From positions 7,812,001-7,876,000 of the forward strand of contig OZ176056.1 in NCBI GenBank assembly GCA_964247055.1: 64,000 nt of DNA. The letters are read 5' to 3'. This DNA is from Paragordius varius. Its lineage: Eukaryota; Animalia; Nematomorpha. This document shows, piece after piece, positions 1-64,000 of this stretch; position 1 is the first letter of the stretch; each line of letters opens with the position of its first letter. The notes beneath the pieces were generated by a model. That model searched no databases. It saw only the letters and a list, made by a program, of their open reading frames with translations, and was not told the origin of the DNA. A program made the translations under genes and the position numbers.

Positions 1-94
1 CTAAAAATACTATACCTCAAAAACTACATTTTGACCCAAAGGTTTACATAAAAATTTAATTTTACAGGAAAACATATATAATGTAAGAGCACAG

Positions 95-3000
95 CTACGA
101 CATTAAATTATAAAATAAATTGGCAATCGATTCCTCTTCGGAATTCGGAGTCGAATTTGATTCGGTCTTTGGAGAAGTTGTGATGCTGCAAACTAGTTTA
201 TGGTGCGTCCAATGTTTAACTTGACAATCTTTGCTACAATACCAAACTGCGCGACATTTACCACATAACATTAGCTTTTTGATTACCGCGTTGTTATTTT
301 GGTTTTTATTATTGTTCTTATTTATATTTGCATTCGAAAGAGTTTTGTTTTCATCAATCTGGGTATTATTGTTTGGTTCAAAATCACAATTTTTACATTT
401 CAATCCCTCATCCCTGCAAATAATATATCTATGAGCATAAACTAAATAATAATTAGAGATTAAAATCACAAATTAGCTCTTTTTATAAAATATTAAATTT
501 TGTTAACCGGTAAGCATTTTCAATACAATTTTGTTAACCGGTAAACTTCCTTTAAAAAAAAAATCATCCACAACTACAATTGTTATTCAGTTATAAAAAT
601 TTAAAAATGTATGGCCATCTTCAATAATAGTTTTTTTAGTTTTTCTATTTGTATTTATGTATTTAATTTTTACTGTAATAAAAAATATGGCATACTCTTT
701 GCACAAAGTGCACATACACCTGAATTTATGTGAATGCCATAATTTCAGCCTTCGGCTTTTTAAATACATTTCGCTTTCAATGAAACCAATGTAACTTGTG
801 GTAATCTCTTGGCCTTGTGGGATAAACCGTTTTGATAAACAATGCAAACCAATTGAATTATTTTTCTTGGAGCTATGGACATAAAAATACTTGTAAAAAA
901 TACAATTGATTAAAATAATAACTTTGACTGCTATTTAAAGTAACCAAAGGCTTATCAAAGATAAATAATATGGTATTGATTTAAAATTTTCATATAGTTA
1001 GTTATCCCAAATAATGATACAAACCTATAGATTCAAATTATTTTATATGTGTGTATTTGCGAATCTACAAAAAAGTAAATATATCAAACTTGGTGATTCC
1101 AATTTTTTTTGAAATGTCGTCCGATGCAGAGTTTGAAATTATCGAATTACGGTCACAACTATGGTTAATGCAGGATTGAATGACAAAAATCCCAGAAAAC
1201 TCGGGATCTTTCATATAATTTTTCTCGGCCATTAGTTGGAACCTCGTTAAAAAAGCGAAGGCATTTTGAGGGCAATGTATACCTAATTGACTATACAAAG
1301 ATTTCATATCATCTACAAAGAGATGAGAAGCGAAAGCTTGTTCATTCTTCATTATAATAAAGCATATAAGGGCAAATTCCCTGTCAGAAAGTTTGAAAGC
1401 TTTAACATTGTTTGGATTGGTAAGGAGGTCAAATATATTTTTGGTATGATGCATAGTTTGCATACAAACGCTTATTTGCAACTCACTTGCGGAGGATGTA
1501 AAGGATCCCAAAATTTTACGTATAATGTAAAACCCTAAAATGGACATCTCATTGCCAAAGGGTAAATGGTTTTCACTATCTTTGCCTCCGGCCTTGGATT
1601 TATTTGTGATTAAAGTTTTACAATAGCTATTACGATTTATATCTTTGATACCTTGGCAAATTATTTTAATTAAAATTAGGGGATTGGTATTTGATGGCCA
1701 GCCTGGTTGATGAGTATCCTTTAACGATAGTTGAAACAATTCTTTGAATTTTGTTTTGGCACTTTCCAAATCCTCTCGTCCTTTATGGTTAGGATTTTTG
1801 GTGCAAACAAAGGAATGGAAAGACTTCCAACTGTTTTTTCTGCATTCATTTGAGCAATAAAACTCTTCATGACATTCATCGCAAGGAATAGATTGCTTGT
1901 AGCATTCAGACCATTTCTAAAATATATAAGTACAATTAATTATTTTCCTCTCGTAATGCTGTTTATTTGGCAATGAATAAAATATATACCAAATAATTTA
2001 ACGGTTTTCTTTGGTAAAGATTAATAAGATACCTCTTTTATCGTTACAATTAAAAATTCAATTAAAGAAACAAGTAATAATAAAACAACTGTTGGATATT
2101 GTGTTTATATTTTAATTTTATTTTTACGTTTGACAAAGATTACTTGGAGTAATCGAAATATCATAATAAATTTATATAATTTTTGCTGAATTATTGCATA
2201 TATAATAAAACTACTGTTTTTTGTATCAAAAACATTATTTTTTGCCATCAAATTATGTAATAAAAAACAAGATAGGGTTAAAATATGGTTTTATTTACAA
2301 ATTTATTAGTTTTTTAAGTTTTGTCTTTGTTATTCTGATTTTTACTGTTTATCATTTTAAAAAGCGTTTACATTGATTTGGGCATAACACACCATCATTA
2401 TAATTAATTGAATCTTTTATTAACGCAACAAGCTTATATAAACAATTCACATTTGAAGTCAAAATTAGACCATATCTTAATTTTTATTATTTTCACATTG
2501 AATTAAATAAATTATAATACCACATCAGAATTCATAGCTGTGAAGATTTTCATATCTTCAGTGGAAAAAAAATCTTGCATGGCAAAATACTTGGAACAAT
2601 AGGCACAAAACATATTGACCGATGCACCTTAGTTTTAAAACAAAAAAATTATTAATATGTTCAAGTTTATTACATTAGCATTTTTAATAATATATGCATA
2701 AAAATGGGGTTTAGTAAGGAATGAAATGCAAATTTAACTCACTGATTAGATTTGCAGTAATTAAATTCTAAATATCCTAAATACACGCTTGCAAAAAATC
2801 GGCGTCTTTTGAATAACCCTGAAAAAATAGGCTGGATTCTATGGTGCTTGTGGTTTACGACTCATTAAAGAGTGAGAGATTGGCTTTATGTTATAATAAG
2901 TGGACATTTTGGTTGTCAATGTTAACATTAAAAAAAGTAAAAAAATATTTTTTTTGTATCAGCCTCAACAATTGCATATTATTAAGTGGTTAGATGATCT

Positions 3001-4974
3001 GGCTTTGGCCTTAAATAAACGCAAAAAATGAGATTATGTCGCAATTATGCTATATTGTTATTACATCTAAATCTATGATCTTGAAAGCGTTAAATTTAAT
3101 TATGGCAAAATTTGGTTAAAGCCATATTTTTGGTACCTTTAAGCATGAAACATTTCAAAATATAATATTACTAAAACAATGCTAGCTCATTAAATAGCTA
3201 GATAGCATTAATAATAATATTTTGAAGCTAATGCATACAGAAAAAATGGTAGTTTTTTAGCTACCTCATCCTCTTAGCAAAGAAAACTTGCAATTAGTTA
3301 TACTGTAAAATACCGAACACTCAGATTTAATAATTTTCGTTATCCTACACTGTAAAATGCCGAACATCTCAGATTATATTCTTTACCCTAAAATAAATTT
3401 ATATTTTAATTTAATTAAATTAAGCGAAGAAAAACAGTATTTATCTATTTGGCTCTGTAATATTTTTAAACTTTTTACCGCTTTGATCAAAAAATATGTA
3501 CTTTCCTAAGAAATCAATAATTATGTTATTCAATATGTTGCACACCGGCTTCAACACATTTCGCCTATCATTCAAGTATATATAAATGCCGCAGTAAAAC
3601 TGATTATCTTAGCTCGAATCTATTTTCCTGCGTCATCGAATTAATTAAATGCTGCTCTGGAGTGTGCCCATGCGAAGTTTATTAGTGAGATAGCGCAAGG
3701 TGAAGAAAGATCAGAGCTTGCAACAGAATTCCGCATGGAAGCGATTTAAAGGTGTCTTTGACTGGTTTTGCCTTGTGAGAGACTGAGCATTGTTATTGAA
3801 TAAAATAATTTTACCATGTCTTCCTGCGCCATTTACGATTAATGCATGGCTTGAAATAGTTTGTTGTCGATAGCATTGATTAACAGTTTTACCAGGTTCC
3901 AAAAGAATATGCTTTGTTGTTTGGTGTACCAGAACGCTGATACTTTTTCACATGAAATCACTATTATCATAATTTCGAAACCATATTTTACATGGGTTAG
4001 TCAACAGAGCATATTTCCCATATGTTCCCGCTAGTGAAGGATTATTTCAACAACCTTTTTCTTCTGATAGCAATGCGGGCAGCAAATTTTTTAGGCACGA
4101 AATTCAACATGATTACAGAATGTTAAAATATAGACGATGGTTATTGCCATGTGTGTTTGTCTATTAATGTCTGTGTCAAATTAAGAGTCTGGTGGGTTTC
4201 GCAGACGTTTTCCCTTACTTAAAGCGGTAATTATTTATGACTTCACCTGTTATATTATAAATTTTATGATCTCCCTATTATTATATTACTCATTCTAATT
4301 ATTTAATTAATTTAAATTACGATTAAGTAAAAATTAAATAAATATAATTACAATTTGTTGTCCTTGGAGCAAAAAATAGGGGATTTTCAACAAATATACA
4401 TGTATCAGCATCAATGTTTTTCGTTGCAATTAACTTTTTCCCCATTATACCAATGCTGTTAAAATTAATTTCTCTTGTAATAAAATCAATTAAAACATTA
4501 AATTAAATAACATCTCCGATTGAGAAATATGATTTTTATTTTTAACTGATTTATGGAGGTTAGTTATATATTAAGCCTCATTTATACGAAAAATTTATAG
4601 CAATTATTTTTATTGGTTATTATTTTTATTTGAAAATACCTAATTTTGATAGGAAATTTTTGTAGCGAAGATTGCGAGATAGCTATGAGTGACATTTCAT
4701 ACAGGGTCGTTGCTTTAACAGGAAAACCAGCCTCCTTTTTACATGGCATCACGTGGTTATAATCGTAAAAAAGATTATTTTTCAGCATATATTGAGCTAC
4801 ATTATATTTTACTATGACTGGTTTATCCTTCAACAATTTTAACAATTGACTTGATTCAAAAATTTCTAAATTATATAAAGTATTACCTAATTTTGCAGGG
4901 TCATCATGCCTGATTCTTGTGATATATGACCATTCAGGTTCTGAGAATAAAATTTTAAAAATTTCAAAGGACAT
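95..4974 (-). CDS. SMYD5: SMYD5-like SET/MYND lysine methyltransferase with an extra C-terminal MYND finger (6 exons, about 627 aa)
   Basis: Exons 4974-4640, 4455-4352, 2627-2521, 1916-1090, 872-696, 428-95; all junctions GT-AG with matching phases. Motifs: N-SET GKKLIATKNI..IFVENPL; internal MYND FCAYC...CDEC..YCSNEC..W..FH...C; SET core SGIFVIQSCINHSC (SMYD5 has SGLFVLQSCCNHSC); EITTSY; post-SET FRCMCTLC; C-terminal MYND CKNC...CGKC..WYCSKDCQ..HW..HK..C. Orthology to SMYD5 is judged from motif similarity only. Confidence 0.85.
3530..4200 (-). mobile_element. Degenerate mariner (Mos1-like DD34D) transposase relic inside SMYD intron 2
   Basis: Frameshifted fragments PGKTVN..YRQQ, GRHGKIILF (mariner RHGKVILLHDNA), LALSH**..HGHT..EQH (LAPSDYHLFASMGHALAEQ) and KCVEAGVQHIE* (KCVASDGKYFE*). 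Many stops; end points approximate. Confidence 0.7.
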
Positions 4975-7553
4975 GTAAAAAACTAAAAACCAAAACCAAT
5001 TTTTTTAAAAAAAAATTACGTCCAAATATATCGTAATTATTTTTGTTGATTTAGAATTTGTTTTTTTTGTATTGTTTATTACGACCATCCTCGTTACCTG
5101 ACAAACTATTAACTGGTTTTAGCGTTTATATTCAAATTTAACACAGCTTCTTACACATGAACATGGTCGAGTATTGACTTATATTTATCTCCCTGACTTG
5201 AAGTATTTCGGTGAGGCGGGCTCAATAAAACTTAAGTAAATGGTTTAAATAAGATCAAATGTCTCATTTGAACTACCATTTTTTTGACTAAATTTTTTTT
5301 CAGATTTCATGACTCAAAGCGCAATAATGAAACTATGTTTGGAGACAGTTATATACATTTGCAGGTTTAAGTTTCAATGCTGATTTACATGGTAAAAAAT
5401 AATTTATATTCATGCAAAGGTTAAGATTTAATTATTGATTGATTCAAGTGAAAAATCCATATGTCGAAACTGACTTGTAAAATTTTCAATTATATGGTTA
5501 TAGTTGTTTTTAGAATAGAAAAATCCAATTATTATATATAAATGACCATGATTTTTTAACGTGTACGTAAAGCCAGTAAAATTTGGAATTATTTTTATAA
5601 ATTTTTATCCACTTAAATTAGAAAAATATAAGTTTATTAAACAATGCTAGGCAACTGTGATTATCTGGCAACGTTTGTGCATTAACCCCTTTAAAATCCC
5701 CTCAAAATAGAAGTATACAAAAATCGTATTTTTAATAATTATCCCAATGACCATATAAAATCAATAATAATTTTTTTACGAATGCGTCGTATAGGCTTAT
5801 TTTTTGTGTCAACTCCCGTATTAGGGTGCTTCTGAAGTTTCAAAATTCATCTAAAAACAATTGAAAAAGCGAATTGCCAATCTTATGCATTTTAAATAAA
5901 TCAGTTTTGGTTACCCCATCAAGATTTTTTTATCAACGCATTTTTAAATTATATCGGGTATGGGTGTATCCGTTGTAATATATGACACCAAAATTTAACA
6001 ATATTTTAAGGCTAATTGAGAAAATTTATCAAATAATATGGATTCAATAATAATTTTATGCAAAAATTTAAGCCGGAGGCCTTTTAAAATTAACCCCTTG
6101 ATAAGGTGCCCCAACTCTCTGAAAAATATCTTACATATATAGGGATTCAAGAATGGTTATTTCCAGTAAAGGCAAAAATATGGCAAGATCTTATAAAATT
6201 AATTTTTTGGCAGGGCTTTTACCTCATGTTAAATACTCAACCATAAGAAAATTACATAGGTCCACGAGGGGAAAACACGCATAGAAGGTGAAGAATACCA
6301 TAATTTACTTATCCGCAGTTTATTGCTTAAACATTTTGACTAAGTCAATGCGACGCATGCACATCTAATAAAAATATAAAATGAAAAACAAATTTTATCA
6401 AATTTAAAATCTTAGTCATGGGCTCCGAAAGACTTATATCTGATAATTCAGCATTTATTAAAATTTCGTACGACATCTTGGCATTTTTGGATTTATATAG
6501 CAAAGAGGCTCTATTTGAGCCTTTCAGAGTCCACACATAAAAATATTGTTTTGACTTTAAAAATACGACACATATAATATTTATGAATGAATCATTTATC
6601 TTAGCTTTCAGTAAAAATATGATGGAATTTTGCCATTTTTCGATATGGGTTATTCATAAAGTGGTAGATCAATTTTTAAATTTCAAGTTATATTAAAAAT
6701 CAAAAGCATCACTGTCCTGTTATTTATCTATTTAAATAAATATTTTATCAGGATATAAGACCTCACCCTTTTGAATATGACAGTGTTATATGGGTTTAAA
6801 CAAAATATTAATAAAACATAGCTATGTTTAAAATATATTTTGTTTCCAAACTAAGCAGATATTTTGACAGATATAAGGAATTCGATAAAAGACAACAAAT
6901 AAAATGAATGGCAACAGAACAAAGGGCTAGGCATTCGCTGAGCGGATACCTTTAACTCTTTCTTAAATTCATAGCGTAAAATATATATGGATTACAATTC
7001 AAAAAATTATATAGACTTAATAAGAAGTATCTATCTAACATCTTTTAATCAATTAAAAATAAATATTATAATGCTCAATAACCTATTAAAAACCCATAAA
7101 TTGTGAAAATATTTATTTTTAATTTTGTTTTTAAACTAATAGGTTAATTTAAATCGATCCGTGAATTATTTCAACTGCGTACTAAACAGCCGAGCTATGT
7201 TGATTATATGTGAGATAGCGATTTCTTCCACCAATTCTACTTATCACTCCAAAACAATAATCATAATACATGGTGTAATAGAGCTTGATACGGACGAAAC
7301 TGAACGGACCTAGGGACATAAATAAAACAGTGTCCACGAAAATATCCCCTGATGAAATAGATATAATCTATAAATGTATTACGATTATCATGGTATGCTT
7401 TTGGTTTTAATGCTTAACACTTGGATACAACACATTCATTTTAGTCCTTCCATTCGAATTGGGGTAGTTAAATTTTTAGGCCTGAAATAAATTCTTTAAA
7501 AAATATGGAGGAAATCGACACCATGGGAAAATTTTGCACTTATATAACATTAA

Positions 7554-8106
7554 CACTTGGATACAACACACTCATTTTAATCCTTCGATTCAAATTGGGG
7601 TAGTTGGATACCCCAGGTCTGTTTAAAATCAAATACCTTAAAAAGTATGGAAGGAATCAAAACCATGACAAAATTATTCACTTATATAGCATTAATAAAC
7701 CGAAATATATAAAAAAATTTATTCAAATTAATATTACTTATTTTATGCCGAAACCCAAAGGTAAAAATTTCGCCAACGTGACATGTGTGAGATTATAAAG
7801 TTAAAAAATAATACAACAAAACCGCTCTTTTGTAATTTAAATTAAAAATAAGCTTTAATTTTAAATTAAAGTTAAATGAAGACGATATTTTGCAAAAATT
7901 TTGTAAAATAAAAATGGCGTCGAAGTAGTTTGACATGTAACTTTTTTTCTAAAACATAATTTTTAAAATATTTTGGCATATTTCTATAATTTTTATTAGG
8001 ATAGAAGCATAAATTTAAATTGGGACCGTTTCCTTCAGTAGTTATTTTAAAATATAAATTTAAATTTAGTCTGGGGTATTTAGATACCCCAATTTGAATC
8101 GAATTG
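7554..8106. mobile_element. TTAA-flanked MITE (piggyBac-like), family with CACTT...AAGTG termini
   Basis: Starts ttaa|cacttggatacaacac and ends gaattg|ttaa; internal sequence shared with 9026-9595 and 30118-30494; partial copies at about 7415-7550 and 8110-8535. Confidence 0.55.
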
Positions 8107-9025
8107 TTAATAAACCGAAATTATAATATTTTATTCAAAAATACTCGATATTACTTATTTAAAGCTAAAACCGAAAGGTAAAAATATAGTCAACGTGACA
8201 TGTGTGCAATGGTAAATTGAACAATAATACAAAATAAACCGCTTTCTCTATTTATATCAATGTTTGTAATTTAAATAAAAAATTATTAATTATACTTTTA
8301 ATTTTAAATGAAGACGCTATTTTGCTGAAATTTTTTTAAAAAAATGGCGTCGAAGTAGTTTGACATGGAACTTTTGTTTAAAAAAATTTTATTTAGATAT
8401 TTTGGCATATTTATATAATTTTTATTAGGTTAAAAGCATAATTTAAATTAGAACCGTTTCCTTCAGTAGTTTTTTAAAAATCTTTACCCAAATTCTGGGG
8501 TTTTTAGATACCCCAATTAAAATTGAATTGTTAAGAGTGATTATAACTTATTATCTTCTGGAGTAGTTTTATATGCCATGGCTATTTAATAAAAATATTT
8601 TTTATATGGGATGCTTTTTACCCTTTTAGCCACATGATGCAAACATTTTTTAGAAAACAGCTAAATTATAAAAAATCCTCTCTAATTTTACACTGCCATT
8701 TTATTTTTTGTCAAAAGCGTGAAAACAAGGGCAAAACGCAGGTTAATAAATACTAATAATATATGAAAGCAAAATACATTTTACCAGAAATTTAAATTTT
8801 TTAATGTAAGCTGGTCGTTTTAATCTTCTTTTAAAGATATCTGAATTCGGATTCTGGAAGTTAGAAAACTGTAAATACGACTTTTTTATATCTAATATGG
8901 GGAAATAATTAAATTTTATCAACACCCAAAACAGTAGTTTGTTCACTATTTTAAATTACCCCAAACTTTATCGCGTAAAACGTACTGAAGCGTTTTAATT
9001 GTGGAGGTACTATGGGCAAAATTAA

Positions 9026-9595
9026 CACTTCGATTCAAATTGGGGTATCTAAATACCCCAGATAATATTTAAATTAGATTTTTTAAAAAAAACTGAAAGA
9101 AACGGTTCCAATTTAAATTTATGCATCTATCCTAATAAAAATTATATAAATAAGCCGAAATATCTAAATAAAATTTGGTTTTAAAAAAAAGTTTCATATC
9201 AAACTACTTGGACGTCATTTTTATTTAACAACATTTTAATATCGTGTTTTTTTGATTTTAAAGCAAAAATAAAAGCTAATTTTTTATTTATATTACATCT
9301 AACATTGATAGAAACAGAAAAAGGGGTTTATTTTCCTTTATTTTTAAATTTAGCTTGTGCACACATGTTATGTTGACTTAATTTTTACTTTGAGGTTTTA
9401 CCTAAAAATAAGTAATATCAAGTATTTTCGACTGAAATTTTTTATATATTTTGATTCATTAATGTTATAAAAGTGCAAATTATTGCCATAGTTTCAATCC
9501 ATTCCATATTTTTTGAATTATTTAATTTTAAACAGGCCTGGGGTTCTACCCCAATTTTAATCGAAGGACTGAAATGGATGTGTTGTATCCAAGTG
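9026..9595. mobile_element. TTAA-flanked MITE (piggyBac-like)
   Basis: TTAA at 9022-9025 and 9596-9599 flanks CACTT...AAGTG termini; it is a reverse-orientation relative of 7554-8106. Confidence 0.65.
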
Positions 9596-9780
9596 TTAAT
9601 ATAGGAAGGTTCCAATATGATATTAAAATAACCATATGTAAGCCCGTATGGATGAACAGTTTTAGTTCGGCTGATAGCCTAAAACCAAATTTGCGTATAA
9701 AGCGAAATAATTCTATTACATCTAAATATTTTGATGCAAAATCTAATCTATCTCAAGTTTTTAATGCGTAATAGTTGTAG

Positions 9781-11749
9781 AATTGTTCATTTGGTCTGTA
9801 TTTTGAGGATGGGGTCAGAAAAATTGATTACGTGTTAGTTTATAAACAACCACTCTTTATTTCTGATGAGCACGATGTAAAACGTCAACAAAAGCGCTTT
9901 ATATATGAAAGGAATTTAGAAAAAGAAGGATTACAGATTGAAAAAACTAATCCTAAGGTTGGTCATTCTTATTATATTTTAGGAAAATTCATCGCGATAT
10001 GTCTTTGTCAAAATACATGCCCCTTTCCCCATTTTATGTAAATATGCTCAAATGATGAACATTAAAATGCCGATAAAGGTTTTTATTAACATTTTTTTCT
10101 TTTTCTCACTGATACATAAATTTAAATCAGAGGTTTCCAACCCCCAGTCGTCTGAGATATCATGTGCGGTTGGCGTAAGATTCGGAAACCAAATAAATGA
10201 GATATACACAATTTCAAAATATTCTGATATCTTTGCTAAATTTTTATTTCTTTAAGAATCGATCAGCATTGATATCCAAAAATGGGGGAATTAATAGCAG
10301 TTTTCTTTTTTTAAAATTATTTTACAATGTAGTCTAATAAAATTTATTAAAATTTAGTTTTAATGCGGCCCGCGAAGCTATTTGTGTTGTAGATTCCTGG
10401 CAAAAATCGTATTATATATTTGCTTGCTCAGTTTTTTATTAATTCTTTTTGAAAATTAATTTTTATAACTTATGATTATTTATTTTTTGCAATAATTATA
10501 TCTCCATTTTTTTCAAGCTTTCGAATATTAACTTACTATTTTTAATAAATGGAATTTTTGATATACTGTTTTTATATTTAAACAAATATTTTTTCAATAT
10601 TAATTAGCACTGTTCTTTAAGAAATTAAAACTCAATAGTTTTTAAATATGATGCCACTTTGAAATAAAACGCCTGAATTATTATAAATTTTAAATTAAAA
10701 CTATCAAATTTCACTTTTCAATACTTTTTTTCCTTTTTCTATTAAATTTTATCTTGGAAATTTTTTTTAAAAAAAAGAAGTTGTAAGAATTTATATTTAA
10801 ATTACCAGAATCTTGATATCAAAATTTTTTTTCTTATATATATACCTGAGAGTATAAAAATAAATTATAATATATATATATATATATATACCATTTACAG
10901 TTCAAATTCACCCTTGAACAATTCAAATTCACCTTTAAACAATTGAAATTGACCCTAAAAATAAATTATGTATTTTCGAACTAATATAACTCATTATTAA
11001 TATAAAATATATGTTTATGTTATAGTTTATTATTTTTTCAGTATTATTTTAATTTAAACAAAATTTTATTTTTTAAAATATATAAATATATTGGTAATTT
11101 TTAATCTTAAAAAACATGTTATTTTATTTGAGGGTAAATTTGAATTGTTTAAGGGTGAATTTGAATTGTTTAAGGGTCAATTTGAATTGTTTAAGGGTGA
11201 AATTGAATTGTAAATGGTATATATATATATATATAATATATAATTTATATATATTTTACTTAGGAGGATAGCTTTGAAGTGAATAATAGCACAAACGCCA
11301 TCTCCAATTTTTGCAATAAACATTTCCGAAACCCATTTAAACTGCCCCCGGAATATAAACCGAGGGAAAGACAATTTTTTACATGCCCTTTTAATCTGGA
11401 TTATATTACTAGGTTTTTTTTTCATTATTATAACAACTTTTTATAATTTTGTTTTAAAAATTGAAATATTATAAAATATAAAATTATTCATAAGCAAACC
11501 ATACTTTTTAAACACCTTAATTTATTATTTAACCTATGGTTTTTGGATTCGTAAAATAGGGAATAGCCATGTAAATTGACAACACACTTTATTTATAGTC
11601 GATTATTTGTGATCATATAAAATAAAATACTATATTAGTTTTTTTAACCATTTATGCATTTTAATGTCTATTGTTTTTTTAAAAATCCTATAATTGAATT
11701 AGTCAGCCATAAAGTTTGATAATTTTGGTGTAATTTATATCCTATTTAG

Positions 11750-11781
<32 letters not shown>

Positions 11782-12397
11782 TGCCATTATTAAAAATGTT
11801 TAATATGAGAATTCTAATTCAATCATTTTTACTATAAAAAATATTTGCAATTTTATCCGTTATATATTCCACAAAATGAAAATTTTATTTTGATTTTAAG
11901 CGCTAAATACCATTTACATCTCTAATTCACCCTTGAACATCCAATTTAAATTCACCCTCAAATGAATCATGTATCGTTGAATAGTTAAATTTCCTTATAT
12001 TTTTTACATTTTTAAAATTAATTCGTTTAACCTTAACATAAGACTGAATAGACTCTGTTATAAAAAAATATTTATCTTATGAAAACGCATAAGGATGAAA
12101 TTGTTTGAGGGCAATTTGAGGTTTAAGTGGTATATATTTATAAATATATATACCTACCATTTACAATTCATATTCACCCTTAAACAATTCAATTCACCCA
12201 AAAATAATATTATGTGTTTTCGGGCTAATATACAGCATCATTAATTGAGATATATATCTTAATGGCATATATTATTTTTTCAGTATTATTTTGATTTTAT
12301 ACAAAATTTTACTTTTTAAAAATATAAAAATATAATTTTTTTAATCTTAAAAACACATAATATATTTTAGGTGAATTTGAATTATTCGAAGTTGAAG

Positions 12398-12445
<48 letters not shown>

Positions 12446-15400
12446 TAGATTCTTGATTAGAGATGAATCCACATTTTTTGATAATGCCAAACGGAGTCGC
12501 ATAGTATATGAAATTTTGTCCCGGGCAAAATATGATGTACAAGCCTTAAAATTTGGTTTTTTTTATTTTTACGATATAATATATTAAAACTAATCTAGCT
12601 TGCTTTTTAATTTTCTTTACCAACATTTAAACAAAACCATCCTAATATGATTAAAACACATGACAAAACTTCTCAAATATAAAACAACATTTTTATCATA
12701 TAAATGAAAACTTTAAACTTTAAATAAATTAAAACTATTTTTATACGTTTCATAGGTTTATGCAAACTATTAGCTACTCAAACCTATCTCACAGCTTACC
12801 CACTTCATGATGGTCCCTCCTATTACCACCATTATTATTATTCAATCAAAAATAATTTTATCAAAAACAAAAACAATATAAATGACCAATGGCAAACAAA
12901 ATCAGCTGATACCGCTTATAAAATTGAAAATAAAACAAAGTTGCAACATTCCAAGGAAAAGGAACAAACTTTTTCAATGTTATCACAAGATGTGTGTAAT
13001 GATAAAATATCTAAAACTGGTGTTGACGACCCTTGTTTTAATACATCACCTCCTCTAGAAAGTGATCGACAAGTATTTTTTATTATGTTTTATAGTTTTG
13101 ACAAAAAAATTTTTTCCAGTAAAAATGATACCACATACAGCTCAAATTCACCCTTGAACAATTTAAATTCATCTCAAAACAATTCAAACCTTATAAATGT
13201 ATTATTAAAAAGTACCTATATTTTTATACTGTATTTTGGAAAATTAAATTTCGTTTTTTATTTACATGACACGGAAAAAATGATAGTTTATAACAAAAAG
13301 AAATAATTCATATTAATGATGTGTTTATTATCCCGAAAACACCTGATATATTTTAGGGTGTTTTTGAATTGTTTAAGGGTGAATTTGAGGTGTAAATGGT
13401 ATCACTTCTTGTAAACCCCAATTATGGGTAAAATTCATGAATACTCTCTGTATTATAAACCCTTTCTAACAAAAACGGTATTATGTTTTTTTAATTAGAT
13501 TTTTTTCAATATTTTTATTTTTCAAATAAATAATTATAATTTTCACCAATGTATCATAAAGAAAAATGATTCATTTTGCATTTTTTGTTTTTTTTAATAT
13601 TGTGAGGGTTTTATAACGCCACCAGACTAAGCTACACTTAACTTTGTAGTAAGAATCTTATTTATACATCAGAACAAACAGTCTATTGCTAACTATGAAT
13701 TTCTTAGTTTATTATTCAAGTTATTAGGGGTTCTCTATAAAGCGTTTTTATAAAAAATTAATTATTTGGGCATACCTTTTAGATTCTGTATCGTATATGG
13801 GCTCGTGGTGGTGTGTTTTATATGGAACAACCTATAGCTCTAATAAGGTAAGTTTTTTAATACAATTAAGCAATTATTCCATTTTCCTTTTTATTAGTGC
13901 TAAGTTAAAACACTTTAACATGCATTTTTTGTAATTAATATATGTTTTTTCATGTTTTTTATGACAGAATCTTTATAATTTTCAGTTTAAAAGTTTTTTT
14001 ACAGTTTCCATAATTTCAATTCGTTTGTTATCTAATTATAAAAAGTAGTATATTTTTATCAACTTTTTTAAACAGTCAAACAAAACAATATTTCATGGGG
14101 AAAAGCTTAAATAGACTATAATATTATTATTAATTGTAACTTTTTTTTTGAACAATGTTATAAAAGAAAATCACAAATTTTTTTAGCGGAAAACGCCATC
14201 TTATTGCTTGATAGGAAGTACTATAACTTCTAATTGCAAAGGTAGGCTAAGAGAAATAATCTCCATAATATGTTAAATGTTATAAAAGGCTAAAAAATAT
14301 ATTTTTGATTTTACCTTATATAATTGGTATATTCCCGAGTTGATTATATTTATTTGTACTTGAAAACTCATCCACAAAAGTCAAAAAAAGATATAATATA
14401 TTCCATAAATAATAGTATGTTTTTCTAATTAGCCATCAGTCGCCATTTATATTCACCCTCTAACAGTTTAAATTCACCTTAAAAATAAATTAAGTGTTTT
14501 CGGGCTAATATAACTCATCATTATTAATTATATCATATATTTTTATGGCATAATTTATAATTTTTTCTTATGGAAATTTACAACAAAACTTCATTCATTT
14601 TTTAAAAAAATTTAAAATAATTAAGGTAATTTTTAATCCTAAATTGCACATAATATATTTTAGGTTGATTTTGAATTGTTCAATGGAGAGAATTTGAAGT
14701 GTAAAAAATGGTATAACAATTTGTTTTCAAATATCTTTTTGCCATGTGTGTTTTGTCTTAAATACAGTTTTGTTTTTGATATTTTTAATTTATTTAAATA
14801 TTCGCTTTAACAGAGGCTTAAATATTATCAATAACAATTCCTGGTATAAATCATAATAAAACTATCTACTATGAATAAAAATTTACTTATATATATATAT
14901 ATTGTAATGTAATAGAAAATATTTTGGTGAAAAGATTGCAATTTATTTCGCTTGGTTAGGATTTTATACAGCCATGTTAATTCCTGCCGCCTTTTTTGGG
15001 ATCCTTTGTTTCGTGTATGGGATAGCTACCTTTCATACCTATGTGCCCATGTAAAATAATTTATTTTTTTCCCACGATAAAATTATTTAAAAAAAGTTTC
15101 AAAAAATTTTAAATTAAAAAATTTATAAATACGATCAATCATCAGTTTTTTACTCAATTTTGAATTTTTTTGCATTAATCAATGGAAGAGTTTAATTTTC
15201 AATCGTTGCGCTATAAATGTAATAGAAATATTAACTCCTATATTATGGCACTCAATTATAAATCTAAACCATTTATTATAATCGACAATTCAAAATAAAA
15301 TAATATCATGTATAAAAAATATTAGTCATATAGTTTTTATGTCCTGTTTTTTAAAAAATTTCCAGATAATAAAATTATTTACTGCATAACTTTACTTTTA

Positions 15401-18400
15401 CCAACGAGAATTAGATGTGTAAAATGCCCTTCTTAAAATTTCATAAAAAATTATTATATAACAAAGCTCAGGATATTAATATAATTTTTATTCATATTTT
15501 TAAGTAACATATTTTTTATTATAAAAAATTGTGGTGGTTTTATAAAATAAATTATTAATTGGTTTCAAATATTAATTAAAAAAAGTTTTTTATATAATCA
15601 ATTTTTTTTCCTAAAATTGTCACTATTTAAATATACCATTTACAGTTTAAATCACTATTAAACAATTCAAGTTCACCCTTGAATAATTCAAATTCACCCT
15701 TGAACAATTTAAATTCTCCTTCGAACAATTCAAAACACCCTAAAATAAATTATGTGTTTTTAAGATTATTTTTTTATATTTTTAAAAAAAGAACCTTGTA
15801 TTTAATCAAAATAATAGTGAAAAAATAATAAACTTTGCCATAAAAATATATTTAATTATAATGTTGACTTAAATTTGACCGAAATTTCATAATTTATTTT
15901 TAGGGAGAATTTGAATTGTTCAAGGATAAATTTGAATTGATTTATTTTTAGGGAGAATTTGAATTGTTCAAGGGTGAATTTGAATTGATTTATTCAAGGG
16001 TGAATTTGAATTGTTTAAAGGTGAATTTTTATATTATATCCCTACTAAAATAATAGTTTAGAGTTATGTGATGTGAATGGTGTTGGCAACATTACAATGT
16101 GCCCACTATGTGATGAATTGTGCGATTTTTGGAAACTTTCAGACTCTTGTTTATATACCAAAGTTATCAATTTTCATATACCATTTACAGTTCAATTTCA
16201 TCCTTAAACAATTTAAATTCACCCTTGAACAATTCAAATTCACCCTCAAATAAAATATATGTTTTTTAAGATTAAAAATTACCTATATTTTATATATTTT
16301 TCAACAATAAAAGTTTTGTCTTAATTAAAATAGTGAAAAAATAATAAACTATACCATAAACATATATTTCATATTAATAATGAATTATACTAGTTCGAAA
16401 ACGCATAATTTATTTTTAGGGTGAATTTGAATTGTTCGAAGGTGAATTTGAATTGTTCAAGGGTGAATTTGAATTGTTCGAGAATTTGAATTGTTCAAGG
16501 ATGAATTCGAACTGTAAATGGTATATTTAAAAAAAAATTACTATCTTAATAAATTTTTTTTTAAAATCAAAATTCAGATTTTTTTTAGCATATAAAGCTA
16601 TCTGTAATTTAAAATTTATACAATTTTTAAATAACTTATATGACTATGGCGTTATTTAACATATCAATAAATTTTAATCGTATAATCATTCTTAAAAATA
16701 CTTGGAATCGTATTAAATGGTTAACTTTTTAAAAAAATAACCTATTTTCTTGTTCATCTCAGCTTTATTTAATTTAATTTTACTGATTTTTACCAAACGA
16801 GTAGAATATATATATATTTATATATATATAATTATTTTTGCGAATTTTATAATTTATAAAAATTATTATTTTGTAGTTAACATATCTGTTTGATAACCGT
16901 GCGACTGTAGCCTTCTCCATATTCATGTCTTTTTGGTGTAAGAATTTTAGTTATATTTTAAGGATGAAAATAATTTTTTATGCCCTAAACATTTGTAACA
17001 ATAAAATAAAAAAAACTATAAAATTACTTAATTATATATTTGGATTTTTTTAATCCTATTTGATATGAAAGAAATAAAAATAAAACTATAATATATATCG
17101 GCCGAATTTTATTTTATAAGAGAATGGTATAATAATGATTATTATATAATATATTTTGGTTTTTTGAAATTAATTAACTTGTTTTTCTAAATTTTATATA
17201 AATTAATTTATGAATAAAAAAGTTTGAAAAATATTTTATGGTTCATTTTAATATTGATAATAACCATTTACACTTCTAATTCACCCTTTTTCAATTAAAT
17301 ACCCTAAAAATAATATATGTGTTTTTAGCGGCTAATCTAGCTCATTATTAATATGAAATATTCTTTATGGCATAGTTTATCATTTTTTTCAGACTTATGT
17401 TATGTTAAACAAAATTTCATGCCTTAAAAATATTGAAAAACATATATAGCTAATTTTTAATTTTCAAAAACCTAATAATTTATATTTAGGATTTTTTAAT
17501 TTAGAATTTTGGCGTAAATGTGGCATATTACCTATATGTGGTTTATCATTTTTGATTTAACCTTAAAATATTGGAAAAAGTGAAGTGCATTAGGATTAAC
17601 ACAAAATTAATAACTTACAAGCGCATTGCCTTATTTTAATAAGCTTTCATTCTAATAACCAACTAAACAAACTTTATTTATGTTATGATAATCATTAAGC
17701 TACCCTATTTTTTGGAGCTTTGGAAACGTAGGCAAAACACATTGGCGTGGGCTTGGGACACGAAAGATTTTGAGGAGGAAGAAATGATACGACCCGAATA
17801 TGAACACATTGTAAAAACTGTACGGCGTAATCCGGTAACTGGTCAATTTGAACCATACCTGCCCCTGATAAGTCGAACACTCCGGGTAATGGGAGCCGGG
17901 ATAGCTGTCTTAACTTTCGTAAGTCATCATAAAAATTTTTAAGGATAAAGTATTGTTGCCTCTTAACATTCTAATAAATCAATCCAAAATTAATTAAGAG
18001 TTTCACGGTTCCGTAGTAAAATATAGGGGCCTCCTTCCTCTGGTGAAAAAAAAAGTATCTAAACTGTTTTCAGTGAGCCCCTTGCTTCTTTTCATAACGC
18101 GTTTTTACAATAAACAGATTATATAATAAATTAATTAGCTCATGCTGATTTTATTATAAACATTGCCGATAATATGTAAATAAGGTCCTATTTTCTAGTC
18201 AAACTCGTTTAGATATGATTTTACCTTGTCTCACAAATTTACACGAACATATGGGATATTCTAAGAAGTCCTCATAGTAAACCAAAAACAATAAAAAATT
18301 AATTATTAAATCACAATATTTTCTCAATACGCATCCGTATTAATTCTATTAATATCTGATAATATGTATATAAATAATCATTCTAACTCGAGAAATATTG

Positions 18401-21400
18401 ATATATATATATATATATATTTGTTTGTTTTTGTTTTATTTGCCCATTATAAAAGCTTTAAAATACCCATAATTAAACAAGTAAGTTTGTGCCCTCCGCG
18501 ATATCTTATGTGTGCGGCCCTCGAAAAATTTATAAAAATATACTAAATATAATACAATAATATGAATTATATGTTCATAAAATTTTGGTAAAATTGACAT
18601 ACAAATTTCTTAAATAAGTCCTTTTAATAGACAACAAATCCGCAAATATCGGTAAAAATAATACTCGTTATATTTTTACAAAGTCATAAAAAAAATTAAA
18701 TTTATAAATACCCCTCCCTCCTGTATTTGCTGAGAATGTATTTGTGTTGTTTAACTTGCCTTTTTTGAATTTTATCTTGCATCAATATTATATATTATAT
18801 ATAATATATATTAATTAGCTTATTATGGTCCTTGGCGTCGTGTTTGGCGTTATAATATATCGACTTTCGATCGTAAGCGTTTTACATGGTCAGCGTGATC
18901 GAATAATTAGTCAAAATGCAAAAATTACGACAAATATATCATCAGCCATACTAAATCTTATAGCTATTATCATACTTAATCGGGTTACTATTCATATATT
19001 AATACCAATTTGTCGATTTTATTTTATTTTTTCTTTTTTTTTCAAAAAACTAACTTTGTTTAACTCCTGTCATAACAGTTTTCTTTAAAAGTTTTTAGGA
19101 TACTTTTTTTTATTTAACATATATTTTGATACAATAAATTTAAATTAATATACTATATATAATCCGTTTTGTTGTTTTCATAAGCGTTTTTAATATTAAA
19201 AGAGATAAATATATCCGAAGTATTCTTACACTTGTGTAATCTAAATAAATTTTTATTTATGTATATATATAGCCATTATTAATTGTTTAAAGAAATTTAA
19301 AAAAATATGGATTATATCATTTTGTGTAATGAGTAATTTTTTAAATAAAGTTTTGTTCTATTATTATTAGATATACGCTAAAATAGCCACTTACCTTACA
19401 AATTTGGGTAATTTATTTTTTTCCTTTTTCTTTTGATTCTTATTGTTGCGAATAATTGAAATTTTTTAAGATTTGCTATTAATAATATTTAAAATATTTT
19501 ATATAGAGTTAAATTTTTTACTAATTTTTTGCAAAAGGATTAAATGGTGAAAATAATTATTAAATGTTTCTAAAATATTAATTATAATTAAGTTTTTTTA
19601 ATTTTATAAAAAAAATTTGGATAATAGTTTAATTACAGTAAAAACTGAAATTATACGGACAAAACGTAAGTGTAAAGAGACATGTATTTTAAAAGATGGT
19701 CATATATTTTAAATCTTGATTTATTTTTTATAAATATAAATCATTGTTAATTGCTAAATGCGAAATAAAGAGATAATATATATATATATATATAAGAAAC
19801 ATAATCAAATCTATATTTTACAATTGTAACTAAATAATGGCTTTCCTTTAGAGAAAAAAAATATTTGTCCTTATATTTTTACGTATTGTGTCCGTGTATA
19901 ATTTCAATTTTTACTGTATTTTAACTAATTTTGTAGTTATTTCCCAAAATTTGGGAACATTTATTCAAAAAAATTTGTTTAAGAAAATCAATTTTACTTA
20001 GATAGATTTCATTAAAATTATATAAATGAAATTTCTTCCTTGGTTTTTACGATTACGCCTTTATAATTCCAATTTTAATACTGTGTAATAATCTATTTAT
20101 TGTAGAATGCCCACGAACCCGAACAGATTATGAAGATAGTTATACGCTGAAAATGTTTTTATTTCAATTCGTCAATTTCTATTCATCACTCATCTACATT
20201 GCATTTTTTAAAGGGAGGTAGGTTGATCAATTTTATTTATATTTTTTTGTTTTATATCCTTATATTTAAAAAATAGTTTATATTTTTAAATTTCCGAAAT
20301 TTCACTGAGGGATAAAACATTATCCAGCCTCTTAAGTGTTTTAAGATTTAAATAACTAACCAATTTTTTAAAAAACTTACAAATTTTTATATTATTCATA
20401 TCATTTTTTTGTAGATTTTCAGGGACCCCGGCTGGTGGGGGTAAAGTATTTGGATATCGATTAGAACCAGTAATAATTACATATATTTTTACCCTATTTT
20501 TAATATATATATTTTTTTATTTAAATTTATATTTTAATTTTTTATTCATACGAATTTAGTGTGAGCCTGCGGGGTGTATGGCCGAATTATTTATTCAATT
20601 TGTCGTTATTATGATTGGGAAACAGGCTCTTAATAATATTCAAGAGCTATTATTTCCGTAAATATTTTTGTTGTTTCTATTGATTAAAAATGATTTTATT
20701 ATTTGTAATATTAATATTTTAAATAATGAGGGTTATCAATTCCAACCCATATTTAATTTTCCGTTTTTACGTTAAATTATTAATCTATTATATTATGGAA
20801 GCCAATTTCAATTTTATGTTGGTTAATATAAACATTAGATATTTTTTTATTAATTTAAACAATTTCTCTAAATTTTATCCGTTTTAAAAAAGGTCCAAAC
20901 TTACAAATTATCCAATAAGTAAAATTTGAAATTATACCGACAAAAGTGAAACATAAAGTCAAAAATATTTCGTTAAAGACAACCATAATTTTAAAATCAT
21001 TATTTTTTTTAAATATTACTCATTATTTAAAACTATCAAATTATAAAGTGATGTAAATTTATTGTGTATATATATAATTTTTATAGGATAAATCAAGGTT
21101 TAAACTAGTAGTATAATTGCCATTTCAAAAACAATAATTATCTTTATATTTTTACGTTTTTTTGTCCGTATTATTACAATTTTTTACTGTACTGTCCTGA
21201 TATTTTAATAATCTATAAAAACACACTCCTGTCCCCATAGCGTCATTATGAATTGGTGGCGACGTCGAAAAACATTATCCCATAGACTTCAAAAACGCGT
21301 AAGGAATTCAATTGCTCAAATTCAAACTTTTAATGCTAAATCCTTCAAAGCTGCCAAAAATCAGTTTAATACTGAAACTAATCAAAATAATAATAATAAT

Positions 21401-24400
21401 AATGAAATTTATCAAAACACATTACATAAACCATCCACTACTAATGTTGGCGATAATTTTAGAAAACGTGAAAATACGAATTCAAATTCATTAGCAGCGG
21501 AAGAAATAAAAAGGTTTGATGATTATATCTTCTAGATGGGTGGTTTTTATACACTCGGCCTACGCGCGAAATTCCAATTATAAAATATTACGAAATCTGT
21601 GTGGAATTTATTAAACAAATTTTTTGAATTTATATTCCATTTTTTTCTTGCATTGAACTAGCAAAAAGTTTTTAAAGAGCTATATATATAAAATTTTATA
21701 AAATATTTGTTATATACCCATATATTTTGCGGATCCGGCCCTTAAGTCAATTGTGTTGTACACGCTTGATTTGGTTGGTTGAGTTTTTTTATCCACATAA
21801 AAAGTACAGTATGCATTTTAATGGTTGTTGTTTATTTCATATAGTAGGGCGATTGGCACTACAGTAGTAGTGTATGGAAAAAAAGGAAAAAATTGTTCAT
21901 TTTCAACATTTTGTTTTGTTGTTTTCCATAAACTGCTTTGTTGTGAATTTGTGAAATAAGCAACCATTAAAATGCATACTGTAATATAAAAATTATAATA
22001 AAACATATTTTTTCAACATTTTACATTTGTGAAATATGCACAAATTATAAATATCTCTGTTTATAAGTAACGGTCAGATTGATAAAAAAATTTTGCATTA
22101 AAAACTCCAATAGATATAGTACTTCAACTGTTAAAATTGGTAGTAATAATCATTAATATATTGAAATAAATTATTAATAAAGTGATGAAAATTTTTCAAA
22201 TTTGAATTTTTTTGCTATAAATTGCTTTTTAATACCTATTCTTTCTTTCAAATAATTTCAATCATATACTAAATAGTTGTATGAAAGTGATTGACTGATT
22301 ATATTTTTAACCGGATTTAATTGTTACAAATTCCTTTTAGTTTTTCTTTACTTTATTTTACGATACGTAGCAGCCAATCTCCTCAAAGCCATATCAATAA
22401 TAATAATATAGATAATAATCAAACTTTAATCACTGTCGTACCAAACAATCCATTTGAACACTTTAATATGCCTGAACAAAAAAATATAGTAGCGCCTATA
22501 ACAGGATTAAGTTATAATTTTTATTCCCCCGATGTTAATAATGATATAATTGCAACAGAAGTCCAAAATTTAGATAACAACGCCATCTCTTCTGCTATAT
22601 CAAAGTGTCCAGAAAATGGTAACGCAACTAAAATATCATCTCCTATAATAAAAGCATCAATTATCCAACATGGTGACCATCGAAATAAGTTTAATACCCA
22701 AAATAAACAATGTAAAAATAAGGTATTAGGACAAAATGTAATTAATAAAAATATGGGCTTGAAACAAAACCAAGATAACAGTAAAAATAATCGGACAGAA
22801 ACGGCAACAATTTGTCAAAACGATAGCAATTCGACAATGCTGCCTAGGTATGAGGAAGATTTTGACTTGGAGGATACGGGTGAAATGGGACTTTTTTATG
22901 AATACCTTGAAATGGGTAATTTTTATTATAAATTTTAATTAACCAAAGATAAATGATAGAGTGTAGCTTATTTTATTAACTTTTTTTATTATATATGAAT
23001 CTACATGCTCGTTATCCTTTTCGATTTTGATTTAGGGTCCTAATTTTAAGGATACAATTGTTTAAAGTTACATATTAGTTTGTAGTTAATTTTGAGCTAT
23101 TTATTAACAATATATTAATGATTATATCATTCATTTGTATGGGATTCGCCATTAAATGATCGTACACCCGTTTTTGCAATCTTTTCTTGATTTGTTTAAT
23201 TCTAGATTTAAATTAAGTGATTCGAGGTCTTTTGTTTAAATTTAATATTGGATATTTTATATAAATGAATGACAATTGTTATACATAAAAAGTATATATT
23301 TTTGGATAATTGACCATTTATCAATTAACAAACAACAAGTTCAAGAACGGTGTCTATTAAAAAAGTAATCCTCTTAAAAAAATACAATAATATTCATTTT
23401 TTTACTTTATATTTGTTTTCTTTTACTTAACATATTTATCTATATATAATTTTTTTTGTCCATATTAAAATTGAATAATTATAATAGGTATTCAATTTGG
23501 ATTTACAACCATGTTTGTGGCTGCGTTTCCCCTTGCTCCTTTGTTTTCCCTGTTAAATAATGTGATTGAAATAAGATTGGATGCCTATAAGTATGTGACA
23601 CAATTTAGGCGACAGGTGGCCACACGTGTTCAGGATATTGGTAATTTTCAGTTTTATCTGTTTGATTTAAATTATAAGCTATTGGTTTATAAAATAATTT
23701 ATTTCGTTTAGATATATTACAGTATGCATTTTATTTGGTGTGCTTATTTCAAAATATAGTAGGGCAATTTACGTTATTACAATACTTTTTATAAAAGGAT
23801 AGACCTTATCTTCTTTAAATAACAAAATTTTATTTCATCCCGATTTTGTAAATACAACCTATTATTTTGTTGTTAAATATTAGAAAAATTTATCATTTAA
23901 AAGTTTATGATATAATAATAGGGGGATAATTTTAAATAAACTGTAATATATTTAGTTATATAAATATATAGGTTATTTTGAAATAAACAAAGATAAATAA
24001 TTTTGAGTAGTTAATAAATTGTTTAGCATAACTCTAACTAAACCAAAAAATTATGTTAAAAAATTTTCCACTAGGGGACCAAAAAAAAGATTGTTTATTA
24101 TCAGACTTTTAATACATTATATATTTTAGCAGAAACTATTTTATATATATAATAATAGGTGTATGGTATGAAATTATCAATGTGATTGCCAAATTGGCCG
24201 TAATAACTAACGTAAGTTTATAAATTTTGAGATTTTTTATATAAAATGTTTCCAACGGTTTTTTATTACTTAAACAGAATAAACGAAATTTATTTTTACT
24301 ATACAGTGGACCCCCCCCCCGCCCCAATCCCAGTTATAACTCGCATCTTGGCGCCCATGAGTTATTTATAATTAATATTTATTTTTCCAATAAAAATTAT

Positions 24401-27381
24401 CATATTAAGTGAAAAAAAAGTACAAAAATAATTTATTTTTAAATGCTGCTTTTAGCTTATTAGGATGGCTTAAAATACCCACAACTCAAATTTAAACATT
24501 TGACTTAAAAACTCTAGGACCTTGTTTCACTCTCAGAAAGGTGCATTTATAAATTTTAGGCGCTATATATGTAAAAAAAATAATTAAAGGGATGGTGTGG
24601 ATTGCTCCATATAACAACATGAGATATCATATACCGTTTATTAATATCGAAAAAAAGGAGTTTAACTTATATACCGTAAAAATTGAAATTATACTATGGA
24701 CAAAACGTAAAAAAAAGACAAACAATTTTTATATAAAAGACAATCATACTTTTAAAACCTTAATTTTTCTCATATAAGCTATTTAGTTACAACTGTAAAA
24801 TATAGAATTTATTATGTTAGTAATATATATCTTTATTTCGGACTTGGCTATTTGAAACATTGAATTATATTGAAATAAATCAAGATTTAAAAAGTTTGGT
24901 TGTCTTTTAGAAAAAAATATTTGTCTTTATATTTTTACGTTTTGTCCGAATAATTTCAGTTTTTATTGTATTTTATGGTTAATTTTAGGCAATGATAATC
25001 GCATTTACCTCAGACTTTATCCCTAAACTGGTGTATAAATATCATTTTGTACCCAAGTACACTAAAATGTCAACATCCACTGTACAACCGAACCAATTCA
25101 TTAATGTAGATTACAGTGTTAGACCTGTACCTCAAAATTATCATCAAAATTATTATCTTGATACAACATCCATAAATGATAAAATTGCCAATATGGCAGC
25201 AATTAACAGTTATGAATCAACTATTGCATTTCAACATTATGGTTTTAGCTCTGATACGGCCTATAGAAACAGATTAGGTGGTTATCTGAATTTCAGTCTT
25301 TCCACTTTTAACCTTAGTCAATTGGGATGGCCCTTAAGATTTGGGAATGGTACTTATCAGGGTTCCTATGTCCGAGCAAATTTTGAACGAATCAGCGTTT
25401 GTAGGTATGTTGAGATTGCGTTTGCATTAATTTTGCTTTATTTGTTTGGGGTTTTTTGCGTAGATTTTAATGTTTTACTCAATAATATTAAAATTACCAG
25501 GATAAAAATATTGATAAATAAGACTATAATTTCTTAACCGATCGATATACCGTATGTTAATGGTTGCTTATTTCACACTATAGTAGGGGGCAATTTGCAA
25601 CACAGGAGTGTATGGAAAAAAGAGAAGAAATAATTGTTTATTTAACATTTTGTTGTTTTTTCCATACACTACTGTGTTGCAAATTCCCCTGCTATAGTGT
25701 AAAATAAGCAACCATTAAAATGCATAATGTAATATATCGTTTAAAGTTACGTAATAAGGAAAAGATGTATATCGGAAACACACTTTTATAATCCTTAATT
25801 TAACAACTAAAGTTTTGCCGAATAAAGCAAAAAATATGGTTTCGAATAGATGTTATAATTTTTAATTCTTATGTTTTGTTATGAAATTAAATTATTACTT
25901 AATTTGGTCTTAGGCCAAGACTAATTGGAATATGTTATAGAAAATTTTAAAAAACAAAATAGATAAAATCCTATCACAGTATTTGGATATACTAACCTTA
26001 AAATTGGGCTTTTTTAATTCTTTACAAATTTATGAATATTCAATTATATAATCTAACTTATATCTTTTATACCGTTAGTGTAAAGTTTAATCCGATTAAA
26101 TTATAAATTTATCATATAATTTCTTCTCTACTTACTAAATTTAGATACCGAGATTTTCGTGAACCCGACCCGCCCTATGAATATTCTCATTTGTTTTGGG
26201 TCATTTTGGTGGCCAGACTGGCATTTGTACTGATATTTGAAGTGAGATGATATAGCTTAGTTAAAAAATTTTATTTATATTGAATATGGTTTAAAAATTT
26301 AGTTTTAGAGTAATTTTGTCATTTTTATGGATGGTGAATACCATATAAGCTTATTTATAATATACAAAAAAATATGAGTTATTATTTTAAAAAGGAATAA
26401 AACCCAAAAGATTCAGTTATAATTCATAGGACGGTGGACCATAAAAATTCTAGAATCAATTATTTTCGAAAAATATAATATATATTTTGTGAAACTCGCT
26501 TTGTAATCCAAAATATATATCTTGTTTATACAAAATTATTAATATTTAAACTATCTTTACATAGCGGATTTTCAAATATATCCAGGATTTTTTAATATAT
26601 TTAAAATTTATACTGTAAGGCCCAATTTATTTGGGATTTTGATAACCGAGGTTCCCAATAGCATAAAAAGACTAAAATTTAAAAATATTATATTTAGATT
26701 TGTCTTTAGATTATATAGACAAAGCTTAAAAATATAAAGACATATATTTTTTTAATAAAAACTTACTTATTTTAACCCTAAATACCCTGATGAATTAAAT
26801 TAGAATTGTAAATTACATGAATTATTTTAACAATTTACACGACTATATTATACTTTGCAAGTAAAAACAATAATTTATGTATAAATTATACGGACAAAGC
26901 GTAAAAATATAAAGACAAAAAATTTTTCTTAAAGACAACCATACCTTTTAAATACTGACTATTTTAAATATAACTGATTAAACTGCAAAGTGTAAAATAG
27001 AGAATTAAATTGGTAACACAATCCAGTATGTATATAACAATCGTAATTAAATGAATTTATAAGATATATTAGAGTTTAAAAATTATGGTTGTTTTTTGAA
27101 AAAATATTTTTGTCACGTTTTCTCTGTATAATTTCAATTTTTACATACATATAACCTATATACTGTATTAGCATGTGGTTTTTACACTTACTGAAGCTAT
27201 AGCCTACCTCATACCCGATATGCCTTACGTGTTAAAAGTGCATTTAGCTCGACAAAGGCTTTTACTTCGTGGAGCTTTGTATAACAGCAAATCCCCACTG
27301 CTTGAAAATAATGATAGTGCAATCACTGATAACACGCAAATTGAGTCGTCTTCTAATAACATTATTTTATCTAAAATTTAA
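9781..27381 (+). CDS. ANO: Anoctamin/TMEM16 family Ca2+-activated channel or scramblase (at least 22 exons; 5' end unresolved)
   Basis: Exons 9781-9957, 9983-10078, 11264-11412, 12449-12555, 12756-13072, 13783-13847, 14916-15050, 16057-16162, 16877-16937, 17700-17918, 18819-18983, 19371-19407, 20106-20217, 20415-20469, 20560-20657, 21241-21513, 22371-22915, 23488-23640, 24159-24211, 24989-25404, 26145-26241, 27172-27381. Motifs: [142 protein letters not shown]. Phases match except for one apparent +1 base near 17708-17713. Confidence 0.95.
10891..11217. mobile_element. TA-flanked MITE whose inverted arms are arrays of the 21-bp unit TTGAACAATTCAAATTCACCC
   Basis: ta|CCATTTAC...GTAAATGG|ta termini. 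Other full or partial copies at about 11910-12130, 12155-12390, 13131-13399, 14440-14710, 15636-16030, 16181-16521, 17266-17510, 33000-33120, 40920-41169, 44253-44570, 46267-46745, 48380-48455. Confidence 0.8.
12398..12439. repeat. (TA)n microsatellite directly upstream of an anoctamin 3' splice site
   Basis: About 20 TA units ending 9 nt before the exon at 12449. Similar tracts at about 10870, 11218, 11752, 14890, 19777, 35610, 40483 and 46243. Confidence 0.95.
19636..19916. mobile_element. TA-flanked palindromic MITE (Tc1/mariner-type termini CAGTAAAAA...TTTTTACTG)
   Basis: TIR cagtaaaaactgaaattatacggacaaaacgtaa and its reverse complement; related copies at about 20900-21190, 24660-24970, 26860-27145, 28840-29125. 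Confidence 0.7.
21807..21981. mobile_element. TA-flanked palindromic MITE (termini CAGTATGCATTTTAATGG...CCATTAAAATGCATACTG)
   Basis: Clear TIRs with TA on both sides (21805-21806, 21982-21983); relatives at about 23720, 25555-25730, 38598-38810, 42379-44188 and 48850-48950. Confidence 0.75.
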
Positions 27382-27859
27382 TTTATTTATTTTATGTTAT
27401 TGGGGCTAGAAAATATTGTTTGTGTAGCAAAATTGCCAATAATTTGAATAATTATTATGTATTGGAGAGTTTATTTAGACATTTTTATTTTACCTTGTTT
27501 TGCATTTATAATATTCCGTCGCCAATAAATTCCTAGTCTTCCTAGCGATATTTTATAAAAACACATGGAGTTTTTACAAGATTATAAATAAATTACCACC
27601 TCACTATTTTATTTATTACTGTTTTTTGTCGCTCTATTCGCTAATTTATATGTGTCCGATCGATAAATAAATTGATCATAAAATTTAAGATGGCATAATC
27701 TTTAGATATTAAAGAATTGTGTCAGAGTTATATGTCAAGTTTGAAAAAATAACTTGGTAGTCGATACTCCAGTCGCCCTGCATGAGGCTTGCAGCACAAT
27801 ATTATAAGTTGCTTTTATTTTTACATTATTTCATACAGTATAAAACACTTTTTGGTAAA

Positions 27860-28250
27860 AACACTCAATTTCGGAATTATAAATATGTGCATCGGCATTT
27901 TGCCCCCTATCAGGTAATATATGAATGCCATACCAAAAATAAGGTTAATTCGTCAAGCCATACAACGTGTTGAAATTATTGAAGTGCTACTTTATGAGCA
28001 TGTACCTCATTAATGCAAAGATGTATTAGTGGGATGACAGGTCTAAAGAGTATGACATTAATTTTTTCATCGATGCGATACTAAGGTGTATTTCACGTGT
28101 TTTTATGTGGAGGGGGCATTGTCATTTAAAATCACTTTGCTACGCCTTCTGGCCCATTTCGGTCGTTTTTCGATTAGGTAGAGTTTAAGTCAGAAGTGTC
28201 CAACAAGCGGCCTTCCAAAATATTTTGCAGCTAAATACAACATTTTGAAA
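27860..28250 (-). mobile_element. Second degenerate mariner transposase relic
   Basis: Fragments LIEKRPKWARRRSKVIL-NDNAP, YSLDLSSH*YIFALM...*HFNNF and FWYGIHILPDR match mariner EKRPEWARRHGKVILLHDNAP, YSPDLAPSDYHLFASM...QHFNNF and FWHGIHKLPERW. Confidence 0.75.
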
Positions 28251-30117
28251 ATTTTAGTATAATGATATTTTTAGACATATTCCTGAATAAGTCTTTTAAA
28301 ATTTTGGCGATAACTAGAAAAAATTGTTAAAATTAAGGGTAAGGTTAAAAAACTTTTATGATTGGATTAGGTTTTTCAAGTCATGGCTTACTTTCATGTG
28401 ACATAACTTTTTATTAGGGGAGTTAAGTCAAGCAAGAAAACTTGATTCGGAAAAATTATATAATCAAGTAAAATTAAAAGGTTTTGCAAATGAGTGTAGG
28501 GCACATTTGCACATATGGATAAAATTATTTTGGAAATAATTTATATGATAATTTAGATTTTATATGTAATTAAATCCTTTGTTACGTTATAAACTGTTTA
28601 TTTCATTATAATTGTTGGATAATTAACCCATTGAAATGGAGTGGATACAAAAGAGAATAAAATTTTTTGGGGTATTTACAGGATGCATCTGAAAGTATCC
28701 CGAGTTTATTGATTAATTAAACCCTCAAACAAACATTTAAACACATATAATGTTGAATGTCTTTTTAAGAAACCCCCAAAAAATCAGGTAAACTTTTTTT
28801 AGTATAAATAGTGTATTTACTGATAATTTTATCAGAAATTGGATTTTTAGTAAAAACTGATATTATACGGACAATGTAAAAATATAATCACAAATATTTT
28901 TTTAAAAAGACAACCACTCTAATTAAATCTTGATCTATTATAACTCATGGCAAAGTCTGAAATAGAGTATATATATATATTACTAACACAATTAATTCTA
29001 TATTTTACAATACTAACTAAATAGCTTATATAAGAAAAAAAGAGGTTTCAAAAATTATGGTTGTCTTTTAGGAAAATTTTTTTTATTTTTACGTTTTGTC
29101 CGTATAACAATTCTTACTGATTTTTTATCTATAATACATACTGTACAAAATTATAAATTTGGTCGCTAATACATATAAAAGTAGAAATAATTTAAAAAAA
29201 ATTGATTAGCAAATTTTATTTGGAGAATTACCAAAAAATATATTTTGATTTTTATTTAAATGGTCAAATCTTCCTTCTATTTTATTCCCTTTTTTAAAAC
29301 ATGAAAGAGTTTATTTCCATCATAAATATATTTGTAATGCCAATAATCAATTACAAATAATACATTATTTTTGTAATAAACATCCCATTAAAATGCAAAA
29401 GAGCTCAAAATGACTAGCAAAACGTGAAGTAGTCTGAAGAAATACCAAGAATTCGTATTGGACACTAGGGCAGATAATTTCTCGATCATCGAAAAAAATA
29501 GCGCAGGATATAAAAAACTAATCCATGATATTTCTTCTGGTGTAGGGAGTAAATAAATGAAAAAACTCCATAATTTTTTAGGTATTATACCTGAAAACAT
29601 CATGCTAAACTTGTAGTTAAATAAATCAAGAGTGTTTTAAAGGCAAAAGGTTTTGTTAACTTACAATTTTTAGGTACCTGGCCCAATTTTTAAAAAATTA
29701 TAATATTTTATTTTAACATAAGTGCCATTGAATTAAAAATTTGAATAAATGAGTAAGGTATTAATTGTTTATTATTAGGTGATTATTTCATAATTTTGGT
29801 GGAAAATAATCATATTAGTTTCCGTAAAATTCGAATCGGGCGGCAAAATATGTTACATCTATGAGCAAAATACAGTTAGGGTTCCACCGATCTTCTGCTG
29901 TATGCTTGTTGGATTAAGTAAGCTTGCTTAACATGCCACGCTTGACTTGCGAGCCATGTGCGACATTTTATCACTCCACCCAAATAATAATATTACAGTC
30001 TTATGTTAAAAATTAAAAAAATATTTGTTAATTCCAATATATTTTGCGAACCTGGCCCGGCAGAGTTTTCAATCCTAAAATGCGGCCCGTGAAGACATTG
30101 GTACACCCATGGTTTAA

Positions 30118-30494
30118 CACTTGGATACAACATTCATTTTTGTCATTCGAGTTAAATCGGGATCCGATACCCCAGGCTTTAAAAATAATTCAAAAAATAT
30201 TGATAAATTAGAAACATGGCAAAAGTTTGCACTCATATAACATTAATGAACCGAAAAAATAAAATTAGTTGAGTTGATATTACTTATTCGATAAAACCGA
30301 AACCAAGATTTAATTAAACTCATGTTTTGCGAAAATGTTTTGAAATAAAGATGGCGTCGCAGTATTAATACGGAACTTTTTTTGGAATAAAATTTTTATT
30401 AGAATAGCCTAAATTTAAATTAAAATCGTTTCTATCATTTTTTATTAATTTAATTATTGTGTGGGGTATATAGGTCCCCGATTTGAATCAAGTG
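30118..30494. mobile_element. TTAA-flanked MITE (piggyBac-like)
   Basis: TTAA at 30114-30117 and 30495-30498; CACTTG...CAAGTG termini; same family as 9026-9595. Confidence 0.65.
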
Positions 30495-31090
30495 TTAAGT
30501 CAATTTTTTGGCAGTGGCGTTATGTATTATATATTTTAAAATAACGTTTGTTTATGATAATTGAAACTATATACGGTTTGCATATATAAAAATAATAATA
30601 AATGATAATTAATTTAGAGAACATATAAGGGTATATAAATTTAACGGCCTTAAGATAACCCTCATCTGAAAAATAAATCTTTAATTATATTGATATAATT
30701 TCCAAATCATTATTAAACAAAAATATTTTATAGCAAATGATATATATTTTTAAGTATTATATTTATTTTTTTTTCAAATTTTTTGCCTACCGTAAAAATT
30801 GTTATTTTTTTATAGGGCAGTTGCTATAAAAAATAACATTTTTTAGTTGTAAAGCTCTAAACCAAAGTCAACACGAGAATCCCGAGATATTTATGCATCA
30901 GATATAAGTTTGATTACGCTAATTTTAACGCCCCGATCTTGTGCCCAGGGAATATAATCACGCAAACCGGACGCCGAATAACGGATGTCAATATACTATT
31001 GATTATATAACATTTTTGCTAAAAATTCGGCAGTTTATTATTTTATGCATCCTCGGTAGTATTAAACATGTGCTTTAGAAATCTTTTCAG

Positions 31091-32013
31091 ATGATTCAAT
31101 GTTCTGTGTGCTTAGATAAAATTGTTCGGAAGCCCGCGGCCCTTAAATGTATAATTTTATTTAAATTTTAGGTGGTCATATATTCCACATCGATTGGTAA
31201 TAATTATAAATTTAGTCATAGCATTTCAAATGTGAAGTCACTTTGTCCTATGTGCAGGTGTAATTTTAAGAACGAGGAAATATATGTTTTACACGTTGAT
31301 TATGCTAGTGAAGTATAATGACATAATATTTTTATAGAATCCAGAAACAGATTTAAAGCACAAGGCTTTAAGTTGAATATATAGCTTATATTTAGAAAAA
31401 GAAAATGAATTATTGAATGTAAAATATAAACACTTACTTAAGGAATTGACCAATTGCAAAAGCGAATTGAACATATTTAAACTCAAAGCGAACCAAAAAG
31501 TAAAACCTTAATTATCAACTTTAGGACACAAAATGTCTCAAAGATTATGAGGAAATAATAAATAATTTATCTGTTGAAAATGCCTTGCAAAAAACTAAAT
31601 GTGAAAAGCTCTCAAAGTATTAAATAGAATTAGTTTCTAGTTTAGTTACAACCCTAGAAAACAGTATTTCAAAATTAAGAAAGCATGAAGAATTAGCGAA
31701 ACCCACTCTAAATTATAACAAGATAAACTCGATTATGACAAAATATAATTCAAAACCGTTTTCTGATTCAAACGTAATTGATTTAGCATTAGATCAAACT
31801 GAATCGCCAAAATTTGGGACTCTGAAGCATAAAAAGACAAACCAAACTCAATATTCTCCCCTCAATTATGTGACAAAAAATAGTGGCCTTAAATCCAAAA
31901 ATAATTTACAAACTAGTGCTAATAGTTCATCACATCACAATCATACAAGAAATAAAAAAATTAAACTTCGGCTCCCGTTTGAAAACGTTTCATCAACATT
32001 TAGATTTGAATAA
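31091..32013 (+). CDS. RING-H2 plus coiled-coil protein (TRAIP/NOPO-like E3 ligase architecture), 7 exons, 258 aa, split by six 23-25 nt introns
   Basis: Exons 31091-31148, 31172-31196, 31222-31312, 31338-31371, 31396-31499, 31525-31616, 31641-32013 (777 nt, open). Translation MIQCSVCLDKIVRKPAALKCGHIFHIDCISNVKSLCPMCRCNFKNEEIYVLHVD... gives a full C3H2C3 RING, followed by heptad-rich KENELLNVKYKHLLKEL...LVTTLENSISKLRK and a basic low-complexity tail. Confidence 0.85.
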
Positions 32014-33130
32014 ATTTTATATTTTTTTAAATATATGAAACCCTATATACGGTTGACTATTAAGCAATAAATATTACCAAATATTTTTTTTTAATATAAA
32101 GGGCGAATATTTATGTGCACCAAATTTAAGCCACCCATATTTCTTTAATGCAAATGTTTATGACAATAGTTAATGTAAACAAGCAATATATTTTTACTCA
32201 TACTGTACCTTATAATAGCAATCTATGTCTTTGGGTTTTATTTAAACTGTAGCCGTGTTTTAAACTTTTTTAATCTGCCGTATATAGATTTAATTAGTAC
32301 ATTTAAAATTACACTATTTTTAATATTATTTTAGAACTCTAGGTATTTATCATATTTTGTTGTTAACAGTTTTTGACCGAGATTCATAGAGGCTTTATGA
32401 AATCAGGAGTCCGGTTTGATGTTTTCTTTCCATGATAATATTGATATCATAATTTATACTCGATGGTTAATTGAGAAGATTTTTTACATAGCACACATAT
32501 ATATGTACAACTTATGATTTTACAGATCACTAAAAACTGTTGCGGTTAGCGAATTTTCATGCCCTAACCAACACCGCGGGCAGGTGGCAATAGCATTTTG
32601 TTAACTAAAGATTTCAAATTTAATTATTTCATGCAGCATATTAGACTGTTTTTGTTTGCCAAAATTTAAAGAAAAATATTGGATATCGCAAACAAAACAT
32701 TTTCATCAAATAATTTAATCTTTTATATATAATGTATTATTCGCTTGTCGATTTAACTGAAATCTTTAACTAATTAATTTTGTTAAAATATTTATTGAGA
32801 TCTGGTAATATATGCTTTTCCGTTGATTATAAGGAGGGTAATATATGGCCCTTTTCATTCTTACCATTTTTGTAATTTATGAGTTTTTCTGTGATGATAT
32901 GAATATTTAATCCCTTCGTTTACTGTAATTATTAAATTGATATTTTAACGCATTTTTGAAAAGGTGTATCAACGGTGTACAATAACTAAATTGATAATTA
33001 CCATTTACACCTCGAAATCACCCTTGAACAATTTAAATTACCCTAAAATAAACTGTCTTTTCTTAATAAAAACAACTGTCCTATATCTAATTACTAAAAA
33101 ATATAAACTATGCCATAAAAATATAATGCC

Positions 33131-33420
33131 TGTTGTTGTTGAGCCTGGAGTCATTAGCGATTTTATAGGAAAACCTTCTTCATTCGGTTCTCTCGTGGGC
33201 TTTTTAAGACAGTTTTTGCAGTGACATTTTGGAAAGTGATAAAATTTCCTCTATCCAAAAAATACGTCTTCGTCCTATCTTGCCATTTACCTTTCCTAAC
33301 ATAATATCCTTTTCGAAAAAAATTTCTCGAATTATGCGTCCAAAACAACCTGATTTTTTTTTACCATTATATCGCGAGGACTTAACGCATTTCATGAATT
33401 ACCCTTGTGTTTTTAGGGTC
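33131..33420 (-). mobile_element. 5'-truncated RTE-clade (BovB-like) LINE 3' end, inserted into a 21-bp-repeat MITE
   Basis: Translation FGRIIRE..FEKDIMLGKVNGKIGRRRIFWIEEILSLSKMSLQKLS*...ERTE*R resembles the RTE ORF C-terminus FGHLMRR..LEKTLMLGKIEGRRRRGRQRMRW..I....MSL..L; ends in a (CAA)n tail at 33131-33141. Confidence 0.7.
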
Positions 33421-33849
33421 CATATATCCTAAAAATAAGTTTTTTAAACAATACTAGAATCTATAATTATGTCTTTAAAACAATTTGCTGTAAACATATA
33501 GGCGTTATCCAACATTTCGAGTAGACACTAAATGCAAATAAAACTTGAAAATAAAAGAAATATTTTTTTTCAAAAGATCGCTGTCTTTTTTGAACTTTAT
33601 TTTTAAATAACTAATTGGTTTAAAAAGATCGTATATTGGTAATACAATCAATTATATATATTTTAGAGTCGTAATTAGATATTTTATTCTAAAAAATTAG
33701 GTTTATAAAAGTATGGTTTTCATTTAATTATGTTTTATAATTTCAATTTTTATCATGCTTTTTAAGTAAAGTACAGATGCCAATGAGAATCTTAAAAACC
33801 CAATGGCTAGCTGAGAAAATGCATAAAGGAAATATTTATTATATCATTA

Positions 33850-36800
33850 TTATTTTGGAGTGATTGATAATGGTGACACCATAAGATTAGGCATGAGCAA
33901 AGTAAGTTCCGGGAAATAATTGATACATTTTTGAAGTTCCGTACTGGTCAATAAATTAAAATTTATTTTGGATAAAATTTGTGCCAAACAACCCAATCGG
34001 CTTATATCATACTTGATCCAATCTATTGCCAAAACAAAAATGTTTGATTCATCTCGAGCCTGATTTGATGAGTTTTCTAACATTTCTATCACATTTTGAA
34101 GCGTAGCATCCCTTACCCACATCGAACGGCTAAATGCTAAAGTATGTATAATAATAGTAATAGTAATTTGCAAATCACCACCCACCCAGTATAAGGATAA
34201 AAACAAAAAGGTGTTGACAGCTATTTTGTTATAAAGATGCGTGTCTATATTATACGCACATTTTTTTGTCGCTAAAATTATCCGAACATATAAAATTAAA
34301 GATGTTATTAATTTACACATGTCTATTCCTAATTTCGCAATCTAAAACAATTTCTTTTAAATATATTTTAAATATAATTCTCTTTACATAAATTATCTAT
34401 CCGTATATTTGTTTTTAAGTAAGTTCCTTATATCTAAAAATTTATTGGAACATATAAACTTGGATTTGGTTCCGTTATTGGATTTGTTTGAACAAAGCCA
34501 CATTGCATCATGTTAGTTTGCGCATTTCTGTTGGGTACATATGGTTGAATATTTCGATTTTGTGGATGAACATAGACTGATTCATTAATAATGCTACTTT
34601 TGTTAGCTTTGTTCATTAACTTATTGGTTTGTTGTGCCGATATTTCATATTGCTGTATAAGATGCCCCAAAACAGGAATTCCCAAAAAATTAACACTATT
34701 TTTCCATAACTCAATATCTTCGGGTGATATATCTATTTTTCCGCCAGAATAAATGAACAATAAAATTTTATCGAATATTGCCGTTTTTATTTGTGAGCTC
34801 GATGGTATAAATATTGTGTCTAAGGGTATGTTTTGTTCCATGCCTTCAGTACATTTTTTATCTGTCAGGCTTGATTTTGTGGATTCCAAAGTGGCTGATA
34901 AATCAGATTTCAATGCATTTGGTACTTCCTCTTGAATTAAATGGCTTTTCCTTTGGTTGGCTAACAAGACACTACTCTGTTTATTCGTGGATTGGGGAAA
35001 CGTTGCGAGGAAAGCATTATTCAAATATGTACTGTATGAGCACACTAGAGATTTATGAACCTTGAATGGTATGCCCTGTATCATTATACGGCCATCAAAA
35101 TTGTCTGTGGTTCTGGTCGTATCTAAACTCAAATGTTCCAAATAATGAATATATTTCCAGGGAGAGGGCTGGTTACCTCCTAAAAGCGTAGAGTCGGAAT
35201 GTAAAGTTTTGTTGATAATCTGTGGACCAACTTCCTTTTGTGGAGAATGGGATAAATTAGTGTGGGGACTTTGTGGCTGGGATAGATTTGGGGTGGTGGC
35301 GGTTTTTATACTACTATCTGTTTTCCCCAAAATAAGCTTCTTTTCAATCATAGTAAAATGGCGCAGAAAATAAGGGATCTTAAATTTGACACAGGCATGT
35401 TTACAAGCTTTAATCTCTTGTTCGGTAAATTTGAAGGTTTCTTCATTCACTAAATCTCTGCTATGAAAAGTTGTCATGATTTTAACAATCAATTGTAGCG
35501 TTTGTGGCGAAACTCGAAAGTCATTTGGAATTGGTATTTCTTGAACTGTTGGATTAGAACATATTATGTTGGCAAACAGCTCACTATTATAAAAATGGAT
35601 TGAAGTATATACATAATATATATATATATATATATATATTTAATAAAACTCTCCTGCACAACAAAGATTTTTATGCATTAGCTGGCCCTGTCATGCTTTG
35701 CTTGATGTAGTTTCACCGATAATTATTCATAATAATTTGCAATAAATAGAGGTAATAAAGATTAAAAATAATGAATAACATATTTAATAAGAGGAATTTT
35801 AATTATTCTTATACGGGTTTTTGCATAGGCTCAAATAATGTTACTCGAAATTGACCATATTTAAACTGTCCCTTATTAAAGATAATATTCATCTATCATT
35901 AGAATTATTTGAGAATTTTCGTTTTACGAAATCATGGTTAAAGTGTTCACACAGCTGGGATAAGGGATATAAAAGTAAATCATTTGTTGTCCCTTTAAAT
36001 GAAAGAATGATATTATAGAAATTCCACAGAAATGTGTTTAACTGAACTCTCTATCACTTCTTAGGTTATTTGAAAATTAACTCCAAAACTACGTCTATTT
36101 TGTATCGCGTCTCAGTTTTTAACCGCTAGACCCCTACCCATAGACCTATATGGAAATGGCGCTGAGCTAAATACTTTGCCATATTTGGAATCATCATTGA
36201 TACCATCGTCTCATGGGTTATTCGAAAAAATAACTCAACACTTAATAATCGTTATATGATGGTGTATTTTTAGGGCATAAAGGCCCCCAAATTAACGAAT
36301 AAAAGACGCCTGACCTTTTTTACCTGGTTACGAGTAATATTTCAAGCTTTTAATAAGCTTATATGACTTAATTTATTTTATGTAAATTAGCTCCAAAACA
36401 ACGCAATTTCTATATAGTGGCACAGTTTTTGGCGGGTAGCCCCTAATCCAGGGGCAGGATAAAAATAGCATTGGGCAAAATTTGTGCCTTTATATGGGAA
36501 ATACTGGAATTATCATGGATTCCATATGATTCTATTAGACTCATAGGTTTTGTGAAATTTTGTCTACAGGCATGCTGTATCGATATAGTGACGCAGTTTT
36601 ACGCGGGTAGCCCCCTAACCAGGGGCGAAACAAAAAAACGCTCGATTAAATTATTTGCCTGAATTCGGGTAACTTCTGGAATCATGATTGATTCCATATG
36701 CTTTCCTGGGATTTTCGAATTACATCCAAACCAAAAAGTCATTCTATGGTGGCGCATTTTTTAGGGCAAGGGCTTCATTAAGGAGTAATTTAATAAACAG

Positions 36801-38512
36801 CTCTACTTAAATTTTTGCTACGGGTAATATTTCAAGCCCTTATTGAACTCATATGGCCTGATAAGTTTTCTAAAATTTGCCTCTAAAGTCAGTATCGATA
36901 TGGTGGCGCAGTTGTTGGCGGGTAGCCCTTTACCCAGAGGCCAATATAAAAAAGACTTTCGAGAAAATTTTTTGTCTTTATAGGGTAATATGTGGAATCA
37001 TCATTCGTTCCATATGTTCTTAATAGTTTTTGAAGAATGACTTCAAGAATAAATATTAGATCAATGATAGCGCATTTATTAGGGCGTAAAGGGCCTAATT
37101 AATGGCTAATTTTAAAAAAGCCGCTCTACTTAAATTTTTGACTTACGGGTAATATTTCAGGCCCTTATTAAACTTATATGGCCTGATAAATCTTAAAATT
37201 AACTCCTAAACAACGTAATTTCGATATGAGGGCACATTTTTATACGAAAAAAAAACGCTTGATTAAAATTTTTGCCTTTTTACGGCGAATACCTGGAATA
37301 ATAGATTCCATATGTTCCCATTAGTTTTTGAAAAAATTGCCTCCAAACTAAAATATTTTTCTATGGTGGCGCATTTTTCAGGGCGTGAAGGGCCTAACTA
37401 ACGGCTAATTTAAAAAAACTGCACGACCTAAATTATTGCCTTGGTAGGCGTAATAGTTTAAGCAGCTATTGAACTCATATTGCCTGATAGGTTTTCCCCC
37501 GTTGTCACTCTGTTTTGATATGACGGGGCAGTTTTTAGCGTGTATCACCTTACCCAGCAGCCAATATAAAAGAAACGCACGACTAAAATTTTTGCCTTTT
37601 AACAGAAAATACCTGTCCTCTTTGAATTTTTACGGTCAAATACCTTGGGTGAAAAATAAAAAAATTATTTTTGTGGACTATTTTTTTGATAAAAATGGTA
37701 TTTTACGGGGGGAGCGGGGAAAAAGAGGGTTGAAATCAAAAAAGCGAGCCGACATTCGACGCAATCAAAAATTAGTAACAAAAAATCATATTTGAAACAT
37801 ATGGTCCAACACTTTTTCCGGAAAATTGTCTCAAAGACAAGATTTTTAAGGACTTCAAAAACCCGTTTTTTACACGGGGTGGGGCCTAACTTAGAAAAGG
37901 ACGAAGCTATTGTCGGGGCATTTATGATTATATTTTTTCGACATTTGTATTTGAATGGGTCTACAGGTTTCCGGAAACAGATCACAAAGCCAGCATTCCA
38001 TTTTTATAAATATCTAGATTTATATTAAGCAACTTGTTAGGTTAGCTTCTGTTCACCTTTTATACAAATTAGTCTTCAAAACTACAAGTACTTAATTTTT
38101 GCAGCTATTTTACCGCATGGAAATAATCAGAGTCAATGTGAGTCATTTATAATATCTATGCGACATTGTATACACTTAGAAGATTTTGACTATTTCAAAC
38201 TTAGTTTCCTCATATGGTCCCTCAAAAACATAACAAAGTCCCATCCCTTTGAAATAAAATTAAAAATGGAGAATTATTCCAACCCCTTTTCATAGTTAAA
38301 CCTTAGGTAAAATGCTCTATATTTTATATTATGGCTGATAAACATTATTTAAAAAGCGTATAGAACCAGTATAAAACTATGGCTAATATATCTGTTATCC
38401 CCGTCGATCATATACCAGCCTAAATTACACCATTGTTTCGGTAAATGTGTAATGTTATATTGGTCGCACCACCATGCGCGGGAGATAAGTCAATACCATT
38501 ATAACAAGCCAT
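33850..38512 (-). CDS. Tandem-BTB plus BACK domain protein; no kelch repeats seen; exon boundaries partly uncertain
   Basis: Large exon 35583 to about 34450 holds the C-half of BTB1 (ELFANII..EIPI..VSPQTLQLIVKIM...ACKHACVKFKIPYF) and BTB2 (GRIMIQGIPFKVHKSLVCSYSTYLNNAF...FDKILLFIYSG..IDIS). About 34341-33850 gives BACK-like ESNIFVLAIDWIKYD..RL..LAQILSKINFNLL. Candidate 5' exons 38512-38429 (MACY...TNITLHIYRNNG) and 35681-35650 (LMHKNLCCAG) complete BTB1. Confidence 0.7.
35678..38018 (-). mobile_element. Non-autonomous Helitron with internal tandem subrepeats (copy 1)
   Basis: On the minus strand it starts a|TCTAGATATTTATAAAAATGG and ends GCATGACAGGGCCAGCTAA|t (CTRR end, A|T target). Near-identical ends at 42617-43818 and 53103-55112. 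No Rep/helicase ORF. Confidence 0.75.
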
Positions 38513-40106
38513 TGAAAATAACCTATGTTATGTGCAAATAATAAGAGTAATTCAAACAAAGCCCCAATATTGAGGCCATTTAAGATATACGAAGATATTA
38601 ATGGTCGCTTATTGAACACTATAGTAGTGTGATTTGCAACACAGTAGTATATGGAAAAAAACATAATGTATGTTGAATAAAAAAAATTTTTCCTTTCCCA
38701 CATTACTTTCCTTATTTTATTCAATATTTTATGGTTTTTTCTCTTCACTCCTGCGTTGCAAATTGCCCAACTATAGTGTGAAATATGCAACCATTAAAAT
38801 GCATACTGTTTTTTACACGCGCATGTTAAGAAATAGTGGACATAATTACCTGAAAAACGCTAAAATATATTTATTTGCCCAAATGATTTGATTGTTGTCG
38901 CAAACTAAACGAATTTCATCCGATTTAGATCCGATAGTTTCGATGTCATCAAAACATAATTGAACATTGGTTATTATGAAATTTTTATTGGCCATTTTTT
39001 AAAGTATAATTTAGTAATTTAAAGATTTTTTAATTAATATACTCATTAGAATATTAATATTTTTTGTACGCCTAAATGCAACAATCAAGATTTTAGGATA
39101 AGGTTTTTTTTTCAAATTGATTTTACAATTTGTATTTGTGTCACGAAGGAGTAGGAGTCATTTAATATGTAAATTACCATAGAATGTTTTTTTAGAAAAA
39201 CAACACTAAAAGCGATAAAAAAATTGTGTAGCAAAATATATGGAAAACATATTTAGCCTTTTAATGACTTTGCACATCCTTTAACGAATCAAAAAAATGA
39301 CAAATGATACATCCAGATACACTCTTGATTTTTTTATAAAAATTGCACATTTCAAAAAATGATTTTTTAAACATGGTTAAGCTGACTGATCAGGAAATCA
39401 GTTATAACTATCAAAAAACCGATCAACTTTATATATATATAATATATCATGTGTGAACCCAAGTACAAAATAATGTTGAAAAACTTTAATTTATTGAAAA
39501 CGTCCTTGATTAAGCAAACATCATTAAATTACTCATATATATAAATTAAATAAAATATTTTATCGGTTATGTTTGTATTATCAAAGGGTCACAAAAACTC
39601 AACCCTATTCGCAAATTTTTATGTAATATTTATGCGTATGCAGCAGTATTATTATTTATTCTGTGATAATTATCATATACACACCATAGCTTTAATGATT
39701 TATTGCTTACTGATTATTATATACATACATAAAATAAAATATAAATGTTAAATTCCTAAAGTTTTTCTTACCTGTTTTTTATTACTTTTCAAATAATTTA
39801 TTTTTTATTGCATTTTCTTTTTATGATAATCACACACACAGAAGTTAGTTTTAAATGATAAATATATATAATGTAATTTTCGAAATCAGTTCACTGCTTC
39901 AACAATTTCTAATACTTTAACCTGTGCCTATGCCTACCTATATGTTATCTATCTCTTTGAATTAATTAATTAGTAAATAAAAAAACTTGGAATCATTACG
40001 AAACGATATACATATCGTTCAAGCTTATAAAAATATATACTTTTTAAATGGTTAATTTGATTCGTTTTTCTAATTTTTCTTAAACCTTAAATCGTTTGCT
40101 TTGAAA

Positions 40107-43100
40107 ATGAATGGTACAACTTTACAACAGCAACAGCTAAAACAGAAATATCAAAATTTAACGAAACGTTATTCGGGCAAACTTTCACTGTTTTGGTACG
40201 GAATGACACCGTTAAAGGCATTACTTATATTTTGGTGCTTAGCCATGATTATGGGATTATTGTGTCTAATAAAGTATCAAATACAGCTCCTACCCTCACT
40301 CATCTGGAACAATGCGGAGAAGGATGGTTTTGATAAAAATTCTGTAAGGTACCTACCTTCTCCTGCTTCCGAATATCCTTCCCTATCTTCCTGGTACAAT
40401 TATTTGTTTTCAAACTTCAAATCGAATCAAGCTACCACGTATAAATCAGCATTATTACTCAACAAGTAATTTTAGATTGTTATATATATATATATATATA
40501 TGTTGTTTTATGTGCGAAAAAAAACTTTAAAATTTGACTATTACATTAAACCAAACCGACCACCTTCATGTAAGCCATTTAAATAAGGATATTTATCCAC
40601 ATCATACCTTATTTTAAAAAAGATTAAATTTTATCATTTATAATTGACATTCATAATAAATATCATTATAATTGGTTTTTGGTAACAATTGTTTTATTTT
40701 TGGAATTAGGGAATCAGAAAACCCCGAAATATATTTTAATAACAGTTTTTATCATTATAATATATTGCTATTAAATATTTTTTATGGCATAATTGATAAA
40801 CATTTTCTGCATTGTGTCAATTTTAAACAAATTTCTATTTTTAAGCATATTAAAAAATAAAGGTAAGCCTTGATTTCAAAAGAGCATATTTAATTATTGG
40901 GCTGTTGGAAATGTGGAGTGAATTACAAGAGTGTATTTAAAATGTTTAAGGAGAAATTTACGAAATTTGAGGGTGAATTCAAAACGTTCTAGGGTGAATA
41001 TAACATGCCTAAGGGTGAATTTATATTGTTTAACGGTAAATTTGAATTGTTCAAGACTGAATATTAAATTTTCAAGGGTATATTTAAATTGTTCAAGACT
41101 GAATATTAAATTTTCAAGGGTATATTGAAATTGTTCAAGACTGAATTTTAAATTTTCAAGGGTAAATGGTGTATATAATATAATATATATAAACGATAGT
41201 GAATTTGCTAATAACACATTCTCGTTAAACGGTGAGGATCAATCCCTTACTGAGGAAGACATATTGGAATACAATAAATTAAGCGAAACTCCAATCAATA
41301 ACGACTTATGTTGGATGAATCGAGACGAAGTTTTAAAGTTTGGGGCAATCCAAATGGATAATGTAAACCTCATAAATTACATCAAAACTAATTATATGGA
41401 TTTGCCACAAGACCGAACTATGCCATATAATTTGAAAAATCCCGATATTAAATACCAATCTCAAGTCAAACAAGATATTATTGTGGAGCAATTATTAAAA
41501 AGCAAAGTATTTAATAAAAAGATATAGTTTTTTTTTATTATTAAAATCTTTTCATATTGTATTGAGATATAGTAGGCAATTTATGTTTAATTCTTTTAGA
41601 GGTCTGTTTTTTGGTAAATGATATTGATAACATATAGAATTATATAAGAGAGTCCTCATCCAATCGAAATCGATGGCTAATTACAAGATATCAATATTTT
41701 TGTAATATTTTAAATGAATTCGACTAAGATAAAGTCATAAGAATAATTTTTTCACCGTATACTGCATCGTCGAATAGTATCGCTTTTTGGGATCCAATTT
41801 TTTTAATTTTTATGCGCCATTATTTTTTACAAAAATGCCATTTTACATTGTTTTTTAACGGAATCTCCCGTTGTCAAAATGATGGATTTATTATATTAAA
41901 TGTTTAACTTTAAGATAAATGTCACTATTTTCCTGAATTTTTATATATTATATATTAGACCAATGGGTTCTTTATTGAGGCAGGGGCTCAGGATGGAGAA
42001 TACCTGTCGAATACGCTTTATTTCGAACGTTTTTTGAATTGGACGGGTCTTTTGGTGGAACCATCGCCAAAGCACTATGAAATTCTGAAGGGGAAACGCA
42101 GAAAGGCATATCTAACCAATAGTTGTTTAAGCCCGAAACCATATCCCTTACAGGTAAAAGCTTATCTTAAAAACATTATTAAGTAGTTGTTGGAAAAATT
42201 ATAAAATTTTAACATAAATACATATATCAATAACCAATCCCTTATATGTATTGTATCAAGAAAAATTTATCATAATGTTTAAAGTTTGTGTTATAAGGTA
42301 TAAAAAGGCTATAAATTTTTAAATACAGCATTTTTTGTCCTTTCTGTTGTAATATATGGCATTATTAATAATCATTTTCAGTATACATTTTAATGGCTGC
42401 TTATATGACATAGTGTAGGGCAGGGCTTTCTAAAACTATGGGTCGCGTAGCAAAATTATGGGGTCGCGAGTGATGAAAATACAATATAACATAAAATGTT
42501 TTTTAACTTGTAAAGTTTTGTTATAAATAAAGATAACGATCATCGTAGATAAATATATCATAAAATCTTCTGATTCGGAAAGACTGTTTATACCAGCATT
42601 TCTATTCTAAGTATATTCCCTATATTTATAAAAATAGAAAATGCTGGTTTTGTGATCTGTTTACGGAATATTCAAATCCAAATGTCAAAAAATATAATCA
42701 TTAATAAATGCCACGACAAGAGCTTGGCCATTTTTTTGAATTAGGCCCCCATCGGGCCCACCCCGTGTAAAAATAGGGTTTTTTTTAAATCAGTGGTCCA
42801 CAAAAATCGTGCTTTTGAATTTTCCGGAATACGTGTAGGACATTCGATTTTAAATATGATTTTTTACTTTTTCGATTGCGCCGAACATAGTCGGCCTACT
42901 TTTTTAATTTAGGCTCTCTTTTTACTGGTTTCCCCAGTAAGATGCCATTTTTTTGTAAAAAACAAAATAATTTTTTGTCCAAGGTATGAGACCGTTAAAA
43001 TTCAATGAGGATTCCAGGTATTCCCTGTTAAAAGGCAATTTTAGTCTTGCGTTTTATAAATATTGGCTGTTAGGTGAACGACGCTAAAACTGCGCCACTA

Positions 43101-45069
43101 TTTTAAAATTGCGTTGTTTTGAAGCTAATTTACAGAAATGAAGCCATATGAGCTCATTAAAAGCTTGAAATAGTCGAGCTTTTTTTATTAGCCGTAATTT
43201 GGGGCCTTTATGCCCTAAAAATACCCCTCATATAACGATTATTTAGTGTTGAGGTATTTTTTCGAATAACCCATGAGACGATGGCATAGATGATTCCAAA
43301 AATTTGCCCTCTCAGCGCTTTTCCCATATAGGTCTATGGGCAGGGGTCAAGTTTAAAACTGAGACGCCATACAAAAATGGCGTAGTTTTGTAGCTGATTA
43401 TTAAAACACTTAAAAAGCCATTCGAGTTCAGTTAAACACATTTCTGGGGAATTTGTATAATATCATTCTTTCCTTTAAAAAGGGACCACAAATGATTTAC
43501 TTTTTATATCCCTTGATCCCAGCTGTGTGAACACAATTTCGAAATAGAACTTTCAAAAATGATTTTGTAAAACGAAAATCTTAAAATAAATCCAATGATA
43601 GTTGAATATTAACTTTAATAAGGGACATTTTAAATATGGTCAATTTCGAGTAAACAATATTTCCTATGAAAAAACCCGTAAAAGAATAATTAAAGAGATT
43701 CTTTTTATTAAATATGTTTATTATAATTTTTTATCTCCATTAACTATATTTAATGCAAATTATTGTGAATAATTATCGGTGAGACTACGCCACACCGAAG
43801 CGTGACAGGGCCAGCTAGTATTTTGTATAAATTTACTATGAATCAGAAAATGTTATAAAAATTTAAAAAATGTAGTTTTATTTTTGTCAATTTTTTAAAA
43901 CCTAATCCTGATAAATATTATCAACAAAATTTATAAGTGTTATTTTGAAGAAACTATTATTTTTATTTTATGTTGTTGGGGTCGTTATGAAAACTCGCAA
44001 TCATAAATGGGGTCGGGAACTACAAAAGTTTAAGAAGCCCTGGTGTAGGGCGATTCGGAACACAGTACTGTATGAAAAAAAGAAAGGAAAATATTGTTTA
44101 TTCCATTATGTTGCTTTTTCCATACACTACTGTTGTTGCAAATAGCTTAACTATAGTGTGAAACAAGCAACCGTTAAAATGCATAATGTACTAATATGGC
44201 AGTAATTATATTCAAATTAGGCTGATAAAAAAAAGTTATTAAATCTTTATTTACCATTTACACGTTAGATTCACCCTTAAACGATTCAAATTCACCCTCG
44301 GATAAATATGTGTTTTTAAATTTTAAAAATTACTTATATTATCATATATTTAAAAAACTAAAATTTCATTTAATATTAAAATAATACTGAAAAAAATAGC
44401 TATGCCATAAAGAAATATTTCACATTAATCATGAGTTATACCGAAACACATAATTTATTTTTTCGGGTAAATTTGAATTGTTCAAGGGAAATTTTACCTT
44501 TATATTAGCCCGAAAACACATAATTCATTTTTCAGGGTAAATTTGAATTGTTTAAGGGAAATTTTCCCGGTGAACTCAAAAACGGCACCTAAAGATGTTT
44601 ATTGTTAACTTTGCCAAAATTACTCAAATAATTAAATTTTTTATCCATTTCTAATTATTTATATATGCTTGCATACTATTTGTTGCAAACATAGATTGAT
44701 TTCAACGGACATCAAATCATGGCTGATGGGGTTGAATTATCCAACAATAATAAAATTGCTAAAGTACAATGCTTTCCACTATATTCCCTTTTACTAGCTG
44801 CATTTGGCAGTAATACCTTTCTTTCTGAGGAAACGAAAAAAATTACAATAGATTATTTTAGTTTGGATATAGATGGGCCTGAACTGGAAATATTACAGAC
44901 CATACCATTCGAATTGGTTGATATCCATCTTATTAGTTATGAATTTACACATCATCCCTTCCCTACGGATTGGGTTCATGTTAATAAAACTATAGCTTTC
45001 ATGAAATCCAAAGGATACACCATAGCAAAAGAAACGCTCATAGATTTGATATTTGTTAAGGATTTGTGA
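40107..45069 (+). CDS. Star-like FkbM family (Methyltransf_21) SAM-dependent methyltransferase with N-terminal type II membrane anchor (4 exons, about 411 aa)
   Basis: Exons 40107-40465, 41200-41506, 41959-42153, 44695-45069 with matching phases. Hydrophobic LKALLIFWCLAMIMGLLCLI; motifs GFFIEAGAQDGEYLSNTLYFE..LNWTGLLVEP, VQCFPLYSLLLA and IDYFSLDIDGPELEILQTIPF. Confidence 0.9.
42421..44042. mobile_element. hAT-type non-autonomous element with 8-bp TSD, carrying a Helitron and inserted in a MITE
   Basis: TIRs CAGGGCTTTCTAAAACT / AGTTTAAGAAGCCCTG; exact direct repeat GTGTAGGG at 42413-42420 and 44043-44050. Confidence 0.85.
42617..43818 (+). mobile_element. Non-autonomous Helitron (copy 2, internally deleted)
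   Basis: 5' TCCCTATATTTATAAAAATAG; 3' imperfect hairpin CACACCGAAGCGTG then ACAGGGCCAGCTAG|T. Confidence 0.8.
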
Positions 45070-45505
45070 GAAATTTTTTTAGTAAATTAACATATATAAT
45101 CAGGTTACAAATAAAAAAAATAAATGGTGATATAGATATTAATTATATTTTCATTTTTTAAAACAAAAAATAACAGTACTAGTCGAATATGAAGTGAAAT
45201 AAAAAAGTTCTCTAAATTACATGATAGGATAACAAATGATAAATATTGTTATGTGATTTATTTCGCAAATAACTATGCTATTTTCAAAATACAATTAATG
45301 TTAATTTGGTGTAGGATATAATAAAATAATTTTTAACATATTGATAAGTATAGAGATCATATTTATTAAATTGTGCAATATATATTTATTGATATGATTT
45401 AATCTCTATTAGACTATAGATATAAGTGGACCCGTTTTAAAAAATTAAAAATCTATGAAATAATTGCAAATATATCGGCAGTTATGTTAGTTTAAGGTCT
45501 GTTCC

Positions 45506-48500
45506 CTAACCTTTTTTGACCCCTGAACGAAGGCTTCTACCAGGGTTTAAGCCAGGTGGGAGTTTAACATTAGTAACAATACCATCAACAGTTGCAAATC
45601 CATCCATACTTGTTTGAATTTGATTCTGATTTTTGTGTAATGTGTTAGATGATGCCTTTTTCTTACCTTTATGTTTGGGCGTGTTTGTAGTTTTTTTTCC
45701 ATCAAACTCCATCATCTCACCCATATTTTCCGTAGCATCAGTAAATGTAGATGTAGTATTTCGTAAGGCTTGATAAACTTTAAGAGCATAAGCTCGACAC
45801 TTTTCATGATCTACTATTGGCCTGGGATAATCCACACCCAAAACGAATCCACACTTTTGAGCTATGGCGGGTGGGCATTGCCAAGGTGCGTGAATATACT
45901 TGTCAGGTAATTGTGTGAAAGAAAAAAAAGAATTTTTAGTCTTTACGGATGGTAAATTTCGTTTATTTGTCGTGTGAGCTAGGGTAAGCCATTGCCTTAC
46001 ATATTGCCCGAGAGGGTCAAATTTTGTGCCTTGGAGCACGGGATTAAAAACGCGAAAGTAGGGGGAAGCATCGGCCCCTGTCCCAGCTACCCATTGCCAA
46101 CCCATGGAATTGTTGGCTAGGTCAGCATCTACGAGCGTATCCCAAAACCAAGCGGCACCCGTGCGCCAATCAACGAGTAAATCTTTGGTTAGGAATGAGG
46201 CCGTTATCATACGGACACGATTATGCATGTAACCTTCATACCTATATATATATATATATATATATACCATTTACAGTTCAAATTCACCCTCGAACAATTC
46301 AAATTCACCCTCGAACAATTCAAATTCACCCTTGAACAATTCAAATATACCCTCGAACAATTCAAATTCACCCTTGAACAATTCAAATTCACCCTTATAC
46401 AATTCAAATTCACCCTTAAACAATTCAAATTCACCCTTATACAATTCAAATTCACCCTTAAACAATTCAAATTCACCCTTGAACAATTCAAATTCACCCT
46501 AAAAATAAATTATGTTGTATTTTCGAACTAATACAATTCATTATTAATATGAAATATATGTTTATGTTATAGTTTATTATTTTACAGTATTATTTTAATT
46601 TAAAAAAAAATCTTTATTTTTTAAAAATATATAAAAATATTGGTAATTTTTAATCTTAAAAAAACATATATTTTATTTGAGGGTGAATTTGAATTGTTCG
46701 AGGGTGAATTTGAATTGTTTAAGGGTGAAATTGAATTGTAAATGGTATATATATGAATAAGGAGCATTTAATTGAAGTAAAAAATGAATGAAGAATTAAT
46801 AGGTAGCAAAAAAAATTAGTTTTTTCAAGTCCCACCTCTAATATATATGCCATATACCTTATAAAATAAGGTGTTAGCAATATAAATATATAAAAAAATT
46901 ACGGTAAAGTAAAAAAATGAAGAATTACCAAAAAAATTTCGAATTAAACTCCTATATCCAAAATTTAATTTCTTTTGTTTTTACTTTATTCCATAAAAAA
47001 GATACTACCATGTATCGAAAATTTTGGGTATAGTTCAATTTAATAAATTTTACGAGAATTCAAATTTATATTTAACATTTTTAAAATTATATCGTAACTC
47101 TTGTACCTTCGTTAAAAATTACATTTAAGTAAAAATATAAATTTTTATTAATATATCAAACTAATTAATAGTTAGAGTTGTTCGCAATGAATGTCCATTT
47201 TACCCCTCATAATATCCTAAATAGAATGAAAAAATTACAATAAAAAATTAAAAAAATGAAATTAATATTTGTCAAGACATACATAGTTTAAGTTAACTAT
47301 AGTATATATCCCATAGCTTACAATAAGCTTTTTCTTAAAATAAATAAATATCGTGACTACACACAATGGGAAATTACAGTAAAAAAGTTGGGATAATTAT
47401 TATCAAACCAATTAATAATAGTTTAAGCTATGTATAATATTTCGCCCTTATAATAAGCCCTTTTAATTGGAAATCTATTAGATTAAAAAATGTACTGAAA
47501 TGATAAAGCAAATATTTTTTCAAAGGTAGCTTTATGTCAGTTTTTTAAACGGTGTTTTTTTACTATAATTTGTCTTTATATCTGCCTACAGTTTAATGTT
47601 AAAGCGCCATCTAAGTTATTTTACCACAACTGTTTCATCCCAGCATCGACTATGGGATATCCCGTTTTCCCATACTTCCAAGCCTCAAGTCTTGATTCAT
47701 ACGTATCTTGTTGTTCATTTTTTGTTTTAAGCCCTCCTTGCTCTAACGTATTTTGGGTAGCCCATTGAAATTTATCGAATTCAGGGCGAAAATTTTGTTC
47801 AGGCAGACCAGGGAAATGATATAACAAATAGTATGAGAATTCACGCCACCCCAACTCAGCAATGTACCTAAACATATAAAAAAAGAGTAAAATACTAGGG
47901 TTAAATAAATGGTATCCATCTAACCTTTTTAAAATGAATAAGTACAGAATGAGTAAGTATACCATTTGCGCTTCAAGTTGCTTAAAATTTTCAAATTTTG
48001 ATTTAACCATAATTTTTGCATTTATTTTTTTATTTTATTATTTATAAACCTAATTTTCTTTATTTATTATATATTTAAACAATAAAAAATTTTCTTCAAA
48101 AACCAATTTCCAATTTAACAAAATTTTAAATGTTCAATGAAAAATTGTAAATGATAACCCAGAAAACTTATATATTTTTAATTACGTGTTAAAATCTTAT
48201 AAATATCCAAAATAATTTGAAGAAATTAATTAAGATATACGGTTTCTCAATGATTAAAAGTTGATAATGATTTTAAATTTATGTTAAATAATATAAAATA
48301 GGTTTAAAACGATAAAATAGATGATTGATATACGATTTAATATATAAAAGTTAAAACCAAAAAAGACAAAGGACTAACTTGATATGTTCAAGGACCAACT
48401 TGAAGTGAAGGACCAACTTGAACTGTTCAAGGACACTCTTGAAGTGCAAATGGTATATATATTGCTAAAATTAGTAATTATTTCCAAATAGGATATGCAG

Positions 48501-49981
48501 CTAATAGAATTATTATTGGCTAATAATAGTAAAAAGTGAAAAAAATAAAAAGCCAATAATACTTCCCTCTGCAGCATATGCTATTTGGCAATAATTAATA
48601 AATTCCTAGCAATGTCTACCTACTCATTGTGTATATATAAAAATTATAATTTTTACATAACCTACTATATTTCATATATTGTAATTTCATTATATGAAAG
48701 AGTTGAGTAATTTTTAATAAACGTTTGTTTGCTTGTTAACTATGTAAATAAACACGCCTCATATAACATCCAAAAAAAGTTTTATTAAAAAAATAATTAA
48801 TTCTTTCACTAACTTAGTAATTCTTTCCCCAACAATATATTTAGTTTACCGTAAGCATGGTAAAAATATCAAACGGTTGATTAAAACATTTTTTTCCGCT
48901 ATTTAAATATTAACAATAATAATGAAAAACTTTTTCCATATACTACTGTTTAACGAAAAAAAAAAATTCATATCTTTCAACAAAAAATATAAAATTAAAA
49001 GAATTTACATTGGAAAACTTTAAAACAGATTATGAATTAATGCGTACAACATTCCCACCTTTCTTTCCCACGTATTTTAAGGTGCTTAGCAAACTCACGT
49101 CCAGCAAAAACCGTGTGCCAAATTTGCCAAGGACCTATTTCGCCGAGCGCAAGAGAGGGCGAAAGTCTTGAAGTTCCCACGGGGGAGAATACATTATCAC
49201 GGGCCGTATCATAAGTCAACACTCGATGATTTAGGAAATCGGCCAATCTTTGACGAGCATTTGCTTCTCCGGGTGTCCATGTAGCTCTAAAACCTGAAGC
49301 CCAATCTGGGTGCCTAGGTAACAAGTTAAGATCCGCTAAAGTATCGATAGAAATAAGTTTGGCTAATTCAGTTTGTAGGTGTTTTGAATTATTATTATTG
49401 TCATGTTTAAAAGCGGGACAATCGTAAAGTTTACGCGCAAATGAACTACTTTGTTGTTGTGCTAACAAATGATTCATACAGGCTCGCCAATATGGCGTAA
49501 AAACTTTGAAATAACTCCCATTTTGCGTTTTGATAACATCAGGTTCAATTAACAACGAAGCATTGTAAACTTTGAAATTAATCCCATGAGTAAGGAGTAT
49601 ATTTTTAATTTTCAACTGTTGAGCCTGATAAAATGGTTCAAAAACGTGATTAACATAAACGGTACCAATGTTGAATAAAGCCTTTTGTTTGCATATTACA
49701 TCTAAAATATGGAGTGGATCTCCTTTTTTGATTAACAAACTAACTTTTTGGGAAGAATTGTCTTCCAAACTTGTTTGTAAAGCCTTTAAGCTGTGATGTA
49801 ACCACCATTTCTGCGCAGCACCAATTGGCCAAGGCATTTTAACCGATTCATCTTGGTAGATGTAAAGACAAAACACATTTTGAGATTCCGTAACGGCGTG
49901 CCATAATCCGGGATTATCGAATAATCGTAAATCTTTTCGAAATAAAAATAGGGAATTCGTTTTGCTGGATAATGCTGCCAT
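45506..49981 (-). CDS. phr: CPD photolyase of bacterial class III/class I type with a C-terminal basic extension (3 exons, about 633 aa)
   Basis: Exons 49981-49059, 47867-47625, 46241-45506 (both introns phase 2). Motifs FRKDLRLFDNPGL, GAAQKWWLHHSLKAL, FKVFTPYWR, WTPGEANA, GTSRLSP.LALGEI, ELGWREF, WKYGKTGYPIVDAGMKQLW.EGYMHNRVRMITASFLTK, WFWDTLVDADLANNSMGWQWVAG.GAD..PYFRVFNP, KFDP.G.YVRQW, LPDKYIHAPW. Confidence 0.93.
46267..46745. mobile_element. 21-bp-repeat MITE with an expanded left arm (about 11 units) in photolyase intron 2
   Basis: ta|CCATTTAC...GTAAATGG|ta; explains the spurious ORFs 46207-46497, 46223-46531 and 46271-46486. Confidence 0.85.
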
Positions 49982-50031
49982 ATAGAATAATTCAGGTATC
50001 AGATGACAATATTACATTATGGTAATTTCAT
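49982..50031. promoter_or_regulatory. 50-bp spacer between divergent start codons (inferred bidirectional or overlapping promoter region)
   Basis: Photolyase ATG at 49981 (-) and PTP ATG at 50032 (+). Regulatory function is inferred from geometry only. Confidence 0.45.
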
Positions 50032-51975
50032 ATGAATTTTTTGAACCAATTCATCGAGTACGATCAACGCAATGAATGGAACCGACTTTTTGATGAAATT
50101 CAAGAGAAATCAAACTATAATTATAGCGTAAAGATTGCCGAAGCTTCTACTAATCGAGAACGAAATCGTTACACAAATGTCATACCCTATGATCACAATA
50201 GAGTCCGGTTAAATATTACATCTTCTATTTCGTGTCCACAGTTACAAGCTTTAAATACTAACAACATTAGCAACAATGGTAAATTAAATTCAGTAACGCC
50301 ACAAAATAATGTATTGCTCATGAAACGGAACAAAAAATCAAAATGGATTTTTCGTAATAAACATACCAATTTGCTTTCTCGTCGATTTAATAACAATAAT
50401 AATACTGTTAACAAAAATAATGATTTATACTCATGCTCTACGGGTTTATCACGTCCTAACGATTATATCAATGCAAGTTTTTTGCCGCTCAAATTTTGTA
50501 CTTTTGAAGATTCTCCCAAATCACCCAATGCTAATCACAATTACAGTGAAAATTTAATTGAAGGTCAAAGCATAACGACCGATTCGTATATTTTGACCCA
50601 AGGACCATTGGAAAAAACTGTAGCACATTTTTGGCAAATGGTATGGCAATATAAATCATCCATCATAGTTATGCTAAATAAGATTTATGAAGGTAACTCT
50701 GGTAAAATGAAGTGTTTCCCCTACTTTCCTGGATGCTTTGACGATGATTCATGCAAAATGTTTCCGTTCACCACCAATTCTGATGAACAGAATAAGAAAC
50801 CAGATATTTTAGAAATTGATGGATGTAAATTACGCGTTAAACTGCTGGACCGTAAAATATACCCCGATTTTATCATATCTACGTTGGAGATTTTAGATAA
50901 ATCCGCATTAGCTTCGCAAACAAATAGCAGTGCGTGTCGGACCATATTTCATTATCAGTATACGTCATGGCCCGATTTTGGGGTTCCTCGTGATCCCGAT
51001 TCTTTCATACAATTCATGGCAATTGTAAAGAAAAAACAGGCAGATTTGCGCTCTTCACAAATTTTACTCGATAAGGATTCCGAGGGCATCCACATCAGAA
51101 TGAATCTCATTGAAAATAATGGCATTGTCGCTAATTCTCATAAGAATGTGTTATCAAGTACCCATGATCATTTTCAATTCCCTACAGTTGTAACAAAAGA
51201 AACCCCTATAAAACTTTCCAAACATAAGACTACAAAAAAATGTGTACCCACTTCACAAACATTTGATATAAATGATACCATAATTAACAAACCTGGAGGT
51301 AAAATAACAAATAGTAAACTCTCTCCAATCATTATTCACTGTAGTGCTGGTATCGGACGAACTGGTACATTTTGCCTTATAGACTGTGTTCTTCATTTGC
51401 TCAATATTGATATTAGTTTATATGAACGACAAGGAAAAAATTCATTGCGTGAAAATATTGATCATACATTGTTTTACGAAAAAGATACCTCCATTGAATC
51501 ATTATCGCAAAAAAGGAGTGAAAGTTTTACATCAGTAAGCCATGACAATACATATTCCTTAATAGATTACATTATCAAACGACAAAATAACATTGAACGG
51601 CTTAATGATGTGAATATTCCGCTCCTTTTATGCGAAATGCGTAAGTATCGTACAGGTCTTATCCAAACGCCAGATCAATTGCGATTTTGTTACGTTGTTT
51701 TAATACGTATATTGGACTGGTGGATTAGGGAACAAAATCATTCCAACATCGAATATATAGATTCGGAAAGAAATGTATCTTCTGCATTTCCTTGTGACTC
51801 TATCATTAAGGAAAATGACTCATTTTATAAATATAATGATAACTTTCCGTCCTTAACACCAATAACAATTGATACAGAAAACAAAAATAATGTTATTAAA
51901 CTTAATTCGTCAACATATAATCAGAATCGAACTAACACTCCATCCTATAACATTAATATTGAGACTTCTCTATAA
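50032..51975 (+). CDS. PTPN1/2: Non-receptor protein tyrosine phosphatase, PTP1B/TC-PTP (Ptp61F)-like, single coding exon, 647 aa
   Basis: N-terminus resembles PTP1B (FIEYDQRNEWNRLFDEI..NRERNRYTNVIPYDHNRVRL); DYINAS, YILTQGP, HFWQMVW, KCFPYFP, WPDFGVP, IHCSAGIGRTGTF and EMRKYRTGLIQTPDQLRFCY are all intact. Confidence 0.93.
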   Translation: MNFLNQFIEYDQRNEWNRLFDEIQEKSNYNYSVKIAEASTNRERNRYTNVIPYDHNRVRLNITSSISCPQLQALNTNNISNNGKLNSVTPQNNVLLMKRNKKSKWIFRNKHTNLLSRRFNNNNNTVNKNNDLYSCSTGLSRPNDYINASFLPLKFCTFEDSPKSPNANHNYSENLIEGQSITTDSYILTQGPLEKTVAHFWQMVWQYKSSIIVMLNKIYEGNSGKMKCFPYFPGCFDDDSCKMFPFTTNSDEQNKKPDILEIDGCKLRVKLLDRKIYPDFIISTLEILDKSALASQTNSSACRTIFHYQYTSWPDFGVPRDPDSFIQFMAIVKKKQADLRSSQILLDKDSEGIHIRMNLIENNGIVANSHKNVLSSTHDHFQFPTVVTKETPIKLSKHKTTKKCVPTSQTFDINDTIINKPGGKITNSKLSPIIIHCSAGIGRTGTFCLIDCVLHLLNIDISLYERQGKNSLRENIDHTLFYEKDTSIESLSQKRSESFTSVSHDNTYSLIDYIIKRQNNIERLNDVNIPLLLCEMRKYRTGLIQTPDQLRFCYVVLIRILDWWIREQNHSNIEYIDSERNVSSAFPCDSIIKENDSFYKYNDNFPSLTPITIDTENKNNVIKLNSSTYNQNRTNTPSYNINIETSL

Positions 51976-53102
51976 AATTTCTTATGGTTTAATATATGTT
52001 ATATTTATAAAAATTTAAATTGCAATAGTAATAAATATAAAGTTATTTCTAAATTAATTGTTATAGCTTAGACCGGTTCAAAAACGTGTTAATCGCGGTT
52101 CTTATGCTAACAGCGCCTGTTTGTTTCTTACTGAGTAGGATGAGTGATACTCGAATCGCGGCCCTAAAGGTGCTTTATTATATCCCTGAATTATTTATTT
52201 TCACTATAAATATCTGCTAATGTTCTAACAATGAAATTTTTTTATCGGTACTATATGGTTCAACCCTTGGGAGATATGCGTAAGGTTAATATATAAAATT
52301 TACTTAGCACTATATATACCTTTATACATGCTAATAATTTATGTATAAAATTTTTTAACATAAAAAAACCTAGAAGCGGCCAAAGATAATTAGCACTTTA
52401 TTATCTTTTGTAGTAGTTTTATATACCTACAGGGAGTTTAAATTTGAATTTATTTTATGCCAGGTATGTTAGAGTATAGGCTACTGATGTTGACAAAACG
52501 CACCCATGTAAACAATTAAACCACAGTGGTAGACCTTTATATTGAAGTTTAGGCTGCGTCCAAAGTTGGTAAAAATATATGATGAAAAAATATATATATG
52601 TATTCTAATAGGAAAATGCTCTATCATGTAGCTATTGGGCCCTTACGCGTAATATAAGAAAATTACTATCACTTTTGTAACTGCCCCATATTGGCAAAAC
52701 TTGCACGTATTTTTATAAACATTTTTTTAGTAGAGCTATATGCTTCATTCCAAAAAATATCAGTATAATATACATATGAAAAGCAAAACTATAGTTTTAA
52801 AAAATTTAATTTTTGTATATTGGCTCAGAAAGTTCCAATTTATTTCGCTCTTCTAAAATGGGCTAGTTATCTTAGATAAATTGCGAAAATGCCTGGTAAT
52901 ATTTTTTAAAAAATGCATCCCATTTTTATTTAATTTTTAGCAAAATGTTTAAGCGAACTTCATACAAATTTGCATGATCGAAATGCTCTAAAAACGCTTT
53001 AATATATATAAAAACACTTTTCTATATAATTCGATGACACTGAATCGCTTTTTCAGATTTGAATTAAATTTCGATGAATTTTTGAAAAATAAACAATTTT
53101 TA

Positions 53103-55112
53103 TCTATTTATTTATAAAAATGGAAAAGGCGGCTTTGTGATCTGTTTCCGGAAAACCAGTAGACCCACTCAAATCCAAATTTCGAAAAAATATAATCATT
53201 AATGAATGCCCCGGCAACAGCTTCGCCCTTTTTTGAATTAGGCCCCCAGTTCGGGCCCACCCCGTTTAAAAAACGGGTTTTTGAAGTCCACAAAAATCGT
53301 GTCTTTGAGACAATTTTCCGGAAAATGTGTTGGATCATTCGATTTCAAATATAATTTTTTTTACTTGTTTTCCATTGCGCCGATCATATTCGGCTCGCTT
53401 TTTTAATTTAGGCCCTCTTTTTACCGTTCCCCCCGTAAAATGCTATTTTTCAAAAAAACTAAGTCCACAAAAATAATTTTTTAAATCTATTCGCCCAGGG
53501 TATGAGATTGTAAAAATCTAATGAGGATTCCAGGTATTTACTGTTGAAGGCAAAAATTTTGGTCGTGCGTTTTTAATATTGGCTGCTGGGTAAGGAGATA
53601 CCCGCTAACCTCGTCACATCGAAATATCGTGGCTTTGGGGCTAAATTTCAGAAACCTATCAGCCCGTATGAGTTCCATAGGTGTTTGCAGTATTACCCAT
53701 AAGGCAAACGTACGATTTTTTAAAAATAGCCGTTAATTAGGCCCTTCACGCCTTTAAAAATACGCTACTATTGATTTTTAGTTTTGAGGCAATTTTTCCA
53801 AAAACTAACGAGAACATATGGAATCAATAATAATTCCAGGTATTCTCCGTAGCAAAAATTTTAATCAAGTGCTTTTTTGTGTCAGCCTTTAGGTAGGGAG
53901 CTACTTGCCTAAAACTGTGCCATCATATGGATATTGCGTTGTTTAGGACTTAATTTTCAAAAAACATATTAGCATATAAGTTTAATAAGGGCCTAAAATA
54001 TAAAAAGACAACAATTTAAGTCGAGCGATTTTTAATCAGCCTTTAATTATCCCCTTTGAGCCCTAAAAAATGCGCCATCATCGAACTATTAATTATTGGA
54101 GTCATTCATCCAATAACTACTAAGAACAGGAATAATTGATAATTCCAGGTATTCTCCTATAAAGGCAAAATTTTTTATCGAACGTCTTTTTTATATTGGC
54201 CTGGGCTACCTGCCAACAATTGCGCCACCATATCGATACAGTATGACTTTGGAGGCAAATTTTAGAAAACCTATGAGACTAATAGGAAAAAGAATCCATG
54301 ATAATTCCAGATATTCCCCACATAAAAACAAAAATTTTGCCCAACGTTTTTTTATACCTGACGAGCTACCCGCCAAAAACTGTGCCACTCTATAAAGTTG
54401 CGTTGTTTAGGAGCTAATTTACAAAAAAATTTATGAAGCCATATGAGTTCTTAAAAACTTGAAATATTACCCGTAACTAGCTAAAAATATAAGGTCAGGC
54501 GTTTTTTTATTAGCCATTAATATGGGGCCTTTATGCCCTAAAAATACGCCATCATATAATTATTTAGTGTTGAGGTATTTTTTCGAATAACCCGTGAGAC
54601 GATTGTATCAAAGATGATTCCAAATATTTGCCCTATAATAGCAAAGAATTAAATGAGCTCTTTTTCCATATAGGTCTATGGGTAGGGGTCTACCGGTTTA
54701 GGGCGCCATATATAAATGGCGTGGTTTTGGAGCTAATTTTCAAAAAACTTAAGGAGCCATACGAGTTCAATTAAACCTATTTCTGGGGAATTTATCTAAT
54801 ATCATTCTTTCTTTTAAAAAGGGACCACAAATGATTTACCCTTGATCCCGGCTGTGTGAAGACAATTCAAAATAAAACTTTAACCATGATTTCGTAAAAC
54901 TAAAATCTTAAAATAAATCCAATGATAGTTGAATATTAACTTTAATAAGTCACAGTTTAAATATGGTCAATATCGATTAAACAATATTTGAGCTATGCAA
55001 AAACCCGTAAAAGACTAATTAAAGACATTCTTTTTATTTATATGTTTTTTATTATTATTTCATCTCCATTACCTCTATTTATGCAAAATATATATCGGTG
55101 AGACTACCTCAC
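53103..55112 (+). mobile_element. Non-autonomous Helitron (copy 3, 3' terminus truncated)
   Basis: a|TCTATTTATTTATAAAAATGG start; reverse-complement match to 35678-38018 along its length; sequence diverges after ATCGGTGAGACTAC at about 55107, before the CTAG. Confidence 0.75.
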
Positions 55113-55439
55113 AGCAAATGTTTAGCATTAAAAAATTGACAAGTATTGTTATATATTTAAAGCGATATGTTTCATGCCTCATAATATGAAGTACACTATG
55201 TTTGTTAAAAATAATATTTTTGAAAATGCATCTTAGAAATAATTTTAGTTGATATCAAAATTTAGCGCATATGCCAATTTTTTTATCCAGCAACGGCATT
55301 TTAGCGTTTATTTTAATGGAACTGGCCCATATTAAAAAGTTTAAATTTTTAAAAATATTAATTTCTTTGAGGTATAATTTGGTGATTTGAATGATATTTT
55401 TAAAACTAGCTTCTTTCCCAACGTTGCACGAGGCAGAAA

Positions 55440-55790
55440 TTTACTTTGCCTAAATAGACCTTCCCCGATCTCAAAGAAGTTATTTAAAAAAGTTATTGAT
55501 TTTAAAATTAGTATGTATAGGGAATGACCACTTTGGATTTATGCGCGAATAGGCTACGGATCCAATCCATGTAGTGAGAAGATTATGAAAAATATTTGGA
55601 AAAGATAAATGGTTTCTATGCATTCGATAGATATTGTCAAATCCTTGGATGAAATTTCTATGGTTTATCAGAAAAAGAATATCAGTCAATAATATCCTAT
55701 TATTGCATTCCATGTTAGCTCTGATGGTTTCTGATGGTTTTGAATTAACATAGAACAAGGATTTGCTCTATATTATTTGAATCGATGAGT
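55440..55790 (+). mobile_element. Decayed RTE-clade LINE reverse transcriptase fragment
   Basis: NRPSPISKKLFKKVIDFKI, then HFGFMRE*ATDPIHVVRRL*KIFGKDK, matching NYRPI.LLS..KLFEKVID.R and QFGFM..RST.DAIH.VR.L.EK of non-LTR RTs; stops and frameshifts present. Confidence 0.7.
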
Positions 55791-55958
55791 TTTTGATTAA
55801 GGTTTAAGGATTAAGTAATGAAGAACTCTTATGTATGCAGAGATATTAATATCTATTTGAAAATAATAAATTTTTTGATTTAACGGTAATAAAATTAACA
55901 TTTATTGTAACCTCCTAATTTTAATCATCACATTAATCCTATAATATTGAGTTTAAAT

Positions 55959-57002
55959 CAGTGGTACTCATCAAAAAAATTTGACGGGCCAAATAAAATA
56001 TATTTTTTTTTCGAGGGCCATGAACCTTATAATGGCAAATATCCAAGAGCTATTTGACAAATATGCACATATTTATACTCTAAATCAGCACGAATTTTTT
56101 GCGTATCGCATGATTCAACTAAAAATCATTTTGCACCATTTAGCTTAAAAAATTAAAATTTGATATTAACCAATAACAAGCCAATCTTAATGCGTCGTAG
56201 ACATTCTTTTATTAGTTGGAAATTAGTAAACGTCATATTTTTTCCTAAAATATAGCAAATTTCATACGCTAATGTTAAAGCTTTCTCCTGAGAACTATGG
56301 ACTTAGTAGATTTTTCCTATAATTCCTTAATCTATTTATAATTTTCGTTTTCCTCATGATTTTCGGGTAATTTATGATGGATTGTAAAATGTCTTTTAAT
56401 ATTTTTTTATAATTATGTTGGCCTTACATATATGGCAGGTAACGACATTTTTATTTTGAACGACAAAGAATTTTTCTTCACATTCTTTTTTTTAGAAGCG
56501 ATTTTCATCGGGTAATTTACGTTTTTTAATTAGATGTCATCCTTTGAATTTATGTTCAAATATTATGTAGATTTTTTCAAAAAATTAGGAATATAATTTA
56601 AATTATGATATAAAAAACAGGTCGAAATTTAATGATGTTATTTTGAAAAATTTATGGGAACGAGTTATAAAAAATGATGCAGGATAGTATTGAAAAAAAT
56701 ATGTATATGGAAGTTTGAGTGAAATGCTTGCTTAAATACAAAAAAGTAAGGCAATAAAAATGTCAAAATAGAAAAGAAAATAGAATACAGAAACATGTGC
56801 CAAAATTTTGAAATCATTCTAATGTAAGGAAATTTTTCCACATTCAAATTGGGTAAAAAATAAAAACTACGAAAATTCGTTTATGTGTATCCTAAAATAT
56901 CATCAATAAAAAAATAATATAAGTATAAATATGGTTATAGGGCAACTTTAAAGCACTCTAAGGGCCGCATGCGGCCCGCGGGCCGAGGTTTGAGTATCAC
57001 TG
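55959..57002 (-). mobile_element. Internally deleted hAT (Buster/Charlie-like) element with 8-bp TSD
   Basis: TIRs CAGTGGTACTCA / TGAGTATCACTG; TSD GTTTAAAT at 55951-55958 and 57003-57010; subterminal GCGGCCCGCGGGCC. Minus-strand relic FFVVQNKNVVTCHICKANIIIKNIKRHFTIHH resembles the N-terminal zinc finger of Charlie/SPIN-type transposases. Confidence 0.85.
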
Positions 57003-57062
57003 GTTTAAATTGATTAATAACTAAATATTAGTTAAATCAATGAAAACATATTTGATAGTGTT

Positions 57063-59805
57063 TTAGTAGGAATGCATTGGTCTAACATATAATTTATATT
57101 GATTATTAATGATTTCGACACGATCTCCAGCCGACAGATGCAATTTTCTGCAAGAATCTGCTCCACATTGGAATGTTGATTGGTAATTTAATCTGGCATT
57201 ATACACTGTCATTCTCGTGCTATATTGATATGGTAATAGGTAGGATTTAATTTGATCCCATGTGCTTACACTATTGTTCCATTCAATATCTAAAATAGTA
57301 AATATATTATTTTAATATAGGGATAAAATAGTCATCTTAAATGTTGTGTTAATTAAGCACCATAGATGGTAAAATTGTTAAGTCATTATAATAACATACT
57401 AGCTTTTTTTACAAAATATTTTTATCTTAATTTCATAATGAATGCTAAAATTTGCATTCTCAGCTGTGACCATCAAAAAAATTTATGGAGGAGTCTAAAA
57501 TGAATTTGCGTTTTGAATATATATAAGATGTTCATGAATATTGTATTAAAAATTAACTATTATCATTATTTTATATATTGTTTTCTAATTTTGCGAATAA
57601 ACCATTAATTAACCCTAGAAAAAAGATACTTTTAATACATAAACTATTTTAATTATATTTTTGGGTAAATAAATACCACCGATTTTGTGTACAATCTAAT
57701 TACTTTGTTAAAGATATATTAAAAAAAAGGGATATTATCTTATCTTTTACTGACCATTTTTATAGCTAATATTATCTTAAACCTCTGGGCATTATATGAA
57801 ACCTTAAAAAATACTTTTAGAATTGGTTTTGCACTCTTGTGGTTCCAATTCGATCTTGTGGATAGAATTTGCCTTTTTGAGATAAAGCATGCTATGTTTG
57901 GATATTTCTGATTTTGGGCCAGTTATTACCATTTTATTTTTGTCCATGTAAGCATCTAATTTGGTCAAATATTCCAATGAAGACCCCAAAAACTCAGTCT
58001 CTCCAACAGGCCAGCCAAGTGTTGAAAAACTTACGATTTCTTCGCAAGTATAATAACGCCTCACACTTTTGGCTATAAAAAATATGTGCAGTAACTGTTT
58101 TTTATGATAAATAAATATATATTATATTATGCTACATCAATATAATTGTTTCTAAAAAAGTGTTCAATTTTTTATATGACTAGATGGAAGATTTTTGGTT
58201 CAACAAGCCATATTCTTTTTTGATAGATGGCGTCTTTATTATTTAAATTATAATTAAAAAAATATTTTATTATTGTTTCAAAAATATTAATATTTACTTT
58301 TTAGCTCAGATGTTAACTGTTTTGGCGCGGAAAAATTATGAAGAATGCTGGGAAAAATAGAAAACGCTATTTAATACTTTCCTAAGCGACTAAAAAGCCC
58401 TAAAACAAAAAACCCAATAGAGACACCAGCTATTTTATTTTATAATGCTTTGCTAAAAAAATCAATTTTTTAGTTATATATTGGATCCGTTTGTTATTGT
58501 CGTGTCCAAAAGATAAAATAAAATAATTATTCAAAGTTCTTTAAAGAATTTCTTGGCAAAAACAGTTAATACCGCAATATTGAAAATTTGTCTCACACCA
58601 TATGTTATTTGCAATTACAAAAATTATTAATAAAACTTACATGTAACAATCTTATTCATTGCAGAACTAATTCCTTCTGTGTCCCATATTTCTATAAATG
58701 TATTAATATGGATATAATCAAGAATTTTAATTAAATACAAAAATGATATACCGATTGGCTTAATAAATGTGGTCAAGTAATGTATATTATTCACGTAGAG
58801 GTACAATTTGGTTTCTCTGGTCACAGTTCTATTGATTTTAATTGAATATTTGGATCTTTGTAAAATTGAACCATCATCACTCGTTAAAAGAAATTGACAA
58901 TTTTTGGCCAAATTTTGGTCTTCAAACAAAGTGGAACAATCTTGTTGAAAAATGTATTGTCCTCTGTACGCCACATAAGTAGTTGACCAATTGCTTACGA
59001 CGATGAACACTTTGAGTTTTTTGCCATTTATTGTTATGTTTAAGTATCCAGCATTATCGTAAACCCCGACTAGGGTAAATATTAATATTGTTTTGTTTGT
59101 CACTTTGAATGGAACTGGTTTTCCATTATTCGCAATTAGTTGAATGTTTAGATGAGTTTTATCTTTATTATCCATTTGCCAATAATCTTTTAAATCAAGT
59201 TCCCGCTCTGAAACATGATTAATTTGTATCCATCTTGTCTGAGCATATTCTAGTTAAAAAAATAAACAATTTGTATAGGAAAGTGTAAATAGGCTTAACC
59301 TATACAAATTAATATTAAGTGATATAAAGCTAATGAATGCTTTAATATTGACAGATTTATATATTTTATACTACCATTTATGTCTTATTAAAATAAAGAG
59401 CAAGATGTAAAATATACAGTTTAATCCCATATCAAAGCGACATGTTAATGTTTGATTAACATTAACGCTTACTGATTCACAGAACAAATCTCTAATATAA
59501 TTACCATCTATAGAAATATTTCCATGCCTTATTATGACGCCATTTCGAGTAACGGAATAAGGGCCATCAACCAGGTTAAGTTTGGGTGTTATTCCTTGAT
59601 TAAGGAAATGGGTATAATTAACATTTATGTAAGAAAATGTTTTGTAAGCAAATTTGACAGTTATGTTAGCGTTTCCTTTGTACTCATCCACTAGTTGATT
59701 GTAAAATTGTTTGTGAAACCTAACCGTAAGATCTTTGGGAACGGGAAGTTTTTGGGCTAATACACTTTGGCACCCAAATACAAGTAAAATAATTGGTAAA
59801 AACAT
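57063..59805 (-). CDS. Secreted, N-glycosylation-site-rich protein of unknown family (6 exons, about 476 aa)
   Basis: Exons 59805-59418, 59383-59375, 59249-58752, 58691-58641, 58072-57815, 57289-57063; all junctions GT-AG phase 1, total 1431 nt open. Signal-peptide-like MFLPIILLVFGCQSVLA; sequons NIT, NYT, NIS, NQT, NKT, NWS, NRT, NNS. Confidence 0.7.
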
Positions 59806-62800
59806 AACTTGGAAAACTAAAAAATTAAATATGATTAATATGATATTTTTGGTTTATATAGACTGTATTTTCAAAAAAATATTTACATCATTTTTGTCAC
59901 CTATGATATTTTTGCTAGGAGATAAAATAAATATTATTGAAATTTTGTCCGCTAAACCATTAAAAATTATTAAATAAATATTATTGATAACATATAGTTT
60001 GAGCTTTTAGTTTTTTTTCTACCTTTTCACAATTCGTAAAAACATTTTAGGTTAGACAAATAACAAAAATGTCAATAATAAATGTACCCAATGCATTTTT
60101 CCAAACCATGTCAATATTTACATATTGTCATAACATCCCCGTAATACTTTTATCGCCAAATCAAAGTGCGTAATTGAAAAAATACATAATTTTATAATAA
60201 AAAACAACCCCATAAAGTGGAAAAATTATTAACATCATCTCATTGACCATATAAAATATTATATTAGTAGGGTGTTATGTATCCCAAAAATTCAATTAGG
60301 TATTATATAATAAAGAGTACTCAATTATAAAATATCATACCTTATATTTTATGTATAAACAAGGCACATTTAGCATTCATCGTGATTATATATAGTAAAG
60401 TATATCAGGACCATTTTGGTGTTCGGGATAACGTTTGATACAAGAAAATTTTGTCACTTTTATGATAATTTATCGATATCAAAAAATCGCAAATTGGTGC
60501 ATCTTATAAAAAAAATTTGGTGAAAACTAAATGCTTCGTTTCGAAAAACATTGATTTGTCCAACCTATATTCGAAATTACCATTATTTATTAAAATTTAT
60601 TGGAGGTTGCCGAAATTCTCACATTTTTGCCCCTTCTAAAATGGTTTATTTTTTAAAATAATTTCAAAATTGCTGAGATTGCGCGATAATATGTTTGTAT
60701 ATATGGCAAATTATGATTAAATTATTAAATTTTTTAAATACATTCTTTCCTTAAAAAATTAAATTTGGGCAAAAAATAGATGAAGCCCATGGTAAATTTT
60801 CCGAATAAGAGAACCTTGTTTTCTGCTTGTTTTTACAGTCCTCTGTTAAAAATTTTAATTAAGTATTAATAAATGCCCACTTACAGATCTTTTGAGATAA
60901 AAATGTCTGCCTAGAAGCCATTTGTGTTGGCCATTCTGCTTATAAATCCTAAAACTTTTTTCTAAATCATTCGATGATGTACATTTTACCTCATGAAGAT
61001 TAAAAGTATGTTAGTCTATGTTTAGGTAAATTATATGTTGTCATTATTTTGCAAAAAATACCCATTTTTTTTAATAACAAAATCTGAAGCGGTAGAAATA
61101 GTATGTATCATCAAAAAATATAGACAATATATTTTAAAGGTTTTTATACCCTTTGTACATGTTAAAACAATTTATTCTAAAATATAAATATCAAAGCATA
61201 TGGCTTTTTAAAAAAATTTATTAAATAATTTTATCAAGCAATCATTGCATTTTCGCATTTTTTAGAAAATAGCCCATTTTATATAGAGCAAACGGGATTT
61301 TCGGATCAAGTCTGAAATAAATTTGAATTAAATAATGCTTTATAATTAAGGAGTAGTTAATTATTTCTTGGAATGAAACATTTAGCGTTTCCTTAAAAAT
61401 ACCACAAAAGTGAAATTACCTTCTTTAATCACTCCTAATCAAAACCAAAACCAAATATGGTATTTTTATCTGTTAGAATATAATCGTCCAGATATTTATA
61501 TCGCCTCAATTTTTGACTGTGTATATCAAACACAATGCTATAAAATTAGATAGTATTTTAACACAAACAATCTGATTGGTTATATTTTTTAATCAATACA
61601 ATGTTATAAACCTACAAAAAATAATTACCGAAATATCAATTTTTCAGTTAATTTAATTCTTAGATGATTAAGATTTGTAAGGAGCAGAACTTAAACTTGT
61701 TAACTGTTTGGTTTGTTTAAAATTTACTACTCTTGATAAAGCTTAATGTTTACAGTATATAATTCTTAAAATTGAAACAACTCTATCCAAATAAATTAAA
61801 CTACTATTTTTAAATTCAATAAAGTTTGTTACTGTAAAAAAGTAAGATAACTATTAAAGTTGATCAATTTCAAACCATAATAAACATTTTATTTTCCTGT
61901 TGTATTAATTCAAAAAATCCAAAAAAAGTATGGTGGCGAATAGATGAAAAAATAATTTTACATTTAATTAAAATCATGCTAACAGGGTCTGGTTATGATA
62001 TTGTGTTGATAGAATCTATGTGGAAAAACACTTAATTTAATCTAAACAAGAATAACAACCATTACCTTTAGGGTAGTTTTATATCCCAACCGATTTGTAA
62101 TTTATATATCTTAAAAAGTATTTTACCTATTAAGCCGAATATGAAAATATGCTTTCTTGTGTCTTTTACGCGCATCATACAAGATTTTTTTCAAAAAAAC
62201 GTATTGTAAAATATCCATATCTCAAATTTTTTCGCCATTTTTTTATTTTTTTAAATGGCTAATGAAACAAAGAAAGTATAATGTATAATATGTTTATGTT
62301 AATGATTATCTTAAAAATTTTAACTACAGCAAAAACTTGATATATTTTGATTTTAATATCAGCAGTTCTCAATCGTATCGGAGTGTCCCATTTTTAGACT
62401 CCCAAACTGTGATAAGCTTTTTTATATACATGATATAGATACTTTAGAAACTCTAGTTTATTTACAAAATTGAGCTCCAGGATATAACTACCCCAAATGT
62501 AATCTAGGACAAAAAAAGGTAATTAAATTTTATACTGTCATAACTAAAGTGATATGCACTTGATAATATTGGTTAATTTAAATTTTTTGCCAGTTAAGCA
62601 ATGTATTAAATATAAATTCTTGGCCAAAGGTTTTTATGTCGAAATACTTTATTGATAAAAGGTTCTTAAAGGCCTTATAATGCATTTTTATAAATTTGAT
62701 CAATATGATAGAGTTAATGGCTGAAATTGTCCGGGATAATAAACTAACAAGTATATAAAATAGTTAGCTTAATAACTGTTGAATATTATATTTTGCACCT

Positions 62801-64000
62801 TTATTTTATACCATATTATATAAAATGTTAGCTGGCAAAAAAATTAGGTAAATATTGATTCAATAAAACTATTTGATTTACATACTAGCTACAAATCAAG
62901 ACTATAAATTGAAATAACTTTTCAACCTTGACAAGTTTGGCTCAGGGCCAACAATTTTAACAAAAAAAATTTTTTAAATTTTACTATCACGTACGCAAAC
63001 ACATTTGCGAGCTAAACGCACTTACTCACCCCATTTTTATTTGTATATAATATATAAAAAAATATGTGCTAATCATCTATATAAGAGACTGTTATAAAAA
63101 TGTTAGAAACAGAATTATAATTGTACAAAATAATTTGTTCAATAATCTAAATTCTACATTTTTAGCGTTTTCATTCCCGTAATTAACACTTGTATAATTT
63201 TATTCTAAGATATTATGATCGTCTTATTATTAAGTTCGGTTGAGTTTGACAACTATTCAATCAGATAATGTTTTTCTGAAGAAAAAAAACTTTTTATCAA
63301 TTTATAAAACTCTAATTTAAGTCATAATGATAGACATATTATAGACGCACTATATATTGATTTGTAGATTTATCAAGTTAAGTGCTTTTAACCGTACAGG
63401 ATAACATGAAATATATTTTAAAACATTAAAATATATTCAAAATATCCTAAAACCTAAATTTTGACTTTGCATACCGTAACGAATCCGAATTTATTATATA
63501 TAGCGGCATTCAATCATTCATAAATAATGTCTATTATAAGTTAAAGCTGGGGGCGCACAGTTTAAACTGGATGGGACGCTGGTTTTAAAAAAATCCCTCA
63601 TGTGCATTATGTTAGTAGTTTATTTTGGCCTACCAAAAATTGTGCATTTTTCAATATAGTGTGGAGAAGGTTATGCCAATTTTTTTGAGATAAGGTAACA
63701 GTTGTGGTTACTCTAACGAGGGTTTTATTCAAATATAGCTGCCCAAGGTGTTATTAACAATGTAGAATTGTATTTAAGGATATTTATATTTATCTAAACT
63801 TTTAGGGTAATTTTTTAAATATAAAGAACAATGATTTCCACATCATTTATATTACAAACCCTCGTGGTTACCCACTCAAGAAAAAGAAAGATATCAATAT
63901 AAATAACATTATTCGTAATAACATAACACACATGTTTTTTTAGTTTCATTTCTTAATATATATTTTTAATTTTTAATTTAATTTTTTCGTCAGAGATAAC

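What the first reader, a model, noticed from the sequence alone, without database searches (positions are those of the whole stretch)
31091..31641. Six consecutive ultra-short (23-25 nt) spliceosomal introns in one gene
The RING protein only reads through if six tiny GT-AG segments are removed: 31149-31171 (23 nt), 31197-31221 (25 nt; a 19-nt alternative ending at 31215 is also in frame), 31313-31337 (25), 31372-31395 (24), 31500-31524 (25) and 31617-31640 (24). Each is AT-rich and ends in TAG. Removing them clears every stop and frameshift and rebuilds a complete C3H2C3 RING across three exons. Chance is unlikely to do this six times in a narrow size window. Introns this short are known from ciliates (Paramecium), chlorarachniophyte nucleomorphs, microsporidia and dicyemids, mostly compact genomes. 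Here they sit beside kb-scale TE-filled introns, implying a bimodal intron system and a spliceosome able to work far below the usual animal minimum (inference).
Basis: partly seen in the sequence, partly recalled or inferred. Interest (0 to 1): 0.88.

Follow-up and report, generated by a model that had tools for sequence, protein, structure and literature searches.

The report
Six tiny introns in RING gene
A small ubiquitin-ligase (RING) gene of an AT-rich worm genome, probably from a horsehair-worm relative, can only be read if six segments of 23-25 bases are spliced out. Introns this short are published for only two other animal groups, and I could not get RNA evidence that these six are cut.

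Summary
Removing the six GT...AG segments at the stated coordinates gives one 258-codon frame, from ATG 31091 to TAA 32013.

- **RING domain:** the first three exons rebuild a complete RING-H2 domain that passes Pfam's own threshold. Two zinc-binding cysteine codons are made only at the splice joins.
- **Number of introns:** no path with fewer than six short introns (18-40 nt) reads through. In the 23-25 nt range, introns 3-6 are uniquely fixed.
- **Chance:** none of about 1,200 non-coding 551-nt windows of the same DNA can be read through this way.
- **Shared features:** all six end in TAG, five start with GTA, all are very AT-rich, and each carries an in-frame stop if retained.
- **Same class nearby:** a 25-nt intron in the neighbouring anoctamin gene is backed by domain homology. 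That gene and the photolyase gene also have 1.2-1.4 kb introns containing satellite repeats, so intron sizes fall into two classes.

Limits: the available RNA runs do not contain this gene, so neither splicing nor expression is shown. Intron 2 may be 19 nt rather than 25 nt.

This scan has already noted the same intron class many times on other DNA of this genome. Published work lists introns under 30 nt in animals only for Dicyema and myxobolid myxozoans.

The parts
31091..31148 (+). Exon 1 (58 nt). Holds the start codon and RING ligands C4 and C7. Its last base is the first base of the Cys20 codon.
   Evidence: An in-frame TAG lies 5 codons upstream of the ATG.
31149..31171 (+). Intron 1: 23 nt, GTA...TAG, phase 1, inner GC 0.00
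   Evidence: The join makes the Cys20 codon. If retained, it brings a stop inside the intron.
31172..31196 (+). Exon 2: a 25-nt micro-exon encoding the CGHxFHxxC core of the RING domain
31197..31221 (+). Intron 2: 25 nt, GTA...TAG, phase 2. An in-frame 19-nt alternative ends at 31215.
   Evidence: Pfam zf-RING_2 scores 34.3 bits with the 25-nt form and 32.8 with the 19-nt form, so the choice is not settled.
31222..31312 (+). Exon 3 (91 nt), holding the last CPxC ligand pair of the RING domain
31313..31337 (+). Intron 3: 25 nt, GTA...TAG, phase 0
   Evidence: (the only choice in the 20-30 nt range)
31338..31371 (+). Exon 4 (34 nt)
31372..31395 (+). Intron 4: 24 nt (a multiple of 3), GTT...TAG, phase 1, with an in-frame stop if retained
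   Evidence: A 30-nt alternative ends at 31401.
31396..31499 (+). Exon 5 (104 nt), K/E/L-rich and coiled-coil-like
31500..31524 (+). Intron 5: 25 nt, GTA...TAG, phase 0
   Evidence: (the only choice even at 18-40 nt)
31525..31616 (+). Exon 6 (92 nt)
31617..31640 (+). Intron 6: 24 nt (a multiple of 3), GTA...TAG, phase 2, with an in-frame stop if retained
   Evidence: A 33-nt alternative is 31601-31633. The segment is present unchanged in a contig of run X5.
31641..32013 (+). Exon 7 (373 nt), a low-complexity tail without homologs, ending at stop TAA 32011-32013
   Evidence: No homologs in two searches.
32066..32071 (+). AATAAA, a candidate polyadenylation signal 53 nt after the stop
9958..9982 (+). 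Independent 25-nt GT...TAG intron in the anoctamin gene of the same window, used as a control of the same class
   Evidence: The flanking exons match Pfam Anoct_dimer positions 1-50 and 54-80.

Best explanation
Window 31091-32013 (+) is an intact single-copy gene for a 258-residue protein. The protein has an N-terminal RING-H2 ubiquitin-ligase domain, a coiled-coil-like middle and an orphan low-complexity tail.

All six of its introns are ultra-short GT-AG spliceosomal introns of 23-25 nt (intron 2 possibly 19 nt). One internal exon is only 25 nt.

Shown from sequence:
- The boundaries, the frame and the RING reconstitution.
- Each intron is a miniature of a normal one. It has a GTA-type 5' end, and by eye one to three A residues about 5-9 nt before the 3' end, a run of 3-5 T/C, then TAG.
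- Any retained intron brings an in-frame stop within itself.

Inferred:
- The ordinary U2-type spliceosome removes them by intron definition.
- Transcripts with a retained intron would be exposed to nonsense-mediated decay.
- Intron 1, exon 2 and intron 2 together span only 73 nt, so these two introns must be removed one after the other.

The six introns belong to a genome-wide class in this hairworm-related animal. That class sits near gene starts and coexists with kb-long, repeat-containing introns.
For: - **Frame:** splicing gives a 777-nt ORF.
- **Domain:** the spliced N-terminus passes Pfam zf-RING_2 over the whole profile. It aligns to solved RING domains across both joins. The unspliced ORF has no hit.
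- **Paths:** at least six introns are required, and introns 3-6 are unique in the 23-25 nt range.
- **Null:** no non-coding window of the same DNA reads through in this way.
- **Signals:** 6/6 TAG, 5/6 GTA and inner GC 0.115 against exon GC 0.304.
- **Retention:** all six carry an in-frame stop if retained.
- **Real DNA:** the segments are present unchanged in contigs of runs X1-X5, at single-copy depth of about 4-5 in X5.
- **Same class nearby:** the 25-nt anoctamin intron is supported by profile continuity.
- **Gene ends:** an in-frame stop lies just upstream of the ATG, and AATAAA lies 53 nt after the stop.
- **Organism:** the window's tyrosine phosphatase has its only full-length match in Gordionus (32% identity, 87% coverage). 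The window's GC of about 27% is close to the 26.9% published for that hairworm genome.
Against: - There is no RNA evidence. The RNA contig sets X10-X12 of the same species label hold none of the gene.
- No protein like the C-terminal exon exists in a library representing about 15 billion proteins, or in the word-indexed search. The gene is therefore unannotated and not shown to be expressed.
- No ortholog could be found, so conservation of the intron positions is untested.
- Local alternatives exist at slots 2, 3, 4 and 6 once lengths of 18-40 nt are allowed.
- AT-rich sequence with freely chosen GT-AG pairs is permissive. Shuffles reached 392 nt of read-through against 405 observed.
- A crude window-wide scan of open frames flanking candidate introns did not separate GT-AG from control dinucleotide pairs.
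Confidence: 0.82

Rival explanations
1. The gene and the micro-intron class are real, but at least one of the six boundaries differs from the reader's. Examples are intron 2 as 19 nt (31197-31215), intron 4 as 30 nt (31372-31401) or intron 6 as 33 nt (31601-31633), possibly as alternative 3' or 5' sites.
For: All of these are in frame and free of stops. The 19-nt form of intron 2 still passes Pfam zf-RING_2 (32.8 against 34.3 bits). Its 3' end, a run of A then TTT then AG, resembles that of intron 1 (by eye).
Against: The 25-nt form scores slightly higher on several RING profiles.
Confidence: 0.25
2. This is a decaying pseudogene or chance ORF. The stops and frameshifts merely happen to be bracketed by GT and AG in AT-rich DNA.
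For: There is no RNA and no homolog for most of the protein. Shuffled sequence can often be read through for several hundred nt.
Against: - Six disruptions are each cured exactly by a 23-25-nt GT...TAG segment, and no further defect remains.
- Two zinc-ligand codons are created at the joins, and the result passes Pfam's threshold over the full profile.
- Apart from one unconfirmed window at the end of the SET-domain ORF, no window outside the RING and anoctamin genes behaves this way.
- The segments share extra signals.
Confidence: 0.07
3. The segments are removed or skipped by something other than the spliceosome. Candidates are programmed DNA elimination, as with ciliate internal eliminated sequences, or ribosomal bypassing of short inserts.
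For: The size resembles that of ciliate eliminated sequences and mitochondrial bypass elements (my own knowledge, not tested).
Against: - All boundaries are GT...AG, with GTA and TAG extensions typical of splice sites.
- DNA contigs of five runs hold the segments, and no DNA contig shows a join at these places (table 5).
- This is a nuclear animal gene set.
Confidence: 0.02

Closest known systems
Ultra-short introns of Dicyema japonicum and myxobolid myxozoans (PMC13644364, Mol Biol Evol 2026)
   Same: They are GT-AG introns under 30 nt in parasitic animals. The 5' signal is reduced to GTa, a few A residues lie upstream of the 3' AG, and there is little or no polypyrimidine tract. Short introns cluster in multi-intron genes next to other short introns.
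   Different: In those lineages the short class is the bulk of all introns (medians of 22-27 nt). Here, within one window, it coexists with 1.2-1.4 kb repeat-containing introns in the same genes. The 3' end here is TAG in 8 of 8 cases, whereas that paper reports only AG for D. japonicum and non-myxobolid myxozoans. That paper does not mention Nematomorpha.
Flatworm microintrons (Opisthorchis felineus and other flukes and tapeworms; PMC6530080)
   Same: There are two size classes, with a short class beside kb-long introns in a large repeat-rich genome. Microintrons cluster next to each other and sit towards the 5' ends of genes. Default settings of gene finders miss them. Here all six lie within 550 nt of the ATG, and the two in anoctamin lie before its first long intron.
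   Different: The flatworm peak is about 37 nt, above the 30-nt limit. Here the lengths are 23-25 nt.
Tiny introns of ciliates (Paramecium about 25 nt, Stentor 15-16 nt) and of nucleomorphs and microsporidia
   Same: They fall in the same length range. In Paramecium, retained tiny introns usually expose a premature stop (my own knowledge of Jaillon et al. 2008). All six introns here do so as well.
   Different: Those are unicellular eukaryotes or compact genomes. This is an animal gene set read with the standard code (TAA stop and no in-frame TAA or TAG in 258 codons).
RING-H2 E3 ubiquitin ligases (Pfam PF13639 zf-RING_2)
   Same: The protein has the full C3H2C3 ligand set with the usual CGHxFHxxC and CPxCR motifs, and it scores above the curated cutoff.
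   Different: Outside the RING domain the protein has no detectable relatives. The layout of an N-terminal RING followed by a coiled coil reminded me of TRAIP. That is a recollection, and no solved TRAIP chain appeared among the hits.

Membership tests
U2-type GT-AG spliceosomal intron | GT at the 5' end and AG at the 3' end | tested here: met
   All six
U2-type GT-AG spliceosomal intron | Removal restores one open frame and a conserved protein domain | tested here: met
   A 258-codon ORF. Full-length Pfam zf-RING_2 across joins 1 and 2. For introns 3-6 the evidence is frame continuity and uniqueness only.
U2-type GT-AG spliceosomal intron | Branch-point A and pyrimidine run upstream of the 3' splice site | tested here: inconclusive
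   By eye, each has A residues about 5-9 nt before the end, followed by 3-5 T/C. I built no statistical model, and AT-richness makes this weak.
U2-type GT-AG spliceosomal intron | Absent from mature RNA | not testable with these tools
Animal ultra-short intron class (Dicyema, myxobolids) | Length under 30 nt | tested here: met
   23, 25 (or 19), 25, 24, 25 and 24 nt
Animal ultra-short intron class (Dicyema, myxobolids) | 5' splice signal reduced to GTa | tested here: met
   GTA in 5 of 6 against a background of 0.30. Compared with PMC13644364.
Animal ultra-short intron class (Dicyema, myxobolids) | Short introns are the main class of the genome (median under 30 nt) | tested here: not met
   In this window, anoctamin and photolyase have introns of about 1.2 and 1.4 kb beside the micro-introns. 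I could not compute a genome-wide histogram.
Flatworm-type microintron system | Microintrons clustered together, 5'-biased and coexisting with kb-long introns | tested here: met
   Six are adjacent within 550 nt of the ATG. The two in anoctamin precede its first long intron. The sample is small, 8 introns in 2 genes.
Flatworm-type microintron system | Length mode about 37 nt | tested here: not met
   23-25 nt here, against 37 nt in PMC6530080
RING-H2 zinc finger (PF13639) | Eight ligands in C3H2C3 order and a score above Pfam's gathering cutoff | tested here: met
   34.3 bits against 27.3, profile positions 2-44 of 44. Solved RING domains align at E = 1.8e-7.
TRAIP-type E3 ligase | Orthology beyond the RING domain (coiled coil, C-terminal PCNA-binding tail) | not tested
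   The idea comes from memory only. The spliced full-length protein has no reference, so I did not search with it. The tail has no homologs.

The most novel reading that the evidence does not exclude
Hairworm relatives would be a third animal lineage that splices introns under 30 nt, and the first to do so in a large, repeat-rich genome. The tiny introns would form a separate class, clustered in the first ~500 nt of genes, beside kb-long introns in the same genes. Extreme intron shortening would then not be a by-product of genome compaction. It would point to a start-proximal mode of splicing by intron definition. This gene would be its extreme case, with all six introns tiny and a 25-nt exon between two of them.
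Probability: 0.55. Interest if true: 0.8.

Novelty: new variant of a known kind. Interest (0 to 1): 0.6.

Why it matters
- **Limits of splicing:** a 2026 survey of 51 animal genomes found introns under 30 nt only in myxobolid myxozoans and Dicyema, both very reduced parasites. A hairworm-type genome with the same sizes plus kb-long introns would separate intron shrinkage from genome shrinkage. It would also give a system for asking how one spliceosome handles 23-nt and 1,400-nt introns in the same transcript.
- **Annotation:** gene finders with a minimum intron length of 30-40 nt would break or miss genes like this one. That may inflate the reported "loss" of conserved genes in hairworms. This gene has no counterpart in a protein library representing about 15 billion sequences.
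- **Mechanism:** a 25-nt exon flanked by 23- and 25-nt introns is a stringent natural test of the spliceosome's minimum space requirements.

Tried and rejected
- **RNA evidence:** The RNA contig sets X10-X12 gave only spurious 19-26-nt matches.
- **Cross-sample divergence:** contigs of run X5 are identical over the parts of the gene that they cover, so there is no substitution pattern to analyse.
- **Homologs of the last exon:** both the word-indexed search and the full HMMER search found nothing real.
- **Look-ups of encoding contigs:** I tried the window's phosphatase and its Gordionus homolog, hoping to walk by synteny to an orthologous locus. Neither is on record.
- **Shuffle test of read-through length:** too permissive to be useful.
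- **Window-wide scan for open frames flanking GT-AG pairs:** it did not separate GT-AG from control dinucleotide pairs. I replaced it with the stricter read-through test on genomic windows.
- **Rfam and tandem-repeat scans of the region:** nothing found.
- **A possible 25-nt intron at the end of the SET-domain ORF near 1068 (-):** it leads to a stop after 7 codons, so I did not accept it.
- **TRAIP identity:** considered, but left as an untested recollection.
- searching with or folding the full 258-residue spliced protein.

Full report
**What is there.** The window is AT-rich, with GC around 27%. It carries an animal-type gene set: anoctamin, a tyrosine phosphatase, a BTB protein and a SET/MYND protein, plus a photolyase of bacterial type (see "Noticed in passing"). 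At 31091-32013 on the + strand every unspliced frame is broken by stops. The six segments are 31149-31171, 31197-31221, 31313-31337, 31372-31395, 31500-31524 and 31617-31640. Their lengths are 23, 25, 25, 24, 25 and 24 nt. The exons are 58, 25, 91, 34, 104, 92 and 373 nt, and the intron phases are 1, 2, 0, 1, 0 and 2. An in-frame TAG lies five codons upstream of the ATG, and AATAAA lies 53 nt after the stop. There is no tRNA, Rfam family or tandem repeat in the region.

It matches Pfam zf-RING_2 over the whole profile (positions 2-44 of 44) at 34.3 bits, above the curated cutoff of 27.3. It also matches several other RING profiles. A phmmer search against solved structures finds RING domains (8i3x_A, TRIM21, RNF125, HRD1 and others), and the alignments run uninterrupted through both joins. 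The codons of the third and sixth zinc ligands exist only after splicing: T|GT at join 1 and TG|C at join 2. The longest unspliced ORF of the region (31172-31315) hits no family. After the RING comes a K/E/L-rich, coiled-coil-like stretch and then a low-complexity tail. The tail has no relatives in the word-indexed search. A full HMMER pass over 1.84 billion representative proteins gave only one weak hit, to a low-complexity 1355-residue protein.

**Is it more than chance?** AT-rich DNA offers many GT and AG pairs, so I tested this in several ways.
- Dinucleotide shuffles of 31091-31641 could be read through for up to 392 nt, against 405 nt observed. Read-through length alone is therefore weak evidence.
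- A crude window-wide scan for open frames flanking GT..AG pairs did not separate GT-AG from control dinucleotide pairs.
- Exhaustive enumeration is sharper. With GT-AG introns of 18-40 nt, no path from the ATG to the stop uses fewer than six. At 23-25 nt there are just two six-intron paths. Introns 3-6 are identical in both, and the alternative for the first two abolishes the RING.
- An empirical null used 1270 windows of 551 nt from the same DNA, on both strands. Of the 39 that read through with at most six 23-25-nt GT-AG introns, most are long intron-free ORFs. The ones that need introns are this gene, the anoctamin N-terminus and one window at the end of the SET-domain ORF. Requiring TAG at the 3' end changes nothing.
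- The six share features beyond GT-AG. All end in TAG (background 0.31, p about 8e-4). Five begin with GTA (background 0.30, p about 0.01). Inner GC is 0.00-0.19, while only 24% of background segments reach 0.20 or less. Intron GC is 0.178 against exon GC 0.304.
- Each intron, if retained, brings a stop codon inside itself, including the two 24-nt introns whose length is a multiple of three.

**Are the segments real DNA?** Logan contigs of four runs of one species label hold 92-100% of the sampled words of the stretch. A fifth run, from another study and under another organism label, holds 55-66%. When laid on the window, that fifth run's contigs match without a single difference over 30730-31096, 31329-31504, 31537-31795 and 31819-32121. 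They lie at single-copy depth and show no join at any of the six places. Assembly error and DNA-level removal are therefore unlikely.

**RNA.** This is the gap. Three RNA contig sets with the same species label hold none of the gene. They gave only 19-26-nt low-complexity matches, and nothing of the neighbouring BTB gene either. Neither expression nor splicing is shown here. Two earlier notes of this scan (s1-310045 and s1-305267) say that RNA of this species shows 21-26-nt introns cut out exactly in other genes. I could not test that, and I treat it as a lead.

**The class in this window.** The 25-nt GT...TAG segment at 9958-9982 in the anoctamin gene is supported by homology. The exon before it matches Pfam Anoct_dimer positions 1-50, and the exon after it matches positions 54-80. 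A 24-nt segment at 9757-9780 joins two long open stretches just upstream. The next anoctamin intron runs from about 10078 to 11262, roughly 1.2 kb, with GT...AG ends, and contains a satellite repeat. The photolyase gene has an intron of about 1.4 kb of the same kind. All eight tiny introns lie near the 5' ends of their genes. In the RING gene they lie within 550 nt of the ATG, and the last 373 nt are intron-free.

**Organism.** The 647-residue phosphatase has its only near-full-length match in an unnamed protein of Gordionus sp. m RMFG-2023 (32% identity, 87% coverage, E = 5e-69). All other animals align only over the catalytic domain. The Gordionus montsenyensis genome is reported at 26.93% GC and 63.8% repeats, similar to this window. 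The source is therefore most likely a hairworm relative, but not Gordionus itself. One gene is thin evidence, and earlier notes of the scan reached the same view.

**How it most likely works.** From sequence, each segment is a miniature intron. It has a GTA-type 5' site, and by eye A residues about 5-9 nt from the 3' end, a run of 3-5 T/C, and then TAG. I infer removal by the ordinary U2-type spliceosome through intron definition. The published analysis of myxozoan and Dicyema introns found conserved U2 snRNA and U2AF despite 22-27-nt introns. Retention would expose a premature stop, so unspliced transcripts should be subject to nonsense-mediated decay (inference). Intron 1, exon 2 and intron 2 together span 73 nt, which implies that these two introns are removed in sequence (inference). 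Intron 2 is ambiguous. The 25-nt form scores 34.3 bits on zf-RING_2 and the 19-nt form scores 32.8. The 19-nt form has a 3' end more like that of intron 1.

**Comparison with what is known.**
- A September 2026 survey states that introns under 30 nt in animals are known only from myxobolid myxozoans and Dicyema japonicum, with the 5' signal reduced to GTa. It does not mention Nematomorpha.
- The hairworm genome papers I could read do not discuss introns at all. Searches for hairworm genera together with "intron" found nothing relevant.
- Flatworm microintrons already show the two-size-class pattern, clustered and 5'-biased, beside 3-kb introns, but at about 37 nt.
- The present case combines the sub-30-nt size of the first group with the architecture of the second.

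**Verdict.** RNA proof at this locus is missing. The scan has already recorded the same intron class many times elsewhere in this genome. This gene stands out for having six such introns in a row and a 25-nt exon between two of them.

Noticed in passing
window 45506-49981 (-): The photolyase gene's first exon (314 aa) has its best matches, about 40% identity over about 90%, in bacterial deoxyribodipyrimidine photolyases (Paracaedibacteraceae, Legionella, alphaproteobacteria). No animal protein is named among the top 120 hits, about three-quarters of which carry no source name. The gene nevertheless has GT-AG introns of about 1.0 and 1.4 kb. This agrees with another first-reader note of a horizontally acquired, intron-bearing photolyase.
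   Followed up: partly
window 11058-11268, 16077-16250, 40894-41217, 46207-46531, 32986-33041: A short satellite, which translates as repeats of FKFTLEQ or NLNCSRV depending on frame, recurs in several places. These include the long introns of the anoctamin and photolyase genes.
   Followed up: no
window 30730-32121 versus 32799-33049, 34474-34540, 35296-35512: Run X5 comes from another study and carries another organism label. It is identical to the window over about 1.1 kb of the RING gene, but differs by about 2.5-3.7%, with 3-nt indels, in nearby stretches (two at low, single-copy-like depth; 32799-33049 adjoins a high-depth repeat). This suggests a mosaic of shared and diverged haplotypes, or mislabelled or introgressed samples.
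   Followed up: no
window 31084-31093: The start codon is directly preceded by TTTTCAG, which looks like a 3' splice acceptor. It could be the end of a 5'-UTR intron or a trans-splice acceptor.
   Followed up: no
window 9757-9780: A 24-nt GT...TAG segment joins two long open stretches (75 and 86 codons) just upstream of the homology-supported 25-nt anoctamin intron. It is probably a further micro-intron, but the exon before it has no Pfam match.
   Followed up: partly
window 50032-51975 (+): The tyrosine phosphatase gene is a single 647-codon ORF without introns, next to heavily interrupted genes. Its catalytic domain is split by long low-complexity inserts (four Pfam stretches).
   Followed up: no

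Follow-up and report, generated by a model that had tools for sequence, protein, structure and literature searches.

A predicted class III CPD photolyase gene with two introns in the genome of the nematomorph Paragordius varius, a candidate for transfer from bacteria

Introduction

Class III photolyases for cyclobutane pyrimidine dimers (CPDs) count as bacterial enzymes, and the plant cryptochromes derived from class III-like ancestors. Cryptochromes usually signal via C-terminal tails. In the phylum Nematomorpha, to which Paragordius varius belongs, many conserved animal genes are reported as lost.

Agrobacterium PhrA (structure 4U63; PMC3204975) serves as the reference enzyme of class III. 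Animal entries assigned to this class (CPDIII) are very rare and have been listed for Trichoplax (XP_002108560.1), Lepeophtheirus (XP_040565695.1), Nymphon (KAG1657147.1) and Biomphalaria (XP_013089589.1), with contamination or horizontal gene transfer (HGT) considered by the authors (Deppisch et al. 2022, PMC9498864). The PCRY-like proteins, which are plant-CRY-like cryptochromes found in aquatic animals and algae, are recognized by three motifs, pl1 (VGLR), pl2 (WRDLAY) and pl3 (MWQNxG), the last of which occurs in 97% of the members and in no other group of the cryptochrome/photolyase family (CPF) (PMC9498864).

Here, we describe a photolyase gene found in a 64-kb window of P. varius DNA (the whole stretch analysed, 64,000 nucleotides, in whose numbering all positions are given). 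Like PhrA, the encoded protein has a two-domain architecture, the motifs of the FAD/CPD pocket and a Trp triad. Unlike PhrA, it is encoded by a gene with two spliceosomal-type introns and is enlarged by insertions in three loops (about 13, 18 and 20 aa) as well as by an 81-aa Lys-rich tail. Trees place it in a Legionella/Rickettsiales-like subgroup of class III, apart from the free-living alphaproteobacterial sequences, and its bacterial neighbours in this subgroup differ from it in having no introns, a length of 451-483 aa and compact bacterial gene contexts. The Trichoplax CPDIII protein has a Lys-rich C-terminal tail resembling that of the worm protein but lacks (by eye) the MHNR and WQW motifs, both of which are present in the worm. 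None of the animal CPDIII entries was found among the best-scoring proteins with known source names, most matches being unnamed.

Gene structure

The photolyase gene lies on the minus strand at 49981-45506 and consists of three exons separated by two GT-AG introns. It was derived from three minus-strand open reading frames (ORFs; 49037-49981, 47621-48010 and 45506-46270), and the spliced coding sequence of 1902 nt encodes 633 aa without an internal stop. The features of the gene are as follows.

49059..49981, minus strand: exon 1, 307 codons plus 2 nt, start codon ATG at 49981-49979, donor AAAG/GTGGGA; N-terminal alpha/beta photolyase domain and the beginning of the helical domain (PF00875, 1.9e-36; PhrA 4U63, 1.2e-39)
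47868..49058, minus strand: intron 1, 1191 nt, GT-AG, phase 2, 22% G+C
47625..47867, minus strand: exon 2, 243 nt, beginning of the FAD-binding domain (PF03441, 8.6e-20; 4U63 and 1IQR alignments), with the equivalents of E274/W277 and W306 and an insert of ~18 aa
46242..47624, minus strand: intron 2, 1383 nt, GT-AG, phase 2, 23% G+C
46253..46759, no strand assigned: foldback (MITE-like) host repeat in intron 2, 507 nt, ending ~10 nt short of the acceptor site of exon 3
45506..46241, minus strand: exon 3, 244 codons, stop codon TAG at 45508-45506; FAD/CPD pocket (MHNRVRM, DADLANN, WQW) followed by the C-terminal tail (PF03441, 1.1e-53; 4U63, 2.2e-46; 1DNP, 3.6e-41)
45914..45985, minus strand: in-frame insert in exon 3, 72 nt, 24 aa where homologues have ~4 aa (PELA)
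45509..45751, minus strand: C-terminal extension, 81 aa, Lys-rich (KHKGKKKA), absent from bacterial homologues; the PhrA alignment stops at exon-3 residue 163

The exons have a G+C content of 38-42% versus 22-23% in the introns. The codons split by the two junctions, AG/G (Arg) and TG/G (Trp), restore the sequences KERYIAELGWREF and QLWYEGYMHNR, which align without gaps to the bacterial sequences MERYLAELGWREF and ELWHTGYMHNR, and the removal of intron 1 leaves no gap across KE-R-YIAELGWREF. The predicted protein has the domain order of the CPF, DNA_photolyase (PF00875) followed by FAD_binding_7 (PF03441), with all matches above the gathering scores.

Other splicing patterns were considered and rejected. 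An alternative donor for intron 1 (GGAC/GTGAGT at 49099) has a better consensus but the wrong phase, whereas AAAG/GTGGGA at 49059 suits both the frame and the homology. In exon 3, a 22-nt candidate micro-intron (GTAAGG...CCTAG) covers a segment encoding the conserved VRQWL, and its excision leads to a stop codon. A 48-nt GT-AG candidate in the same exon is in frame, but its excision would lose the conserved LPDK. The 72-nt insert of exon 3 resembles an intron (GTAAAG followed by a T-run), yet the frame stays open through it, and it splits the Pfam and PDB matches into two stretches. For the scale of the C-terminal tail, the chance of a 113-codon open stretch at ~30% G+C was estimated at ~1e-4.

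Enzyme class

Judged by its sequence, the worm enzyme is a class III CPD photolyase of the PhrA type. PhrA (4U63) was the best solved structure for each of the three exons (139.5, 52.4 and 161.7 bits), ahead by ~125 bits of the next best three-exon sums, which were obtained with plant CRY2 (~228 bits) and the E. coli class I enzyme (~221 bits). The runners-up differed between exons: AtCRY1 for exon 1 (83.8 bits), the Thermus class I photolyase for exon 2 (47.0 bits) and the E. coli enzyme for exon 3 (144.6 bits). No class II structure matched any exon at an E value of 0.001 or better. The initial annotation had pointed to hallmarks of class III or class I, and the motifs it cited (GAAQKWWLHHSL, WTPGEA and WFWDTLVDADLANNSMGWQWVAGTGADASPYFRVFNP) are present in the ORFs; the structure scores now narrow this assignment to the PhrA-like class III.

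The models of other classes were examined with the separate exon pieces and discarded. The plant CRY model TIGR02766 gave 112.5, 30.9 and 123.1 bits versus a cut-off of 603.85. For the class I (E. coli PhrB type) model NF007955 (PRK10674; 79.6, 38.8 and 163.4 bits versus 506) and the 8-HDF type model TIGR03556 (104.8, 50.5 and 115.2 bits versus 884.6), the totals come from plain addition of the exon scores. Assignment to the plant cryptochromes was also rejected on the structure scores, which were 45-55 bits lower for plant CRYs than for PhrA on exons 1 and 3, and on the Asn residue at the N5 position. As an alternative to transfer, vertical descent from plant-CRY-like proteins of animals had been proposed for this gene. 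This proposal was not upheld: plant CRYs score far below PhrA, and all three PCRY-like motifs (VGLR, WRDLAY and MWQNxG) are absent from the 633-aa model, where the equivalent positions read WREFSY and MGWQWVAG.

Nearest relatives and phylogenetic position

Sequence searches found no relative with more than 46% identity among 1.84 billion representatives and none with more than 44% identity in JGI metagenome contigs, where the metagenome scan returned no close relative. Over exon 1, the top matches were all bacterial with ~40% identity, and identity to bacterial proteins reached 53-54% over 462-474 trimmed alignment columns. The nearest neighbours sit in bacterial genomic contexts and share with the worm protein the motifs PWP[IM]GAAQ[KR]WW, DAGM, GYMHNRVRMI, DADLANNS and NPVLQG. 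In the trees, they include the uncultured Legionellales/Rickettsiales-like sequences P0001, P0004, P0002, P0396, P0438, P0444 and P0385, as well as Legionella dresdenensis, Legionella shakespearei and Legionella waltersii. P0004 has signature motifs in common with the worm protein and shares 64-68% identity with it over exons 2 and 3.

Class III-like proteins of two holozoans, Chromosphaera perkinsii (P0150) and Sphaerothecum destruens (P0155), and of an MMETSP protist (P0288/P0399) were also among the top matches. These eukaryotic proteins have insertions at the same two loops as the worm protein and share with it EP[DE] instead of EPW, as well as the motif GTGADASPYF. They differ from it in a 40-50-aa N-terminal extension, insertions of 4 aa and 2 aa, and the motifs DAAM, NRCRMI and TQS, all of which are absent from the worm protein, and their identity over exon 1 is 36-37%. 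A profile search seeded with this eukaryotic clade and the query exons recovered, beyond the seeds, only bacteria and no further eukaryotes.

Phylogenetic trees were built from PhrA-type matches only, leaving out class I, plant CRY, PCRY-like and other animal class III sequences and using no outgroup, and the ichthyosporeans with the marine protist are the sole eukaryotic class III clade sampled in them. In LG+C20 PMSF trees, the worm gene fell within a group that includes Legionella. The nested supports were moderate with 46 rows (81/90, 89/96 and 93/87) and amounted to 72/84 and 73/93 with 49 rows and to 96/86 with 82 rows. In these trees without an outgroup, its nesting among sequences retrieved from class III seeds agrees with a class III assignment. 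The worm gene was joined to five bacterial sequences in 698 of 1000 bootstrap trees and to the eukaryotic clade in none. The ichthyosporean/protist clade itself (support 100/97-99) lies in the same region of the tree, where the worm gene is surrounded by Legionella, Rickettsiales, Holosporales-type and Parachlamydiaceae sequences and by two separate eukaryotic lineages. The worm branch is long (0.86-0.97 versus a median of ~0.48). Strong nesting inside a eukaryotic clade, which the initial annotation had named as evidence against transfer, was seen in none of these trees of PhrA-type sequences.

The union of the worm gene with the ichthyosporean/protist clade was examined by the AU test. It was rejected with 46 rows (p 0.009, -20.0 lnL) and not rejected with 49 rows (p 0.126) or 82 rows (p 0.56). 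With 82 rows, the full C20 mixture favoured the united tree by 7.4 lnL, and PMSF disfavoured it by 17.3 lnL. FastTree placements were unstable (with ichthyosporeans at a support of 63, then with bacteria at 92) and were set aside for the question of origin because they were inconsistent between runs.

Origin of the gene

Bacterial transfer is the favoured, though not proven, origin of the photolyase gene. We consider it probable that this real and intact gene of the host encodes a class III CPD photolyase and was transferred from a Legionellales/Rickettsiales-like intracellular bacterium into an ancestor of the animal. After the transfer, the gene would have gained two long introns, one of them later entered by a host foldback element, and the protein would have acquired three loop insertions and a eukaryote-style tail while diverging rapidly in sequence. 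The term HGT candidate applied by the initial annotation still has the right strength, because two of the three data sets do not reject the grouping of the worm gene with the class III clade of ichthyosporeans.

Those two data sets also bear on a different history, in which an old holozoan or eukaryotic gene, going back to one early acquisition of class III, was kept in ichthyosporeans, the worm and a few other animals and lost from nearly all other lineages. This history, which appears unlikely, would explain why the proteins of C. perkinsii, S. destruens and the MMETSP protist lie near the worm protein in the tree and carry insertions in two loops that are also enlarged in the worm, and it agrees with the single FastTree run that united the worm gene with the ichthyosporeans. 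The sporadic animal class III sequences from Trichoplax, Nymphon, Lepeophtheirus and Biomphalaria (PMC9498864) can be read in the same way. However, the uniting branch in the constrained tree is just 0.009 long, and this tree also attracts two further bacterial rows with long branches, as is typical of a long-branch pattern; the rejection of the union was obtained with the 46-row set, from which those two rows are absent. The complete lack of the union among the bootstrap trees, the absence from the worm protein of the three indels defining the eukaryotic clade, and the recovery of only bacteria by the joint profile also argue against common eukaryotic descent, which needs very many independent losses.

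If expressed and active, the gene would provide a clean case of a DNA-repair enzyme of a bacterial class in animal use. Class III photolyases may also be a useful marker of gene traffic between intracellular bacteria and eukaryotic hosts, because this region of the tree mixes intracellular-type bacteria with two eukaryotic lineages. A more tentative proposal, about which we are doubtful, is that the whole photoreactivation kit of this animal lineage was rebuilt from intracellular bacteria. It would comprise class III CPD and FeS-cluster (6-4) photolyases, a pair like Agrobacterium PhrA and PhrB, each of which would have gained introns and a nuclear-targeting stretch and replaced the usual class II and (6-4) enzymes.

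The GC3 of the gene (0.33) is like that of the host and also like that of AT-rich candidate donors, and because it matches both, it has no value for dating. As a separate observation, the CAGCTG motif was uninformative as a dating tool.

Catalytic residues and proposed function

In the alignments, the worm protein has a counterpart for each of the E. coli residues E274, W277, W306, N341, M345, W359, N378, W382 and W384. The CPD-contact and N5 positions are aligned by AELGWREF, YMHNRVRM and DADLANNSMGWQW (E. coli E274, W277, N341, M345 and W384), and the equivalents of the Trp triad (E. coli W306, W359 and W382) lie in FDKFQW, VDW and GWQW. The Asn facing FAD N5 that had been read from the sequence earlier was found aligned to E. 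coli N378. By homology, FAD would sit in the C-terminal helical domain, where blue or near-UV light would excite FADH-. An electron would then pass to a flipped-out CPD in the conserved Glu/Trp/Asn/Met/Trp pocket, the dimer would split and the electron would return, with the conserved Trp triad serving to re-reduce the flavin. The Lys-rich tail probably directs the protein to the nucleus, and its KHKGKKKA stretch is a possible nuclear localisation signal.

The retention of all mappable CPD-contact and catalytic residues, with Asn and not Asp at the N5 position, makes it improbable that the protein has given up DNA repair for a cryptochrome-like role as a light sensor or regulator, to which its long divergent branch, 81-aa C-terminal tail and three loop insertions might point. 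The loss of MHNR and WQW from the Trichoplax class III-like protein indicates that such drift happens in animals, and in the worm protein SPHLHFGEISP is altered to SPSLALGEIGP. This alteration appears to be tolerated, since the active E. coli photolyase reads YLALG at the equivalent motif.

A non-functional remnant of the transfer, silent or in decay, is very improbable in our view. It would fit the sequencing records, in which none of the eight runs (from five studies) containing the stretch is on record as RNA, and the odd intron-like insert in exon 3. In contrast, a decaying gene would hardly be expected to keep a 633-codon frame open over three exons despite DNA of ~30% G+C, 53% identity to bacterial homologues over 474 columns, all key residues and precise splice sites.

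Host integration and genomic surroundings

The photolyase gene certainly belongs to the animal chromosome, because introns split it and carry a host repeat. Bacterial contamination or an assembly chimera, which the bacterial nature of the closest relatives might bring to mind, is scarcely conceivable given that two long AT-rich GT-AG introns break conserved domains where homologues run continuous, that the intron repeat has at least nine more copies in the same window (identity up to 91%), and that animal-type genes flank the photolyase gene on the same sequence.

The foldback repeat of intron 2 has inverted arms at 46253-46339 and 46673-46759, each 87 nt long, built of 21-nt tandem units and 90% complementary. 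The initial annotation had described the gene as integrated and intronized in an animal-type genome, with host MITEs in both introns. The spliceosomal-type introns, one of them with a host repeat, bear out the integration; the MITE claim holds for the 507-nt foldback element of intron 2 and fails for intron 1, which contains just a weak 72% fragment of the repeat. No second copy of the exons was found within the window. Physical membership of the host genome is thus documented by introns, host repeats and host neighbours alike, the last comprising BTB/BACK ORFs upstream of the photolyase gene and a PTPN1/2-like animal gene, which is arranged head-to-head with it and starts 50 bp upstream.

Gene structure and genomic context

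The photolyase gene of Paragordius varius consists of three long open reading frames on the minus strand (49981-45506), whose DNA_photolyase and FAD_binding_7 domains score far over the Pfam thresholds:

49981-49059, minus strand: exon 1, DNA_photolyase (Pfam)
47867-47625, minus strand: exon 2, FAD_binding_7 (Pfam)
46241-45506, minus strand: exon 3, FAD_binding_7 (Pfam)

Removal of two phase 2 GT-AG introns (1191 and 1383 nt) gives a coding sequence of 1902 nt in one frame (633 codons), and all photolyase motifs quoted in the initial annotation are present in its translation. The junctions split an Arg codon (AG/G) and a Trp codon (TG/G). In the surrounding stretches, KERYIAELGWREF aligns without gaps to bacterial MERYLAELGWREF, and QLWYEGYMHNR to bacterial ELWHTGYMHNR, which provides the best support here for both predicted splice sites. 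Two GT-AG segments inside exon 3 were rejected as small introns, since removal of either would destroy conserved residues. The G+C content is 38-42% in the exons, 22-23% in the introns and approximately 27% in the entire window.

A 507-nt foldback element makes up the 3' third of intron 2; its arms (46253-46339 and 46673-46759) are 90% complementary and made of 21-nt tandem units. A local repeat comparison, made with sequence on either side of positions 47113-47149, revealed at least nine further copies in the window, including the following:

10896-11190: foldback copy, 91% identity
16176-16531: foldback copy, 87% identity
44269-44558: foldback copy

This foldback repeat (inverted 21-nt-unit arrays around an AT-rich core) occurs in many copies at 10870-17483, 40919-41191 and 44240-44558, and is densest at 10.9-17.5 kb. 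Host MITEs had been proposed for both introns; this holds for intron 2, whereas intron 1 contains only a weak fragment of the element. No second copy of the photolyase exons was found within the window.

A divergent ORF (50032-51975, plus strand), with human PTPN2 and PTPN1 as its best solved relatives, starts 50 bp from the photolyase start codon, so the two genes must either have a very short bidirectional promoter region in common or overlap at their 5' ends. This single ORF encodes a PTPN1/PTPN2-like tyrosine phosphatase of 647 aa with Asn-rich inserts, head-to-head with the photolyase. BTB and BACK ORFs are located at 33.8-35.5 kb; these adjacent ORFs (33850-35492, minus strand) are probably exons of one Kelch-like/BTB gene. 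With a host repeat in intron 2 and animal-type neighbours (PTPN1/2-like and BTB/BACK), bacterial contamination or a chimera is no serious option, as had been argued initially from the introns.

On the other side of the gene, a convergent ORF (44719-45069, plus strand; stop codons 436 bp apart) resembles the FkbM-type methyltransferase domain (PF05050, 3.8e-08), with the match limited to its C-terminal half. No FkbM gene adjoins the photolyase in the bacterial contexts examined. The hexamer CAGCTG occurs four times in the 64-kb window (12903, 35952, 43520 and 57461), which we estimate to be close to the number expected by chance from the base composition; none of the four lies in the photolyase exons or the phosphatase ORF.

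Enzyme class and catalytic residues

Each exon was searched against all solved structures, and the top-ranked structure for all three was PhrA (4U63), the reference class III CPD photolyase from Agrobacterium (PMC3204975).

Best and second-best solved structures for each exon
Exon 1: PhrA 4U63, 139.5 bits; runner-up AtCRY1, 83.8 bits
Exon 2: PhrA 4U63, 52.4 bits; runner-up Thermus class I, 47.0 bits
Exon 3: PhrA 4U63, 161.7 bits; runner-up E. coli class I, 144.6 bits

In NCBIfam, which has no class III photolyase model, the plant-CRY and class I models each took part of the score, and no cut-off was reached. A plant-CRY-like origin, the alternative named in the initial annotation, was rejected because all three motifs defining PCRY-like proteins (VGLR, WRDLAY and MWQNxG; PMC9498864) are missing from the gene model.

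Alignment identified equivalents of E. coli E274 and W277 (in AELGWREF), W306 (FDKFQW), N341 and M345 (MHNRVRM), W359 (VDW), N378 (DADLANN), and W382 and W384 (WQW). The position of N378 confirms that the residue facing the flavin N5 is Asn and not Asp. As judged by alignment, no residue expected in a working CPD photolyase is missing. Compared with its bacterial homologues, the worm protein has an extra Asn-rich loop of ~13 aa in exon 1, an extra loop of ~18 aa in exon 2, a C-terminal tail of 81 aa that is rich in Lys (45509-45751) and, in exon 3, 24 aa (45914-45985, minus strand) in place of ~4 conserved residues (PELA). This last stretch (72 nt) is intron-like, with GTAAAG followed by a long T-run, yet it is open, in frame and devoid of a usable acceptor, and may represent a former intron that has been exonised or retained.

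The worm gene is real, integrated and apparently functional; it encodes a class III CPD photolyase, a known class of enzyme, and an animal is an unusual host for it. Class III proteins ('CPDIII') are listed as very rare in Metazoa, with entries for Biomphalaria, Lepeophtheirus, Nymphon and Trichoplax, and contamination or HGT was suspected for them (Deppisch et al. 2022, PMC9498864). Visual inspection of these published sequences indicates that MHNR and WQW have been lost from the Trichoplax protein and that the Biomphalaria sequence is a fragment. Literature searches on photolyases in Nematomorpha, or on horsehair worms and HGT, returned nothing on this gene.

Relatives of the worm photolyase

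A word-index search with exon 1 retrieved only photolyases (34-42% identity), with named matches from Paracaedibacteraceae, Legionella, Tatlockia, Rhodospirillales and similar groups. In an exhaustive search of 1.84 billion representatives, every relative was at or below 46% identity, and a scan of metagenome contigs yielded nothing over 44%. The best bacterial match in the exhaustive search had an E-value of 2.2e-43, and the best 150 matches included two holozoan protists, Chromosphaera perkinsii (6.3e-37) and Sphaerothecum destruens. A third eukaryotic relative (P0288/P0399) has MMETSP transcript members; neither a Chromosphaera-seeded search nor a profile of these three eukaryotes and the three exons revealed further eukaryotes. 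The alien-index-style difference between the best bacterial and best known eukaryotic match is ~15, and against metazoans at least ~33, provided that the unnamed matches among the best 150 include no metazoan.

The nearest sequences lie on contigs of plainly bacterial character, and the best named relatives of the neighbour group among species-representative genomes are one uncultured Rickettsiales and Legionella shakespearei, dresdenensis and waltersii. On one bacterial contig, a FYVE-domain protein (L003, 2731-4134) adjoins the near neighbour P0444; FYVE domains are eukaryote-like and typically occur in effectors that intracellular bacteria produce. The long-branched photolyase P0171 (L087, L086) has a clearly bacterial context (MetRS, RnfB-like, Nth). 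One copy lies in an assembly (GCA_013573075.1, contig JACCEA012267188.1, L087) that, from its contig numbering, appears to be very large and is probably eukaryotic, and there it is likely to represent a symbiont or contaminant.

Phylogenetic position and origin

FastTree was unstable, with two runs placing the worm photolyase with the ichthyosporeans (support 63) or with six bacterial sequences (support 92). IQ-TREE analyses (LG+C20+F+G4 by PMSF, no outgroup) gave broadly consistent placements over three sets; three very long bacterial rows were omitted from the 46-row set and restored in the 49-row set. The three eukaryotes formed their own clade in every IQ-TREE tree (100/97 to 100/99), which on 46 rows fell outside the 31-row set of the worm photolyase.

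Placement of the worm photolyase, and AU test of its union with the eukaryotic clade
82 rows: in an all-bacterial 19-row set (96/86); united tree +7.4 lnL (full mixture), -17.3 (PMSF), p 0.56
46 rows: in an 8-row set (81/90), inside an 18-row set with four Legionellaceae (89/96), inside a 31-row set (93/87); united tree -20.0 lnL, p 0.009
49 rows: in a 21-22-row Legionella-like set (72/84, 73/93); united tree -29.6 lnL, p 0.126

The bacterial affinity proposed initially was supported, at the strength of an HGT candidate: the worm photolyase lies amid bacterial rows in all careful trees, but the AU test gave three differing answers, with p values of 0.126 and 0.56 for the eukaryotic union on two sets. 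When this union was imposed on 82 rows, the branch joining the two lineages measured 0.009, and two further long bacterial rows were drawn into the group. The worm photolyase was united with the eukaryotic clade in 0 of 1000 bootstrap trees; 698 grouped it with five bacterial rows.

Signature characters are mixed but lean to the bacterial side. The worm protein shares PWP[IM]GAAQ[KR]WW, DAGM, GYMHNRVRMI, DADLANNS and NPVLQG with its bacterial neighbours, and lacks the N-terminal extension and the 4-aa and 2-aa insertions of the eukaryotic clade. With that clade it shares insertions at the same two loops, EP[DE] for EPW, and GTGADASPYF. A bacterial origin is favoured. Of the two histories considered, an independent bacterial transfer has the better support, and we hold it with moderate confidence; a single old eukaryotic acquisition is possible but less likely. 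GC3 (0.33, compared with 0.23-0.34 in neighbouring ORFs and 0.26-0.56 in the measured bacterial relatives) is uninformative on the age of transfer.

In the 46-row tree, the worm and eukaryotic lineages both fall within one 40-row clade (99/96), whose named members are Legionellaceae, Rickettsiales, Paracaedibacteraceae, Bodocaedibacter and Parachlamydiaceae; the rows outside are Ferrovibrio, Nitrospirillum, Oceanicaulis, a Verrucomicrobiia MAG, Arthrobacter and the unnamed bacterial P0125. The named bacteria of the sub-clade holding the worm photolyase and the ichthyosporeans all live inside eukaryotic cells (46- and 49-row trees), which suggests repeated exchange in that setting.
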